From an uncultured Candidatus Rokubacteria bacterium (GTDB lineage Bacteria; Methylomirabilota; Methylomirabilia; Rokubacteriales; CSP1-6), in assembly GCA_963841755.1 (NCBI GenBank), contig CAWJDX010000011.1, forward strand, positions 412,604 to 476,603: DNA of 64,000 bases, given 5' to 3'. A program made the position numbers and the translations under genes. Position 1 is the stretch's first letter, and each line of letters starts with the position of its first letter. This document shows, piece after piece, positions 1-64,000 of the stretch. The notes under the pieces were generated by a model. That model ran no database searches and was not told the origin of the DNA. It saw nothing but the letters and a program-made list of their open reading frames with translations.

Positions 1-1091
1 GGATCGCCTGGGTCTTGCGGTCGCTCGCGAAGCCGCCGCGGCGGGTGGCGGCCGCTCCGAGCGTGCGCGCATCGGTGTCGGGGGTGACCGGGCTCCCCAG
101 CGCCTCGCTGAGCCCCTCGAAGAAGGGCAGCCGGCGCCACGGCGGGGCCAGGCGCACCGTCTCGCCCTGGTAGGTCAGGGTGTCCGCGCCGAGGAGGGTC
201 TGGCCGAGGTGCAGGAACACCTCCTCGGTCAGCTCCATCAGGTCGTGGTAGTCGGCGTAGGCCTGGTAGAACTCGAGCATCGTGAACTCGGGATTGTGCT
301 GGGTGGAGACGCCCTCGTTCCGGAAGTTGCGATTGATCTCGTACACCCGGTCCAGGCCGCCCACCACCAGGCGCTTGAGGTAGAGCTCGGGCGCCACGCG
401 CAGGTAGAGCGGCATGTCGAGCGCGTTGTGGTGCGTCACGAAGGGCTTGGCCGCGGCGCCCCCCGGGATCGGCTGCATCATCGGGGTCTCCACCTCGAGG
501 AAGCCCCGCGCGTCGAAGAACGCGCGCAGGGTCGCGATGAGGCGGCTCTTCATGACGAAGGCCTCGCGGACCTGGGGATTGACGATCAGGTCGACGTAGC
601 GTCTGCCGGTAACGAGTTTCCACGTCCTTCAGGCCGTGCCACTTCTCGGGCAGGGGGCGGAGGGCCTTGGTCAGGAACTCGAACTGCTTCACCGCCACCG
701 TCAGCTCGGCGGTGCGGGTGCGGAACAGCTCGCCGGTGACCCCGATGAAGTCGCCCACGTCGAGATCCACGAAGGCCGCGTAGGCGGGGCCGAGCACGTC
801 GGCGCGGGCGTAGATCTGGATCTGGCCGGACTGGTCCCGCAGCACCGCGAAGCAGCTCTTGCCGTGGTGGCGCATCGCCATCACCCGCCCGGCCAGCGCG
901 ACCGGCCCCGCGCTCTGCAGCATCGCCTCGTCGGCGTCCTTGAATCGCGCCTGCAGCGTGCCGCCCCAGTGGGTGACCGGGAAGCGCGCCCCGAAGGGGC
1001 TCACGCCGCGCGCCCGCCAGGTCTCGAGCTTCTCGCGGCGGCGGCGCATCTGCTCGTTGGCGTCGGGGGGCAGGCCGGGGGACGTGGTCAT
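1..1091 (-). CDS. lysS: Lysine--tRNA ligase, N-terminal ~360 aa. The gene runs off the left edge. The frame is broken by an apparent 1-nt insertion near 602.
   Basis: Minus-strand translation from the ATG at 1089-1091 gives [25 protein letters not shown]...[14 protein letters not shown]. After a shift near 602 it continues as [21 protein letters not shown]...[27 protein letters not shown], which carries the class II LysRS motifs. The ATG overlaps the prfB stop (ATGA). It is absent from the ORF track because the stop lies outside the window. Confidence 0.8.
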
Positions 1092-2210
1092 GAGCGGGCG
1101 GTCAGGGCTGGGGCGGCGGGGCGCGCCGCGGTCAGGTAGGCGCGGATGAACGGGTCGAGGCCGCCGTCCATCACCGCCTCCACGTTGCCGATCTCCACGC
1201 CGGTGCGGTGGTCCTTGATGATCTGGTACGGGGCGAAGGTGTAGGTGCGGATCTGGCTGCCGAACGCGATGTCCTTCTTCTCCCCGGTCAGGTCGGCCAG
1301 CTCCTGCTTCTGCTTCTGCTCGTAGATCTGGAAGAGGCGCGACTTGAGGATGCGCATCGCGGTGTCGCGGTTGCGCAGCTGGGAGCGCTCGTTCTGGCAG
1401 GCCACCACGATGCCGGACGGCAGGTGGGTGATGCGCACCGCGGAGTCGGCGGTGTTGACCCCCTGCCCGCCCGGCCCCGAGGAGCGGTACACGTCGATCC
1501 GGAGATCCTCGTCGCGGACGACCACCTCCACGTCCTCGACCTCGGGAATGACCGCGACCGAGGCGAACGAGGTGTGGCGCCGTCGCGAGGCGTCGAACGG
1601 GGAGATGCGGATCAGGCGGTGCACGCCGGTCTCGCCCTTGAGATGGCCGTAGGCGTACTCCCCGGTCATCTCGATCGTCACCGACTTGATCCCCGCCTCC
1701 TCGCCCGCGAGCAGGTCCACCACCTCCGCCTTGAATCCGGCCCGCTCCGCCCACCGCAGGTACATGCGCATGAGCATCTGGGCCCAGTCCTGCGACTCGG
1801 TGCCGCCCGCTCCGGGGTGGATGGAGAGGATCGCGTTCTTGCGGTCCTGCGGCCGGGAGAGGATCACCTTCAGCTCGAAGGCCTCGACCTCCTCGCCGAG
1901 GCGCTTCAGGCTCTCCTGGATCTCGGCGGTCATGCTCTCGTCGCCCGCCTCGGTGGCCATCTCCCAGAGGAGGCGGTTCTCCTCCGCGCGGCCCGCGAGA
2001 TCCTTGAAGGTGCCGACGGTGCGGGCCAGCTCCGCGCGCTCCTGCACGACGGCCTGCGCCTTGCGACTGTCCTCCCAGAACGACGGGGCGGACATCTCGG
2101 CGTCGATCAGGCCGAGGCGGGTCTCCTTGGCCGGGACGTCAAAGATGCCCCCGGAGGTCGTCCAGACGCTTGTCCAGCTCCGCCACGTCTCGCTTCAGCT
2201 CGCCTAGCAC
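1088..2210 (-). CDS. prfB: Peptide chain release factor 2, made by a programmed +1 ribosomal frameshift.
   Basis: ORF 1088..2095 encodes the RF2 body (SPF-region context, [12 protein letters not shown]). A 22-codon upstream ORF (GTG near 2208-2210) ends ...RLDDLRGHL at a TGA at 2139-2141 and is joined by a +1 shift at CUU UGA C. Confidence 0.9.
2136..2152 (-). promoter_or_regulatory. prfB autoregulatory +1 frameshift site: an internal SD-like GGGGG, then CAU, then CUU UGA C.
   Basis: The minus strand reads CUC CGG GGG CAU CUU UGA C. The arrangement matches the E. coli prfB site (AGG GGG UAU CUU UGA C). The plus-strand gtcaaag lies at 2138-2144. Confidence 0.85.
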
Positions 2211-3750
2211 GTCGCGGGTGACCTCCGGAAGAAGGCAATGCCGGCTCCCGCGAGCCCGACGGCGGCGCAGGCATAGACCAGCCAGTCGCCGAGGCGCGCG
2301 TAGAGCGTCAAGGAGCCTCGCAGGGCGATGCGGTGATGGAGCACGCCGCGCGCCTGCAGGGGCAGCGTGGGACCGATCCGCCCGGCGGGATCGACGAAGG
2401 CGGAGACGCCGGTGTTGGCCGCGCGCGCGATCGCCACGCGCTGCTCGACCGCGCGGAGCGGCAGCATCCCCAGGTGCTGCCAGGGGCCCGCCGTCTCGCC
2501 GAACCACGCGTCGTTGGTGATGTTGGCCATGAATCTCGCTCCGCCGATCACGAAGCCCCGGAACAGCTCGGGGAAGATGATCTCGTAGCAGATCACGGTT
2601 CCGAACGGCGCGCCCGGCAGCGGAAAGACGGTCTGGGTGTCCCCTTCCCCGAATTCCGAGATGAACTCCGCCCAGCCCTTGACGAAGCCGAGCAGACCCG
2701 CGAGCGGAACGTACTCTCCGAACGGAACCAAGTGGATCTTATCATACTTGCCCGTAATCCCTTGTCCGGTCAGGAAAAATGCGCTGTTCAGGAACTGTCC
2801 CCGCGGCCCGTCGCGCCGGTCGATCGAGCCGACCAGGATGGGCGTGGCGATGTCCGCCGAGAGGCGCCGCAGCCGCTCGAGCAGCTCGGGGTCCCCGCGC
2901 AGGAAGATGGTGGTCGCGGTCTCCGGCCAGAGCACCACCGCGGGTCGCGTCGAGCGCCGCCTCCCGGGTGAGCCGCTCGTAGATGTCGAGGATCTGGGCG
3001 TGGCGCGCGGGATCCCACTTGATCGTCTGCTCGATCGCCGGCTGGATCACGCCGACGTCGACGGACCCCGCGTCCGCGCCGCGCGACGACGCCGAGCGCG
3101 TGCGCGCCGAAGCCGAGCGTGCCGGCCAGGAGCAGCGCCGCCACCGCGGCCCCCGGCCACGCCCGTCGCGGGCCGAGGGCGAGCAGCGCGGCCAGCGCCG
3201 CGCTCACCGCCGCGATCACGAGCGACACCGCGTACACGCCGCCCAGCTCCGCGATCTGGATCACCGGGAGCTGGGCGTGCTGGGAGTAGCCGAGCAGGCC
3301 CCAGGGGAATCCGCCCATGAGGTGCCCGCGCAGCCACTCCCCCACCACCCAGAGCGCGGGCGCGAGCGCCAGCGCGGGCCCGGCCCCGAGCCGCCGCGCG
3401 AGCCACGCGGTCGCGCCCGCCACCGCGCCCAGGTACAGGCCGCAGTACGCGGCCAGCGCCACGATCGGCAGCCACGTGACCGGCCAGGGGATCGCGCTGT
3501 AGTGGAGGAAGGTGTGATCGAGCCAGCGCAGCAGGACGACGTAGAACACGGTGCCGGCGAGCCAGCCGTCCAGGAGGGCGGCGCGCGGGGCGCGCGTGGC
3601 CCCCGAGACCAGCGCGGGCACGAGCCAGACCCAGGCGAGCAGCGACCAGTCGGTCTTCGGGAAGGCCAGCGCGCCCAGTACCCCCGAGAGCGCGAGGACG
3701 AGGAGGGACGCGGCGCGCGCCCGCCGGGAGAGCTCCGGCTCAGGCTCCAC
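2204..3750 (-). CDS. lnt: Apolipoprotein N-acyltransferase. The reading frame is split into three pieces by two single-base lesions, near 2950 and near 3075.
   Basis: The N-terminal transmembrane region is ORF 2788..3750 (MEPEPEL...GFGAHALGVVARRG). The middle is ORF 2742..3050 (IQPAIEQTIKWDPARHAQILDIYERLTREAALDATRG). The CN-hydrolase domain is ORF 2204..2938 (VLWPETA...ICYEIIFPE...). Each junction restores a continuous Lnt sequence if one base is removed. Confidence 0.8.
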
Positions 3751-4472
3751 TGGCGAGCCGATCGGCCAGGGCCCGCGGCAGTCCCGCGGCGAGGATCTTC
3801 CGCGCCGCCGCCGCGTGATCGTACGGGACCCGGCGGATCGTCACGTCGCGCGCGTCGCGGTCCCAGATCGCGTAGCAGGCGCGCGGATCGCGATCGCGCG
3901 GCTGGCCCACGCTGCCCACGTTGACCACGTAGCGCCGGCCGTCGTCGAGCCGCACCTGCGCCGCGGGGGCGTCGAGCCGGCCCGCGTGGTCCGGGCCCCC
4001 GCTGCCCACCGACCACACCCCGGGCAGGTGCGAGTGGCCGACGAAGCAGAGTCGCGTGGCGAAGTCGCCGAACACCTGCAGGCCGTCCTCGGCCGAGACC
4101 AGGTAGTCCCACTCCTCGGGATTGCGGGGGCTCGCGTGCACGAGCGTGGCGTCCTCGACGGTGCGGACGAGCGACAGCGCGGTCAGGTAGTCGCGGTGCC
4201 CCTGGTCGAGCTGCCCGGCGGTCCAGCGGGCCGCCGCCCGCGCCCAGGGGTTGAACCACTGGAGATCCAGCAGGCCCAGGGCGGCGTGCTCGTGGTTGCC
4301 GGCCACCATCGCGCTCGCCCGCTCGCCCACCCGCTCCACGCAGGCCACCGGGTCGGCCCCGTAGCCGACCAGGTCTCCCAGGCAGAGCACCTCGTGCGCG
4401 CCCTCGGAGGCCGCGTCGGCCAGCACCGCGGTGAGCGCCTCCAGGTTCGCGTGGACGTCGGAGATGACGGCG
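3740..4472 (-). CDS. Metallophosphoesterase (calcineurin-like, YfcE/MPP family).
   Basis: ORF 3740..4426 plus an in-frame upstream stretch PIRYAVISDVHANLEALTAVLADAASEG, with the GDLVGYG, GNHE and GHSH motifs. No canonical start codon lies in frame near the expected N-terminus (ATC CGT TAC ...), so the start is unresolved. Confidence 0.7.
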
Positions 4473-4493
4473 TAACGGATGGGCGGTCTCGGC

Positions 4494-4910
4494 TCAGGGA
4501 GCGGGCGCCTGCTCTTTGTGGATGCGATCGAGGATCCCGTTGATGAAGCGGCTCGATTCGTGGGTGCTGAACTTCTTCGCCACCTCGAGGGCCTCGTTGA
4601 TCGCCACCTTCGGGGGGACGCCGGTTCCCCACAGCAGCTCGAAGATGCCCTGGCGGAGGATGTTGCGGTCGACGACCGCCATCCGCTCGAGCTCCCAGTT
4701 CTCCGCGTAGCGGACGATCAGCTCGTCGATCTTGGCCTCGTGCATCTTGGTGCCGCGCACGAGCGCCTCCGCGAACTCGCGCGCCTCCGGATCCACCGGG
4801 TGCCGGCGCCAGAACTCGTCGAGATGCGGCTGGGGATCCTCCTCGCCCTGCACGTCGAGCTGGTAGAGCAGCTGCAGGGTGAGCTCGCGGGCCTTGCGGC
4901 GGCGTCCCAT
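4494..4910 (-). CDS. nusB: Transcription antitermination factor NusB.
   Basis: It is the C-terminal 138 aa of the long ORF 4494..7280: [19 protein letters not shown]...[32 protein letters not shown]. The ATG lies at 4908-4910. Confidence 0.9.
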
Positions 4911-5431
4911 CAGCGCTTCCCTCGGGCGTTGCCGCCGCGTCCCGCCCGCGGGGCCCCGCGCTGCGCCCGCAGCCACGCCGCCATCTCGAGCGCGGCCAGC
5001 GCGGCCTCCTCGCCGCGGTTGCCGACCGCCCCGCCCGCGCGCTCCCACGCCTGCTCCTCGGTCAGCGCGGTGATCACCCCGAAGGTGACCGGCACCCCGG
5101 TGTCGAGCCCGGCGCGGGCGATGCCGTGGGCCGCCGCGCTGCAGACGTAGTCGAAGTGCGGGGTCGCTCCCTTGATCACCACCCCCACGCACACGATGCC
5201 CGCGAACCGCCCGCCGCGGGCCAGCGTCATCGCGGCCTGGCCCAGCTCGAAGGAGCCGGGCACCCAGTGCACCTCGACCAGGTCGCCGGTCACCGCGTGG
5301 TCGGCGAGCGCGGCGAGGGCGCCGTCGAGCAGCTTCTTGGAGATGGGCTCGTTGAAGCGGGCCACCACCACCGCGAAGCGCTGCCCGCGGGCGGCGGGGG
5401 CGACGGAGCGCTTCGGAGCGATGCCGGCCAT
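4910..5431 (-). CDS. ribH: 6,7-dimethyl-8-ribityllumazine synthase.
   Basis: ORF 4910..5431, 173 aa: [21 protein letters not shown]...[19 protein letters not shown]...[14 protein letters not shown]. Confidence 0.9.
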
Positions 5432-5434
5432 GGG

Positions 5435-6653
5435 CTAGTCCGGGAAGGACGAGAAGAGGTGCCCGAGCTTCTCGCGCTTGGTGCGCAGGTAGCTCCGGTT
5501 CGCGTCGGTGGCCGGCACCTCGAGCGGCAGGCGCTCGACCACCTTGAGGCCGTAGCCCTCGATGCCGACGATCTTCTTCGGGTTGTTGGTGAGGATCTTG
5601 AGGTTCTTGACCCCGAGGTCCACCAGGATCTGCGCGCCGATGCCGTAGTGGCGCAGGTCGGCCCGGAAGCCGAGGGCGTGGTTGGCCTCGACGGTGTCCT
5701 TGCCCGCGTCTTGAAGCTCGTAGGCCTTGAGCTTGTTCAGCAGGCCGATGCCGCGGCCCTCCTGGCGCATGTAGACCAGGATGCCGCGCCCGGCGTGCTG
5801 GATGATGGCGAGCGCCTTGTGGAGCTGGGGCCCGCAGTCGCAGCGGAGCGAGCCGAAGACGTCGCCGGTCAGGCACTCCGAGTGCACGCGCACCAGCACC
5901 GGGTCGTCGGTCTTGACGTCGCCCAGGACCATGGCCAGCGGCTGCCGCTCGTCCACCGTGGTCTCGTAGGCGATGACCTGGAACTCGCCGTACTCGGTGG
6001 GCATGCGGGTGGTGGCGGCGCGGCGGACCAGCTTCTCCTTGTGGATGCGGTACTCGATCAGGGCCTTGATCGTGATCACCTTGAGCCGGTACTGCGCGAC
6101 TGAGCGCCATCAGCTCGGGCAGGCGCGCCATGCCGCCTTCGTCGTCGAGCACCTCGCAGATCACCCCGGCGGGCGCGCAGCCGGCCAGGCGGGCCAGGTC
6201 GATCGCGGCCTCGGTGTGGCCGGCGCGGCGGAGCACGCCGCCCGGCATGGCCCGCAGCGGGAAGATGTGGCCGGGGCGCGTGAGGTCCTCCGGCCGCGTC
6301 GTCGGATCCACCAGCGTGCGGATGGTGACCGCGCGATCGTAGGCGGAGGTCCCGGTGGTCACGCCCCGGCGGGCGTCCACGCTGACCGTGAAGGCGGTGC
6401 CGAGCGGGGCGGTGTTGTCCGAGACCATCATCGAGATCTGCAGCTCGTCGAGGCGCTCGCCGAGCATGGGCATGCAGATGAGCCCGCGCCCGTACTTGGC
6501 CATGAAGTTGACCGCCTCCGGGGTCGCCTTCTCGGCGGCCATGAGCAGGTCACCCTCGTTCTCGCGGTCCTCGTCGTCGACCACGATGAGCATGCGGCCG
6601 GCGCGGATCTCCTCGATGCCTTCCTCGATCGGGACGAACTCCGACTCGCTCAC
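5435..6653 (-). CDS. ribBA: Bifunctional 3,4-dihydroxy-2-butanone-4-phosphate synthase / GTP cyclohydrolase II. The frame is broken near 6095.
   Basis: The RibB half sits in the frame of the long ORF ([36 protein letters not shown]...LPELMALSR), starting with GTG at 6651-6653. The RibA half is ORF 5435..6079 ([10 protein letters not shown]...CDCGPQL...GRGIGLLNK). At the junction, agtcgcGcagtaccgg has one extra base relative to a continuous reading. Confidence 0.85.
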
Positions 6654-7280
6654 CGGGTCCCCTCTCTCGCGTCCGGCCCCTTCGCGGGGGCCGGCGGCTC
6701 CCGCAGCTGCAAGACGCGCTGCACGTACTTGCCGATCATATCCATCTCGAGGTTCACCCGCCGGCCCCGCGTCAGTCCCCCCAGGGTGGTCGCGGCCAGC
6801 GTGTGCGGGATGACCATGATCTCGAAATCCCGCTCGTTGAGCCGCGCCACCGTGAGGCTGACCCCGTCCACCGCCACCGAGCCCTGCGGGATCAGCAGCG
6901 GGGCCAGCGCCTCGCCCGGCCATTCTATCGTGAGCCGGGCGGTCTCTGCCTGCCGGGTGAGCGCGGCCACCGTGCCCACTCCATCGACGTGCCCCTGGAC
7001 CAGGTGTCCGCCGACCATGCCCCCGAGCCGCATCGGGCGCTCCAGGTTGACCGGATCGCCGACCGCCAGGTCGCCGAGCGCGGTCCGCGCCAGCGTCTCG
7101 GGCCCGACGTCGAAGCGCAGCCGTGCCGGCGCCCACCTCGACCACGGTCAGGCAGGCGCCGTTCACGGCCACGCTCGCCCCCACGCCGCTGTCCTCGAGG
7201 ACCCGGTCGGCGCCGAGCACGAGACGGGAGCCCGCGCGCTCGAGCACCCGGCCCACTTCCTCGACCAGGCCGGTGAACAT
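6650..7280 (-). CDS. ribE: Riboflavin synthase alpha subunit. The frame is broken near 7125.
   Basis: The N-terminal half [22 protein letters not shown]...[17 protein letters not shown] sits in the long-ORF frame, with the ATG at 7278-7280. The C-terminal half is ORF 6650..7033 (...[27 protein letters not shown]...), continuing from an adjacent frame. Confidence 0.8.
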
Positions 7281-7281
7281 G

Positions 7282-8377
7282 TCAGCGCTCCACCCGGCCT
7301 TCCAGCAGCCAGTCCTCGCCCAGCGGCCGCGCGGTGAGGTCGCTCAGGCGGAGGGCATCGCCCAGCCGAAGGCCGGGGCCGCCCGCCGGGGTCGGCGCGG
7401 CGGATCCGCCCAGGACCTTGGGGGCGACGAACGCGGCCACCCGGTCGACCAGGCCGGCCTGCACGAACGCGCCGGTCAGCTCGGCGCCGGCCTCGAGCAG
7501 CACCGCGATGACGTCGAGGGCGAAGAGCCGCGCGCTGAGGTCGACCACGTCCACCCGCCCGTCGCGGGACTTGCACTGCAGCACGGTCACGCCGCTCGAC
7601 GCCAGACCGGCCACCCGCGCGGCCGGCGCGTCCTCTCCCACCGCCACCAGGATGCGCGCGCGAGTGCCGGCGCGCAGCATGGCGGCCTCGAGGGGCAGCC
7701 GCGCGCGGCCGTCCACCACCACGCGATACGGCTCGCGCGGCCACGGCTGCTCCGAGCCGCACGGTGAGGGTCGGGTCGTCGGCGAGCACGGTGCCGATGC
7801 CGGTGACGATGGCGTCGGCCTCGCTCCGCAGCCGATGGGCCTCCCGGCGCGCCGCCTCTCCGGTGATCCACCGCGATTGCCGATCGTGGGCCGCGATCTT
7901 GCCGTCGAGGGTCATGGCCCACTTCGCGGTCACGTGGGGGCGCTGGAGCGCGGTCGCGGTGAAGAACGCGTGGTTCAGCTCCCGCGCTTCCCGCTCGAGG
8001 CAGCCCAGGTCGACCTCGATGGAGGCGGCGGCCAGCGCCGCGGCGCCCCCACCCTTCACGCGCGGGTTCGGATCGGGCGTGGCCGCGACGACCCGGCGCA
8101 CGCCCGCGCGGACGATGGCCTCGACGCAGGGCGGGGTGCGGCCCACGTGATTGCACGGCTCGAGGGTGACGTAGAGGGTGGCCCCCCGGGCCCGCGTCCC
8201 GGCCTCCTCGAGCGCGGCCGCTTCCGCGTGCGGGCCGCCGGCCCGCTCGTGGAACCGCTCGGCGATCACCGCGCCGTCCCGGACCACCAGGGCGCCGACC
8301 ATCGGATTGGGGGACGTGAGCCCCCGGCCGCGAGCGGCCAGGGCCAGCGCGCGGGTCATCCACCGGATGTCGTCCAT
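7282..8377 (-). CDS. ribD: Diaminohydroxyphosphoribosylaminopyrimidine deaminase / 5-amino-6-(5-phosphoribosylamino)uracil reductase. The frame is broken near 7745.
   Basis: The deaminase domain sits in ORF 7163..8521 from [32 protein letters not shown]...[11 protein letters not shown]...[18 protein letters not shown] (ATG at 8375-8377). The reductase C-terminus is ORF 7282..7722 (...[18 protein letters not shown]...). Confidence 0.85.
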
Positions 8378-8417
8378 GAGTTCACCGGGGCGCTCCGAAG
8401 CCGCCCCGGCACGCATT

Positions 8418-9377
8418 CTACCCTGCCCGCGTGGTCTCCGGCTGCTCCCCCGGCTGCTCCCCGAGCAGGGCGTCCACGAAGGTCCCGGGCTCGAAGGGCT
8501 GGAGATCCTCGATCTGCTCACCCACCCCGACCAGCTTGATCGGCACCGCCAGCTCCTGGTGGATGCGCAGCGCGATCCCTCCCTTGGCGGTCCCGTCGAG
8601 CTTCGTCAGCACGAGGCCGGTGAGCCCGATGGCCTCGTGGAACATCCGCGCCTGCTGGAGCCCGTTCTGACCGGTCGGGGCCTCCAGCACCATCAGCGAC
8701 TCGTGAGGGGCGCCGGGGAGCTGCCGGCCGAGGACCCGCTTGAGCTTCGCCAGCTCGTCCATCAGGTTCGACTTGGTGTGCAGCCGCCCGGCGGTATCCA
8801 CCAGCAGCACGTCCGAGCCGCGCGAGGAGGCCGCCTTCACCGCGTCGAAGACCACCGCGGCGGGGTCCGCGCCCGGCGCCTGATGGATCACGTCGACGTC
8901 GATGCGTCGCCCCCACTCCTGGAGCTGCTCGATCGCGGCCGCCCGGAACGTGTCGGCCGCCGCCATGAGCACCCGCTTGCCGTCGGCCTTGAGCGACGCG
9001 GCCAGCTTGGCGGTGCTGGTGGTCTTGCCCGCGCCGTTGACTCCCAGCATGAGGATCACGGTCGGGTGCCCGTCGAGCAGCAGCGGCGCCGCCGCGCCCC
9101 GGAGCGAGTCGGTGAGGAAGCGGTGGAGGGCGGCGCGCACGTCCTGGCTCGAGCTGACGCGGCCGCGCTTGACCTCGTCGCGGACCTGCTTGACGAAGGC
9201 GCTCGCCGCCGTCGCGCCCAGGTCGGCCGCGATCAAGGTCTCCTCGAGCTCCTCCAGCATGGCCTCGTCGACCGGGCGGGCGATGGAGAGGATGGCCCCG
9301 AGCCCCTCGTCCATCAGCTCCCGGGTGCGTCGCAGCCCCTGCCGGACGCGCTCCCCGAGGGAGCGGAACAGGCTCAC
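8418..9377 (-). CDS. ftsY: Signal recognition particle receptor FtsY.
   Basis: ORF 8418..9524 trimmed to the GTG at 9375-9377, which overlaps the rodZ stop (GTGA). The NG domain shows GVNGAGKTTSTAKLA, DTAGR and TKLDGTAKGG. Confidence 0.85.
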   Translation of the reverse strand: MSLFRSLGERVRQGLRRTRELMDEGLGAILSIARPVDEAMLEELEETLIAADLGATAASAFVKQVRDEVKRGRVSSSQDVRAALHRFLTDSLRGAAAPLLLDGHPTVILMLGVNGAGKTTSTAKLAASLKADGKRVLMAAADTFRAAAIEQLQEWGRRIDVDVIHQAPGADPAAVVFDAVKAASSRGSDVLLVDTAGRLHTKSNLMDELAKLKRVLGRQLPGAPHESLMVLEAPTGQNGLQQARMFHEAIGLTGLVLTKLDGTAKGGIALRIHQELAVPIKLVGVGEQIEDLQPFEPGTFVDALLGEQPGEQPETTRAG

Positions 9378-10267
9378 GAGCCCGTCGTGGGCGGCGCGGG
9401 CAGCTCGAGGCGCTGGATCACCGTCCCCTTCGGCCCGAGCGGCGGCAGGGCCTTGCCGTTCAGCGTGACCTCGACGCCTCCCGCGTTGCCGATGGTCACG
9501 AGGAAGCGGCGCTCGGCCGCCCACTCACGGCTGGCCCCCGCGGGCAGGAGCTCCTCGGCGATCCGGCCCTCGTCGGTCTGCACGCGGACCCACGTGGGCT
9601 CCACCGCCCGGATGACCAGACGCTGCCCTCCGGTGGAGGTCGGACCCGAGGCCGGGCGGGTTGTGGTCGGAGCCGTGGGCGGCGGGGTGCCGGCGGGTGG
9701 AGCCATCGGCCGCGGAGGCTCCACCGTGGCCGCCGGCGCTGGAGGCGGCGTGGGAGCCGGTGTCGGTGCGGGCGCGGATGCGGCCGGTGGCGGTGCGACC
9801 GGCGCCGGGGCGGGAGCCGGAGTTGGGGCCGGGCTCGGAGGCGCCGGGGTCGAGGGCCTGGCAGGCTCCGTTCTGACGGTGGGCACTGAGGTTCCACCGT
9901 TCTTCTTGACACTGAGGTTGACCAGGATCAGCCCGACGCCCAGGATCAGCAGGAGCACGAGGCCGACCACCACCGAGCTGCTCGCCCATGTGTTGCGGGG
10001 CCGGGGCGGCGCGATCGCGGCCTGCTCCGCCGCTCGGGTCCCGGCCAGCTCCTGATAGCGGCCGAGGGCGGGCTCCGGGTTCTCGCGGAGGAAGCTGCAG
10101 TAGGCACGGATGAAGCCGCGCACGAAGACGGGCGACGGGAGGTCGGCGAGCCGCTCGTCCTCGAGGGCCTCCAGATGGCGGATCCCCACGCGGGTCGAGC
10201 GCGCCATGTCCTCGAGGGAGCCGCCCTTGGCCTCGCGGAGGGAACGTAGATACGCGCCGAGGGACAT
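9374..10267 (-). CDS. rodZ: RodZ-like cytoskeletal protein: an HTH-XRE domain, one transmembrane helix, a proline-rich linker and a C-terminal DUF4115-like domain.
   Basis: It is the C-terminal 297 aa of ORF 9374..12217: MSLGAYLRSLREAKGGSLEDMARSTRVGIRHLEALE...VVVGLVLLLILGVGLILV...PAPTPAPAPAP.... The upstream part of that ORF is a different-frame overlap of smc and is spurious. Confidence 0.7.
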   Translation of the reverse strand: MSLGAYLRSLREAKGGSLEDMARSTRVGIRHLEALEDERLADLPSPVFVRGFIRAYCSFLRENPEPALGRYQELAGTRAAEQAAIAPPRPRNTWASSSVVVGLVLLLILGVGLILVNLSVKKNGGTSVPTVRTEPARPSTPAPPSPAPTPAPAPAPVAPPPAASAPAPTPAPTPPPAPAATVEPPRPMAPPAGTPPPTAPTTTRPASGPTSTGGQRLVIRAVEPTWVRVQTDEGRIAEELLPAGASREWAAERRFLVTIGNAGGVEVTLNGKALPPLGPKGTVIQRLELPAPPTTGS

Positions 10268-10311
10268 GCCCGGAGCCTCAGCTTGCGGCATGCGCAGTAG
10301 TGTAGCGCAGG

Positions 10312-13300
10312 TCAGGCTTCGGTCAGTTTGACTGAGACGAGGCGCGAGAGCCCGGGCTCCTCCATGGTCACGCCGTACAGCACGTCGGCGGCTTCCATGG
10401 TCTTGCGGTTGTGGGTGATCACCACGAACTGGGTCTGGGTGCACAGCTCCCGCAGCACCCGGAGGAAGCGGTGGATGTTGGCGTCGTCGAGGGGCGCGTC
10501 GACCTCGTCCAGCACGCAGAACGGGCTCGGCCGGTGGTAGAAGATCGCGAAGAGCAGGGCGAGGCCGGTGAGCGCCTTCTCGCCGCCCGACATGAGGGTG
10601 ACCGCCTGCAGGCGCTTGCCGCGCGGCTGGGCCATCAGCTCCACCCCCAGCTCGAGGGGATCTTCCTCGCCCTCCTCCGGCGGCACCATCCGCAGCTCGG
10701 CCCTCCCACCCTCGAACAGGCGGGAGAAGATCTCGCCGAAGTGCCGGTTGATGTCGTCGAAGGCCTCCTGGAACCGCTCCTGGGCGGTGCGGGTCATGCC
10801 GCGGAGGGCCTTCTCCAGATCCTTGATGGAGCCGACCACGTCGTCGTGCTGGGTGCGGAGGAAGTCGAGGCGCTCGGTGAGCTCGCGGAACTCCTCGTCG
10901 GCGACCAGGTTCACCGGACCCATCGCCTCGAGCTTGGTGGAGAGCTCCTCGTGCCGCTGGCGCACTTCCTCCAGGTCCCGGGCCACGTCGTGGGCGGCCA
11001 GCAGGGCCTCCGCGGTCTCGACCGCGTGCCGGCGCCGCGCCTCCTGCAGCAGCTCCTCGCGGCGCACCCGCCCTTCCGTCTCCATGAGGTCGAGCTGGTG
11101 GAGGCGGCTCACGAGCGCGTTCAGCTGCTGCTGCACCTCGCGCAGCTCTCCGTCCACCGCCTGCCGCTCCGCGAGCTGCCGCTGGTGGTCTTCCGCGATG
11201 ACCGCGACCTCGGCCTCGAGCCGGTCGCGCTCGGTCACCGCGTCGCGCGCCTGGGCGTCGGTCCGCTCGCGCTCGGTGGCGAGGTCGGCCCGGCGCTCCG
11301 CGGTCTGCGCGCGGCGGGTCACCGACTGCTCCTGCTGCAGGCCGAAGTCGCGCTCGAGGCTCACGATCCGCTCGATGTCGCGACCGAGCGAGTCGACCCG
11401 CTCGGCCACCGTGGCCAGCTCGACGCGACAGCCGGTGAGGCGGTCGGTCAGCCCGGCCTCGTCCCCCTGCCCGCTCTCGAGCAGGGCCTGGAGCGCGCTC
11501 ATGTCGCCGCCCAGGCCCGCCTCCTGCTCGGCGGCCGCCACCAGCGCGCGCTCCAGATCGAGCAGCTGCGAGGCGGTCTCGTCGCGCTCGCCCGCGAGCT
11601 GGTCGTTCTCGGCCGCGAGGGTCTCCAGGTGCCGCGCGATCCGGTCCGACTCGCGCTGCACCGACTCGAGATCCTTCTCGCCGGACAGCCGCGCGGTCTC
11701 CTGCGCCTGGTAGTTGGACTGGATCCCTTCGAGGCGCGCGCGCAGCCCGGCCACCTCGCCTTCCACCGTCTCGAGGTGCGCCGCCGCGGTGTCGACGTCG
11801 CGCCGGAGGCCCCGCAGCTCCTCGACGAGCTGGCGGATGGCGCGCTTGCGCCCGAGGAGCGACTGATCGTTGCTCTGCCGCTCGCTGCCGCGGTGCCCGC
11901 CGGTGAGCCGGCCGCTCGGCGAGAGCACCTCGCCCGAGCGCGTGACGTAGGTCGCGATCACGCCGTTGCGGCGCCACAGGGTCTCCGCCTGGTCGAGGTG
12001 CGCGACGACCCCCACGCGCCCGAGCAGGTAGTGGAGCAGGGCCGGCCGCGGGCCGCCCACCAGCCGGGTCGCCCAGCTCACCTCGCCCGAGTCCTCCGGC
12101 ACCGCGGCGGGCGAGGGCAGCGTCTCGAGCGGCAGGAGCGTCGCCGCGCCCACCCCCTCCCGCTCGAGATAGCCGAGCGCGGCGCGGGCGTGCTCGAAGC
12201 GCTCCACCACCACCCACTGCAGGCGGTCGCCGAGGACGGCTTCGACCGCCGCCTCGAGCCCGTTCGGCACCTCCAGGAGATCGGCGACGGTCCCCACGAC
12301 CCCGCCCAGGTCTCCCGAGGCGGTGCGCGCGAACATGGCGCGCACGCCGGCGCCGTAGCCTTCGCGCTCCCGCTCGAGGCGCTCGAGCGCCTCCAGGGCC
12401 GACTGGCGCCCGGCGAGCTTCACCCGCAGGCCCGCGAGCGACTCCTGGGCCTCGGCCCGCACGGTCTCCCGATCCCGCCGCGCGCTCTCGATCTCGTGCA
12501 GCTCGGTGCTGAGCAGCGAGAGCTGGGCGCCGGTCCGCTGCCGCGCGGCTTCCAGGCGCAGGCGCGTGGCGGCGAGCGTGTCGGCCTCGCCGCGGGCGGT
12601 GGCCAGCTCGGCCGCGAGCCGGTCGGCGCGGCGGTCGACCTGGGTGCGCCGCTCGCGCAGTTCCCCGCTCGAGCGCGTCAGATCGGCGCGGGCGCCCGCC
12701 ACCCGGATCTGCTCGAGCCGGAGGGCCTCGAAGCGCTCCCGCCGCTCGCTGAGCGTGGATCGGCAGGCCTCGATCTGCGCCTCGACCGTCCGGACCTCCT
12801 CGTCCTGCCGGCCGTGCCGCTGTCGGGCCTCGTCGAGCGCCCGGCTCTTGTCGTCACGCTCGGCGGAGAGGGCGACCCGCCGCTCCGCGAGCCCGCGGAT
12901 CTCCTCCTCGAGCCGGGTCTCCTCCGCGAGCAGGTCCTGGATCTGCAGCCCCATCTGCTCGCGGCGCTCGAGCAGGCGCTCGGCCTCGCCCTGGATCTTC
13001 TGCACCGACTGGCGCAGGTCGCCCAGCCGGTACTCGGTGTCCTGGATCGCCGCCGCCTGCAGGGCCTGCCGCCCGGTCAGGGTCGCCACCCGCGCCCGCT
13101 GCTGCTCCTCCGTCTCGCGGAGCGACTCCATCTCGCGCGTGACCGTGTCGTGCTGGGTGGCGAGCGCCGCGTAGTCGGCGGCGACGAGGGCCAGGTCGAG
13201 CCCCTGCCGCTCGGACTGGAGCGCCTTGTACTGCTGGGCCTTCCGGGCCTGGCGCTCGATCGAGGAGAGCTGCCGCCGCACCTCCTCCATCACGTCGCGC

Positions 13301-13878
13301 AGCCGCTGCATGTTGAGCCGGGTCGCGTCGAGCTTGCCCTGGGTCTCGGAGCGCTGCTGCTTGTAGCGGGCGATGCCCGCCGCCTCCTCGATGAACATCC
13401 GGCGCTCCCACGGCTTGGCGGTCAGCACGTGGTTGAGGCGCTCCTGGTCCATGAGCGCGTAGGCCTTGGGATTGACCCCGGTGCCCGCGAAGAGATCCTG
13501 CACGTCCCGCAGGCGGCACACGTTGGTGTTGAGCAGGTACTCGCTCTCCCCGGTGCGGTACAGGCGCCGGGCCACCGCCACCTCGCTCCACGGCACGTTG
13601 AGGCCGCCGTCGTTGTTGAAGACGAGGCTGACCTCGGCCATGCCCACCATCTTGCGGGAGGCCGAGCCGTGGAAGATGACGTCTTCCATCTTGTTGCCAC
13701 GGAGGGTCTTCGGGCTCTGCTCGCCCAGGGCCCAGCGCATCGCGTCGGCCACGTTGGACTTGCCGCAGCCGTTCGGGCCGACGATGCAGGTGACCCCGGG
13801 GAAGACCTTCACGTCGGTCTTCTCGGCGAACGACTTGAAGCCGTGGATCAGGATCGATTCGAGTCGCATGACTGGCAC
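10312..13878 (-). CDS. smc: Chromosome segregation protein SMC.
   Basis: Intact 1188-aa ORF with the N-terminal Walker A (FPGVTCIVGPNGCGKSN), long coiled coils, a hinge, and the C-terminal signature and Walker B (LSGGEKALTGLALLFAI...VLDEVDAPLD). Confidence 0.9.
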   Translation of the reverse strand: MPVMRLESILIHGFKSFAEKTDVKVFPGVTCIVGPNGCGKSNVADAMRWALGEQSPKTLRGNKMEDVIFHGSASRKMVGMAEVSLVFNNDGGLNVPWSEVAVARRLYRTGESEYLLNTNVCRLRDVQDLFAGTGVNPKAYALMDQERLNHVLTAKPWERRMFIEEAAGIARYKQQRSETQGKLDATRLNMQRLRDVMEEVRRQLSSIERQARKAQQYKALQSERQGLDLALVAADYAALATQHDTVTREMESLRETEEQQRARVATLTGRQALQAAAIQDTEYRLGDLRQSVQKIQGEAERLLERREQMGLQIQDLLAEETRLEEEIRGLAERRVALSAERDDKSRALDEARQRHGRQDEEVRTVEAQIEACRSTLSERRERFEALRLEQIRVAGARADLTRSSGELRERRTQVDRRADRLAAELATARGEADTLAATRLRLEAARQRTGAQLSLLSTELHEIESARRDRETVRAEAQESLAGLRVKLAGRQSALEALERLEREREGYGAGVRAMFARTASGDLGGVVGTVADLLEVPNGLEAAVEAVLGDRLQWVVVERFEHARAALGYLEREGVGAATLLPLETLPSPAAVPEDSGEVSWATRLVGGPRPALLHYLLGRVGVVAHLDQAETLWRRNGVIATYVTRSGEVLSPSGRLTGGHRGSERQSNDQSLLGRKRAIRQLVEELRGLRRDVDTAAAHLETVEGEVAGLRARLEGIQSNYQAQETARLSGEKDLESVQRESDRIARHLETLAAENDQLAGERDETASQLLDLERALVAAAEQEAGLGGDMSALQALLESGQGDEAGLTDRLTGCRVELATVAERVDSLGRDIERIVSLERDFGLQQEQSVTRRAQTAERRADLATERERTDAQARDAVTERDRLEAEVAVIAEDHQRQLAERQAVDGELREVQQQLNALVSRLHQLDLMETEGRVRREELLQEARRRHAVETAEALLAAHDVARDLEEVRQRHEELSTKLEAMGPVNLVADEEFRELTERLDFLRTQHDDVVGSIKDLEKALRGMTRTAQERFQEAFDDINRHFGEIFSRLFEGGRAELRMVPPEEGEEDPLELGVELMAQPRGKRLQAVTLMSGGEKALTGLALLFAIFYHRPSPFCVLDEVDAPLDDANIHRFLRVLRELCTQTQFVVITHNRKTMEAADVLYGVTMEEPGLSRLVSVKLTEA

Positions 13879-13928
13879 GCCCGCAGGGCGTGTTTCATTG
13901 ATAACACACGGTCGGCGGATCGACCAAG

Positions 13929-13966
13929 AAAAAACCCCACGAGTGGGGGCCGCGGGGCCGCGGCGG
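13929..13966 (-). terminator. Intrinsic terminator downstream of secA.
   Basis: The minus-strand RNA has a GCCGCGG..CCGCGGC hairpin, then CCCCACUCGUGGGG, then UUUUUU, directly after the secA TAG at 13969-13971. Confidence 0.6.
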
Positions 13967-13968
13967 CA

Positions 13969-16854
<2,886 letters not shown>

Positions 16855-16902
16855 CAGGGCCTCATCTTACACCACCCGCGAGGCACGGCCGCGCGGCCTG
16901 GG

Positions 16903-18618
16903 TCAGCGCGCGTCCCGCAGGAGCTCGCGGGCGTGCCGGCGGGACGCCTCGGTGACCCGCTCGCCCCCCAGCATGCGGGCCAGCTCGTCCACCCGGGCCG
17001 CCGCGGGCAGCAGGGTCACGCTGGTCCGCGTCGCGCCGCGGGCCACGCGCTTCTCCACCAGCAGGTGCTGGCCCGCGTAGGCCGCGATGGGGGCCAGGTG
17101 GGTCACGCAGAGCACCTGGCGGCCCGCCGCGCTGGCCGCGAGCTTCTGGCCCACCACGTCCGCCACGCGGCCGCCGATCCCCGCGTCCACCTCGTCGAAG
17201 ACCAGCACCGGCACGTCGTCGGCCGCGGCGAGGACCGTCTTCGCGGCCAGCATCACGCGGGACAGCTCGCCGCCCGAGACGACCTTGGCGAGGGGGCGCA
17301 GGTCCTCGCCGGGGTTGGCGGAGAGCAGCAGCTCGGCGCTCTCGGCACCGCGCGGGCCCACCCGCCAGCCGTCGGGCCCCGCGGCGAGCTCGCCCACCGC
17401 GGCCGGCTCGCGGCGGAGGGCCACGCGGAAGCGGCCGTGCTCCATCCCGAGCCCGCGGATCTCCTTCTGGATGAGCCGCTCGAGGCGCTCGGCCCCGCGG
17501 GTGCGGGCCTGGGAGAGCGCGGCGGCCTCCGCCCCCGCCGCGGCCGCCGCCTCGGCCACCGCGCGCTCCATCTCCTCCGCGATCGCGTCGTGGCGCGTGA
17601 TGCGGTCGAGCGCGGTCGCGACTTCCTGGCGGTGGGCGAGGATCGCCGCCACCGAGTCCCCGTACTTGCGCTTGAGCTTGACGATGGTGTCGAGCCGCGC
17701 GTCGATCTGCTCGAGCCGCTCGGGGTCGAAGACCGCGCGGTCCCGCAGGGCGCGCGCCCGGCCCACCACGTCCTCGAGATAGGCCTGCGCGCCCTCGATG
17801 GCCTCGATGGAGGCGGCCGCGTCCGGCTCGTAGCGCGAGAGGTCGCGCAGGAGCGCGGCCGCGCGGCTGAGCCGCGTGGTGGCGGATTGCGGCTCCTCGT
17901 AGAGCAGGCCGACCGTCTCCTGCAGCCCGGCCACGATCCGCTCCGCGTGCTGCAGGCGCGACCGCTCGGCCCGCAGCTCGTCCTCCTCGCCGTCCTTCAG
18001 GCGGACGTCGTCGATCTCGGCGAGCTGGAACCGGTAGAGATCCTCCTGCCGGGCCCCTTCCCGCATCTCGCTCCGCAGGCGATCGAGGGCGGCGCGCGCC
18101 TCTTCCCACGTGCGCACCAGCGCCCCCACGCGCTCCCGGCGGTCGAGGGCTTCCGCGAAGCGGTCCAGCAGCAGGAGCTGGCGGGCCGGCTCCATCAGGC
18201 GCTGGTGCTCGTGCTGGCCGTGCAGCTCCACGAGCAGCTCGCCCAGGCGCTCGAGCAGGCCGACGGTGGCGGCCCCGTCGTTGACGAAGGCGCGATGACG
18301 CCCGGAGCGGGCCAGCTCCCGCTTGATGACGAGCTGGCCGTCGCCCGGATGGTGACCGGCCTCGTCGAGCAGGGCGGCCACCGGCCCCGCCGGGTCGATC
18401 TCGAAGACCGCCTCGACCAGCGCGGTGTCGGCGCCGGTGCGGATCCAGTCGAGCTGGGCGCGCGCGCCGGTGATGAGGAGCAGCGCGTCCACCACGATGG
18501 ACTTGCCGGCGCCGGTCTCGCCGGTGAGCACGTTGAGGCCGGGGGCGAAGGGCACCACCGCCTCCTCGACCACGGCCAGGTTGCGGATGGACAGCTCGCG
18601 CAGCATCGTCACCGCCAT
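16903..18618 (-). CDS. recN: DNA repair protein RecN.
   Basis: Intact 571-aa ORF: Walker A (LNVLTGETGAGKSIVVDAL), coiled coil, and signature/Walker B (GGELSRVMLAAK...LVFDEVDAGIGG). Confidence 0.85.
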   Translation of the reverse strand: MAVTMLRELSIRNLAVVEEAVVPFAPGLNVLTGETGAGKSIVVDALLLITGARAQLDWIRTGADTALVEAVFEIDPAGPVAALLDEAGHHPGDGQLVIKRELARSGRHRAFVNDGAATVGLLERLGELLVELHGQHEHQRLMEPARQLLLLDRFAEALDRRERVGALVRTWEEARAALDRLRSEMREGARQEDLYRFQLAEIDDVRLKDGEEDELRAERSRLQHAERIVAGLQETVGLLYEEPQSATTRLSRAAALLRDLSRYEPDAAASIEAIEGAQAYLEDVVGRARALRDRAVFDPERLEQIDARLDTIVKLKRKYGDSVAAILAHRQEVATALDRITRHDAIAEEMERAVAEAAAAAGAEAAALSQARTRGAERLERLIQKEIRGLGMEHGRFRVALRREPAAVGELAAGPDGWRVGPRGAESAELLLSANPGEDLRPLAKVVSGGELSRVMLAAKTVLAAADDVPVLVFDEVDAGIGGRVADVVGQKLAASAAGRQVLCVTHLAPIAAYAGQHLLVEKRVARGATRTSVTLLPAAARVDELARMLGGERVTEASRRHARELLRDAR

Positions 18619-18654
18619 GCTACGGCCCCGTCCCGGCGGCGCTCAACTGTATCC

Positions 18655-19512
18655 TTATCGCTCCCCCCACTTGAGCTTGGTCCGGAGGACCGAGAAGAAG
18701 TGCTTCTGCGGCACCCGGAGGAGCCGCGTGCGCGCGGTGGCGCGCCGCACCTCGACGGTGTCGTTGGCCTTGAGCGCGAAGCCCACCTGGCCGTCCAGGG
18801 TGAGCATCACGTCCTGGTCGGTCAGCAGGGTGATCGAGATGCGCTGGGTCGCGGGCAGCACGATCGGGCGATTGGTGAGGGTGTGCGAGCAGATCGGGGT
18901 GAGCACGACCGCGTCCATGGTCGGGAACACGATGGGCCCGCCCGCCGAGAGGCAGTAGGCGGTCGAGCCGGTGGGCGTCGAGAGGATGAGCCCGTCCGCG
19001 CGGTAGCCGGTGGCGAAGTCGCCGTCCACCGCCACCTCCAGCCGGATGATGCGGCTCATCGCCGACTTGGTGATGACCACGTCGTTGAGCGCCGCGTACT
19101 CCCCGAGCCGCTCGCCCTGGCGGAAGACGCGGGCGTCCAGCAGCATGCGGTCCTCGATGACGAGCTCGTCGCGCAGGTAGGCCTCGAGCGCCGGGAACAG
19201 CTCCTCGACGGTGAGGGCGGTGAGGAAGCCGAGCCCGCCCAGGTTGACCCCGAGGATCGGCACCGCCAGGTCGCCCACCAGGCGCGCCATGCTGAGGAGC
19301 GTGCCGTCGCCGCCGAGCACGAGCAGGAGATCGGACTGGCCCGGCAGCTCCGACCGGCCGACCACCGGCCCGGTGGCCTGCGGACAGAGGCCCGCGGTCT
19401 CCTTCTCGAGGATCGGCTGGATTCCGCGCGCGGCACACCAGTCGAGCAGCTGGGGCACGACGGTGCGCGCCTCCTCCCGGTCGGTCTTGGCGACGATGCC
19501 CAGCCGCTTCAC
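18655..19512 (-). CDS. nadK: NAD(+) kinase.
   Basis: ORF 18655..19512 with GGDGT, NxGxLGFL and DGxxxxTPTGSTAYxxSAGGP. The GTG start overlaps the tlyA stop (GTGA). Confidence 0.85.
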   Translation of the reverse strand: MKRLGIVAKTDREEARTVVPQLLDWCAARGIQPILEKETAGLCPQATGPVVGRSELPGQSDLLLVLGGDGTLLSMARLVGDLAVPILGVNLGGLGFLTALTVEELFPALEAYLRDELVIEDRMLLDARVFRQGERLGEYAALNDVVITKSAMSRIIRLEVAVDGDFATGYRADGLILSTPTGSTAYCLSAGGPIVFPTMDAVVLTPICSHTLTNRPIVLPATQRISITLLTDQDVMLTLDGQVGFALKANDTVEVRRATARTRLLRVPQKHFFSVLRTKLKWGER

Positions 19513-20531
19513 GCGGGAGGCTCCTCCTCCGCGGTCACCTGGGTGATCAGGGCGTCCAGGTCGGTCAGCGTGCGTCCGGTCTTGGTCAGCAGCAGGAAGA
19601 ACTCGCGATTGCCCTTCGGGCCCTTCAGCGGCGAGGCGGTGACCCCGCGCACGTGCCAGCCGTGCAGCACCGCGAAGCGGGCGACCCGGGCCATCACCAT
19701 CCGATGGTGCGAGCCGTCGCGCACCACGCCGCCCTTGCCGACCTGGCCCTTGCCCACCTCGAACTGGGGCTTGACCAGCACCACCGCCTCGCCCTGGGAG
19801 GTGAGCACGCCGAAGACCGAGGGCAGCACCTTCTCGAGCGAGATGAACGAGATGTCGACGGTGGCCAGGTCCGGCGACTCCGGGAAGGAGTCCACCGGCA
19901 GGTTCCGCGCGTTGGTCTTCTCCATCACCACCACCCGCCCGTCGGCCCGCAGCTTGGCGTCGAGCTGCCCGTGCCCCACGTCCACCGCGTAGACCTTCAC
20001 CGCTCCCTGCTCCAGCAGGCAGTGGGTGAACCCGCCGGTGGAGGCTCCCACGTCGATCGCGACCCGCCCGCGTGGCTCGATGGCGAAGGTGGCGAGGGCG
20101 TGAGCCAGCTTGTCGCCGCCGCGGCTCACGAAGCGCGGCCGCGCGACCAGCTCGATCTTGGCCCCCGGCGTGACCAGGGCTCCCGCCTTGTCCACGCGCT
20201 GGCCGTCCACCAGCACGTCGCCGGCCATGATGGCGCGCGCGGCCTTCTCGCGCGACTCGAGCAGCCCGCGCTCCACCAGGGCCACGTCCAGCCTGACCTT
20301 GGTCTTCGCGCGATTCTCGCCGGCCCCGCGCTCGGTCACGGCAGCCGCCTTGCCGCGGGCACTCGCGGCGCTCTTCCGCTGAGGCACGGCAGGCTTCGAC
20401 AGGCCACGCTTCTTGGGGAACCTCTTCACGCCGGCTCCTTTCTCCCGCCCGCGACCCGATCGCGCGCCCGCGCGACCGACACCTGGGCTCGTTCGCCGTT
20501 CAGGTCCACTGCCTCGTCCGCTGCCGAGCAC
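19509..20531 (-). CDS. tlyA: TlyA-family rRNA 2'-O-methyltransferase (S4 domain plus FtsJ-like methyltransferase) with a lysine/arginine-rich N-terminal extension. The true start is uncertain.
   Basis: The body matches TlyA (VRLDVALVERGLLESREKAARAIMAGDVLVDGQRV...AIDVGASTGGFT...VYAVDVG). The roughly 80-aa basic leader may or may not be translated. Confidence 0.75.
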   Translation of the reverse strand: MLGSGRGSGPERRTSPGVGRAGARSGRGREKGAGVKRFPKKRGLSKPAVPQRKSAASARGKAAAVTERGAGENRAKTKVRLDVALVERGLLESREKAARAIMAGDVLVDGQRVDKAGALVTPGAKIELVARPRFVSRGGDKLAHALATFAIEPRGRVAIDVGASTGGFTHCLLEQGAVKVYAVDVGHGQLDAKLRADGRVVVMEKTNARNLPVDSFPESPDLATVDISFISLEKVLPSVFGVLTSQGEAVVLVKPQFEVGKGQVGKGGVVRDGSHHRMVMARVARFAVLHGWHVRGVTASPLKGPKGNREFFLLLTKTGRTLTDLDALITQVTAEEEPPA

Positions 20532-20711
20532 GCCGGGTGGTCATCTCGAAGGGGGACATCGTGGGGAGCGGTGCGGTCGGCCGAGCCGAGCGCCACGGAG
20601 AGACAGGCGGTCCGGGGCCGGAGGCGTGTCCCGAATCCCAAAGCCCTGACGACGGCGTTCATGCGGGCTCCTCAGCCCCCGGGGACCGTGCCGGAAATTT
20701 CAACGGTCACA

Positions 20712-20745
20712 ATTATATAGCCGAACCCCCTCCCCCGCCCAATTC
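20712..20745 (-). promoter_or_regulatory. Candidate sigma-70 promoter for the tlyA-nadK-recN transcription unit.
   Basis: The minus strand reads TTGGGC, a 17-nt spacer, then TATATAAT. It is an AT-rich island in a GC-rich intergenic region immediately after the rhomboid stop. Confidence 0.3.
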
Positions 20746-21439
20746 AGCCGGCGCGGCTCCGGGCCCGGGGTTTCAGCACATAGAGGAGCCCCATCCCGGC
20801 CAGGAAGCCTCCGATGTGGGCGAAAAAGGCCACGCCCCCGCTCGATCCGAAGCTCCCGAGGCCGTTCAGCACCTGCAGGACGATCCAGAACCCCAGCACG
20901 ACCATGGCCGGGATGTGCACGAGCCGGAAGAAGAAGCCCAGGATGATCAGCGTGGTCACGTGGGCGTGGGGGAACAGCAGCAGGTACGCGCCGAGGACGC
21001 CCGAGACCGCCCCGCTCGCCCCCACCATCGGCACCATCGAGCTCGGCCCGATCGCGGTCTGGGCCAGCGCGGCCGCGACGCCGGAGAGCAGATAGAAGAG
21101 GAGGTATCGCCCGTGGCCGAGCGTGTCCTCGACGTTGTTGCCGAAGATCCACAGGTAGAGCATGTTCCCGCCGATGTGGAACAGCCCCCCGTGCATGAAC
21201 ATCGACGTGAAGATGGTGAGGATCGGCGACGGCAGCTCGGGGCCGACCCGACACGCCCCGGTCAGGCGACACGGCACGAGGCCGAACTCCTCGATGAAGG
21301 CCTGCCCCGCCCGCGCCCCGTCGGCGCCGCCCGCCTCGAGCGAGATCTGGTAGACGAAGAACAGGGCGTTCAGGACGATGAGCGCGACCGTGACGACGGG
21401 GGCGCTCTCGCTCGGATTGTCGTCCTTGAGAGGGAACAC
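20744..21439 (-). CDS. Rhomboid-family intramembrane serine protease.
   Basis: Intact 231-aa ORF with multiple transmembrane helices and the GASGAVSG catalytic-serine and AHIGGFLAG histidine motifs. Confidence 0.8.
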   Translation of the reverse strand: MFPLKDDNPSESAPVVTVALIVLNALFFVYQISLEAGGADGARAGQAFIEEFGLVPCRLTGACRVGPELPSPILTIFTSMFMHGGLFHIGGNMLYLWIFGNNVEDTLGHGRYLLFYLLSGVAAALAQTAIGPSSMVPMVGASGAVSGVLGAYLLLFPHAHVTTLIILGFFFRLVHIPAMVVLGFWIVLQVLNGLGSFGSSGGVAFFAHIGGFLAGMGLLYVLKPRARSRAG

Positions 21440-21445
21440 GCCGGC

Positions 21446-22753
21446 CTACTGGGCGGCCGGCCCGAGGGTCACGATCGTCGGCGCGGCGAGATAGGTCCGC
21501 GCCACGCGGAGCACGTCCTCCGCGCTGACCGCCTCCACCGCCCGGGTGTAGCGGTCGGCGAAGTCGAGCCCGACGCCGAGCGCCTCGAAGAAGGCGTCGT
21601 ACCAGGCCAGGCGCGCGTTGGTTCGCCGGTCGAGCGCGAACTGCCCGAGCAGGTACGCCTTGGCGCGGGTCAGCTCGGCGGGATTCACCGGATCGCGCCG
21701 GATCCGCTCCAGCTCGCCCAGCATGGCCGCCTCGGCGCGGACCTGGTTCGCCGGGGCGGTGCCGAGCTGCATATAGATGACGCCCGGTCCCAGCCGGGAG
21801 GGATAGGCGCCGCCGGTCGAGTAGGCCAGGCCCTGCTTGTCGCGCACCTCGGTGAAGAGGCGCCCGGCCATGCCGCCGCCCAGGGCGGTGGCCAGCACCT
21901 TCACCGCCGCGTAGTCGGGGTGCGACGTGGGCGGGGCGAGAAACGCGACCAGTACCTGCGCCTGCGCGGATGGCCTCACGAGCACGGTGCGGTCGGCGCG
22001 CGCCGCCGCGACGGGCAGCGCGGGCTCGCGCTCGCGCTCTCCCGCGGGTGCCGTCGCGAACCGGCGCGTGACCTCGGCGATCACCTCCCGCGCGTTGACG
22101 TCGCCGCTCACCGCCAGGATCATCCGCGGGGCCCGGTAGAAGCGCTGGTGGTACGCGAGCAGGGCGGCGCGATCGACGCGCTCGAGCGCGGCCGGTCGCC
22201 CGAGGATCGGGCGCCCGTAGGGATGGTCGCCGTACACGCGGCTCATGACGGTGTCCATCGCGAGCGGGAACGGCTGGTCCTGCCGGCTGCGCAGCGCGGT
22301 CAGCATCGCCCGCCGCTCGCCGTCGATCTCGGCGTCCGGCAGCGTCGGCCGGAGCGCGACGTCGGCCATCAGCTCGATCATCTTCTTCCAGTTCCGGGCG
22401 AGCGCGGTGGCGCGCAGCTCGGAGAAGTCCATGTCGGCCGATGCGCTGATTCCTCCGCCCAGGCCCTCCGCGGTCTCGGCGATCTCGAGGGCCGAGCGGG
22501 TCAGGGTTCCCTTGAGCAGCACCTGCTGCAGCAGGTGGGTGATGCCCGCGTCGTCCTCCGTCTCCCACCGCGAGCCGACGCGCACGAACAGCGAGGCGGC
22601 GACGATCGGGGTGGCGGTGTTCTCGCGCACCAGCACGGTGAGGCCGCTCGGCAGCTGCTCGCGCCGGGGCGCCTGGGCCGCCGCCACGCCGACCAGAGCC
22701 CACGCGGCCGTCGCGGCGAGCACCGCCGTCGAGACCACCCGCGACGCCCTCAC
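21446..22753 (-). CDS. M16-family (pitrilysin/insulinase-like) peptidase subunit with a degenerate zinc motif. It is probably the non-catalytic partner.
   Basis: ORF 21446..22888 trimmed to the GTG at 22751-22753, which overlaps the upstream stop (GTGA). It has a signal peptide (VVSTAVLAATAAWALVGVAAAQA). HLLQQ replaces HxxEH. Confidence 0.75.
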   Translation of the reverse strand: MRASRVVSTAVLAATAAWALVGVAAAQAPRREQLPSGLTVLVRENTATPIVAASLFVRVGSRWETEDDAGITHLLQQVLLKGTLTRSALEIAETAEGLGGGISASADMDFSELRATALARNWKKMIELMADVALRPTLPDAEIDGERRAMLTALRSRQDQPFPLAMDTVMSRVYGDHPYGRPILGRPAALERVDRAALLAYHQRFYRAPRMILAVSGDVNAREVIAEVTRRFATAPAGEREREPALPVAAARADRTVLVRPSAQAQVLVAFLAPPTSHPDYAAVKVLATALGGGMAGRLFTEVRDKQGLAYSTGGAYPSRLGPGVIYMQLGTAPANQVRAEAAMLGELERIRRDPVNPAELTRAKAYLLGQFALDRRTNARLAWYDAFFEALGVGLDFADRYTRAVEAVSAEDVLRVARTYLAAPTIVTLGPAAQ

Positions 22754-24099
22754 GGGGTCCGGGCCCGCGGGACGAAGGTGAGCCGCGCGTACGAGGGGGT
22801 CAGGTAGCGGCGCGCCGCCGCCTGCACGTCCGCCCGCGTCACCTTGCGCACGCGGTCCACGTAGGCGCGCTCGTCCTCCAGGTTCCACGTGGTCTCGGCG
22901 CGGCCGTACGCGAGGGCGAGTCCCTCCACCGTCTCGCGCGAGAACTCGCGCTCGGCCTCCGACGCGGTGATGGCCCGCGCCAGCTCATCCGGGGTGACCC
23001 CCTCGGACCGGACGCGCTCGACCTCGGCCAGGATGGCGCGCTCCACCGCATCCGCGTCCCGGCCTTCCAGCTGAGCGGTGACGCCGATGGCTCCCGCGCC
23101 CTGCAGCGCTCCGTACCAGCCGCTGATGCTCGAGACGAGCCGCGCGCGCTCCCGCAGCGCCTGGTTGAGCCGGGAGCTGCGCGAGCCGCCCAGGATATGG
23201 CCGAGCACGTCCACCGCGGCCATGTCGGGATCCCCGAGCGGCGGCCCGAGCCACGCGAGCCCGAGCTGGGTCTGTCGCTCGGGCCGCTCCACCGCCCGGT
23301 TGCGGACGCCGTCGAATCGGCCGGGCGCGGGGAGCGGCGGGCGCGTGTACGGCGCGGCCGGCCGGGCGCCGAATGCCTGCAGCGCGGCCGCTCGCACCGC
23401 GGCCGGATCGACGGGGCCGACCACCACCAGCGTCATGTTGTTCGGGACGTAGTAGCGCGCGTAGTAGCCACGGAGGGTCTCCTGGGTCGCGGCCCGCAGG
23501 TCGGCGGCGTCGCCCAGCACCGGCCGTCCGTACGGGTGCTCCTGGTAGAGCAGGCTGTAGAGCTGGCGTCCCAGCGACGAGCGCGGGTTGTCCTCGTTCA
23601 GCCGCACCTCCTCGAACACCACCTCGCGCTCCCGCGTGAGCTCGGTGGGATCGAAGACGGAGTTGAGCACCATGTCCGCGATCAGGGCGATGCCCGGCAG
23701 CGCGCGGGCCGCGGGGAGGAGCAGGTAGTAGAAGGTATAGTCGTTGGAGGTCCCCGCGTTGGTGCGTCCGCCCACCGACTCGACCTCGGATTCCACGAAG
23801 CCGCGCGGGCGCGTGGCGGTCCCCTTGAACAGCATGTGCTCCGCGAAGTGAGAGAAGCCGCGCTCGCCCACTGCCTCGTCACGTCCCCCGACCCCGGTCC
23901 AGAGATGAATCGCCACGGTGCTGGCGGCGCGGTGCTCCTGGATGATGAGGCGCATGCCGTTCGGGAGCACCTCGCGGATCGGAGCCGGTAGACCGTGCGA
24001 TGGAGCGGACGGTGCGGTGCCGGTGGCGCATCCGGCTGTCGTGAGGAGGACGATCGCGAGCGCGCAGACGCTTCTGCGTCTGCTGGGGGTGGGGGTCAT
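22750..24099 (-). CDS. M16-family zinc peptidase, a predicted lipoprotein. It is the catalytic subunit.
   Basis: Intact 449-aa ORF with a lipobox LLTTAGC, the inverted zinc motif HFAEHMLFKG and the downstream glutamate region (EREVVFEE). Confidence 0.8.
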   Translation of the reverse strand: MTPTPSRRRSVCALAIVLLTTAGCATGTAPSAPSHGLPAPIREVLPNGMRLIIQEHRAASTVAIHLWTGVGGRDEAVGERGFSHFAEHMLFKGTATRPRGFVESEVESVGGRTNAGTSNDYTFYYLLLPAARALPGIALIADMVLNSVFDPTELTREREVVFEEVRLNEDNPRSSLGRQLYSLLYQEHPYGRPVLGDAADLRAATQETLRGYYARYYVPNNMTLVVVGPVDPAAVRAAALQAFGARPAAPYTRPPLPAPGRFDGVRNRAVERPERQTQLGLAWLGPPLGDPDMAAVDVLGHILGGSRSSRLNQALRERARLVSSISGWYGALQGAGAIGVTAQLEGRDADAVERAILAEVERVRSEGVTPDELARAITASEAEREFSRETVEGLALAYGRAETTWNLEDERAYVDRVRKVTRADVQAAARRYLTPSYARLTFVPRARTP

Positions 24100-24275
24100 G
24101 GCGCTCCACGGTATCAGAGCGATGATGAGGCCTCAAGGGAGTCTCTTCCGAGGCAGATTGTCGATCCCCCTACCGGCGGCATGCCGGGCAGAACGCCCTC
24201 GTGGGTATCGGAACCAGAGAGGATAGTGATTCCTAAGATATTGATAAGACGGCCATCTCTAGATGTGGATCCCAA

Positions 24276-24291
24276 TGGCACCGGGCCTGCA
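24276..24291 (+). promoter_or_regulatory. Candidate sigma-54 (-24/-12) promoter for the repeat-protein gene.
   Basis: TGGCACcgggcCTGCA matches TGGCAC-N5-TTGCA at 10 of 11 positions. It lies about 100 nt upstream of the ATG at 24390, in a lower-GC intergenic region. Confidence 0.45.
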
Positions 24292-24389
24292 TCCTAAGGG
24301 CGCGAGTTGGGGCCCCCAGGGGGCCAAGAGGTGGAGCGGCGGTGGAAACGAAGTCAGGCATGAAAACGCAGTCAGAAAGGACGAATTCA

Positions 24390-25551
24390 ATGAAAAAGGT
24401 TCTCGCGAGTGTGTTGAGCGTGGTCACGATGGTCTCGCTCTCGGCCACGGTCGGGATGGCGCAGACCTCCTGCCCCGCCGAGGTGGCGTCGGCCAAGGCG
24501 ATGCTGAGCCAGACCGCCAAGGCTCAGGACGTGCAGGCACCCCGGTCGCTGGCGGGTGCGCGGCAGGACGTGCAGGCGCCGCGTAGCCAGGACATCCAGT
24601 CGCCCCGGAGCCAGGACGTTCAGGCGCCGCGGTCGCTGGCGGGTGCGCGGCAGGACGTGCAGGCGCCGCGTAGCCAGGACATCCAGTCTCCGCGTGGCCA
24701 GGACGTGCAGGCGCCGCGTGGTCAGGACGTCCAGTCTCCTCGTAGCCAGGACGTGCAGTCGCCCCGCAGCCAGGACATCCAGGCTCCCCGGTCGCTAGCG
24801 GGGGCGCGGCAGGACGTGCAGGCGCCGCGTAGCCAGGACATCCAGTCTCCGCGCAGCCAGGACGTGCAGGCGCCGCGCGGTCAGGACATCCAGTCTCCGC
24901 GCAGCCAGGACATTCAGTCGCCCCGGAGCCAGGACATCCAGTCTCCGCGCAGCCAGAACATCCAGTCGCCCCGCAGCCAGGACGTGCAGTCGCCGCGGAG
25001 CCAGGACATTCAGTCTCCGCGCAGCCAGGACATCCAGTCGCCCCGGAGCCAGGACATCCAGTCTCCGCGGTCGCAGGACGTCCAGTCTCCGCGCAGCCAG
25101 GACATCCAGTCGCCCCGTAGCCAGAACATCCAGTCGCCCCGCAGCCAGGACGTGCAGTCGCCCCGGAGCCAGGACATCCAGTCGCCGCGCAGCCAGGACA
25201 TCCAGTCGCCGCGGAGCCAGGACATCCAGTCTCCGCGGCAGCCAGGACGTGCAGTCGCCCCGTAGCCAGAACATCCAGTCGCCCCGCAGCCAGGACGTGC
25301 AGTCGCCCCGGAGCCAGGACATCCAGTCTCCGCGCAGCCAGGACATTCAGTCGCCCCGGAGCCAGGACATCCAGTCTCCGCGGTCGCAGGACATCCAGTC
25401 TCCGCGCAGCCAGGACATCCAGTCGCCCCGCTCGGCCGAGTTCAAGAAGGCCTCGACCCTCGTGAGCGAGGCTGAGGCGGCGTGCAAGGCGGGCAAGTCG
25501 TCCGTGGCGGCCGACAAGGCCAAGGCGGCGATGGAGCTGCTCAAGAAGTAA
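24390..25551 (+). CDS. Secreted tandem-repeat protein. It has a signal peptide, about 38 repeats of the octapeptide SQD(I/V)Q(S/A)PR, and a short helical C-terminal domain. The frame is broken inside the repeats near 25238.
   Basis: ORF 24342..25265 from the internal ATG at 24390 (AAGGA SD; MKKVLASVLSVVTMVSLSATVGMAQ...), joined to ORF 25249..25551 (...SAEFKKASTLVSEAEAACKAGKSSVAADKAKAAMELLKK). The junction unit ccgcggCagccagg carries one extra base compared with the neighbouring units. Confidence 0.7.
24520..25430 (+). repeat. Tandem array of about 38 units of 24 bp (consensus cagccaggacatccagtcgccccg), plus a few 39-bp variants carrying ctggcgggtgcgcgg.
   Basis: Direct reading shows contiguous in-frame units with no spacers. 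The variation is mostly at wobble positions and in I/V and S/A codons. Confidence 0.85.
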
Positions 25552-25571
25552 GTAGCGCCGAAGGAAAGCGA

Positions 25572-25608
25572 CGGCCCCGGGGCAGCTCTCCCGGGGCCGT
25601 TTCTTTTT
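25572..25608 (+). terminator. Intrinsic terminator after the repeat-protein gene.
   Basis: A 10-bp GC stem (cggccccggg / cccggggccg) with an 8-nt loop, followed by tttcttttt. Confidence 0.7.
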
Positions 25609-25614
25609 CCGTGG

Positions 25615-26367
25615 TCAGACGAGCCGGGCCCGGAGTCGCGACGACGCGAAGTCGACCGCCATCACGAGCGCGATGAGCACGAGCAGGACCGAGGCGGCGG
25701 CCGGGTAGTTCAACAGGCGCAGGTAGGTCTGGACGTAGAAGCCGATTCCCCCCGCCCCCACGAAGCCGAGGATCGCGGCGGCCCGGATGTTCGTCTCGAA
25801 GCGGTAGAGAGTGAAGGAGAGGAACTGGGGCACGAGCTGGGGCAGCACGCCCCAGCGCAGCACCTGGAGCGCGGTGGCTCCGGTGGCCCGGACCGCCTCG
25901 ACCGGCCCCGGCTCGATGGCCTCGATCGCCTCCGAGTAGAGCTTGGCCAGCACCGTGACCGTGTAGACGATCACCGCGAGGACGCCCGGGAACGGGCCCA
26001 GCCCGACCGCGGCCACGAAGAAGAGGGCGTACACCAGGGTATCGATCGCGCGGAACGCGTTGAGCAGCGGACGCGCGGTGTAGAAGAGCCAGGGCGGCGC
26101 GGCATTGCGGGCCGCCGCGAAGCCGATCGGCAGCGCCAGCACCGCGGCGACCACCGTGCCCACGATCGCGATCTGGATGGTCTGGATCGCTCCGCGCAGG
26201 GCATTGCCGAACACCGACGGATCCGGGGGCACCATTCGCCGCAGGAAGTCCCACATGAACGGCAGGCCTTCGATCGTGCGGCCGATCGAGACCTCGGTGG
26301 CCACCGCGGACCAGACGAAGACCGCGACGAGCGCGACCCAGCCGGCCCAGCGGCCACGGTGGCTCAC
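25615..26367 (-). CDS. phnE: Phosphonate ABC transporter permease.
   Basis: Intact 250-aa ORF, polytopic, with the EAA-like loop (...AVRATGATALQVLRWGVLPQ). Confidence 0.75.
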   Translation of the reverse strand: MSHRGRWAGWVALVAVFVWSAVATEVSIGRTIEGLPFMWDFLRRMVPPDPSVFGNALRGAIQTIQIAIVGTVVAAVLALPIGFAAARNAAPPWLFYTARPLLNAFRAIDTLVYALFFVAAVGLGPFPGVLAVIVYTVTVLAKLYSEAIEAIEPGPVEAVRATGATALQVLRWGVLPQLVPQFLSFTLYRFETNIRAAAILGFVGAGGIGFYVQTYLRLLNYPAAASVLLVLIALVMAVDFASSRLRARLV

Positions 26368-27119
26368 GCGGCGTTACCGGTCGCGCCCGGCCCGAAGATC
26401 CGCGCGGTGGCCGCCCGGTCCAGCGAGGCGGGCGGCCCGTCGTGGACCACCCGGCCCTGATGGAGCCCGATGATGCGCTGCCCGTACGCCTGCGCCAGCT
26501 CCAGCACGTGGAGCGAGGTGATGACCGTGATGCCGTCTTCCTGGTTGATCCGGCGCAGCAGCTCCATCACGGTGTGGGCCAGTGCGGGGTCGAGGCTCGC
26601 CATCGGCTCGTCGGCCAGGATGACCGCGGGTCCCTGGACCAGGGCGCGGGCGATCGCCACCCGCTGCTGCTGTCCGCCCGAGAGCGTGTCGATGCGGCGG
26701 GTGGCGAGACCGACGAGGCCCACCCGGCCGAGGGTCGCCTCGGCGCGCGCCAGGTCGGCCGGCTCGAACCACCCGATCAGGGAGCGCCATCGGCTGGTGA
26801 GGGCGAGCCGGCCCAGCACGGTGTTCTCGAGCACGCTCAGGCGGCGCAGCAGGTTGAACTGCTGGAACACGAACCCGACTCGCGTGCGGACCCGGCGAAG
26901 GGCCTCCGGGGTGGCCCCGGTCACCGCGACGCCGTCCACCTCGACCTGCCCCGCGGTGGGCGTGACGAGGCCGTTCAGGCACCGGAGGAGCGTGGACTTC
27001 CCCGCCCCGCTCGGGCCGATCAGGGCCACGAACTCTCCCCGCCCGATGTCGAGGTCGATCCCGTCCAGCGCGGGCGAGCCGCCGGAATACTCCTTGCGGA
27101 GCCCTCGGACGCGGATCAC
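26364..27119 (-). CDS. phnC: Phosphonate ABC transporter ATP-binding protein.
   Basis: It is the C-terminal 251 aa of ORF 26364..27482, from the GTG at 27117-27119: VIRVRGLRKEYSGGSPALDGIDLDIGRGEFVALIGPSGAGKSTLLR...LSGGQQQRVAIARAL...ILADEP. The start overlaps the HIT stop (GTGA). Confidence 0.75.
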   Translation of the reverse strand: MIRVRGLRKEYSGGSPALDGIDLDIGRGEFVALIGPSGAGKSTLLRCLNGLVTPTAGQVEVDGVAVTGATPEALRRVRTRVGFVFQQFNLLRRLSVLENTVLGRLALTSRWRSLIGWFEPADLARAEATLGRVGLVGLATRRIDTLSGGQQQRVAIARALVQGPAVILADEPMASLDPALAHTVMELLRRINQEDGITVITSLHVLELAQAYGQRIIGLHQGRVVHDGPPASLDRAATARIFGPGATGNAA

Positions 27120-27445
27120 CGGCGGCCGGCGGTGAAGTGAAAATGGATGTGGTCGACGACCTGCCCGCCCTCGGGCCCGGTATTGCAGGACAGGCGGTAT
27201 CCCCGCTCCGCGTAGCCGGCCCGCTCGCCGAGGAGACGGGCCACGTGGATGCACCGTCCGATCAGCGGAGCGTCGCCCGGCTCGAGGCGCGCGATGGACT
27301 CGATGTGGCGCCGGGGAATGATCAGGAAGTGGATCGGCGCCTTCGGGTAGAGGTCGCGGAACGCCACGACCTCGTCGTCCTCGTACTCGATCTCGGCCGG
27401 GCTCTCCTTGGCCGCGATGCGACAGAAGAGGCAGGGTTGGGTCAC
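27116..27445 (-). CDS. HIT-family (histidine triad) nucleotide hydrolase.
   Basis: ORF 27116..27445 with the CLFCRI zinc-binding start and the HIHFH triad. A GGGAGGAG SD lies before the GTG. Confidence 0.8.
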   Translation of the reverse strand: MTQPCLFCRIAAKESPAEIEYEDDEVVAFRDLYPKAPIHFLIIPRRHIESIARLEPGDAPLIGRCIHVARLLGERAGYAERGYRLSCNTGPEGGQVVDHIHFHFTAGRR

Positions 27446-27459
27446 GGCTCCTCCCGCTC

Positions 27460-27468
27460 GTGTATAAT
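27460..27468 (+). promoter_or_regulatory. Candidate extended -10 promoter (TGTATAAT) for the small zinc-ribbon ORF.
   Basis: A perfect TGnTATAAT sits 48 nt upstream of the ATG at 27516, in a 70-bp divergent intergenic region. Confidence 0.35.
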
Positions 27469-27515
27469 GCTCGACGCGTCACATCCTGTCAGTAATTCCG
27501 TTGGAGGAGAATGAC

Positions 27516-27638
27516 ATGGGGACCTGCCCCAAGTGCAAGCTTCGTATCCGGAAGAACGGTAATCACGTCAAGCTGGGATCGGTCTGGGTCCACAAGATGT
27601 GCCCACCGAAGCCCGGCGTGTCGACCAAGCGCGCCTAG
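27516..27638 (+). CDS. Small (40-aa) zinc-ribbon-like protein.
   Basis: MGTCPKCKLRIRKNGNHVKLGSVWVHKMCPPKPGVSTKRA (CxxC...C). GGAGGAG lies 6 nt upstream. Its stop converges on the methyltransferase stop. It is below the ORF-track length threshold. Confidence 0.4.
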   Translation: MGTCPKCKLRIRKNGNHVKLGSVWVHKMCPPKPGVSTKRA

Positions 27639-28360
27639 CTCGTCCCGCCTCCACCCTCCCGCCGTAGCGTCATCAGCAGCAGCATCGGCCACCCGACGTA
27701 GCGCGCGCCGCGCGGGTGCGCCGCCGCGAGGGCGACGTCGACCGCGTGCTCGCTCAGATGGTCGGTGACGAGTCCCGCCGACCGCGCGGCCGTCGTGTAG
27801 TCGCTCACCTGGTACGGAAAGCTCGCCGGCTGGATCGGCGCTCCCGTTCGCGCATCGTGGAAGCGCGCCTGCACCCCGCGCAGCATCATGGCCGGATGCA
27901 TGGCCGACACCACGATGAGGCCTCGGGGCGCGGGCGCGCAGACGCGGGCGAGCTCGCCGAAGAAGGAGGCCAGGTTCGCCACGTGCTCCAGCACCAGGCA
28001 GCAGAGCACGCGGTCGGCCGCGCCGTCGTCGAGCGGAAGCCGGGTGGTCACGTCGTGGAGGAGGAAGCGCACGCGCTCGGCGCCGGCCTTGGCCCGCGCG
28101 ATCTCGAGCATGCGCGGCGAGAAATCGAGCGCGGTGACCCGGGCGCCGGCGGCCGCGAGCCGCACCGCGTGCCGGCCGGTGCCGCAGCCGACGTCGACCA
28201 CCGCCAGCCTGTCGACCGCTCCCAGGAGAGGGTTGAGGTGGCGCTCCTCGAGCGCGATGAGCGGGTTGCCGTCGGTGTCGTAGACCTCGGCCCACCGATC
28301 GTAGCCTTCTCGCGTTGGCACCAGTCGGGGTGCGTCGGCGTCGAAATCCGGGTCGGTCAT
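27635..28360 (-). CDS. Class I SAM-dependent methyltransferase.
   Basis: ORF 27635..28609 trimmed to the ATG at 28358-28360 (MTDPDFDADAPRLVP...). It carries motif I (VVDVGCGTG) and motif II/post-I (ALDFSPRML, RVLCCLVLEH). Confidence 0.75.
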   Translation of the reverse strand: MTDPDFDADAPRLVPTREGYDRWAEVYDTDGNPLIALEERHLNPLLGAVDRLAVVDVGCGTGRHAVRLAAAGARVTALDFSPRMLEIARAKAGAERVRFLLHDVTTRLPLDDGAADRVLCCLVLEHVANLASFFGELARVCAPAPRGLIVVSAMHPAMMLRGVQARFHDARTGAPIQPASFPYQVSDYTTAARSAGLVTDHLSEHAVDVALAAAHPRGARYVGWPMLLLMTLRREGGGGTS

Positions 28361-28411
28361 CGCCGCGCCCGCCTTTGCCCCGATACCGCGGGAGAGGGCC
28401 GAAACCCCAAC

Positions 28412-28486
28412 CTCAAGACCGCCAAGGTCCTGCGCTTGACGATCCCCCCGTCCCTCCTCGCGAGGGCCGACAACGTCATCGAGTGA
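28412..28486 (+). pseudogene. Orphan 3' remnant of a PF04392-type ABC substrate-binding protein gene.
   Basis: It translates to ...NLKTAKVLRLTIPPSLLARADNVIE*. This matches the conserved C-termini of the two intact island paralogs (NLKTAKALGLTIPPSLLQRADQVIE). Nothing upstream is homologous. Confidence 0.5.
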
Positions 28487-28608
28487 TCGGAGGGTGCCGC
28501 GAGGGCTCGTCAAGGTGGGTGACCCTCCCTCGAACGCGGCAGCAGTGCGGGTGCCGCAGCCGCATCGAGAGAGGGCCCATCTACGCCGGCTTCGACGACC
28601 GACCGGCA

Positions 28609-28626
28609 AATGGTGGAGGGTAAGGG
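28609..28626 (+). repeat. Left direct repeat (attL-like) of the tRNA-Ala-associated island.
   Basis: ATGGTGGAGGGTAAGGGA is identical to 39756..39773, which is the 3' end of tRNA-Ala. The left copy is embedded in an imperfect palindrome (ggtggagg...cctccacc). Confidence 0.6.
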
Positions 28627-28805
28627 AGCCTCTCCCTCCTCCACCGCCATCCTCGGAAGTGCGCGTCGTACCTGATCAGCACGCTACCGCTGTCCTTTCG
28701 CAATGAGTTGCGACCGGCGATGGTGTTCCTCTTCCATCGCGTGGCGTGCCCTTCACGCGATACCAACGAGACCAATGGGAAGGAGACCGAACTAGCTGCC
28801 TGACC

Positions 28806-29162
28806 TTACGCGCGGGCGTAGTTGCTCGCCCCGAACCAGTCGACGACCACGACGGGTTCATTGCCGACGACCCACGCGTCGTGGCCGGAGGGCAACGCGG
28901 TCACGTCGCCGGGAAGGGCGTCGAACTCCGAGCCGTCGGACATGACGATGTGCAACGTGCCCGACACGTGGTACTGGAAGTGGGGTGCTTCGCACCAGGC
29001 CGTTTTCGCGATCGGCTTCACGTGCTCCGACCACTTCCACCCGGGCTGGAGCGTGAGCTTCCCCACCACGCCGCCGCCGATGTTGACCAGTTCCGCCTTC
29101 CCCTTTGGGAACTCTTGAACTTGGTCCGGTTTGCCGAACAGCTTGTGCTCCGCAGATGCCAT
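28806..29162 (-). CDS. Cupin-domain protein.
   Basis: Intact 118-aa ORF (MASAEHKLFGKP...HFQYHVSGTLHIVMSDGSEF...). Its GC and codon usage look lower than in the core genes. Confidence 0.75.
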   Translation of the reverse strand: MASAEHKLFGKPDQVQEFPKGKAELVNIGGGVVGKLTLQPGWKWSEHVKPIAKTAWCEAPHFQYHVSGTLHIVMSDGSEFDALPGDVTALPSGHDAWVVGNEPVVVVDWFGASNYARA

Positions 29163-29358
29163 AGCACTCTCCTTGTCTTGTCGAGTCCTCGTTCGTCGAT
29201 AGCGCGATTCTATGCAGTGCGAATCGCCCTCGTCAACCGTTCAGCGCCCCGTACGGGACTACGAGTCCTGCGGTGTACTTAGGTCTTGCCCCGCCAGCTA
29301 CACTGGAAGTGTGAGACCGCCGACCCGCACCGCTCCCGCTCCCGTCACCGTCGTTGCC

Positions 29359-29601
29359 ATGCAGCCCACCATAGTGGCCCGCCCGTTCCACGTCGAGGGG
29401 TTCGTCTACGAGGAGAATGTTAACGGCTACCGCATAGTGGCCTACAAGCAGGGGAGAGGCGGGGAGGAGGAGGGAGTCATGAGCGCCGATAACCGGCGGA
29501 TCGACGGTTCCAACGACGACTTCGCCCTGCTACGCCGACTCTTGGCCGAGGCCGTCGAAGAGGGTCGGCTCCGAGGGTACAGGGCAAGGCACGCCTCCTG
29601 A
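29359..29601 (+). pseudogene. Remnant of a LigD-like ligase N-terminus. Only about 30 aa of homology remain, followed by an unrelated tail.
   Basis: MQPTIVARPFHVEGFVYEENVNGYRIVAYKQG is paralogous to the N-termini at 36954 (AQPFHRDGWVYEEKYGGWRMVAYKDG) and 32979 (VPRPFHTKRWVYEEKYDPWRMLAVKEAG). Confidence 0.45.
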
Positions 29602-29624
29602 GGCAGGGGCAGTAAACTGAAGGC

Positions 29625-29990
29625 ATGGCCCGGGTGCTGATCGTGGACGACGAGCCGGTCATGCGTGAGTTGATCGAGGTAACGTTGGAGGACGCCGGCC
29701 ACGCCGTCGAGAGCGTCGCGAGCGGCCGCGCCGCGCTGGAGCGACTCGCGCAGCACGCCTATGACCTGATCGTGTGTGATCTGCACATGCCGGATCGGGA
29801 CGGGCCGGCTGTCTACCGCGCGATCGAGCGGCGGTCGTCACCCCGGCCGGCGTTCCTGTTCATCACGGGCTACGCCGAAGGCGGCCCCTACGAGGAGTTC
29901 ATCAGGGCCACGCGGTCGCCGGTCATGACCAAGCCGTTCGTCATCGACGTCCTGCGGGAGACGGTAAGCCGGCTGCTCGGCGGATCATAA
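29625..29990 (+). CDS. Stand-alone response-regulator receiver domain (CheY-like).
   Basis: Intact 121-aa ORF with the DD, D54-equivalent (IVCDLHMPDRDG), T and K (MTKPF) positions. A GAAGG SD precedes it. No cognate kinase lies nearby. Confidence 0.8.
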   Translation: MARVLIVDDEPVMRELIEVTLEDAGHAVESVASGRAALERLAQHAYDLIVCDLHMPDRDGPAVYRAIERRSSPRPAFLFITGYAEGGPYEEFIRATRSPVMTKPFVIDVLRETVSRLLGGS

Positions 29991-30059
29991 CGCGATAGCC
30001 CTGGTCGGGAGACTGGAAAGAGATCGTGTCCTCCGTCACCTCCCCTTCGCGCGCCTCCC

Positions 30060-30203
30060 CTACCACCGCCGCCCAACCCACTCCAGGATGTCGGGTGACT
30101 CGTCCCGAGTCACCAGGTCTCCGTCGAGGTGCTTCAGGATCTCGACCTTGGCGCGCTGGGGATCCCGCCGCAGCAATCCATCCAGCGGTTCCAGTTTGTT
30201 CAT
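30060..30203 (-). CDS. Small hypothetical protein (47 aa).
   Basis: MNKLEPLDGLLRRDPQRAKVEILKHLDGDLVTRDESPDILEWVGRRW, starting at the internal ATG of ORF 30060..30275. There is no homology call. Confidence 0.25.
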   Translation of the reverse strand: MNKLEPLDGLLRRDPQRAKVEILKHLDGDLVTRDESPDILEWVGRRW

Positions 30204-30428
30204 GACCCAAGCGGGGTGGACCCGGGCCGGCCGGACGGGCCGAGGCCTTCTCGATGGGCGCCCACTCAGCCGCATCCACGCCGAGACGAGGCCCGGGCCC
30301 GCATCTGCTCCTCGGAGGCTTCAGCCCCATCTGACTGGCGTATCCAGGGCAAGAGCTGCAACATACGTGCGCTGTTCCAGCGGCCGAGTTGACCTGGACA
30401 CTATGCGGGCGGAGCAAGGAGAACACGT

Positions 30429-31688
30429 ATGAGTGAAGCGTTGGGTGGGCTCCTCCTCGGCGTCGTGATCCTCTTGGCCTTGGTCGTGTGGTCGATCCGC
30501 CGCCATAGAGACCCTGACCTGCACGTCGAGTGCGACTCGCCTATCGACGAGCTGATGCCCACGCTCTCGGGCTTGACGCTGGGCACGGCGGTGGCCGGCA
30601 ACAAGGTGGAGGTGCATGAGAACGGTGCCTTCTTCGATGTATTGATCGGCCGCATCCAGGCGGCGAGAAACTCCGTGCACTTCGAGACCTTCTTGTGGAA
30701 GGAGGGCGCGCTCGGCCGGCGTGTGGCCGACGCGCTGATCGAGCGAGCGAGAGCGGGCGTGAAGGTTCGCCTACTGCTAGACGCAGAAGGCTCGAAGCAC
30801 GCGGGCAAGGCCGTCGTGCAGGAGATGCGCGACGCGGGCTGCCGCGTGGTGTTCTTTCACGAGCGGAGGCTGCGAAACATCGGAGTATTCAACGACCGCG
30901 ACCATCGTAAGCTGATGGTGATCGACGGGCGCGAGGCCTTTGTGGGCGGTCATTGCGTCGTGGACCAGTGGCTGGGCAATGCGGAAGACGGAAAGCACTA
31001 CGGCGACATCAGCCTGCACCTCCATGGGCCGATCGTGCACAGCGTGCAAGGCGCCTTCAGTGAGAACTGGGCTGGCGAGACCGGCGAGCTGTTCGTGGGC
31101 GAAGACGTGTTCCCGGTGCTGGAACCGGCGGGCGAGGTCTTGATGCACGCCGTGTTCGCTAAACCCGAGAACTCGGCGCCCGCGGTGAAGATACTCCACC
31201 ACACCGCCATCTGCCTGGCGCGCGCGCGCATCTGGATCCAGAACCCCTATTTCATCCCCGAGCCAGATGCCATCGACGCCTTCGGTGATGCGGTGAAGCG
31301 CGGCGTGGACGTGCGGGTGCTGATGCCGTCGACCAGCGGATCGGACAACCCCATGGTGCAGCACGCCGGCCACCGCAACTTCGAGAAGCTGTTGAGGTGC
31401 GGCGTTCGCCTGTTCGAATACCCGCACACCCTGCTGCACCAGAAGGTCATGACTGTCGACGGAGTCTGGAGCGCCGTTGGCTCGAGCAACTTCGACGACC
31501 GCTCGTTCGAGACAAACGACGAGATCACCCTGTCGATCAGGGACGAGGCGCTCGCGCAGCGCCTCGACGCGGTCTTCGAGAAGTACGTCCCGCGCGCGAC
31601 AGAGGTGCAACTCGAGCGGTGGCGCAAGCGCCGGCTGACGCACAAGCTGAAGGATAACTTCTTCTATCTGCTGAACGAGCTGCTCTGA
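30429..31688 (+). CDS. cls: Cardiolipin synthase / phospholipase D family protein with two HKD motifs and an N-terminal transmembrane helix.
   Basis: Intact 419-aa ORF. The HKD motifs are HRKLMVIDGREAFVGG and HQKVMTVDGVWSAVGSSNFD. Confidence 0.85.
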   Translation: MSEALGGLLLGVVILLALVVWSIRRHRDPDLHVECDSPIDELMPTLSGLTLGTAVAGNKVEVHENGAFFDVLIGRIQAARNSVHFETFLWKEGALGRRVADALIERARAGVKVRLLLDAEGSKHAGKAVVQEMRDAGCRVVFFHERRLRNIGVFNDRDHRKLMVIDGREAFVGGHCVVDQWLGNAEDGKHYGDISLHLHGPIVHSVQGAFSENWAGETGELFVGEDVFPVLEPAGEVLMHAVFAKPENSAPAVKILHHTAICLARARIWIQNPYFIPEPDAIDAFGDAVKRGVDVRVLMPSTSGSDNPMVQHAGHRNFEKLLRCGVRLFEYPHTLLHQKVMTVDGVWSAVGSSNFDDRSFETNDEITLSIRDEALAQRLDAVFEKYVPRATEVQLERWRKRRLTHKLKDNFFYLLNELL

Positions 31689-31940
31689 CAGACAGATCGG
31701 GCCCCGCCTCCGCTGCTGCAGCGGGCTCGATGCCCTTCGCTGGTGAACCGGGCCTCGACCTCGGTGAGAAGCTCGGTGACACCGGGCAGCTCGATGGCCC
31801 CACCGAGATGGCGAGGTAGACAACTGTGTCTGGGCGGTCCTGGGACAACTGCCGCAACTGGACCAGCGGGTCGACCTTACCTCGGCTCCGCGCCGTCGGT
31901 CGAGGCGAGATGACGCGTCTCTCGTCGCCCTTTCTGCGCG

Positions 31941-32675
31941 CTATCCGCCAGCCGCCTTCCGGCGCGCGGCCAGGCCCACGCCGACCATGGCGGCGCCGAG
32001 CAGGGTCAGGGTGGCGGGCTCAGGCACCGGTGAGGTGGCGCTGGCACTGGCGAAGCCGTCGACGGAGTCGGTGAGCAGCAGGCTGTGGAGGCCGGGCGTC
32101 AGGTTGAGCGTGAGCGGCACCGTCCCCCCGTCGGTGATGGTCTCGAAGGGGGGCGCGATCGCCACGTCCTCGTTCAGTTTGACCTTCACGCTGCCGTCCA
32201 GGAGCACCGAGTAGCTGAAGCCGGCCGCCGCAAACTCGTTGGCTCCGGCCGAGGCCACCACGGTCGCGCTCCAGCCGATCGTGATCGGGAACGCGACCGA
32301 GAAGTTGTTGTCGTTCAGGATGGCTCCCGTGGTGGTCGCACTGGCCATCGACATCGCAAGGGACGTGGGTGGTGCGCTCGCCGAGCCCGACACGAACACT
32401 TGGATCACCCCGGGAACCACTGGAGACCCGCTGCGGCTGGCAACGGCGTCGCCGATCTGCAGCACGGGCCCCAGCGTCACCACCCCTTGGGAGAGCGTGA
32501 TCCCAGTGCCGGGCGGCAGCGCGTCCGGCGCGCTGACCGACAGGGTGACGTCTCCGCTATAGATCGCGACGGCGGCCGCGGGCACCGGAGCGATCAAGGC
32601 ACTGCCGGCGAAGACCGCCGCGATCAATAGGACGCGGAGCGGGATGGCAGTCGAAGGGCGGCCGAGTCTGCTCAT
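31941..32675 (-). CDS. PEP-CTERM sorting-domain protein (putative exosortase substrate).
   Basis: Intact 244-aa ORF with a signal peptide and the C-terminal VPEPATLTLLGAAMVGVGLAARRK motif. An AGGAGG SD precedes it. Confidence 0.8.
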   Translation of the reverse strand: MSRLGRPSTAIPLRVLLIAAVFAGSALIAPVPAAAVAIYSGDVTLSVSAPDALPPGTGITLSQGVVTLGPVLQIGDAVASRSGSPVVPGVIQVFVSGSASAPPTSLAMSMASATTTGAILNDNNFSVAFPITIGWSATVVASAGANEFAAAGFSYSVLLDGSVKVKLNEDVAIAPPFETITDGGTVPLTLNLTPGLHSLLLTDSVDGFASASATSPVPEPATLTLLGAAMVGVGLAARRKAAGG

Positions 32676-32978
32676 GGCGTACCTCCTGCTCTCGCATGGC
32701 GAGCGGCACTGCGAAGAATTTCTAGGCAGGACGGAGATTGGGTCATGGCATCTCCAAGTCCGATGGATCCCAGGCCAATGAGTCAGTGACGGGAACCAAC
32801 CCGACCCTATGCGCCTCGGTCCGCAACGTCAAGGGCCGGTGCGCCGTTCGCCCGTCGCGTCCGAGGTGACCGCTCCGGAGGTCGCGGGTCCGGCTAGGCG
32901 GCGACCTCCCGGGGCAGGTACTCACCACGAGAACCCCCGCAATTCCTAATTATCGGTATCGCGTAGATTCGTTCCTCC

Positions 32979-33355
32979 ATGGAGCCGCCCGACCTCATGC
33001 ACGCCACGCAAGTCCCGCGCCCGTTTCACACGAAGAGATGGGTCTATGAAGAGAAGTACGACCCGTGGCGAATGCTCGCGGTCAAGGAAGCTGGTGGCGT
33101 GCGGCTCGTCAGCCGGAACGGCCGGGACCACACCAAGCGCTTTCGCGCGATAGCCGAAGCACTCGCGGCACTCAAGCCCAAGACCCTCACCCTCGACGGT
33201 GTAGTGGCGGTGTTCGACGCCGAGCTAGTTTCCCGCTTCGAGTGGCTCCGTAGGACCCGGAGTCACCTTACGTGGCCGGGCGCACCCTCAAGTGGCTCAA
33301 GGTGAAGCAACCCGAGTACCGACTAGAGAAACGCGGTTGGGCATGAGGGAATAGC
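32979..33355 (+). pseudogene. LigD-like ATP-dependent ligase paralog with an internal deletion (about 330 nt missing relative to the 36361..36954 copy) and a frame change.
   Basis: The N-terminal part MEPPDLMHATQVPRPFHTKRWVYEEKYDPWRMLAVKEAGGVRLVSRNGRDHTKRF...SRFEWLRR is followed, in another frame, by PYVAGRTLKWLKVKQPEYRLEKRGWA*. This corresponds to the extreme C-terminus (SPYLGGRSLSWLKVRQRDYRVEERGW) of the intact copy. Confidence 0.55.
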
Positions 33356-33375
33356 CCCTCCGGCAGAGTCAGTAA

Positions 33376-33540
33376 TCAGACGCTCGGGCCGCCTGGCGGC
33401 GAGGGCATGTGGTGGTCGTGCTTGCGTCGTTCTTGCTCAAACTCGTGAGGCTGGGGCGCCATTGTCCGCCGCCTGCTAATGAGATAGGCGAGTGCAGCGA
33501 CTCCACTTACTACTAGAATCACGAATACCGCGAGCCACAT
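33376..33540 (-). CDS. Small hypothetical membrane protein (54 aa).
   Basis: MWLAVFVILVVSGVAALAYLISRRRTMAPQPHEFEQERRKHDHHMPSPPGGPSV, with a GGGAGGGG SD upstream. It is below the ORF-track threshold. Confidence 0.3.
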   Translation of the reverse strand: MWLAVFVILVVSGVAALAYLISRRRTMAPQPHEFEQERRKHDHHMPSPPGGPSV

Positions 33541-34052
33541 CTCGACCCCTCCCACTCACTATGCAGCCACCCGGGCAAAGTATGGCACAGGCTAGCCCCC
33601 AGGAGCGACGAGCACCGTGGGAGAGTGCGGCGTTAAACAACTGGCCGCATTCCTAACCTTGGGCCAAGGACGCTACCAGAACACTGCTAGACCGGGCAAG
33701 CCCTTGGCGCTACGCTTCCTCTACCGGGTGCTACGGCCGCGCCCGGCTTCGCCCGAAGGGGATGAGCCGCCCTCTTGAGGCTGCCACTTCGGGCTCTAGC
33801 TCGCCAACCAGCCGCCGCGAGCGCGGATTGTAACTGCCAAGTCGGCCGCACCAGCGGCACAGACAACGTAGTAGGTTCGCGTGCATCTGGGTGGTCACGA
33901 TTCAACCAGTCTACCGGATGGTGGACGCCGCGCTGACCCCGCCGTAATGATCCTTGACTACGTACGCGCGATGGTGTTGACTCACGGCCTCACTCGTCTA
34001 GTGGCGTGTCCCTATACTAGATGGTCTATCGCACCGCCGGGAGGAGAACCTA

Positions 34053-34418
34053 ATGAGTCAATCTGAGATCGCGGCCGTGAATCGTATGTTTGAGGAAGCA
34101 GCGAGCAAAGGGGACCTTGATACCCTCGCCTCGCTGTACACCAAGGACGCCGTAGCCCTTCCACCGGACGGGCCGTTTGTCAGGGGCCGAGACAATATAA
34201 AGCAGATGTGGGCGGCCATTGCTCAGCAAATCGGGCTGAAGAGCGTGAAGCTCGAGACGGTCGATCTCGAGGTGGCCGGCGAGATGGCACATGAGGTCGG
34301 TGAGGCACAACTAACTCTTGGATCCGGTACTGCGGTTGCGAAGTATGTCGTGGTCTGGAAAAAGACGGATGGGCAATGGCGTTTGCATCGGGACATCTGG
34401 AACACGAAGGCCACATAG
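34053..34418 (+). CDS. SnoaL-like / NTF2-fold (DUF4440-like) protein.
   Basis: Intact 121-aa ORF with a GGAGGAG SD and noticeably lower GC. Confidence 0.75.
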   Translation: MSQSEIAAVNRMFEEAASKGDLDTLASLYTKDAVALPPDGPFVRGRDNIKQMWAAIAQQIGLKSVKLETVDLEVAGEMAHEVGEAQLTLGSGTAVAKYVVVWKKTDGQWRLHRDIWNTKAT

Positions 34419-34924
34419 CGGCGCGAACTCGTCTCCGGAGTTCCGGGAGGCGGCGGAGCGGCCGGTGGCGTTCCAGGCCTGGGCGTCTCAGCAGCAGTTG
34501 TAGGCCGCGTCGCAGCAGACTGGGCGGATCCTCGATATCGCTGCGCTTCGTCGTCCCGATGGACAGGGACGTGCAGTGCCGCCCTAGCGGATCATAGAGG
34601 TCCAGGCCACCCATCGCTGTAGAGTCTCGTTCCGAAAACCCCTCCCTGCCGCCCCGAAAGTGCGCACCGAGTCAGAGCTCCGCCCCCCGTGAAGTCCCGT
34701 GCCGAAATCAGGTGATTCCGGGACAGCCAGACCGTACCTCTCGGTCTAGCCGGGTGGCGTCGCTCCGGGAACGGCGTCATGGTCCCCGCGCCATGATCTC
34801 GTCCCGGATGGCCTGACGAGCAGGGTCGCCCGATCCCCGCCTACCCCTGCCCGCGCTGCGGTCTCGTCTCGCAGTCAAAGGTTTCTCTCGAGAGAACCCC
34901 AGCTCATAGTGCTGCTTGGCTTGA

Positions 34925-36187
34925 TCAACCTTGGCTGTCGTCGATACGCCTCCGGCCGCGGGTCAACCCCAATCCCGCCATTATGGTCCCGAGAAGCAGT
35001 AGCGTCGTCGGCTCAGGGACGGGAGCGTCCGGGACGTCCGCAATAAGTGGCGTCATCGTGCCCGTGAAGTCTCCGTCGCCGACGAAAGTGAGCCCAGTGA
35101 TGAATGCGGTGACGTTGTTCGGATCGAGCCCCGCCGACGTCTCGATGCCGGTCACGTCGAAAGCACTGACACCGCCCTGTGGGAAAAAGAACTGAGTATT
35201 CGCAGCAATCTGCTGAAGGATGGTGTTTTGGCCCAGCAGAAAGGACAGCAGGAACAGATTGTCGCCCACTGACGGAAGCGTTACCGAGGCAAAAGTCGGG
35301 TTGCCGGTGCCGGTCGCGTATTTGTAGCCAATCGCGACGGCGGGGTCGATGAAGATCGTTTGTCCTCCCTTGATCCCTTGAACTTGGAACTGATACGGCG
35401 CATTGATCCCGGGACCCCGCGTGGGAATGAACGCGGCTGGCTGCGGTCCCGAGAGCGGCGAGAAATCGAAGAACGAATTCGACCGGCTGAGGATGCTGGA
35501 ATTGGGAAGGCTCCCGCCGGGAGACGGCGTTACGTGGTTCCGAGAGTCGATCAACTGCACATTAAGGACATATTGTCCGTTCGACTTCAGAACACCAGCG
35601 GGAACTTGAAAGCTCGATTGGGCGCCGGTGAGATTTGCGGAAAAGATAATATCGTTCTGTCCATTCGAAAGGACGATGCTCTTGTCGTAGACTTGCACAC
35701 GGACTGCATCCGGATTGAAGCCACCTGGGACCGTCCAACTGAGGGTCGGCGTCGTGCCCGAGTTGGAAATCGTTACGCTCGCTGGAAAGGGTATCGGGTC
35801 CGTTGGAATCCCCGCCAAGCTGGGGGTCAAGGCGGTTGCTGTATCGGCCCCGTTCTGAAACGTGAGCGCCCAGGAACCGAGCCGGCTCGGATTGAAAGCC
35901 GGACCGCGAGCGCAGAAGTTCGGGTCCACCGCCAGTGGCACGCACGGGGTAGCGGCCAGCGTTATGCCCTGCACCGCAGCGATAGTCGTCCCAAGAGCAG
36001 GCACAACGTCCGCACCAAATTGGTTGACATCACCTGACGCGATGCCAACGTCGTTCGCGCCGCGGAAATCGCGAAAGTTGTTCAGGTTGGTGATGTTCGT
36101 GATCGGCGCGCCGTGCGCGGTGGGGAGATCAGTAGAGATCAGAAGGGCGATGGCGGTGAGGACGGCGCCGAAAGCTCGAAGGATCAT
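34925..36187 (-). CDS. PEP-CTERM sorting-domain protein (second copy, unrelated in its body).
   Basis: Intact 420-aa ORF with a signal peptide, a Ser/Thr/Asn/Gly-rich body and the C-terminal VPEPTTLLLLGTIMAGLGLTRGRRR motif. Its GC is lower. Confidence 0.8.
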   Translation of the reverse strand: MILRAFGAVLTAIALLISTDLPTAHGAPITNITNLNNFRDFRGANDVGIASGDVNQFGADVVPALGTTIAAVQGITLAATPCVPLAVDPNFCARGPAFNPSRLGSWALTFQNGADTATALTPSLAGIPTDPIPFPASVTISNSGTTPTLSWTVPGGFNPDAVRVQVYDKSIVLSNGQNDIIFSANLTGAQSSFQVPAGVLKSNGQYVLNVQLIDSRNHVTPSPGGSLPNSSILSRSNSFFDFSPLSGPQPAAFIPTRGPGINAPYQFQVQGIKGGQTIFIDPAVAIGYKYATGTGNPTFASVTLPSVGDNLFLLSFLLGQNTILQQIAANTQFFFPQGGVSAFDVTGIETSAGLDPNNVTAFITGLTFVGDGDFTGTMTPLIADVPDAPVPEPTTLLLLGTIMAGLGLTRGRRRIDDSQG

Positions 36188-36360
36188 GGGATACCTCCCT
36201 GAGCGGACGGTCGGACGCAGGCAGACTACCGCAGCATCCTCGGCTGAACCAAGAGCTTTCGATCCCAGCAGGTGTGCTTACTGTGTACGTCCCTGCCGTA
36301 GCTTCCGAGATGGCCTCGCGGGCCACCCGCAGGAGCAGGTGACGAGCCGACGCGGACGGT

Positions 36361-36954
36361 CTATGCCCTGTTCCTCGGGTCCCACCCGCGCTCCTCCACC
36401 CGGTAGTCCCGCTGCCGGACCTTGAGCCACGAAAGCGACCGCCCACCGAGATACGGTGAGGATTCATCCTTGCCGACCATGCCCTCGTAGCCGCGCTCGA
36501 GCACCTGCTGCCATGCCTTGAGCCCTTTGTCGGCCAGCCGCCGCGCCGGGAACAGCAGTGTGTGGTCGTTCTCCAGGAGCCGTTCGAGCTCTGCCCGTCG
36601 CTCTCGTAGCGGCAGCGGCCGCAGGTCGCGCCGATCCAGGTACAGGCAGTCAAAGGCTATGTAGACCGGCGGGGTCGAGGCGGCATCCTCCGGACGCTTG
36701 CGGAACCACTCGAACCGCGAGATCAGCTGCTCGTCGAAGATCGCCACTTCCCCGTCGAGGATCAGGGTCAGGACCGGAAGGGCGCGGATCGCGGCGGCCA
36801 GCTCCGCGAACCGCCGCGCGTGGTCCTTGCCGGCCCGGCTGATCAGCCGGACGTGGGTGCCGTCCTTGTAAGCGACCATGCGCCAGCCACCGTACTTCTC
36901 CTCGTACACCCAGCCGTCGCGGTGAAACGGCTGGGCGACTTCGGTGGACTGCAT
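36361..36954 (-). CDS. ATP-dependent DNA ligase family protein (LigD-like). It has only the NTase domain and its motif I is degenerate.
   Basis: The 197-aa ORF starts at the internal ATG at 36952-36954. It has motif III (LDGEVAIFDE), motif IIIa (YIAFDCLYLDRRDLRPLPLRERR), motif IV (EGMVGKDESSPY) and motif V (WLKVRQ). Motif I reads EEKYGGWR rather than KxDGxR. There is no OB domain. Confidence 0.7.
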   Translation of the reverse strand: MQSTEVAQPFHRDGWVYEEKYGGWRMVAYKDGTHVRLISRAGKDHARRFAELAAAIRALPVLTLILDGEVAIFDEQLISRFEWFRKRPEDAASTPPVYIAFDCLYLDRRDLRPLPLRERRAELERLLENDHTLLFPARRLADKGLKAWQQVLERGYEGMVGKDESSPYLGGRSLSWLKVRQRDYRVEERGWDPRNRA

Positions 36955-37155
36955 GGGGTCAACCTTGGGGAGGTTGGTCACCCTTCCAGTGTACGGGCCG
37001 GGGGAACCCGGGCCGGCTTGGCGGGATGCACGATGCTGGCCCGCAGTCGCAGGTGATCCACACGCGATCCGGCTCGACGGCGGCGTCCAGATCGCCACAG
37101 CGGCGATGCTCCTGGAGGAAGGCGTCGAGGGTGGCGAGCAGCTCGGGCATCGGGA

Positions 37156-38148
37156 CTACTCGATCACCTGGTCCGCCCGCTGGAGGAGCGACGGCGGGAT
37201 CGTCAGGCCGAGCGCCTTGGCGGTCTTGAGGTTGATGACCAGCTCGAACTTCGTGGGCTGCTCGATCGGGAGGTCTCCGGGGCTCGTCCCCTTCAGGATC
37301 TTATCGACGTAGGTTCCGGCCCGCCGGTTCAAATCGGGAATGCTCGCTCCATAGGCGACGAGGCCACCAAGCTCGACAAACTCCGTTGCATTGAACATCG
37401 AGGGTAGGCGGTGGCTCGCGGCGAGTCCGACGAGACGGCGTCGCTCATAGTAGAACATCGGGCTGGGAAAGGTGACGAGGGCACCGGCATGCTCCTTGGT
37501 CATCGTAGAGAATGCACGGTCCAACTCGTCGGAGGTCCGCACCCCGACAGGAATAAGCTGTACTTTCAGTGCCTGCGCGACCGCGCCAGTTTCCTTGAAC
37601 ATCTCGCGAGTTGTGGGTTCGCCGAAGGCGCCCGGATGCCAGAGGGTAGCGACCCGAGACGCTCTGGGAACTACCTCCTTCAGAAGTTCGAGACGCTTGG
37701 GGACTAGCCCCGGGCCGAGGAACGTAGACCCCGTGATGTTTCCCCCGGGCCGCGCGAGGCTGGCAACGAACCCGTCCCCTACTGGATCACCCAACGCGGG
37801 TGCAACGATGGGGATCGTCGTGGTCGCTTGCCGAACCGCCCGGGCGACAGGGGTACTCGCGGCGACGATGACATCGACTTTGAGGCGGACGAGTTCAGTG
37901 GCCAAATCTGGTAGCCTCTCCAGTCTTCCTTCCGCTGCCCGGTACTCGATGATGATGTTCTGCCCCTCCACGTAGCCATGTTCCCGAAGTCCTCGACGAA
38001 GGTCATCAGGACGCGAGTCACGTGATTCAAATGAACCGGCTATCAGGTAACCGATCCGTGGAGGTTTCGCACCCGTCTGTGCCTTGGCGGTAAACGGCAC
38101 CGCCACGAGCCCGCCTGCCACGGTCCCGATGAAGCCCCGCCTGTCCAC
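37156..38148 (-). CDS. ABC transporter substrate-binding protein (PF04392 family) with a twin-arginine signal.
   Basis: Intact 330-aa ORF with an MDRRGFIG Tat motif and the conserved C-terminus LTIPPSLLQRADQVIE. Confidence 0.8.
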   Translation of the reverse strand: MDRRGFIGTVAGGLVAVPFTAKAQTGAKPPRIGYLIAGSFESRDSRPDDLRRGLREHGYVEGQNIIIEYRAAEGRLERLPDLATELVRLKVDVIVAASTPVARAVRQATTTIPIVAPALGDPVGDGFVASLARPGGNITGSTFLGPGLVPKRLELLKEVVPRASRVATLWHPGAFGEPTTREMFKETGAVAQALKVQLIPVGVRTSDELDRAFSTMTKEHAGALVTFPSPMFYYERRRLVGLAASHRLPSMFNATEFVELGGLVAYGASIPDLNRRAGTYVDKILKGTSPGDLPIEQPTKFELVINLKTAKALGLTIPPSLLQRADQVIE

Positions 38149-39122
38149 TACTCGATCACCTGATCCGCCCGCTGGAGGAGCGACGGCGGGATCGTCAAGC
38201 CGAGGGCCTGGGCGGTCTTGAGGTTGATGACGAGTTGGAACGTGGTCACCTGTCGGATAGGTACCTCGCTGACCGGCGTCCCCCGAAGAATCGTGTCGAC
38301 GGTCTCAGCGAGCAAGCGGTAAAGCTCGCGGAGGTCGTAGCCGTAAGAGAGGAGGCCGCCGAGTGGGGCGAAGTCCGAGAGCTCGCAGATCGTGGGGATT
38401 CGATGCTTCAAGGCAAGGTCCGCCACTGTCTTTCGGTGGAGGCCCACAAGGCGGCTGCGCAATACCAGGACCCCTTGAGCGCGTCCGGCTCGAAGCGCCA
38501 AGAATGCCGGGTCAAGATCCTCGACGCGAAGAACTGGCTCGATCCGGAGGCGGATACCCAACGCCTTCCCACTCGTTTCGGCTACTCGGACAGCCGCGCT
38601 GACCTCAGATCCTCCCTTGAGGACGCCTGCCCGAGAGAGACCTGGGATGGCCTCTTTCATGAGGGCCAACTGCTTGCCAACAACCTCGGGCATCAGGGTC
38701 TGGGTTCCGGTGACGTTGCCGCCAGGTCTGGCGACGCTGGCCGCGAGCCCGCTCTCCACGAGATCTTCCGCTTCAGACACGACGATCGGGATCGTTCGGG
38801 TCACCTTCTGCAGGAGCTTGGCATGGAGGTCACCTGAGACGACGAACATATCCACGCGCGATCGCAGAAACTCGGCGGCCAGGTCGGGAATGCGCTCGGG
38901 CTGATCACCATAGGTTCGGCGTTCGACAACGAAGTGCTGCCCGTAGACCCAACCAAGCAGTCGCATCCGGTCGTACCATTGCCCCTCGCCCGGTGGGGTG
39001 CTCGGTAACCCGGCAAGGAATGATCCAATCCGGTACACCTTCCCAACCTGCTGCGCCTCGACGGCGAGCGGCGCGGCGAGGAGGCTGCCGGCCAAGGTGC
39101 CGATGAATGCACGTCGGTCCAC
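38148..39122 (-). CDS. ABC transporter substrate-binding protein (PF04392 family), a tandem paralog with a twin-arginine signal.
   Basis: Intact 324-aa ORF with MDRRAFIG and the same C-terminal motif. Its stop and the downstream start overlap by 1 nt. Confidence 0.8.
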   Translation of the reverse strand: MDRRAFIGTLAGSLLAAPLAVEAQQVGKVYRIGSFLAGLPSTPPGEGQWYDRMRLLGWVYGQHFVVERRTYGDQPERIPDLAAEFLRSRVDMFVVSGDLHAKLLQKVTRTIPIVVSEAEDLVESGLAASVARPGGNVTGTQTLMPEVVGKQLALMKEAIPGLSRAGVLKGGSEVSAAVRVAETSGKALGIRLRIEPVLRVEDLDPAFLALRAGRAQGVLVLRSRLVGLHRKTVADLALKHRIPTICELSDFAPLGGLLSYGYDLRELYRLLAETVDTILRGTPVSEVPIRQVTTFQLVINLKTAQALGLTIPPSLLQRADQVIE

Positions 39123-39755
39123 TACGAAGCCCTCACTTGGCCGCGTCGTTTAGGAGGGACAGGGCGGGGCGGCCAGCGGCACGACCTTACACCAAGAGGC
39201 CGAGAGAGAGCAGCCTAGTAGTAGTCTCGCATCCGGCCAACCTGCTGGTGCAGGCGTTTGCGACGCCAAAGATAGGTGTTCCGATTGTGTAATGCCCTGT
39301 GCCTAGACGCCATAACTACTATGTCGATAGATGCCTCGTGCCCGCACGGACCGTCAACGTTGGCAGGAGGAAGTAGCAGAGCTGCCCGAACAGATCGATC
39401 GCTGGCAATCCGAGTTGACAACGCTCTCCCCCGGTGACCGCGTGCGGCGGGAGATGCTGGAGTGGACAATCCCGGCGGCTCGGCTGCGGAGGAGACGGTG
39501 GCAAAGTGGATCGAGCAGGCGGACACCGAATCGACCTAGCCGCACCACCCCGTGCGCCGGGTGCGGTGTTGTCGGGCCTCCGTGAGGCAGGCGGGCCGGC
39601 ATGCGGGTCTCAGTCTACGGGTCCCAACCCACGAGGGCCGAGTGAGCCTAGATGCGGTGCTGGCCGGCGTCCACTCACGTCCACCGGCGTCCACGCTATC
39701 CGACGCCGATGGGGTGAGGGCAGGTCAACTACGCGATTTTCCGCGTGAGGAATTC

Positions 39756-39773
39756 ATGGTGGAGGGTAAGGGA
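39756..39773 (+). repeat. Right direct repeat (attR-like), which is the 3' terminal 17 nt of tRNA-Ala plus 1 nt.
   Basis: It is identical to 28609..28626. Confidence 0.6.
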
Positions 39774-39832
39774 TTCGAACCCTCGACCTCGGCGTTGCGA
39801 ACGCCGCGCTCTCCCAACTGAGCTAACCCCCC
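39757..39832 (-). tRNA. tRNA-Ala (anticodon CGC), with an encoded CCA.
   Basis: The minus strand reads GGGGGGTTAGCTCAGTTGGGAGAGCGCGGCGTTCGCAACGCCGAGGTCGAGGGTTCGAATCCCTTACCCTCCACCA. The cloverleaf folds, the anticodon loop is TTCGCAA, and the G3:U70 alanine identity pair is present. Confidence 0.9.
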
Positions 39833-39896
39833 GTCGGATCGGCCCATTGTACTCGGCCGCGCTCCGGCCGACAAGCCAAAGACGCGCCCGGACGGC

Positions 39897-40709
39897 TCAG
39901 CTCTTGGGCGGCGGGTTGTCCCCGAACGCGCGCAGGAGCGGGGTGAAGAGGTCGAGCGGCAGGGGGAAGAAGGTCGTGGTGTTTCGCTCGGAGGCGACCT
40001 CGCGCATGGTCTGGAGGTAACGGAGCTGCACCGCGATCGGGAACCGCATGAGCACCTCGGCGGCCTCGCCCAGCTTGGCCGCGGCCTGGAACTCGCCCTC
40101 CGCGTTGATCACCTTGGCGCGCCGCTCGCGCTCGGCCTCGGCCTGCTTGGACATCGCGCGCTGCATGTCCTGGGGCAGGTCCACGTTCTTCACCTCGACC
40201 GCGGCCACCTTCACGCCCCACGGGCTCGTGTGCTGGTCGATGATCCGGGTCAGCTCCTCGTTGATCTTCTCGCGGCTCGCCAGGAGGTCGTCCATCTCCT
40301 GCTGGCCGAGCACGCTCCGGAGCGTGGTCTGGGCCATCTGGGAGGTCGCGTAGAGGTAGTCCTCCACGCTGATCACCGCCTTGGCCGCGTCGAGCACGCG
40401 GAAGAAGATCACCGCGTTGACCTTCACCGAGACGTTGTCGCGGGTGATCACGTCCTGCGGCGGCACGTCCATCGTGATCGTCCGCAGGCTCACCTTGACC
40501 ATCTTGTCGATGAACGGGATCAGGAGCACGAGCCCCGGTCCCGACCCCTCTCCTCCCGGATTGAAGATGGCGTTGGTCCGCCGGCCGAATCGGAAGATGA
40601 CCGCGCGCTCGTACTCGCGCAGGATCCGGAACGAGGAGAAGAAGATGTAGAGCAGGATCACCACCACCGGGATGATGCCGAAGAGGAGCTGGACGCCTTC
40701 CATGGGCAA
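39897..40709 (-). CDS. SPFH/band-7 (stomatin-like) protein.
   Basis: Intact 270-aa ORF with an N-terminal transmembrane helix and an SPFH core (...[16 protein letters not shown]...). Confidence 0.85.
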
Positions 40710-40722
40710 TCTCCTGGGGTCC

Positions 40723-42042
40723 TTAGGGTCGTCGAGGGGAGCGCGTGACGGTGAGGGTGAGCCCGTCGATGGCGGTGACCTGGACCGGCTCGCCCGCGGG
40801 CACGCCCGGGTCCGGGCTGACCGCGCGCCAGAGCTCGCCGTCGATGAGCACCTGCCCGTCCGGCTGGAGCGCGGTCCGGGTCACGCCGAGGCGGCCGACC
40901 ATCGCGGACGAGCCGGTCACCGAGGGCCGGTAGAGGGCGCGGATGCCCATGGTCACCGCGAAGAACACGAGGGCCGCGGTGGTGCCCACGGTGGGGACGA
41001 TGACGAACCACGAGAGACGGATGCCGGTGACGTCCGGGGAGTCGTAGAGCATGATCGAGCCGAGCAGCATCGCGATCACCCCGCCGATCGTGAGGACGCC
41101 GTGACTCACCACCTTGATCTCCACGATCAGCAGCACCACCCCGAACAGGAGCAGGAGCAGGCCCGCCCAGTTGACCGGCAGGCTCTGGAAGGCGAAGAAG
41201 GCCAGGATCAGGCAGATGCCGCCGATGATTCCCGGCAGGATGGAGCCCGGGTTCGAGAGCTCGAAGAAGATGCCGAGCATGCCGGCCATCATCAGGAGGT
41301 AGGCGATGTTCGGGTCCGAGATGAGGGCCAGGAAGCGGTCGCGGAAGCGCACCTCGATGACCTTCACCGGCGCGTCCCGGGTGGCGAGGGTCACCGGGCC
41401 CTTCGAGGTCTTCACGGTGCGGCCGTCGATCTTGGCGAGGAGGTCCGGCACGCTCTCGGCCACCAGGTCGACCACCTTGAGCTTCACCGCCTCCCGCTCG
41501 GTGGCCGAGACCGAGGAGCGCACCGCCTTCTCGGCCCACTCCGCGTTGCGCCCGCGCTCGGTCGCGATGGTGCGGGCGAAGGCGGCCGCGTCGTTCTCCA
41601 CCTTCTTGCTCATCTCCTTGTCCATGCTCCCGCCCACCGCCACCGGATGCGCGGCGCCGATGTTGGTGGCCGGCGCCATCGCGGCCACGTGGGCCGCCAT
41701 CGTGATGAAGACGCCCGCGGAGGCGGCGCGGGCGCCGGTGGGCGCCACGTAGACGATGACCGGGATGGGCGAGCCCAGGATGGTCTGCACCATCGAGCGC
41801 ATCGAGCGCTCGAGCCCGCCCGGGGTGTTGAGCTGCACGATCAGGGCCTGGGCCCCCTCGCTCTGCGCGCGATCGAGCGCGGTGGTGAGCAGGCGGACCG
41901 TCACCGGGGTGATGGCGGAGTCCATCTCGATGGAGGCGACCGGCGCCGCGGCCCGGACGGTGGCGGCGGTGGAAAGGAGCGTGGCGAGGCCGAGCAGGAC
42001 GACGAGCGGGCCGCGAAGGCGCCGACAGTTCGCCGATGTCAC
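40723..42042 (-). CDS. NfeD-family membrane-bound serine protease, the partner of the stomatin.
   Basis: Intact 439-aa ORF with a signal peptide, a ClpP-class protease domain, a transmembrane segment and a C-terminal OB-like domain. This is the classic nfeD-stomatin operon. Confidence 0.8.
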
Positions 42043-42083
42043 GGCGTCATCTTAGCACCGGCGCGGGCCTTCCCGCCGCCGCT

Positions 42084-43025
42084 CTACCGGCCGAGGGCCA
42101 CCACCGAGAGCAGCTCGAAGAGCAGGTTCGCGGCGAGGACGCCGGTGATGGCGCCCGGCCCGTCGTAGGGCGGCGAGACCTCGACGATGTCGCCGCCGGC
42201 CAGCTCGAGCCCGCGCAGGCCTCGCACCAGGCTCAGGGCCTCGTACGAGGTGAGGCCGCCCGCCTCGGGCGTGCCGGTGCCGGGGGCGTACGCGGGATCC
42301 GCCGCGTCGACGTCGAACGAGCAGTAGACCGGCCCGCCGGCCAGGCGGCGCAGGCGCTCCACCACCGGGGCCACGCCTCCCTCCTTCACGTCCTCGATGC
42401 GGATCACCTCGAAGCCGTGCTCGCGGTGGAAGTCGAAGTCCTCGGGCCCGTAGAGCGGCCCGCGGATCCCCACCTGGATCGAGCGCCGGCCGTCGATCAG
42501 CCCCTCCTCCATCGCGCGGCGGAACGTACTGCCGTGGTAGTAGGGCAGCCCGAAGTAGCGGTCCCAGGTGTCGGGGTGCGCGTCGAAGTGCACGAGCCCG
42601 AGCCGCCCGTGGCGCTTCGCGAGCGCGCGCAGCACCGCCAGGGTCACGGTGTGGTCGCCGCCCACGCAGAGCGGCACCGCGCGCGCCTCCACCACCGGGG
42701 CCAGCGTCCGCTCGATGGCCGCGAAGGTGTGCTCGATCGAGACCGGCACCACGTCGACGTCGCCGCAGTCGGCGACCCGCAGCCGCTCGAAGGGGTGCAC
42801 CCGCAGCGCCGAGTTCCACGGCCGGATCAGGGAGGACTGCTCGCGCACGTGACGCGGCCCCATCCGCGCGCCGGAGCGATAGGAGCAGCCGCCGTCGAAC
42901 GGGATGCCGCACAGGGCCACGTCGAGCCCGGCGGGCGACTCCACGTGGGGCAGCCGCATGAACGTCGCCGGCTGCGCGAAGCGGGGCGACGCGAAGCCGT
43001 CGCGGGGCCGGGGCCAGTCGCTCAC
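42084..43025 (-). CDS. speB: Agmatinase / arginase-family ureohydrolase.
   Basis: Intact 313-aa ORF with the manganese-binding motifs GGDH, DAHPD and SFDVDAADP. Confidence 0.8.
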   Translation of the reverse strand: MSDWPRPRDGFASPRFAQPATFMRLPHVESPAGLDVALCGIPFDGGCSYRSGARMGPRHVREQSSLIRPWNSALRVHPFERLRVADCGDVDVVPVSIEHTFAAIERTLAPVVEARAVPLCVGGDHTVTLAVLRALAKRHGRLGLVHFDAHPDTWDRYFGLPYYHGSTFRRAMEEGLIDGRRSIQVGIRGPLYGPEDFDFHREHGFEVIRIEDVKEGGVAPVVERLRRLAGGPVYCSFDVDAADPAYAPGTGTPEAGGLTSYEALSLVRGLRGLELAGGDIVEVSPPYDGPGAITGVLAANLLFELLSVVALGR

Positions 43026-43047
43026 GATGGCCTCCAGGAGGCCGCGG

Positions 43048-44265
43048 CTAGAGCTCGCCGCGCAGCGAGGCCACCGCGTCCGCCAGCCGCTGCACGTCTC
43101 CGGGCGTGCTGTAGACCGAGAAGCTCGCCCGCAGCGTGCCCGCGATGCCGAGGCACTTCATGAGCGGCTGGGCGCAGTGGTGTCCCGCGCGCACCGCGAT
43201 GCCGTGCTGGTCGAGGAGCGCGGCGCCGTCGTGGGGGTGAATGCCGTCGACGTTGAACGCCACCACCGCGCCCTTCATCTCCGGGTTCGCGGGCCCGTAG
43301 AGCGAGACGCCGGGAATGCGGGCCAGCGCCTCCATGGTCGCCGCGGTCAGCGCCTGCTCGTGGGCGCTCACCTGCCCCATGCCGAGCTTGCCCAGGTACT
43401 CGACCGCGGCGTGGAGGCCGACCGCGCCCGCGATCGGGGGCGTGCCCGGCTCGAAGCGCCACGGCAGGTCGTTCCACTGGGCGTGGTCGATCCAGACCTC
43501 CTTGATCATCTCGCCCCCGCCCCAGGCGGGCTCGAGGCGCTCGAGAACTTCGCGGCGCCCGTGGAGCACTCCGATGCCGGTCGGGCCGAGCATCTTGTGG
43601 CCGGAGAACGCATAGAAGTCCGCGCCAATGGCGGTCACGTCGACCGGCAGGTGCGGCACCGCCTGCGCGCCGTCGAGCAGCACCAGCGCGCCGACCCGGT
43701 GCGCCTGCTCGACCATCTGCGCCACCGGGTTGATGGTGCCGAGCACGTTGGAGACGTGGGCCAGGGCCACCACCCGGGTGCGCGGCGAGAGGAGCCGCGC
43801 GTAGGCCTCGAGGTCGAGGTAGCCCTCGGCCAGCACCGGAACCGCCCGCAGCACCGTGCCGCGGTCGCGGCACACCATCTGCCACGGGATCAGGTTCGAG
43901 TGATGCTCGAGCTCGCTCACCACGATCTCGTCGCCGGGAGCCAGGGTGCGCCCCACCGCCTGGGCCACGAGGTTGATCGACTCGGTGGTCCCGCGGGTGA
44001 AGATGACCTCCTCGCGGCCGCGCGCTCCGATGAAGGCGCGCACCGCGTCGCGCGCGCCCTCGTAGCGCTCGGTGGCTTCCTCGCCGAGGGTGTGGATCGA
44101 GCGGTGCACGTTGGCGTGGCTGGTCTCGTAGTAGCGCTGGATCGCCTCGATCACCGCGCTCGGCTTCTGGCTCGACGCGGCCGAGTCCAGATAGACGAGC
44201 GGGTGCCCGTTGACGATCCGCGAGAGGATGGGGAAGTCGCGCCGGCAGCGCTCGCCCAGGTTCAT
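43048..44265 (-). CDS. sufS: Cysteine desulfurase (SufS-type, class V aminotransferase).
   Basis: Intact 405-aa ORF with the PLP lysine (SGHKMLGPTG) and the active-site cysteine region (RAGHHCAQPL). Confidence 0.85.
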   Translation of the reverse strand: MNLGERCRRDFPILSRIVNGHPLVYLDSAASSQKPSAVIEAIQRYYETSHANVHRSIHTLGEEATERYEGARDAVRAFIGARGREEVIFTRGTTESINLVAQAVGRTLAPGDEIVVSELEHHSNLIPWQMVCRDRGTVLRAVPVLAEGYLDLEAYARLLSPRTRVVALAHVSNVLGTINPVAQMVEQAHRVGALVLLDGAQAVPHLPVDVTAIGADFYAFSGHKMLGPTGIGVLHGRREVLERLEPAWGGGEMIKEVWIDHAQWNDLPWRFEPGTPPIAGAVGLHAAVEYLGKLGMGQVSAHEQALTAATMEALARIPGVSLYGPANPEMKGAVVAFNVDGIHPHDGAALLDQHGIAVRAGHHCAQPLMKCLGIAGTLRASFSVYSTPGDVQRLADAVASLRGEL

Positions 44266-44269
44266 GGGG

Positions 44270-44659
44270 TCACCTCCCAGACTCGTGGGGTCCCTCGTTG
44301 GTGAGCGCGCCCTGCAGCACGGTGAGGGGCAGGGCCACGCACTTCATCCGGGACGGGCGGATATCGGAGTCGAGCCGCTCGAGGATGCTCTCGATCGTCA
44401 ACGCGCGGACCGTCGACGCAGGCTGGCCCGTCGCCATCTCCAGCAGCACGTCCGCGGACGCGGCCGAGATGGCGCAGCAATCGCCGGTCCACCGCCCCTC
44501 GACGAGCCGCCCGTCGGCGAGGTTCGCCTGGATGCGCACGCGGTCTCCGCAGAGCGGGTTCACGTCCTCTCCCGAGACGTCCGGCCGCTCGAGCGTGCCG
44601 CGGTACCGCGGCCGGCGGAACCGGTCGCGGATGACGTTGCTGTAGAGCGCCACGGTCAC
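44270..44659 (-). CDS. sufU: SufU/IscU-like sulfur-acceptor scaffold.
   Basis: 129 aa from the GTG at 44657-44659: ...NPLCGDRVRI...GDCCAISAASADVL...MKCVALPL. The start overlaps the upstream stop (GTGA). Confidence 0.8.
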   Translation of the reverse strand: MTVALYSNVIRDRFRRPRYRGTLERPDVSGEDVNPLCGDRVRIQANLADGRLVEGRWTGDCCAISAASADVLLEMATGQPASTVRALTIESILERLDSDIRPSRMKCVALPLTVLQGALTNEGPHESGR

Positions 44660-45708
44660 TCCGACAGCTCCCCGCGCGCGCCGCTCTTGCGGTAGGGCGG
44701 GAAGCGGTAGGCGCTGTCGCGCGACAGGAGGCCCCCGTGGCCGAGCGCGGCCAGCTCGGTCGCGCCGTCCGGCTCGCCGGCCAGGACGCGGGGCAGGACC
44801 AGATCGAAGGTGGTGGCCTGCGAGAACATCCCGCAGGCGGGCATGCCCAGCACCGGATGGCCGCGCAGGTCCGCGATCCAGAGCAGGCTGCCGGGATGGG
44901 CGGGCGCCCCGTGGCGGATCATCCGCCCGCCGAGGCGCTCGAGACCGGCGAAGACCGGATCGAGCGGATCGAGCGATCCGGCGCCCGCCGCGATCAGGAT
45001 CTGAGCCCCCGCGGCGAGCAGGCTCTCCATCTCGGCCGCGACCGCCCCCGCGTCGCCCGGCGTATAGCGCACCGGCAGGAGGCGCGATCCGAACCAGTCC
45101 ACCTTCTCGGTCAGCGAGGACTCGAACCGCTGGCGCTGGGGCGGGGCCAGGGTCTCTCGGCTCAGCGCCCCCAGGACGTGCGGGCGGAAGGTCTTCACCG
45201 CGACGAGGCCGCCCGCGCTCCACGCCCGCGACTCGGCGTCCTTCACGAGCCGCTCCGGGATCGCGAGCGGGGTGATCTTGGCTCGCGCGACCACCTCACC
45301 CGCCTCCACCGGCTGGAGATCGTAGAGGGTGAACACCGACATGCCCTCGAGCGCGTTCACCGCCGCGAGCGCGGCCACGTTCACCCGGACGAGGCCTCGG
45401 CGCTGGCCCGCGAGCGTCCACTGTCCGCCCGAGTAGCCCTTCACCTCGACCTGGTCGCCGCACGCCGCGGCGGCCAGCCGAGACCCGGCCGGCTCCTCGT
45501 GCACGTCGCCGGGGTCCAGCTCGAGCAGGTGCACCTCTCCGTCCCGCCACGGGAGCGCGAGCAGCTGGGCCGCCGCGGCCGCGTCGAGGGTCTGTCCCTT
45601 GGAGATCGCGATCCGTCCCGCTTCGTCCCGCACGTCGTGGCAGGCGATTCGCCCTTCGAGCGCGGCGGCGGCCGGCGAGGCCTCCTTCCGGATCGCAATG
45701 GCTCTCAT
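44656..45708 (-). CDS. MoeA-like molybdopterin-binding protein (MoCF-biosynthesis domain). Its exact function is unclear.
   Basis: 350-aa ORF. The C-terminal half resembles the MogA/MoeA fold (LIAAGAGSLDPLDPV...GMPACGMFSQATTFDLVLPRVLAGE). Confidence 0.6.
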   Translation of the reverse strand: MRAIAIRKEASPAAAALEGRIACHDVRDEAGRIAISKGQTLDAAAAAQLLALPWRDGEVHLLELDPGDVHEEPAGSRLAAAACGDQVEVKGYSGGQWTLAGQRRGLVRVNVAALAAVNALEGMSVFTLYDLQPVEAGEVVARAKITPLAIPERLVKDAESRAWSAGGLVAVKTFRPHVLGALSRETLAPPQRQRFESSLTEKVDWFGSRLLPVRYTPGDAGAVAAEMESLLAAGAQILIAAGAGSLDPLDPVFAGLERLGGRMIRHGAPAHPGSLLWIADLRGHPVLGMPACGMFSQATTFDLVLPRVLAGEPDGATELAALGHGGLLSRDSAYRFPPYRKSGARGELSE

Positions 45709-45717
45709 GCGCGCGTC

Positions 45718-46808
45718 TTACTTGAGGCCCCGGCGGACCTTCTCGGAGATCGGCATCCCGGTCGCCTTGCGCTGGACCGCGAGGGCCTCGGCCAGGATGC
45801 TGAGGGCGATCTCGGACGCGGACTGGGCGCCCAGGTCGAGGCCGATCGGCACCCGTACCCGCGCGAGCGGTCCTCGCTCACCCCGTCTTCGCGCAGCAGG
45901 TTCAGGATGGCGGCTCCGCGCCGCGTGCTGCCGAGGAGCCCGACGTAGCCGACCGGCGTGCCGAGCGCGTGGCGCAGCACCGGCAGGTCGTACTTGTAGT
46001 CGTGCGCCACCAGCACCAGCGCGGTGGTCGGGATGAGCGGCACCTGCTGAATCAGCTCGGACGGCACGCCGATCCGGAGCGCGTCCACGTGGGGGAAGCG
46101 CTCCGGGGTCGCGAAGCGGGGCCGCCCGTCGATCACGACGGTGCGGAAGCCGAGCTCCTTGGCCATCACGGTCAGCGGCATCGCCACGTGGCTCGCTCCC
46201 ACCACCAGGAGGATGGCGGGCGGGGTGAAGACCTCCGCGAAGGCCCGCACGTTCTCGAGAAAGAGGGTGCGCGACTTGCCCGCCTCCAGCGCCTGCCGGG
46301 CCTCCGCCGCGAAGCGCTCGTCGAGGAACGGATCGCCCAGGCTGCCCTCGCGGTCGCCCCGATCGAGGATCAGGAGCTTGGCCCCGTCGTGGGGCGGGTC
46401 GAGGCGCGTGACGATCGCGGCGCGGCCCCCGGTCTCGGCGTGAGCCCGCGCCTTCTCGTGGAAGGCGAGCGTGGCGTCGTCGGCCCGGTCGAGATCCAGC
46501 GGCTCCACGAACACCTCGATGGTCCCGCCGCACGTGAGCCCGATCTCCCACGCCTCCTCGTCGCCCAGGTTCAGCTCGAGCAGCCGCGGGGCGTTCTTGT
46601 CCATCACGTCGGCCGACTCCTCGATGACCTGGGCGTCCACGCACCCGCCGATGGTCACCGAGCCGAGCACGCGGCCTCCCTCGCCCACCAGCATCTTGGC
46701 CCCTTCCTTCCGGGGCGTGGTGCCGCGGGTGTTGACGAGCGTGGCCACCGCCACCCTCGACTCGTTCTGCTTGAGCTGGTTCAGCTGATCGAAGAGCTCG
46801 TCGCCCAT
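45718..46808 (-). CDS. xdhC: XdhC/CoxI-family Moco-insertion/sulfuration chaperone. The frame is broken near 45855.
   Basis: ORF 45705..47084 from the internal ATG at 46806-46808 (MGDELFDQLNQLKQNESRVAVATLVNTRGTTPRKEGAKMLV...). The C-terminus (...RVRVPIGLDLGAQSASEIALSILAEALAVQRK...) is the end of ORF 45718..46644, in an adjacent frame. Confidence 0.75.
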
Positions 46809-46816
46809 GGTCTCGC

Positions 46817-47971
46817 TTACCTCAGGTTGAGATGCCCGGCGAGATCCCGGAGGCTCGCCAGATTGTGCGCCGCCGCGAAGTGGTCCACGAGCGGCAGCGC
46901 CGCGGCCATGCCGCGGGTCAGCGGCTCGTAGGACGGGTTGCCGAGCAGCGGATTGAGCCAGATGAGCCGCCCCGCCTTGCGCTTGATGGTGAGCATCTCG
47001 TTGGCCAGGATCTCGGGCTCGCCGGTGTCCCACCCGTCCGACAGCAGGAGCACGATCGTGTGCCGATTGACCAGGCTCCCCCACCGCGCGTTGAACTCCT
47101 GCAGCGATTCGCCGATGCGCGTGCCGCCGGAGAAGTCCCGCACCTCGGTCAGGCGGGCCAGGGCCGTGCGGTAAGACGCACCCTTGAGATGCTCGGTGAC
47201 CCGCGTCAGTCGCGTGGAGAACGTGAAGGTCTCCACCCGGCCGAAGACGTTCTGGAGCGCGTAGAGGAACTGGAGGAGGAAGCGGCTGTAGAGATCCATG
47301 GAGCCCGAGACGTCGCAGAGCAGGACCAGCCGGACCTTGCGCCTCCGGCGCTCGCGTCTCCGCAGCTCGATGATCTCGCCCTTCATCAGATTGGCCCGGA
47401 TGCTCCGACGCATATCGATGACGCCCCCGCGCCGGGTCGGCCGCTTGCGGCGGCTGATGCGCCGCGCGAGCCGCTTGGCGATCAGGATGGTGAGCCGCGC
47501 CACCTCGTCCAGATCCTCAACCGGGAAGGACGAAAAGTCCTGATCCAGAAGGATTTCCTTGTCGCTGACGCCGGGCACCTCGAGCGGCTCTCCGTCGTCG
47601 TCCCCCTCCTCCTCCCAGCCCTCCAGCGCGACCGAGAGCTTCTTCTGGGCCGCCTCGGCCCCGCTGTCGCCCGCGTGCTCCTCGGGGATGGCGGGCGTGG
47701 CGGGTCCGGTGAGCCCTTCGAGCTCCTGGCCCTCCCCGGCCTGGAACCGCCAGAAGGTCTCGAAGCAGCGGTCGAAGATCGGGAACTCCTCGTACCGGGC
47801 CACCAGCGTGGTGCGAAGGGCCAGGTACACGTCCTGGCGGTCGAGCAGATCCACCATGTCGAGGGCCCGCACCCCGTCCATCATTTCGCCGATGGTGAGC
47901 GGCATCCCCGAGGCGCGCAGCATGTGGCCGAAGCGCAGCACCGCGGTGGTGAGATCGCGAGGGCCGGCCAC
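46817..47971 (-). CDS. coxE: VWA-domain protein of the CoxE family.
   Basis: Intact 384-aa ORF with the MIDAS motif (LLCDVSGSM). Confidence 0.8.
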   Translation of the reverse strand: MAGPRDLTTAVLRFGHMLRASGMPLTIGEMMDGVRALDMVDLLDRQDVYLALRTTLVARYEEFPIFDRCFETFWRFQAGEGQELEGLTGPATPAIPEEHAGDSGAEAAQKKLSVALEGWEEEGDDDGEPLEVPGVSDKEILLDQDFSSFPVEDLDEVARLTILIAKRLARRISRRKRPTRRGGVIDMRRSIRANLMKGEIIELRRRERRRRKVRLVLLCDVSGSMDLYSRFLLQFLYALQNVFGRVETFTFSTRLTRVTEHLKGASYRTALARLTEVRDFSGGTRIGESLQEFNARWGSLVNRHTIVLLLSDGWDTGEPEILANEMLTIKRKAGRLIWLNPLLGNPSYEPLTRGMAAALPLVDHFAAAHNLASLRDLAGHLNLR

Positions 47972-47972
47972 G

Positions 47973-48863
47973 CTACCCCTCGGCGGCCACGAAGCGCTTG
48001 AGCCCGCTCGAGGTCAGCTCCCGCTTGAAGCGCTTGACGTCGTCGGCGTCCTTGAGCACGCAGCCGAGGGTCTCGAGGACCAGCTCCTCGTCGATGTGGT
48101 CGGCGTGGAGCGAGGCCAGGGCCTGGGCCCAGTCCAGGGTCTCGGCCACTCCCGGCACCTTGGCGAGCCGGATGCTGCGCAGGCTCTCCATGAAGCGCGA
48201 GATCTGCCGGGCCAGGGCCTCGTTGACGCCCGGCACCTTGCGCATCACGATCCGGACCTCCTTGTCGAAGCCGGGGAAGTCCACCCAGAGGTAGAGACAG
48301 CGGCGCCGGAGCGCGTCGGAGAGCTCGCGCACCCGGTTCGACGTCAGGATCACGTACGGCGGATGCGTCGCCTTGAGGGTCCCGATCTCGGGGATCGTCA
48401 CCTGGAACTCGGAGAGGACTTCCAGCAGGAACGCCTCGAATTCCTCGTCGGCCCGGTCGACCTCGTCGATCAGCAGCACCGGCGGCTTGCCGTCCTGGCT
48501 GATCGCCTGCAGCAGCGGCCGGCGGATCAGAAAGGGCTCGGAGAAGATCGTGGCCTCCTTCTCCCGCAGGCTGTGGGTGGTGGACTCCTCGAGCTTGATG
48601 TGCAGCAGCTGCTTGGGGTAGTTCCACTCGTAGAGGGCCTGGGCCGCGTCGAGCCCCTCGTAGCATTGCAGCCGGATCAGGTTGGCGTGGAGCATCCGCG
48701 ACATCACCTTCGCGATCTCGGTCTTGCCCACGCCCGCGTGCCCCTCGATGAGGAGCGGCTTCTTGAGGGTCATGGCCAGGTGGACCGACGTGGCGATGGC
48801 GGGATCCGTCACGTAGTCGGCGCTCTCCATCATCTGCTGGATCTTCTCGATCTCGGGTCTCAT
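47973..48863 (-). CDS. coxD: MoxR-type AAA+ ATPase of the CoxD family.
   Basis: Intact 296-aa ORF with Walker A (GHAGVGKTEIAK) and Walker B (LLIDEVDRA). Confidence 0.85.
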   Translation of the reverse strand: MRPEIEKIQQMMESADYVTDPAIATSVHLAMTLKKPLLIEGHAGVGKTEIAKVMSRMLHANLIRLQCYEGLDAAQALYEWNYPKQLLHIKLEESTTHSLREKEATIFSEPFLIRRPLLQAISQDGKPPVLLIDEVDRADEEFEAFLLEVLSEFQVTIPEIGTLKATHPPYVILTSNRVRELSDALRRRCLYLWVDFPGFDKEVRIVMRKVPGVNEALARQISRFMESLRSIRLAKVPGVAETLDWAQALASLHADHIDEELVLETLGCVLKDADDVKRFKRELTSSGLKRFVAAEG

Positions 48864-48875
48864 GGCCCTCTCAGT

Positions 48876-49479
48876 CTACACCGCGTGGTTGGGACGGGTT
48901 GGCAGGTCGAGTGCGCTCCGGATCTTCTCATAGTCGGCCGGGGTATCGACGTCCTGGGGCATGGGCAGGTCGAGGACCACCCATTCGACGCGGGCGGGCT
49001 CCCGGGCGATGACCGGACGCGCGCCCTGGTCACCCTGGAGCGCCAGGAGCTCGGCGAAGATGACGCGGTCGAAGAGCACCGGGTTGCCGGGCCCGTCCTG
49101 GTAGCGGGGCGCGACGATCGGTCGGCCGCTCGCGCGGTGGGCCGCCAGCAGCGCCGGGATGATCGTCGGGGCGAGCGCCGGCTGATCGCCCAGCGCGACC
49201 AGCACCGTGTCCACCGTGTCGGGCAGCGCGGCGATGCCGGCGCGCACCGAGCCCGCCTGCCCGGCCTCGGGGGTCGGATTCACCACGATCCGCACGTCGA
49301 GCCCGGCCAGCGCCGCCTCGATCGGGGCGGGCGCGGGCCCGGTGACGACCAGCACCGGGTCGAGCCCCGCGGCCCGGACTCCCTCGACCGCGTGGCGCAC
49401 GATCGGGTGCCCGCCCACCGGGAGCAGCAGCTTGGCCTGCCCCATCCGGCGCGCGAGGCCGGCGGCCAGCACCAGCGCC
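48876..49479 (-). CDS. mocA: MobA/MocA-like molybdenum cofactor nucleotidyltransferase. The start is uncertain.
   Basis: It is the C-terminal part of ORF 48876..50159 (...LAAGLARRMGQAKLLLPVGGHPIVRHAVE...LGDQPA...). The candidate start is a GTG just downstream of the coxM terminator. Confidence 0.65.
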
Positions 49480-49498
49480 GCGATCAGGGCCGATCCCC

Positions 49499-49531
49499 AA
49501 AGAAGAACCCCGCGGGCTGTGTCCCGCGGGG
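49499..49531 (-). terminator. Intrinsic terminator after coxM.
   Basis: A 9-bp GC stem (CCCCGCGGG / CCCGCGGGG) with a 6-nt loop, followed on the minus strand by UUCUUCUUU. Confidence 0.5.
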
Positions 49532-49564
49532 CTCGGGGGTCGATCGGTCGGCTCAACAGGAGGC

Positions 49565-50428
49565 TTACTTCACGGCCGCGGCGGCCGCCTCCATCGCGCG
49601 CTTGGCGAACACGCGCAGCAGGTGGCTCTTGTACTCCACCGATCCCTGCAGGTCGGCCTGCACGTCCACGCCCTCGGCCGCCTTCTCGGCCGCCGCCTGG
49701 ATGGACGCGGCGTCGGTCCCCTTGCCGGTGATCGCGGCCTCGACGCCCTTGGCGCGTACCGCCTTGGTGCCGGCGCCGGTGATGCCCACGCTGGCCTTGC
49801 CCACCTTGCCGCCGTCCACGCTCAGCACCGCCGCCACGCCCACCACCGCGAAGCGCGAGGCCGGGTGCGGGAACTTCATGTACGCGGCGCCGGTCTTGGC
49901 CGCGAGCGCGGGCACGCGCACCTCGGTCAGGATCTCGTCCTCCGCGAGCGCGGTGGTGAGCAGGCCCTTGAAGAAGTCGTCGGCCTTGATCGTGCGCTTG
50001 CCCTTGGGACCCTCGGCGACCATCTCGGCGCCGAGCGCGATGATCGCGGCCGGGTAGTCGGCGGCCGGGTCGGCGTGGGCGAGGCTGCCGCCGATCGTGC
50101 CCATGTTGCGCACCATCGGGTCGCCGATCTGGGCCGCCACCGCGGCCAGGACCGGGCACTTCGACTTGACCACCGACGAGGACTCGACCTGGTAGTGCGT
50201 CGTCATCGCTCCGATCACCAGGGTGCCGCCCTCTTCCTTGATGCCGGAGAGCCCGGAGAGCTTCCGGAGGTCCACCAGGTGCTTGGGCTGAGCGAGGCGC
50301 AGCTTCATGGCGGGTAGCAGGCTGTGCCCGCCCGCCAGCAGCTTGGCGTCGTCCTTGTGGCGCCCGAGCAGGTCCAGCGCCTCCTTCATCGTCCCCGGCG
50401 TGTGGTACTCGAACTGGGCTGGGTACAT
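49565..50428 (-). CDS. coxM: FAD-binding medium subunit of a xanthine-dehydrogenase-family molybdoenzyme.
   Basis: It is the C-terminal 287 aa of ORF 49565..52162, from the ATG at 50426-50428 with an AGGGAG SD: [39 protein letters not shown].... Confidence 0.8.
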
Positions 50429-50442
50429 TGTCGGCGTCTCCC

Positions 50443-52805
50443 TTACTTCTTCGATTTGGCGGCCTGGGCGGTCTTCCAGACCCGCTCCGGCGTCATCGGC
50501 ATGGCGTCGATGTGATCCACGCCGAGCCCGGACAGGGCGTCCACCACCGCGTTGACCACCGCCGGCGTCGAGGCGATGGTGCCGGTCTCTCCCGCGCCCT
50601 TCACGCCCAGCGGATTGACCAGGGTGGGCGTCTCGGTGCGATCGGTCTCGTAGAAGGGCAGCATGTCGGCCTTGGGCAGCGTGTAGTCCATCATGCTGCC
50701 GCTGACGAGCTGGCCGGAGTCTCCGTCGTAGACCGCCTCTTCCCAGAGCGCCTGCGCGACGCCCTGGGCGATGCCCCCGTGCACCATGCCGTCCACGATC
50801 ATCGGGTTGATGACGTTGCCGACGTCGTCGACCGCGAGGTAGCGGAGGATCTTCACGTGGCCGGTGTCCGGATCCACCTCCACCACGCAGGCGTGGGCCC
50901 CGAACGGGAAGCAGAAGTTGGAGGGATCGTAGAAGCTCGTCTCCTCGAGACCGGGCTCCACCCCCTCCGGGTAGTTGTGCGGCACGTACGCGGTCAGCGC
51001 GACCTGGCCGAACGGGATCGCCTTCTGGGGCGACCCCTTGACCACGAAGTTGCCGCCCACGTACTCCATGTCCTTCGGGTTCGCCTCGAGGAGATGGGCC
51101 GCGATCTTCTTGCCCTTCTCCTTGATCTTGTCGAGCGACATCACGATCGCGGTGCCGCCCACCGAGGCCGAGCGGCTGCCGTAGGTGCCCATGCCGAACG
51201 GTACCCGGCCGGTGTCGCCGTGCACGATCTCGATGTCGTCCATCGGGATGCCGAGCGAGTCGGCCACGATCTGGGCCATCGTCGTCTCGTGCCCCTGCCC
51301 GTGCGAGTGCGAGCCGGTGAAGACGCTGACCTTGCCGGTCGGGATGCACCTGGACCTTGCCGGACTCCCAGAGCCCGGCCTGGGCTCCGAGCGAGCCGAC
51401 GACCTTGGAGGGCGCGATGCTGCAGGCCTCGATGTAGGTCGAGAAGCCGATGCCCATCAGCCGGCCCTGCGCGCGGGCCGCGGCCTGGTCGGCCCGGAAC
51501 TTCTTGTAGTCGAGCATCGTCAGCAGCTTGTCGAGGGCGCCGCCGTAGTTGCCGCTGTCGTAGGAGAGCGCCACCTTCGTCTGGTAGCCGTTGTCGAACT
51601 TGGGGATGAAGTTCTTCCGGCGGATCTCGACCGGGTCCATCTTGAGCGCGGCCGCCGCCGCGTCCATCATGCGCTCGAGCAGGTAGCAGGCCTCGGGGCG
51701 CCCCGCCCCGCGGTAGGCGTCCACCGGGGTGGTGTTGGTGAAGACCCCGGTGACCTCCGCGTGGATCGCGGGCCACTCGTACACCCCGTTGAGCAGGGTG
51801 GCGTAGAGATAGGTCGGCACCGCCGGCGCGAAGGTGGAGAGGTAGGCGCCCAGGTTCGCGGTGGTCTTCACCCGCAGCCCCAGGAGCTTGCCGTCCTTCG
51901 CGACCGCGACCTCGGCGTCGGTCACGTGATCCCGCCCGTGGGCGTCGGTCTGGAAGGCCTCGCGGCGCGACGACGTCCAGCGGATCGGCCGCTTGATCTG
52001 CTTGGTGGCCCAGGTGCAGACCGTCTCCTCGTTGTAGAGGAAGATCTTGGAGCCGAAGGCGCCGCCCACGTCGGGCGCGATGACCCGCACCTTGTGCTCC
52101 GGGATGCCGAGCACGAAGGCGGTCATCAGGAGCCGGTGCACGTGGGGGTTCTGCGAGGTCACCCAGAGCGTCCAGTCTCCCGGTGGAGTCGTCGTAGCGC
52201 GCCACGCAGGCGCGCGGCTCCATCGGATTGGCCACCAGGCGCTGGTTGATGATGCGCTTCTTCACCACCACCGGGGCCGCCTTGAACGCGGCGTCGGTCG
52301 CGGCCGCGTCGCCGATCTGCCACTTGAAGGCCTCGTTGTTCGGGGCCACCTCGTGGATCTGGACCGAGCCCTTGGCGGCCGCCTTCTCGGTGTTGGTCAC
52401 CGAGGGCTGGACGTCCCAGTCGACCACCACCAGCTCCGCCGCGTCGCTCGCGGCCGACTGGCTCTCCGCGATGACGATGGCCACCGGGTCGCCCACGTAG
52501 TGGGCCGCGTCGGAGGCGAGCGGCATGTGGGGCGGGATCTTCAGCTCGGGCAGGAGCCAGCCGCACGGCAGCGAGTTCACCCCGGCCATGTCCTTGCCGG
52601 TGAAGATCGCGACGACGCCCGGGGCCTTCGACGCCTTGCCGGTGTCGATCTTGCGGATCTTGGCGTTCGCGTGCGGGCTGCGCACGAAGACCGCGTGGGT
52701 CAGGCCGGCCAGCTTCAGGTCGTCGGTGTAGTTGCCCTTGCCGGTGATGAACCGGGGGTCCTCACGCCGCTTGATGCTCGCGCCGAGCACACGCGCGGTG
52801 GCCAT
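50443..52805 (-). CDS. coxL: Molybdopterin-binding large subunit with the form-II CODH-like active-site loop AYRGAGR. The frame is broken near 51355 and near 52170.
   Basis: Three consecutive ORF pieces lie in three frames: 51141..52805 ([29 protein letters not shown]...), the middle of 49565..52162 (...[15 protein letters not shown]...[21 protein letters not shown]...) and 50443..51279 ([14 protein letters not shown]...[20 protein letters not shown]...). Each junction reads through if one base is removed. Confidence 0.8.
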
Positions 52806-52814
52806 GGTCGTCTC

Positions 52815-53288
52815 CTACTTCCCCGCCATCTTCTCGGCGGCGTACTGGATGGCCTTGACGATGTTGTGGTAGCCCGTGCAGCGGCACAGGTTGCCTTCGA
52901 GGTCGTGGCGGATCTGGGCCTCGGTGGGCCGCGGATTGCGCTGCAGCATCTGGTGGGCGGACATGATCATGCCCGGCGTACAGAAGCCGCACTGCAGTCC
53001 GTGCTTCTCCCAGAAGCCCTCCTGGATCGGATGGAGCTTGCCGTCCTTGGCCAGGCCCTCGATGGTCAGCACCTGCGCGCCGTCGCACTGGACCGACAGC
53101 AGCGTGCACGACTTCACCGCCACGCCGTTGACGTGCACCGTGCAGGCTCCGCACTGGCTCGTGTCGCAGCCGACGTGCGTGCCGGTGAGGCCGGCCAGCT
53201 CCCGGATGTAGTGCACGAGCAGCAGCCGCGGCTCCACCTCGTGGGATTGGGGGGCACCGTTGATCGTCATCGACACGGTCTTTTTCAC
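52815..53288 (-). CDS. coxS: [2Fe-2S] small subunit of a xanthine-dehydrogenase-family molybdoenzyme.
   Basis: ORF 52815..53336 trimmed to the GTG at 53286-53288, with a GGAGG 7 nt upstream. The cysteine motifs are [11 protein letters not shown] and CGFCTPGM. Confidence 0.85.
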
Positions 53289-53360
53289 CGCGCTACCTCC
53301 TGAGTGAAGGGTCCGAGGCCGGGAAAGCGCCCCCAACCGTAGTCCCGGCCGGGGGTTCTG

Positions 53361-54615
53361 TCAAGGGGACGAGAGGAGCCGGCGGCCCTCGGTGCGCGCC
53401 TGCTCGAGGACCTCGCGCACCGCGAGGCCCCGGTCGCGCGCGATGCGGCGGATCTCCTCGAACTCGGGGGTCACCGTGATCGCCCGCCCGTCGAGCCGGG
53501 AGACCTTGAAGGTCACCGGGCCGTGCGCGGTGTCGAGCCGGACCATCTCGCGCTCGAGGCGGGCGCGCTGGTAGGCGGTCCACCGCACGCCGATGGTCGG
53601 GGACTCCTCGAAGAGCAGCCGGGAGAGGTCGGCCACCCGGCCCGGCTCGCAGAGGGCGGTCAGGACCACCCCGGGGCGGCTGCGCTTCATGATGACCGGG
53701 GTGAGCCAGGCGTCCAGGGCGCCGCTCTCGAGCAGGCGCTCGAGCAGCGGCTCGTAGAGCTGGGGCGACATGTCGTCCACCGTGGTCTCGACCTGGATGA
53801 TGGTCTCGGTCGGGGTCCCGGTGGGCGCGGCCACCGCCGCCTCCCCGACGAAGACCCGGAGCACGTTCGGGGTCTCGAGCTCCATGGTCCCCGCCCCGTA
53901 GCCCACCGCGGTCACCCGCATCGCCGGCATCGCGCCCGCGCCGGCGGCCAGGGTGGTCAGGATGGCGGCCCCGGTCGGGGTCACCAGCTCCCGGCGGATC
54001 CCGGTGTCGAGGGTCGGGAAGCCCTTCAGCAGCTCCGCGGTGGCCGGGCCCGGCACCGGGATGCGCCCGTGCGGGCCGTCGATGAACCCGCCGCCCACCG
54101 GGAGCGCGCCGAAGTGGACCGCGTCGATGCCGAGCAGGTGGAGGCCGATGCAGGAGCCGGTCACGTCCACGATCGCGTCGATCGCGCCCACGTCGTGGAA
54201 CTGCACCCGCTCGGGGGTGGTGCCGTGCACCCGGGCCTCGGCGTCGGCGAGCCGGCGGAAGACGCGGGAGGCCATGTCGCGGACCTCGGGCGCCAGGCGG
54301 CTCCGCGTCGAGGATGGCCAGGATCTCGCCGAGCCCCCGATGTCCCGCCGGGTGGTGCGGCTGGTGCGCGCCCGGGTCCGGCACGCGTCCCATGTAACCC
54401 GGGTCGCGATCGTAGCCGGCCAGGTGCACGTCGATCTTCGTGGCGCGGAAGCCGGCCTTCATCACCTCCGAGCGCTCGAGCCGGTAGCCCTCGACGCCGA
54501 GCCCGGCCAGCTCGCGCTCGAGGGTCTCGAAGGGGACGCCCGCGTCGACCAGCGCGCCCAGGATCATGTCGCCGGAGGCGCCGCTCGGGCAGTCGAAGTA
54601 CGCGAGCTTGAGCAA
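53361..54615 (-). CDS. larC: LarC (nickel-pincer nucleotide cofactor nickel insertase). The frame is broken near 54290.
   Basis: The N-terminus, from the TTG at 54613-54615 (MLKLAYFDCPSGASGDMILGAL...HQPHHPAGHRGLGEILAILDAE), lies in the frame of ORF 53293..56133. The C-terminus is ORF 53361..54275 (MASRVFRRLADAEARVHG...VQFHDVGAIDAIVDVTG...). The junction is cctGgcgcccgag. Confidence 0.75.
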
Positions 54616-54617
54616 GC

Positions 54618-55377
54618 TTAGCGGAGCTTCGTGGCGAGCTTGTTGATCTGGTTGGCCTGGGCGGCCGCGCCGTAGCCGTTGTCGATGTTGACCACCGACA
54701 CGCCGGGGGCGCAGGAGTTCAGCATGGCGAGGAGCGCGGCCACGCCGCCGAAGGAGGCGCCGTAGCCCACGCTGGTGGGCACCGCGATGACCGGCCGGTC
54801 CACGAGGCCGCCCAGCACGCTCGGCAGCGCGCCGTCCATGCCCGCCACCGCCACGATCGCGTTGGCCTCGTTGAGCCGGTCGAGGTGCGGGACGAGACGA
54901 TGCAGCCCGGCCACTCCGCAATCGAACAACCGTTCGACGATGGTTGCCCATCACCTCCGCGGTCACCGCGGCCTCCTCGGCCACCGGGAGATCGGAGGTG
55001 CCCGCGCTGACCACCACGATGAGCCCCACCCCGTCGCGCGCGACGGGCTTCACCACGACCAGGCGCGCGGCCTCGTGCACGCGGCACGGCAGCCCGCTCG
55101 CGACCAGGGCCGCCACCACCGCAGGCTCCGCGCGGGTGGCCAGCACGTTGTCGTGGTGCAGGGCCAGGCGCTCCACGATGGCCACCACCTGCTCCGGGGT
55201 CTTGCCCGCGCAGTAGACGGCCTCCGGCACGCCGTGGCGCAGCGAGCGATGCAGGTCGACGCGGGCGAAGCGGAGGTCGTCGTACGGCAGCGTGCGCAGC
55301 CGGGCGAGCGCCTGCTCGGGGGCGAGCGAGCCGGCCGCGACCTCCTCCAGCAGGGCCCTTACTTTTTCCCGATCCAT
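54618..55377 (-). CDS. larB: LarB (PurE-like pyridinium-3,5-biscarboxylic acid mononucleotide synthase). The frame is broken near 54938.
   Basis: The N-terminus, from the ATG at 55375-55377 ([18 protein letters not shown]...[29 protein letters not shown]), is joined to ORF 54618..54929 (...[11 protein letters not shown]...[14 protein letters not shown]...). The junction is aaccatCgtcgaacgg. Confidence 0.75.
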
Positions 55378-56133
55378 CGGAGGGCCTCGTTGGCGCTGCC
55401 GCTGCGGAAGCCCTGCAGGTCGAGCGTCACGTAGAGGTAGCCCAGCTCGCGGAAGCGGCGGACGATCGCGCCGTGCCGGTCCTCCTGCCAGAGCCGCGGC
55501 ATCTCCTCCGCGGGCAGCTCGATGCGGGCGAGCCGGTCGTGGTGGCGCACCCGGAACTGGCGGAAGCCCAGGCTCCGCACGAAGGCCTCCGCCTGCGTCG
55601 ATCTGGCGCAGCTTCGCGGCGGTGATCGCGTCGCCGTACTGGAAGCGCGAGGAGAGGCACGCGAACGACGGCTTGTCCCAGGTGGGGAGCCCCAGCTCGC
55701 GGGAGAGCGCCCGGATCTCCTCCTTCCACAGATCGGCCTCGATCAGGGGCGCGCGCACCCCGCGCGCCTCGGCCGCCTTCATGCCGGGCCGGTGGTCGCC
55801 CAGGTCGTCCATGTTGGCGCCGTAGACCATCTGGGCGTCGCCCGCGCGCCGGGCGATCGGCTCGAGCCGGCTGAACAGCTCCTCCTTGCAGTGGAAGCAG
55901 CGATCGGGCCCGTTGCGCGCGTACTCCGGCCGGTCCAGCTCGCGCGTCTGGATCACCTCGTGGGGCATCCCGAGCAGGCCGGCGAGGCGGCGGGTCTCCT
56001 CGAGCTCGGCGGTCGGATAGGTCTCCGAGTCGGCGGTGACCAGCAGCGCGCGGTCGCCGAGCGCGTCCTTGGCGGCGCGGGCCAGGAAGGTCGAGTCCAC
56101 GCCGCCGGAGAAGGCCACGATCACGCGGGTCAT
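55359..56133 (-). CDS. larE: LarE (ATP-dependent sacrificial sulfur insertase, PP-loop). The frame is broken near 55597.
   Basis: The N-terminus (MTRVIVAFSGGVDSTFLARAA...CFHCKEELF...AKLRQID) is joined to ORF 55359..55580 (...FRQFRVRHHDRLARIE...). An in-frame KYDRLLELLRG upstream of the ATG suggests the true start may lie further upstream. Confidence 0.75.
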
Positions 56134-56199
56134 CCCCCGGAGCAGCTCCAGGAGCCGGTCGTACTTGGGCGCGAGGGCGCCGACGTCGGCTCACGCCGG

Positions 56200-57184
56200 T
56201 CATCCCAGCACCGCCGCGGCCAGCTCGGTCAGCGGCACCATCGGCCGCGCGCCCACGTGGGCGATGACCTCGGCGGCGGCGAGGGAGCCGAGCCGCCCGC
56301 ACGTCGGCAGATCGAGCCCCTGGGCGAGCCCGTAGAGCACGCCGGAGGCGTAGAGGTCTCCCGCCCCGGTGGTGTCCACCACCGCGTCGACCGGATGCGC
56401 CTGGACCACGTGCAGCCGATCCCCCTGCACCAGCACCGAGCCCTTGGCGCTCCGGGTCAGCGCGGCCAGCTCGCAGTGCCCGCGCACGTGCGAGACCGCG
56501 GCGTCGAAATCGCGCACCTGGTAGAGCGCGCAGATCTCGGCCTCGTTCGCGAACAGGATGTCGACGTGGTGCTGGACCAGGTCGAGGAAGGCGGCGCGGT
56601 GGCGCTCCACGCAGAACGGGTCGGAGAGGGTGAGCGCGACCTTGCGCCCGGCCGCGTGGGCGATGGCGGCGGCGGCGCGGAACGCCTCCTGCGCGTCCGG
56701 CGGGTCGAAGAGGTAGCCCTCGAGATAGAGGATCTTCCCGCGCGCGATCAGCGCGCGGTCCACGTCGGCGGGACCGAGCCGCACCGAGGCGCCGAGGAAC
56801 GTGCTCATCGTGCGCTGCGCGTCCGGGGTGACCAGGATGAGGCACCGCCCGGTGGGCGGCCCGCTGGTCGCCCGCGGGGTGTCGTAGCCGACGCCGGTCG
56901 CGCGCAGGTCGTGCCCGAACACGTCGCCGAGCTGATCGTCGCGGACCTTGCCCACGTAGTGCGCCCGGCCCCCGAAGGAGGCGACGCCCACCACGGTGTT
57001 GGCCGCGGAGCCGCCCGACATCTCCACCCCCGGGCCCATCGCCTCGTAGAGCGCGCGGGCCTGGGCCTCGTCGACCAGGCGCATCGTGCCCTTGGCGAGG
57101 CCCTGCCGGACGACCAGATCCTCGTCGGCGTGGCTCAGCACGTCCACCAGCGCGTTGCCGATGCCGATCACGTCGAGAGCGCCG

Positions 57185-57192
<8 letters not shown>
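56200..57192 (-). CDS. PfkB-family carbohydrate/nucleoside kinase (adenosine-kinase-like).
   Basis: Intact 330-aa ORF with the GG motif (IGIGNALVDVL) and the anion-hole/DTxGAGD motif (VDTTGAGDLYASG). Confidence 0.8.
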
Positions 57193-58110
<918 letters not shown>

Positions 58111-58114
<4 letters not shown>

Positions 58115-59439
58115 GCGGGCACCTCCACGAGGCGCCCGTGCGTCCGCTCGCCGCGGACCTCGGCGATCTCCACCGTCGCCATGCGCCGCCCGAGACCGTC
58201 CGGCCCCGGGAACAGCACCTCGACGTAGTTGGACGTGAGGCCGGACAGCAGCCCGGTCTGGTGGTCCCGCGCCTCCAGCACCAGGACCTCGCGCGCCGAG
58301 CCGACGAGCGCGCTCCGGAAGGCGTGGCTCTTCTCGCGGCCGAGGCGCCGCAGCCGCTGGCTGCGCTCGCGGATGACCGCGGCCGGCACGTGGCCCGGGC
58401 GCCGCGCGGCCTCGGTGCCCTTGCGGTCCGAGTAGGTGAAGACGTGCAGGTAGGAGAAGGGCAGCGAGCCGACGAGCGCGAGCGTGGCCTCGAAGTCCTC
58501 GTCGGTCTCGCCCGGGTGCCCGACGATGACGTCGGCGCCGAGCCCGAGCCCGGGGATGGCGGCGGCCAGCCGGTCCACCAGCGCGCGGTACATCCCGGTG
58601 TGGTACGGCCGCCGCATGAGGCGCAGCACGCGGTCGCTCCCGCTCTGGAGCGGCAGATGCAGGTGCGGCGCCACCACCGGCAGCGTGGCGACCGCGTCGA
58701 CGAGATCGTCGGTGAAGTAGGACGGCAGCACCGAGGAGAGGCGGAGCCAGCGCAGGCCGGCGACGCCGGCGAGGCTCCGCACGAGGGCCGCGAGCGACGT
58801 CCGGGGGTAGAGATCCCAGCCGTAGTGGCCGATGTCGACGCCGGTCAGCGTGACGTCCGGATACCCGGCCTCCGCCAGCGCGCGCACCTGGTCGAGCACG
58901 ACCTTCGGCTCCTGGCTCCGGCTCCCGCCGCGCGCGGCGGGCACGATGCAGAAGGCGCAGCGGTGCTGGCAGCCGTCCTGGATCTTCACGAAGGGGCGCG
59001 ACCGGCCGGTCATCCGCGCTGATCGGCGCGACCGGGACCGAGCGGGCCTCGGCGGATGTCGGCCACCGTCACCGCGGGCCGCGCGCGCTTGACCAGCGAG
59101 TCGAGCAGATCGGGCAGCCGGTACTTCTCCTGATTGCCCACCACGAGGTCCACGCCGGGCAGGGCGGCGACCGTGTCCGGATCGGTCTGGGCATAGCAGC
59201 CGGTCACGACGAGGAAGGCGCCCGGGTCCTCACGGCCGATCCGGCGGATGATCTGGCGGTCGGAGAAGTCGGCGCGCCCGGTCACCGTGCAGGTGTTCAC
59301 CACGTGGACCTGCGCGCGGCTGCCCGCGGGCACCACCCGGAAGCCGCGCCCCTCGAGGAGCGCGCCCATCTCCTGCGACTCGACCTGGTTGAGCCGGCAG
59401 CCGAGCGTGGTGAGGGCCACCGTCACCGGCGCGCTCATG
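58111..59439 (-). CDS. mtaB: MtaB/MiaB-like radical-SAM methylthiotransferase. The frame is broken near 59015.
   Basis: The N-terminal MTTase domain starts at the ATG at 59437-59439 (GGAGGTG SD): MSAPVTVALTTLGCRLNQVESQEM...VNTCTVTGRA.... The radical-SAM core and TRAM domain are ORF 58111..59013 (FVKIQDGCQHRCAFC...). Confidence 0.75.
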
Positions 59440-60469
59440 CCGGCACCTCCTCGCGGAGCTGGCCGCACGCCGCCCCGATGTCCTCCCCCTTGCTCCAGCG
59501 GATGGTCGCGGTGATCCCGTGCTCGAGCAGCACCGCCTGGAACGCGAGGATGCGCGGCAGCGGCGGCCGCGCGAAGCTCGAGCCCTCCCAGTCGTTGAAC
59601 GGGATCAGGTTGATCTTGCCGCGGATCCCCTTCAGCAGCTTCACGAGCCGGCGGGCGTCCTCGACCGAGTCGTTGATCCCGTCGAGCAGCACGTACTCGA
59701 AGGTCATGCGCTGGCGGAACGGCAGCGGAAAGCGCCGGCAGGCCGCGAGCAGCTCCTCGATGGCGAAGCCGCGATTGACCGGCATGATCCGGTCGCGGAT
59801 CTCGTTGCTGGTGGCGTGCAGCGAGATGGCCAGGTTGACCTTGAGGGTCTCCTTGGCCAGCCGCTCGATACCGCTCACGAGCCCCACCGTCGACACCGTG
59901 ATGCGTCGGGGCGAGAAGGCGAAGGCCTGGGGGTCGGTCAGCAGGCGGAGCGACTTCACGGTGGCCGAGTAGTTGGCGAGCGGCTCGCCCATCCCCATGT
60001 AGACGATGTGGGTGATCCGCTCGCCCGGGCCGAGCCCCGCGCGGGCCACCAGCACCTGGGCCACGATCTCGCCCGCGCTCAGGTTGCGCTCGAGCCCCAT
60101 GGTGCCGGTGAAGCAGAACGCGCAGGCGAAGCCGCACCCCACCTGGGTGGAGACGCAGAGGGTGAGGCGGTCGCCGTCCGGCATCAGCACCGCCTGGACG
60201 CGGGCGCCGTCGCCGTAGCGGAGCACGAGCTTGTGGCTACCGTCCTGCGACGGGGTCCGGCGCTCGACCTCCGGCACGTCCACCGTCGCCCGGGCCGCCA
60301 GCGCGGCGCGGAAGTCGCGCGGCAGATCGGTCATCGCCTCGAGATCCACCACGCCGCGGGCGAAGATCCACCGCGCCAGCTGCCGCCCGCGGTACCGGGG
60401 GGCTCCCAGCGACTCGGCCAGCGCTTCCAGCTCGGCGGGCGAGCAATCCAGCAGGTTCGTCGAAGACAT
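59435..60469 (-). CDS. rlmN: 23S rRNA (adenine2503-C2)-methyltransferase RlmN.
   Basis: ORF 59435..60505 from the ATG at 60467-60469 (MSSTNLLDCSPAELEAL...). The radical-SAM motif is CVSTQVGCGFACAFC, and the catalytic cysteine region (IGAACGQL) is present. Confidence 0.85.
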   Translation of the reverse strand: MSSTNLLDCSPAELEALAESLGAPRYRGRQLARWIFARGVVDLEAMTDLPRDFRAALAARATVDVPEVERRTPSQDGSHKLVLRYGDGARVQAVLMPDGDRLTLCVSTQVGCGFACAFCFTGTMGLERNLSAGEIVAQVLVARAGLGPGERITHIVYMGMGEPLANYSATVKSLRLLTDPQAFAFSPRRITVSTVGLVSGIERLAKETLKVNLAISLHATSNEIRDRIMPVNRGFAIEELLAACRRFPLPFRQRMTFEYVLLDGINDSVEDARRLVKLLKGIRGKINLIPFNDWEGSSFARPPLPRILAFQAVLLEHGITATIRWSKGEDIGAACGQLREEVPA

Positions 60470-60540
60470 ACGCGTCGGATAGTAGCACAGGGATGGAGGG
60501 CTCACCGGGCACGGTCCGCCTGCTCCGCGAGGGCGGCGGG

Positions 60541-60630
60541 AAGCGGAAAGCTAGTCGTCGCCCAGCGTGAAGGCGGAGGCGCAGAGAAATCCGAACGCGA
60601 ACACCACGACTACCACCAGGTACGTCCACA
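60541..60630 (-). CDS. Small hydrophobic peptide (29 aa), hypothetical.
   Basis: MRFVWTYLVVVVVFAFGFLCASAFTLGDD. GGAGGA lies 9 nt upstream. A hairpin-U8 element lies just upstream (about 60700-60745), on the same strand. Confidence 0.25.
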
Positions 60631-60886
60631 CGAAGCGCATGGGTCATGGTCCTCCGACGCGGAGTATTCTCCGGTGACTCGCGCTCCGCGACGGCAAAAA
60701 AAACTCCGATCCCCTCGGCCCCACCCGTAGTGGTGGGTGCCGCGAACGCGACCAGATGCACGGAAGACCCGACCGTCCCGGGTCGGACATTCCTTCCGAC
60801 TCCAGGAGCGACGTCTTTCCTCGTCCGCGTAAGTGTCGACGCAGGAGTCCTTCTCGGATCGGCACGGGCTTGCCTCCCCACTATTC

Positions 60887-61273
60887 ATGGACGCTCAGTG
60901 CAACATCGAATGGCTGCTCTTCGTGCTGCGTGCGAAGCGTCATCAGCATCCACGCGAGCGATCGCATCGCTCGCCGCCGCGCGGGCGATCCCCGCGCCAC
61001 ATCGCCGGCGGCAGCGATCTGCCGACCGAGACGTCGCGACGGGAGATCCGCGAGCGGCTCGCGGATGGCCGGCTGTTCCCCGCCGGCAGCATGTCGGTCG
61101 CGCGTCGGGGCACGGGACGCCCGTGCCTCGTCTGCGGCAAGGCGATCACGAGGGACACCGTGGAGCGGGAGGTGGAAGGCCCCGGCGCCGTCCCGGGGCT
61201 CGCTCACGAGGATTGTTACAAGATCTGGCGGGAGGAGTCCCGTCGCGGCGACCGGCCAGAATCTACGCGGTAG
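60887..61273 (+). CDS. Hypothetical zinc-finger protein (CxxC...HxxC).
   Basis: ORF 60833..61273 from the ATG at 60887. The latter two thirds (..RPCLVCGKAITRDTVEREVEGPGAVPGLAHEDCYKIWREE) have a strong GC3 coding bias. There is no family call. Confidence 0.4.
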   Translation: MDAQCNIEWLLFVLRAKRHQHPRERSHRSPPRGRSPRHIAGGSDLPTETSRREIRERLADGRLFPAGSMSVARRGTGRPCLVCGKAITRDTVEREVEGPGAVPGLAHEDCYKIWREESRRGDRPESTR

Positions 61274-61332
61274 TCCCTGCCCGTCGCGGGTAGCCGTCCG
61301 GACGATCCGGACCGATTCGAACGCTCGAGGGC

Positions 61333-61554
61333 GTGAAACGAGACGGGCATGCTCCATGCGTATTCGCGAGACCACGATGCCGGCCTCCGAGGAGTCTCTC
61401 ACGCTGCGAGAAGTGCGGGCGTGCCCTCGCGACCCGGCTGCGACGCGAGGGCGATCGGGTGCGCACGTACCTCGAGTGCCCCGACTGTACCCGGCCTAGC
61501 GACGATCGGCCCGGATCGGAGCCGGCCGAGCCGGCAGCGCCGCCCGGGGAGTGA
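61333..61554 (+). CDS. Small zinc-ribbon protein (CxxC...CPDC). The 5' frame is uncertain.
   Basis: ..SRCEKCGRALATRLRREGDRVRTYLECPDCTRPSDD... The GC3 bias suggests the true N-terminus (MPASEESLTL...) lies in the adjacent frame, with a one-base frame change near 61395. Confidence 0.35.
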   Translation: MKRDGHAPCVFARPRCRPPRSLSRCEKCGRALATRLRREGDRVRTYLECPDCTRPSDDRPGSEPAEPAAPPGE

Positions 61555-62378
61555 TCGGAGCCTTGCGCGCCTCATCGGCCGCGGACCTCAGCTCCCCGCT
61601 CCGTCGCTCGAGGGCCGCGAGCGCTCGACGCATGGCGGCCACGCGTCGCTCCGCCGCCTGAGCCGCCCGCTCCGCCCGATCGGCCTGTTGCGCGAGAGAC
61701 CGCGCCGCGCGTGTCGCCCGCTGCTCCTCGCGTGCGGCCAGCCGCGCGGCGCGCGCCTGCTCGCGGGCGAGGCGGCGAGTCTCTCCCGGGTCGCTCGCGG
61801 GAGCGGGCCTGGCGGGAGCGGGCTTGGCGGAGAGGCTTGGCCGGACCGGCGGAGTGCTTCTTCCGCGGCCGGTCGAGAAGGAACCCGGCCGGAACCGGAC
61901 CTCCCGAGAGGACCGCGAATCCCGGCTCGGCGTGCTCGTCAGCCAGGCGAGCGGCCTCGAGATCGGCGCGCAGACCTCGATCGGTGACCGCGGCCAGCAG
62001 CGTGCTCCGGATTCGCCGGTCGAGCGCGGCCGACACCGCCGCGCCGGCCTCCCGCAGCGCCTGACTCGCGCCGCGCACGAGCGGCTCGAACGCGCTCCGA
62101 TACCGCTCCATGGCCGCGCGGAGATCGCCCCCGCCCAGCTGGGCGCGACGGAGCCGGTCGACCGCGTCGACGAGCGCGCCGAGCTCCCGCGGCCGGGCGG
62201 CCGCGGCGCGGTTGAGCGCCCAGGCGACCGGGCTCGGGCGTCGGAGCCGCGCGACCTGCCGCGCCTCGGCGGCCTTCCCGTCCTTCGCGAGCTGCGCGGC
62301 GAGCGCATTCCGCGCGCCGACGAAGTCGCGCGGCGGCACCGCGCGTAGCGCGTCGGCCGGGCTCGCCTTCGGCTTCAT
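61496..62378 (-). CDS. Hypothetical Ala/Arg-rich protein with a C-terminal coiled coil. The frame is broken near 61815.
   Basis: The N-terminal part is ORF 61572..62411 from MKPKASPADALRAVPPRDFVGARNALAAQLAKDG.... The C-terminal part is the end of ORF 61496..62308 (...RLAREQARAARLAAREEQRATRAARSLAQQADRAERAAQAAERRVAAMRRALAALERR...). The ATG overlaps the GNAT stop (ATGA). Confidence 0.5.
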
Positions 62379-62961
62379 CGCGGTCGCGAGTCCTCGGCGA
62401 GCAATGCCCATCGCTCGTGGTCCGCCCAGCGCCCCGCGATCTCGAGATACCGCGGCGAGTACCCTTCCCGGCGGAATCCGGCGTGCCGGACCAGGGTGAG
62501 CGAGGCTCGATTCACCGGCAAGATGTTGGCCTCGACCCGATGCAGGCCCAGGGTCCGGAAGGCGTGGCGGAGCGCGAGCTGCAGAGCTTCCGTCATGTAG
62601 CCTCGCCTCGCGTGAGCGGCCCCGATCCAGTAGCCCAGGTAGGCGCTCTGGGCGGGGCCGCGAACGATCTCGTTCAGGTTGATGGCGCCGACGATGGCCC
62701 CGTCATCGAGGCGGCAGATCAGGAGCTTCTCGTGTCGGCCGCCCCGCGCCGACGCCACCCAGTCGGCGAACCGCGGGCCGCGGAGCGCGTGGCGATCGGA
62801 CGCGGCTCCCAGCGCCTGAGGAACCGGGCGCTGTCTCGCCGGAGGGCGAGATACTCGTCCCGATCACGCGCGGCCGGCTTCCTCAGGAAGACTCGCTCGC
62901 CAACCAGCGATCCGCATTGGCCGTCGGGGCATGTGGCGCGCCGCCGCGCTACCGCGATCAC
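62375..62961 (-). CDS. GNAT-family N-acetyltransferase (RimJ/RimL-like). The frame is broken near 62790.
   Basis: The N-terminus is ORF 62719..62961 (...LVGERVFLRKPAARDRDEYLALRRDSARFLRRWEP...). The C-terminus is ORF 62375..62758 (...HEKLLICRLDDGAIVGAINLNEI...GYWIGAAHARRGYMTEAL...). Confidence 0.65.
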
Positions 62962-63341
62962 GGGGCGGCGCCGGCGATGAGCGGTCCGCGAGAGGTTTGG
63001 CGACGATCATCACCGCGAGAGCTCGGCGTCCTGATGCGTAGGCATCTCAGAGCTTGCTCAAGACGTGGCAGCGGGCTTGCAGGAAGGCTGACGAGGTGGG
63101 CCGCGATGCCTGCCGGGCCTGGGCGCTCGGATCGTTGTGCATGGCCCCGAGGTGGAGTTGACGGGCACAATCGGACAAATGATTTCCCGGATGATCGGTT
63201 TGCCAAACCCCCAGCTTTCGTGGGCGGCCCGTGGATAAGTCGGTGGGCTCGTGCCGCTCCGGCTCGCGATTTCGCGCACTAAGAGCAAGTCGCCTTGTTT
63301 CTGTGCAATCCCGCTGAACCGCGATTCGCGATCGCGGCCGG

Positions 63342-64000
63342 CTACTTGACGATCGCTTCGTGCAGCGGCATCCACTGGTCGCCGCGCGGAGTCCACGTCA
63401 GGCGCTCGCGGCTCGCGTAGATGTCGACCTGCTGCATCAGGAACACCCACGTGGCGTCCTCGACCATCGCGCGGGCCAGGTCCGCGTAGATCTTCTTCCG
63501 CTTCGCCGGGTCCATGGTGGTGCGGCCCGCGTCGAAGAGCGCGTCCACCTTCTCGTTCTTGTAGTAGAGGCCGCGGCCCTTCGACGAGACCAGGTTGTAC
63601 AGCTCGTCGCCGTCCTGCATGGGGCCGCCCAGGCCGAGGAGGTAGGCGTCCTGGAACTGCTTGCCGAGATAGCGCTTGAAGTAGGCGCCCCACTCGGCCA
63701 CCTGCACGCGCGGCTTGAAGCCGGCCTTCTGCCACTGGCCGCCGAGCGCCTCCGCGATCTCCTTGTCGCCCTGATAGCGCCCCGCCGGCGCCTCGAGCGT
63801 GATCTCGAGGCCGTCCGGATACCCGGCCTCGGCCAGCAGGCGGCGGGCCCGGGCCGGGTCCGGAGCGTAGCCCTTCACCGACGGATCGAAGCCGAACATG
63901 TGCGCGGTGAACGGGCCGTCCATCCGGCGGGCGTTGCCGTCGAGCACGCTCTTGACGAGCGCGTCCGCGTCGGTCGCGTAGTTGAGGGCCTGGCGCACCC
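63342..64000 (-). CDS. ABC transporter substrate-binding protein family 5 (peptide/nickel type), C-terminal 218 aa. The gene continues beyond the right edge.
   Basis: ORF 63342..63998 (...YLLGLGGPMQDGDELYNLVSSKGRGLYYKNEKVDALF...). Confidence 0.75.
   Translation of the reverse strand, partial: VRQALNYATDADALVKSVLDGNARRMDGPFTAHMFGFDPSVKGYAPDPARARRLLAEAGYPDGLEITLEAPAGRYQGDKEIAEALGGQWQKAGFKPRVQVAEWGAYFKRYLGKQFQDAYLLGLGGPMQDGDELYNLVSSKGRGLYYKNEKVDALFDAGRTTMDPAKRKKIYADLARAMVEDATWVFLMQQVDIYASRERLTWTPRGDQWMPLHEAIVK

What the first reader, a model, noticed from the sequence alone, without database searches (positions are those of the whole stretch)
43048..53288. Self-contained Moco maturation and sulfuration module (sufS-sufU-MoeA-like-xdhC-coxE-coxD-mocA) fused to a form-II CODH-like coxS-coxL-coxM
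All genes run on the minus strand with overlapping or near-abutting ends. Moving from the upstream (high-coordinate) end to the downstream end, the order is:
1. coxS (2Fe-2S)
2. coxL
3. coxM (FAD), followed by a terminator
4. the MocA-like cytidylyltransferase
5. the CoxD MoxR ATPase
6. the CoxE VWA protein
7. the XdhC chaperone
8. a MoeA-like molybdopterin-binding protein
9. the SufU-like scaffold
10. the SufS-type cysteine desulfurase

Enzymes of the xanthine-oxidase family need a terminal sulfido ligand. That ligand is delivered by a cysteine desulfurase acting on XdhC-bound Moco. A desulfurase/scaffold pair dedicated to, and translationally coupled (GTGA) with, the XdhC/MoeA genes would be an unusually explicit genomic encoding of that step. 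No sufBCD accompanies sufSU.

The CoxL active-site loop reads AYRGAGR, not the form-I VAYRCSFR. The substrate is therefore probably not CO, and is unknown.
Basis: partly seen in the sequence, partly recalled or inferred. Interest (0 to 1): 0.55.

Follow-up and report, generated by a model that had tools for sequence, protein, structure and literature searches.

The report
Sulfur-delivery genes in molybdoenzyme operon
A soil bacterium (Rokubacteria) keeps a cysteine desulfurase and a small sulfur-carrier gene inside the gene set that matures a CO-dehydrogenase-like molybdenum enzyme; the same pairing recurs in at least three bacterial phyla, which points to a dedicated, apparently undescribed way of putting the essential sulfur atom on the molybdenum cofactor.

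Summary
All ten genes are present on the minus strand at 43048-53288, in the stated order. In this window coxL (two 1-base insertions) and xdhC (one 1-base deletion) are not intact reading frames. Near-identical metagenome contigs carry them intact, and essential secA is broken the same way, so these are assembly errors, not pseudogenes.

The enzyme is a form-II-like CoxSLM hydroxylase with an AYRGAGR loop. A conserved promoter precedes coxS. A conserved terminator follows coxM. Seven tightly packed maturation genes come next.

The main result is comparative:
- The "SufU" is a short subfamily. It keeps three Cys and one Asp but lacks the SufU insertion and scores below the SufU cutoff.
- It lies directly after XdhC or the MoeA-like gene in about nine gene arrangements, in Rokubacteria, Nitrospirae and Acidobacteriota.
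- Several of those clusters encode genuine form-I CO dehydrogenase (AYRCSFR).
- SufS accompanies it in most, but not all, of these clusters.
- Housekeeping sufCBDSU operons differ in gene order and carry a long SufU.

This supports a dedicated cysteine-to-molybdenum sulfur relay, but on genomic context alone. I could not test whether the genome has another desulfurase. I rate it a new variant of a known kind, interest about 0.6.

The parts
53336..53364 (-). Promoter-like element TTGACA-N17-TACGGT upstream of coxS. The -35 hexamer overlaps the larC stop codon.
   Evidence: Read directly from the sequence. The -35 TTGACA is invariant, and the -10 TA(C/G)NNT sits at fixed 17-nt spacing, in 20 aligned relatives whose flanks have diverged. 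The generic consensus scan did not call it, because the -10 matches only 3 of 6 positions.
52815..53288 (-). coxS: small subunit carrying two [2Fe-2S] clusters, 157 aa, GTG start.
   Evidence: Pfam Fer2_2 122.9 bits plus Fer2. The best NCBIfam name is glyceraldehyde dehydrogenase gamma, 248 bits against a cutoff of 290.
50443..52805 (-). coxL: molybdopterin (MCD) large subunit with the form-II-like loop AYRGAGR at 51698-51718. In this window it is split over three frames by 1-base insertions near 52182 and 51340.
   Evidence: The Pfam profiles Ald_Xan_dh_C, MoCoBD_1 and MoCoBD_2 continue across the three frames. Contigs L003 and L004, 98.6-99.0% identical, carry an intact 786-aa gene. TIGR02416 scores 725 against a cutoff of 991; glyceraldDH_alpha scores 682 against 790. 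The closest solved structures are Mo-Cu CODH large chains.
49565..50428 (-). coxM: FAD-binding medium subunit, 287 aa.
   Evidence: An identical protein on five JGI contigs carries FAD_binding_5 and CO_deh_flav_C. NCBIfam glyceraldDH_beta scores 328 against a cutoff of 350.
49495..49534 (-). Intrinsic-terminator-like hairpin (12-bp stem, 10 G-C pairs, 6-nt loop) followed by TTCTTCTTT, between coxM and mocA.
   Evidence: Found by the terminator scan. The same hairpin position occurs in more than 20 related loci, with changed loops and compensatory stem changes.
48876..49472 (-). mocA-like molybdenum cofactor cytidylyltransferase. The GTG start is as called on near-identical contigs; a CTG five codons upstream aligns with the GTG start used in relatives.
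   Evidence: Pfam NTP_transf_3 142 bits. TIGR03310 scores 161 against a cutoff of 186. Gene call on L004.
47973..48863 (-). coxD: MoxR-type AAA+ ATPase, 296 aa.
   Evidence: Pfam AAA_5, AAA and AAA_3. The top NCBIfam hit is the MadB family AAA ATPase, 279 against a cutoff of 475.
46817..47971 (-). coxE: von Willebrand A protein, 384 aa. Its GTG start lies 1 nt after the coxD stop.
   Evidence: Pfam VWA_CoxE 204 bits against a cutoff of 26.4.
45718..46808 (-). xdhC-family Moco chaperone. In this window a 1-base deletion at 45870 shifts the last ~50 codons into another frame.
   Evidence: XdhC_CoxI plus XdhC_C. Profile positions 1-97 are in one frame and 94-124 in the other. The gene is intact at 363 aa in L001 and L002. 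NF045664 scores 240 against a cutoff of 350.
44656..45708 (-). MoeA-like molybdopterin-binding protein, 350 aa. Its C-terminal half resembles the MogA / MoeA domain III fold, and it has a near-invariant Cys292.
   Evidence: No Pfam or NCBIfam hit. phmmer against the PDB finds MoeA 1uz5 at E=0.0025, aligning residues 164-309. The AlphaFold2 model has mean pLDDT 82.9. Foldseek finds gephyrin E, MoeA and Cnx1E at E about 1e-7, and MoaB/MogA for the C-terminal domain. The family has 2094 representatives. Fusions to MocA, CoxG and FmdE occur.
44270..44659 (-). Short SufU-like sulfur-carrier candidate, 129 aa. Its start overlaps the MoeA-like stop (GTGA).
   Evidence: Pfam NifU_N 70.6 bits. TIGR01994 SufU scores 67 against a cutoff of 92.5. 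It aligns to B. subtilis SufU and to archaeal IscU. Cys37, Asp39, Cys63 and Cys107 are conserved, and the SufU insertion is absent.
43048..44265 (-). sufS: type II cysteine desulfurase, 405 aa.
   Evidence: Pfam Aminotran_5 497 bits. TIGR01979 scores 566 against a cutoff of 475. The PLP lysine motif SGHKMLGPTG and the catalytic cysteine motif GHHCAQP are visible in the translation.

Best explanation
**What it is.** A two-tier operon for a xanthine-oxidase-family hydroxylase together with its own late-stage cofactor maturation line.

**Tier 1: the enzyme.** A conserved sigma-70-type promoter drives coxS-coxL-coxM. These encode a three-subunit enzyme (2x[2Fe-2S], Mo-MCD, FAD) of the form-II CODH-like type. 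Its substrate is unknown.

**Tier 2: maturation genes.** A conserved intrinsic terminator after coxM probably lets only some transcripts continue into seven tightly packed genes.

**Inferred pathway:**
1. The MoeA-like protein binds Mo-molybdopterin and hands it on.
2. MocA adds CMP to make MCD.
3. XdhC holds the cofactor.
4. SufS takes sulfur from cysteine as a persulfide.
5. SufS passes the sulfur to a cysteine of the short SufU-like carrier.
6. The carrier delivers the sulfur to the molybdenum centre to make the essential Mo=S. This happens either on XdhC/MoeA-like-bound cofactor before insertion, or, with the CoxD ATPase and CoxE, on cofactor already seated in CoxL.

In sister clusters the same module sits beside genuine form-I CO dehydrogenase. 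There the delivered sulfur would be the bridging sulfido of the [CuSMoO2] site.

**Shown here:** gene identities, operon anatomy, the distinct SufU-like subfamily, and its conserved linkage to XdhC, MoeA-like and MocA genes.

**Inferred:** every biochemical step, the direction of sulfur flow, and read-through of the terminator.
For: **1. Anatomy.** The ten genes are identified. The seven accessory genes are separated by -4 to 12 nt, and the MoeA-like stop overlaps the sufU start.

**2. Linkage counts.** Of 92 related loci with MoeA-like identity of at least 38% and at least 500 nt of downstream flank, 87 have the sufU-like gene directly downstream. Of 65 loci with at least 1900 nt of flank, 58 also have sufS.

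**3. The linkage survives rearrangement.**
- coxMSL-coxD-coxE-coxG-mocA::xdhC-xdhC-MoeAl-sufU-sufS (L044/L133).
- coxMSL-coxG-xdhC-xdhC-MoeAl-sufU-sufS (L129).
- coxL-xdhC-coxD-coxE-coxG-xdhC-MoeAl-sufU-sufS on a 4.6-Mb contig (L131).
- A hydroxylase with no FAD-subunit gene called in the locus, then mocA-xdhC-sufU-sufS, in a Nitrospirae MAG (L132).
- coxMSL-mocA-xdhC-xdhC-MoeAl-sufU-coxG (L068, L114).
- xdhC-MoeAl-sufU-mocA (L059, L074, L102, L110).
- A minimal mocA-xdhC-sufU cassette with 4-11 nt overlaps in Acidobacteriota (L124-L128).

**4. The SufU-likes form one group.** They are 38-64% identical to each other, 27-38% to B. subtilis SufU and 25-33% to E. coli IscU. All keep the Cys/Asp/Cys/Cys set and lack the SufU insertion.

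**5. Contrast with a housekeeping operon.** In Dehalococcoidia the operon is sufC-sufB-sufD-sufS-sufU(148 aa)-sufT. The gene order is the opposite and the SufU is long.

**6. Precedent.**
- R. capsulatus NifS4 sulfurates Moco bound to XdhC, and MoeA hands Moco to XdhC (PMC2997495; PMC13653126).

**7. Link to form-I CODH.** CoxL proteins with the AYRCSFR loop lie next to this module in L044, L068, L114, L129 and L024.
Against: - There is no experimental evidence. Everything rests on gene context.
- SufS here is an ordinary, full-scoring SufS. A relative of the module's SufS (the L044 copy, 57% identical to the window's) is 60% identical to a housekeeping SufS. It could therefore serve general Fe-S assembly as well, or only that.
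- I could not check whether the genome has another desulfurase.
- Within Rokubacteria, synteny also extends to unrelated neighbours (larEBC upstream; agmatinase, nfeD and band-7 downstream). Conservation inside that phylum alone is therefore weak evidence.
- Some MoeA-like clusters lack the sufU-like gene (L077, L099, L106, L035-L040). Several have sufU-like without sufS.
- In haloarchaeal megaplasmids the same short SufU-like (38% identical) abuts a MogA-like gene inside a cobalamin/metal-chaperone cluster. That leaves room for a metal-handling role rather than sulfur transfer.
Confidence: 0.55

Rival explanations
1. Housekeeping SufS-SufU that merely lies next to the cox accessory genes. It would feed general Fe-S cluster assembly. 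Its conservation would reflect inherited synteny, not function.
For: - SufS passes the SufS family cutoff. A relative of the module's SufS (L044) is 60% identical to a SufS inside a canonical sufCBDSU operon.
- Rokubacterial synteny also covers unrelated genes on both sides.
- No second desulfurase could be looked for.
Against: - The sufU-like gene stays attached to xdhC, MoeA-like or mocA through about nine different arrangements in at least three phyla, often without sufS and never with sufBCD.
- It overlaps its upstream Moco gene by 4-11 nt.
- It is a distinct short subfamily that scores below the SufU cutoff.
- Gene order is U then S, the reverse of the housekeeping operon.
Confidence: 0.13
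2. A dedicated Fe-S supply. SufS plus a NifU_N-type scaffold would build the two [2Fe-2S] clusters of CoxS rather than sulfurating molybdenum.
For: - The protein has the NifU_N fold with three conserved cysteines and IscU-like length. It aligns without gaps to an archaeal IscU.
- The enzyme needs four [2Fe-2S] clusters per dimer (established knowledge of the family).
Against: - The gene is always beside cofactor-handling genes (xdhC, MoeA-like, mocA), not beside coxS.
- Acidobacterial cassettes are just mocA-xdhC-sufU.
- The histidine that precedes the last cysteine in IscU scaffolds is absent; that position is variable.
- The CxISxAS and NPxCGD motifs are SufU-like. B. subtilis SufU is a zinc-dependent sulfurtransferase (molecule name in PDB 5xt5).
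Confidence: 0.12
3. A metal chaperone. The Cys3-Asp site of the SufU-like protein would carry Cu(I), Zn or another metal for the active site or for the pterin-handling proteins.
For: - YHS (putative metal-binding) domains are fused to XdhC or MocA in the sister clusters; in those where CoxL could be read (L129, L133) it is form-I.
- The haloarchaeal homologue sits among CobW-type GTPases, a metal ABC transporter and a MogA-like gene.
Against: - The gene is present in clusters whose enzyme has no Cu site (the AYRGAGR type here; the hydroxylase in L132).
- It is usually paired and translationally coupled with a cysteine desulfurase.
Confidence: 0.08
4. Sulfur (or selenium) supply for another step. 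Candidates are the dithiolene sulfurs of molybdopterin, a labile selenium ligand as in selenium-dependent hydroxylases, or LarE of the neighbouring nickel-pincer cofactor genes.
For: - Distant MoeA-like homologues lie in xdhC-yqeC-mocA clusters typical of selenium-dependent hydroxylases (L035).
- JGI annotates relatives as cysteine desulfurase/selenocysteine lyase.
- larE-larB-larC lie directly upstream of coxS.
Against: - No moaD, moaE, moeB, selD or yqeC is in the cluster.
- The lar genes are absent from the non-rokubacterial clusters that keep sufU-sufS.
- Where lar genes are followed by MoeA-like plus a tungsten AOR, there is no sufU (L046/L047).
Confidence: 0.07
5. The cox cluster in this organism is decaying: coxL and xdhC are pseudogenes, so the module is non-functional here.
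For: There are two frameshifts in coxL and one in xdhC in the window sequence.
Against: - Contigs from other metagenomes that are 98.6-99.7% identical have intact genes.
- Codon-position GC bias stays strong through all frames.
- The same kind of 1-base indel breaks essential secA and four upstream genes.
- Related long-contig 'MFD' MAGs show many such splits (L016, L034). This is the signature of assembly error.
Confidence: 0.04

Closest known systems
Rhodobacter capsulatus XdhC-NifS4 Moco sulfuration (with MoeA handing Moco to XdhC)
   Same: An XdhC-family chaperone plus a PLP cysteine desulfurase are proposed to create the Mo=S ligand before or at insertion. A MoeA-type protein feeds XdhC (PMC2997495; PMC13653126).
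   Different: - The accounts of NifS4 read here do not place it in the xdh operon. It was found there by an interaction screen and appears essential.
- Here the desulfurase is a SufS type encoded in the operon.
- An extra small SufU-like carrier and a dedicated MoeA-like paralogue are present.
- The cofactor is probably MCD, because mocA is present.
Oligotropha carboxidovorans coxMSL-coxDEFG maturation of Mo-Cu CO dehydrogenase
   Same: The CoxD AAA+ ATPase, CoxE VWA protein and an XdhC-family protein follow the structural genes. CoxD is required for sulfuration of the Mo site (PMC4240915).
   Different: - The window's CoxL has AYRGAGR, not AYRCSFR, and scores below the CODH model cutoff.
- Gene order is SLM, not MSL.
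- Pelzmann et al. state that the sulfur source in that system is unknown. To my knowledge its cluster encodes no desulfurase, SufU-like or MoeA-like gene.
- Sister clusters found here combine true form-I CoxL with the SufU-like/SufS module.
Bacillus subtilis-type SufS-SufU (sufCDSUB) sulfur transfer pair
   Same: A type II desulfurase is paired with a NifU_N-fold partner that keeps the Cys, Asp, Cys, Cys zinc/sulfur-acceptor set and has no histidine before the last cysteine.
   Different: - The partner is about 20 residues shorter because the SufU-specific insertion is absent.
- It scores 67 against a 92.5-bit cutoff for TIGR01994.
- Gene order is U then S.
- There is no sufBCD or sufT; the neighbours are Moco genes. 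Compare the Dehalococcoidia operon.
Eukaryotic Moco sulfurase (ABA3 / MOCOS)
   Same: A SufS-like desulfurase works with a Moco-binding module that receives the persulfide sulfur and sulfurates the cofactor of XO-family enzymes (PMC13653126; PMC2997495).
   Different: The eukaryotic enzyme is one polypeptide with a MOSC domain. Here the functions would be split over SufS, the SufU-like carrier and the XdhC/MoeA-like proteins, none of which has a MOSC domain.
Accessory clusters of selenium-dependent molybdenum hydroxylases (xdhC/yqeB, yqeC, mocA; a NifS-like gene in some genomes)
   Same: Distant MoeA-like homologues (about 33% identical) lie with split xdhC, yqeC and mocA in Desulforamulus (L035). 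A desulfurase-like gene linked to hydroxylase maturation has, from my own recollection of the literature, been noted in such systems.
   Different: - There is no yqeC or selD here.
- That branch of the MoeA-like family carries a C-terminal Cys-rich tail and has no sufU-like neighbour.
Archaeal glyceraldehyde dehydrogenase (three-subunit Mo enzyme; NCBIfam NF041018-NF041020)
   Same: It gives the best-scoring named model for CoxS and CoxM and the second best for CoxL.
   Different: All three scores fall below the curated cutoffs: 248 against 290, 682 against 790, and 328 against 350. The window's enzyme is therefore not an equivalog, and its substrate remains open.

Membership tests
Xanthine-oxidase-family three-subunit hydroxylase (CoxSLM type) | A small subunit with two [2Fe-2S] domains; a large subunit with the hammerhead domain plus two Moco-binding domains; a medium subunit with an FAD-binding domain. 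| tested here: met
   Fer2 plus Fer2_2; Ald_Xan_dh_C plus MoCoBD_1 plus MoCoBD_2; FAD_binding_5 plus CO_deh_flav_C.
Form-I aerobic CO dehydrogenase (Mo-Cu) | Active-site loop AYXCSFR with the Cu-binding cysteine, and a score above the TIGR02416 cutoff. | tested here: not met
   The loop is AYRGAGR. TIGR02416 scores 725 bits against a cutoff of 991.
Form-II CODH-like (putative) group | AYRGAGR active-site loop in a CoxL-like large subunit. This definition comes from my knowledge of the coxL literature. | tested here: met
   [12 protein letters not shown] at 51698-51718. No phylogeny was made.
SufS (type II cysteine desulfurase) | Score above the TIGR01979 cutoff, with the PLP lysine and catalytic cysteine motifs. 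| tested here: met
   566 bits against a cutoff of 475. SGHKMLGPTG and GHHCAQP are in the translation.
SufU (zinc-dependent sulfurtransferase) | Cys, Asp, Cys, Cys ligand set, with no histidine before the last cysteine. | tested here: met
   NPLCGD, CCAISAAS and RMKC are aligned to B. subtilis SufU.
SufU (zinc-dependent sulfurtransferase) | The SufU-specific insertion of about 19 residues before the last cysteine, and a score above the TIGR01994 cutoff. | tested here: not met
   The insertion is absent in the window protein and in all module-linked relatives. The score is 67 bits against a cutoff of 92.5, matching only profile positions 3-86 of 137.
SufU (zinc-dependent sulfurtransferase) | Encoded with sufBCD in a suf operon. 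| tested here: not met
   The neighbours are the MoeA-like gene and sufS, then agmatinase. No SUFBD_core protein was found in the window. Compare L134.
IscU-type Fe-S scaffold | A conserved histidine before the third cysteine and the LPPVK motif; a score above the TIGR01999 cutoff. | tested here: not met
   The position holds Lys, or a variable residue in relatives, and there is no LPPVK motif. The score is 28 bits against a cutoff of 192.
MoeA (molybdenum insertase) | Four-domain architecture recognised by the MoeA_N, MoCF_biosynth and MoeA_C profiles. | tested here: not met
   No Pfam or NCBIfam hit at E<=0.01. The protein is 350 aa, against about 400-420 aa for the MoeA, gephyrin E and Cnx1E chains matched.
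MoeA (molybdenum insertase) | Fold resemblance, including the MogA-like pterin-binding domain. | tested here: met
   Foldseek gives E 1e-7 to 1e-5 and probability 1.0 to gephyrin E, MoeA and Cnx1E, though the query-normalised TM-score is only about 0.32. MoaB/MogA match the C-terminal domain with a target-normalised TM-score of about 0.6. Relatives hit PF00994.
XdhC/CoxF/CoxI Moco chaperone family | XdhC_CoxI N-terminal domain plus the XdhC Rossmann domain. | tested here: met
   Both Pfam domains are present. The equivalog models score below their cutoffs (TIGR02964 100 against 162; NF045664 240 against 350), so the subfamily is unassigned.
CoxD/CoxE maturation pair | A MoxR-type AAA+ ATPase followed by a VWA_CoxE protein. 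| tested here: met
   AAA_5, AAA and AAA_3; VWA_CoxE 204 bits.
MocA (MCD-forming cytidylyltransferase) | MobA-like NTP transferase domain, and the TIGR03310 equivalog score. | tested here: inconclusive
   NTP_transf_3 scores 142 bits. TIGR03310 scores 161 against a cutoff of 186.
Dedicated Moco sulfuration system (functional class) | Sulfur transfer from the desulfurase to chaperone-bound Moco; physical interaction with XdhC. | not testable with these tools
   Only gene context is available.

The most novel reading that the evidence does not exclude
The short SufU-like protein would be a previously unrecognised, dedicated molybdenum-cofactor sulfurtransferase. It would take a persulfide from SufS (operon-encoded or housekeeping) and install the terminal or bridging sulfido ligand, working with XdhC, the MoeA-like protein and CoxD. 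It would do this in form-II-like hydroxylases and in genuine Mo-Cu CO dehydrogenases. That would make it the missing sulfur donor of aerobic CODH maturation.
Probability: 0.4. Interest if true: 0.75.

Novelty: new variant of a known kind. Interest (0 to 1): 0.6.

Why it matters
Every xanthine-oxidase-family enzyme is inactive without its Mo=S ligand. In bacteria the donor is known experimentally for only a few systems, such as NifS4-XdhC in Rhodobacter. For aerobic CO dehydrogenase, the authors of the maturation model state that the sulfur source is unknown (PMC4240915).

CoxL-like enzymes are among the most abundant dehydrogenases in soil genomes and proteomes, and most are of unknown substrate (PMC6784897).

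A conserved, operon-encoded SufS plus short SufU-like pair gives concrete candidate proteins for the sulfuration step. It also gives a sequence signature for finding them and a set of co-expression partners (mocA, coxD, coxE, xdhC, MoeA-like, sufU-like, sufS). Those partners may be what is needed to produce active form-II and form-I enzymes heterologously.

The result also warns that proteins auto-annotated as "iron-sulfur cluster assembly scaffold" may do something else.

Tried and rejected
1. **Pseudogene reading of coxL and xdhC: rejected.** Near-identical contigs are intact, and essential secA and four upstream genes carry the same kind of 1-base indel.
2. **Pfam and NCBIfam on the MoeA-like protein: no hit**. 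Structure prediction and fold search were needed instead.
3. **A 34-sequence alignment of distant MoeA-like proteins** was too diverse to seed a metagenome scan. A smaller alignment worked.
4. **The generic promoter scan found nothing** in 42000-54500. An alignment of relatives nevertheless shows an invariant TTGACA with a -10-like element 17 nt away.
5. **Rfam at gathering thresholds** found only one tRNA in the window. There is no Moco riboswitch or other leader.
6. **A literature search for "MadB/MadC"**, the NCBIfam names that best match CoxD and CoxE, gave nothing relevant.
7. **A search for papers mentioning both SufU and XdhC found none.** Papers with NifU plus XdhC or SufS plus XdhC do not describe this linkage, judging by titles, abstracts and term counts; only PMC2997495 and PMC13653126 were opened.
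9. **The NifU-like protein in the Microvirga ossetica cox-like cluster** is only 27% identical, lacks the Asp and the third Cys, and belongs to another subfamily. I did not count it as a member.
10. **The haloarchaeal MogA-like neighbour** of the short SufU-like gene shows no BLAST similarity to the MoeA-like protein.

Full report
**Source and sequence quality**

The window is about 70% G+C. The MoeA-like protein of the finding is encoded identically on JGI metagenome contigs. Its relatives are labelled Candidatus Rokuibacteriota or Methylomirabilota. The rest of the window carries ordinary chromosomal genes: a peptide chain release factor (PCRF and RF-1 domains), ftsY, smc, secA, recN, M16 peptidases and ABC transporters.

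A codon-position GC plot shows the coding frame switching inside coxL (twice), inside xdhC, and in the genes upstream of coxS. Pfam profiles run on across the switches:
- MoCoBD_1 positions 1-60 are in one frame and 64-244 in the next.
- MoCoBD_2 positions 2-63 are in one frame and 70-283 in the next.
- XdhC_C positions 1-97 are in one frame and 94-124 in the next.

Contigs from other metagenomes are 98.6-99.7% identical over the regions compared and carry an intact 786-aa CoxL and a 363-aa XdhC. The window differs from them by 1-base insertions at about 52182 and about 51340, and by a 1-base deletion at 45870. It also has insertions in larC, larB, larE and pfkB.

Essential secA is broken in the same way. 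Its C-terminal zinc motif [13 protein letters not shown] lies in another frame. Related 'MFD' MAGs with long contigs show many such splits (L016, L034). I conclude that the frameshifts are assembly errors, not gene decay.

**Anatomy**

All ten genes are on the minus strand.

| Gene | Coordinates |
|---|---|
| coxS | 52815-53288 |
| coxL | 50443-52805 |
| coxM | 49565-50428 |
| mocA | 48876-49472 |
| coxD | 47973-48863 |
| coxE | 46817-47971 |
| xdhC | 45718-46808 |
| MoeA-like | 44656-45708 |
| sufU-like | 44270-44659 |
| sufS | 43048-44265 |

The gaps between successive genes are 9, 14, 92, 12, 1, 8, 9, -4 and 4 nt. The GTGA overlap joins the MoeA-like stop to the sufU start.

The 92-nt gap after coxM holds a 12-bp, G+C-rich hairpin followed by TTCTTCTTT. 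The same hairpin, with different loops and compensatory stem changes, sits at this position in more than 20 relatives.

Upstream of coxS, TTGACA-N17-TACGGT (53336-53364) overlaps the larC stop. The -35 hexamer is invariant, and a TA(C/G)NNT element keeps the 17-nt spacing, in 20 relatives whose flanks have diverged. The generic scan missed it.

There is no room for a promoter between the hairpin and mocA. The maturation genes are therefore most simply expressed by read-through at a lower level. This is an inference.

No Rfam family other than one tRNA was found in the window.

**The enzyme**

CoxS, CoxL and CoxM have the domain set of a three-subunit xanthine-oxidase-family hydroxylase. The active-site loop reads AYRGAGR.

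| Subunit | Model | Score (bits) | Cutoff (bits) |
|---|---|---|---|
| CoxL (full length) | aerobic CODH, TIGR02416 | 725 | 991 |
| CoxL (full length) | glyceraldehyde dehydrogenase alpha | 682 | 790 |
| CoxS | glyceraldehyde dehydrogenase gamma | 248 | 290 |
| CoxM | glyceraldehyde dehydrogenase beta | 328 | 350 |

So the enzyme is neither a form-I CODH nor an equivalog of any named enzyme. "Form-II-like, substrate unknown" stands. This agrees with the view that most soil coxL homologues are not CO dehydrogenases (PMC6784897).

**Accessory proteins**

CoxD is a MoxR-type AAA+ ATPase. CoxE carries the VWA_CoxE domain. XdhC has both XdhC domains. MocA has the MobA-like transferase domain, just under the MocA equivalog cutoff.

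The 350-aa "MoeA-like" protein has no Pfam or NCBIfam hit. The evidence for its identity is as follows.
- A weak sequence match to domain III of Pyrococcus MoeA (E=0.0025).
- An AlphaFold2 model (mean pLDDT 82.9) finds gephyrin E, MoeA and Cnx1E at E about 1e-7. Its C-terminal half superposes on MoaB/MogA.
- The family is large: 2094 representatives at 50% clustering.
- It occurs fused to MocA, to CoxG and to FmdE.
- In cultured bacteria it is annotated merely "molybdopterin-binding protein".
- A P-x-C-G cysteine (Cys292) and a GG motif (G325, G326) are nearly invariant across the family, whether or not a sufU-like gene is adjacent.

It is MoeA-like by fold but not a canonical MoeA.

SufS is an ordinary SufS: TIGR01979 scores 566 against a cutoff of 475, and the PLP lysine and catalytic cysteine are present.

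**The SufU-like protein**

It has the NifU_N fold but scores 67 against the 92.5-bit SufU cutoff, matching only the N-terminal 86 profile positions.

Aligned to B. subtilis SufU (PDB 1xjs and 5xt5), it keeps the Cys, Asp, Cys, Cys set and has no histidine before the last cysteine. It lacks the SufU insertion of about 19 residues. For that reason it aligns without gaps to an archaeal IscU.

Module-linked relatives from Rokubacteria, Nitrospirae and Acidobacteriota are 38-64% identical to one another. They are only 27-38% identical to B. subtilis SufU and 25-33% to E. coli IscU.

**Neighbourhood conservation**

I anchored on the MoeA-like protein and fetched 36 loci from species-representative genomes and 80 from metagenomes. 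I then mapped the window's proteins onto them by tblastn.
- Among loci at least 38% identical, with at least 500 nt of downstream flank, 87 of 92 have the sufU-like gene directly downstream.
- With at least 1900 nt of flank, 58 of 65 also have sufS.

Most of these loci are Rokubacteria. There the synteny also includes unrelated genes (larEBC upstream; agmatinase, nfeD and band-7 downstream). On their own, then, the counts prove little.

The informative cases are the rearranged ones.

| Loci | Arrangement |
|---|---|
| L044/L133 | coxMSL-coxD-coxE-coxG-mocA::xdhC(YHS)-xdhC-MoeAl-sufU-sufS, with 4-nt overlaps at the xdhC/MoeAl, MoeAl/sufU and sufU/sufS junctions |
| L129 | coxMSL-coxG-xdhC(YHS)-xdhC-MoeAl-sufU-sufS |
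| L131 (4.6-Mb contig) | coxL-xdhC(YHS)-coxD-coxE-coxG-xdhC-MoeAl-sufU-sufS |
| L132 (Nitrospirae MAG) | (2Fe-2S) subunit, Mo subunit, mocA-xdhC-sufU-sufS; no MoeA-like, CoxD or CoxE |
| L068, L114 | coxMSL-mocA-xdhC-xdhC-MoeAl-sufU-coxG; no sufS |
| L059, L074, L102, L110 | xdhC-MoeAl-sufU-mocA; no sufS |
| L124-L128 (Thermoanaerobaculia and other Acidobacteriota) | mocA(YHS)-xdhC-sufU, with 4-11 nt overlaps where xdhC and sufU-like abut (77-nt gap in L124); no MoeA-like, sufS or sufBCD |

Every one of them landed in an xdhC context.

By contrast, a Dehalococcoidia SufS 60% identical to the L044 SufS lies in a canonical sufC-sufB-sufD-sufS-sufU-sufT operon. There the order is S then U, and the SufU is long (148 aa).

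The conserved core is therefore xdhC (with or without the MoeA-like gene and mocA) plus the short SufU-like gene. SufS is a frequent but dispensable neighbour.

**Link to genuine CO dehydrogenase**

The CoxL encoded beside this module in L044/L133, L129, L068 and L114 carries the form-I loop AYRCSFR. In the Rokubacteria MAG locus L024, a form-I coxMSL is inserted between a form-II coxSLM and the shared accessory genes.

**Mechanism**

The established bacterial model is that XdhC receives Moco from MoeA and that a cysteine desulfurase (NifS4) sulfurates it on XdhC (PMC2997495; PMC13653126). Eukaryotes fuse a SufS-like domain to a Moco-binding domain.

The module here supplies all the corresponding parts as separate, translationally coupled genes, plus a SufU-type persulfide acceptor. 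I therefore favour (confidence 0.55) a relay: cysteine to SufS persulfide, to a SufU-like cysteine, to Mo on XdhC- or MoeA-like-bound MCD. Alternatively, with CoxD and CoxE, the sulfur goes to cofactor already in CoxL. Where sufS is absent, a housekeeping SufS would feed the carrier. Every biochemical step is inferred.

**Rivals**

- Housekeeping SufSU adjacent by chance: 0.13.
- A private [2Fe-2S] supply for CoxS: 0.12.
- A metal chaperone: 0.08. This is encouraged by the YHS fusions. It is also encouraged by haloarchaeal megaplasmids, where a 38%-identical short SufU-like gene abuts a MogA-like gene in a cobalamin/metal cluster.
- Sulfur or selenium for another step: 0.07.
- A decaying locus: 0.04.

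**Novelty**

The library holds no paper with both SufU and XdhC. The 2026 review of the sulfido ligand still describes only XdhC-NifS4 for bacteria.

The proteins are auto-annotated as "iron-sulfur cluster assembly scaffold protein", "cysteine desulfurase" and "hypothetical" or "molybdopterin-binding protein".

I classify the finding as a new variant of a known kind: chaperone-assisted Moco sulfuration. It has testable candidates for an open question in CODH maturation. Interest 0.6.

Noticed in passing
window 13969-16866 (secA; frame change near 14750), 54305, 54942, 55596, 56188: Single-base indels break essential secA. Its C-terminal zinc motif is in another frame. They also break larC, larB, larE and pfkB relative to 98.6%-identical contigs. 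The window probably comes from a long-read assembly with residual indel errors, so any reading-frame-based annotation of it needs care.
   Followed up: partly
L050 4697-7060; also L051, L054, L091, L101, L108, L123: In several relatives, coxD carries an in-frame insertion of about 480 aa right after Walker B (IDEIDR|CVAARTL...VITHN|CDEEFEAF), with LAGLIDADG-like blocks. This is an intein with a homing endonuclease. The window's CoxD (IDEVDR-ADEEFEAF) has none.
   Followed up: partly
window 53361-56133 (larC, larB, larE) and 56200-57360 (pfkB kinase); L003 809-4636: A complete larE-larB-larC set (nickel-pincer nucleotide cofactor synthesis) lies directly upstream of coxS and is syntenic across Rokubacteria. 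No larA-type user enzyme was seen nearby. In L046/L047 the same lar genes are followed by a MoeA-like gene and, in L046, also by a tungsten-type aldehyde:ferredoxin oxidoreductase instead of the cox genes.
   Followed up: partly
L024 1319-5012: In one Rokubacteria MAG, a form-I coxMSL (AYRCSFR) is inserted between the form-II coxSLM and the mocA-coxD-coxE-xdhC-MoeAl-sufU-sufS genes. One maturation module may therefore serve two enzymes.
   Followed up: partly
L124 5309-6625, L125 6165-6965, L129 3884-4852, L131 1244-2233, L133 5692-7296: YHS (putative metal-binding) domains are fused to XdhC or MocA in the sister clusters (form-I CoxL confirmed in L129 and L133) and in the acidobacterial clusters. 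They are possible copper-handling counterparts of CoxF.
   Followed up: no
L138 6410-7372 and L139 6410-7372 (Halorubrum and Haloarcula megaplasmids): A 129-aa short SufU-like gene, 38% identical to the window's, starts 1 nt after a MogA/MoaB-like "molybdenum cofactor synthesis domain" gene. The pair lies in a cluster with two CobW-type GTPases, a cobalt-factor II methyltransferase and metal transporters. The pairing of a short SufU-like gene with a pterin-binding-domain gene may be older and broader than the cox context.
   Followed up: partly
L136 5298-5759 (Microvirga ossetica plasmid): A cultured alphaproteobacterium has a different, 153-aa NifU_N-like gene between coxG and a divergent xdhC-xdhC-MoeA-like-mocA set, next to a cox-like enzyme. 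This protein has two Cys, no Asp and no third Cys. It may be an independent recruitment of the fold and a tractable organism for experiments.
   Followed up: partly
window 42084-43025, 40723-42042, 39897-40709, tRNA 39760-39832: An agmatinase gene (TIGR01230, 197 bits against a cutoff of 174) starts 22 nt after sufS. It is followed by nfeD, a band-7/SPFH gene and a tRNA. It is co-directional and syntenic in Rokubacteria but absent from the non-rokubacterial modules, so it is probably unrelated to the cofactor pathway.
   Followed up: partly
Alignment A4: P0185, P0187, P0222, P0230, P0241, L035 9842-10867: The Firmicutes/Deltaproteobacteria branch of the MoeA-like family ends in a Cys-rich tail (C-x2-C-x-YP-x-CPFGK). 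The tail is absent from the window's branch, which has RFPPY instead. It may bind a metal or an Fe-S cluster.
   Followed up: no
window 24342-25265 (+) and 28000-39000: A plus-strand reading frame has a phage T4 gp5 C-terminal (VgrG-like) repeat match. A stretch of lower G+C (0.61-0.67) contains a PLD-like gene and a 420-aa reading frame with no Pfam hit (34925-36187). This may be a horizontally acquired island.
   Followed up: no
L013, L015, L018, L019, L033 (record titles): Contigs 84-87% identical in the MoeA-like protein, and fully syntenic with Rokubacteria, are filed under MAGs named Deferrimicrobiaceae, Dormiibacterota, Verrucomicrobiia, Acidoferrum and Limnocylindria. They are most likely mis-binned Rokubacteria contigs.
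   Followed up: no
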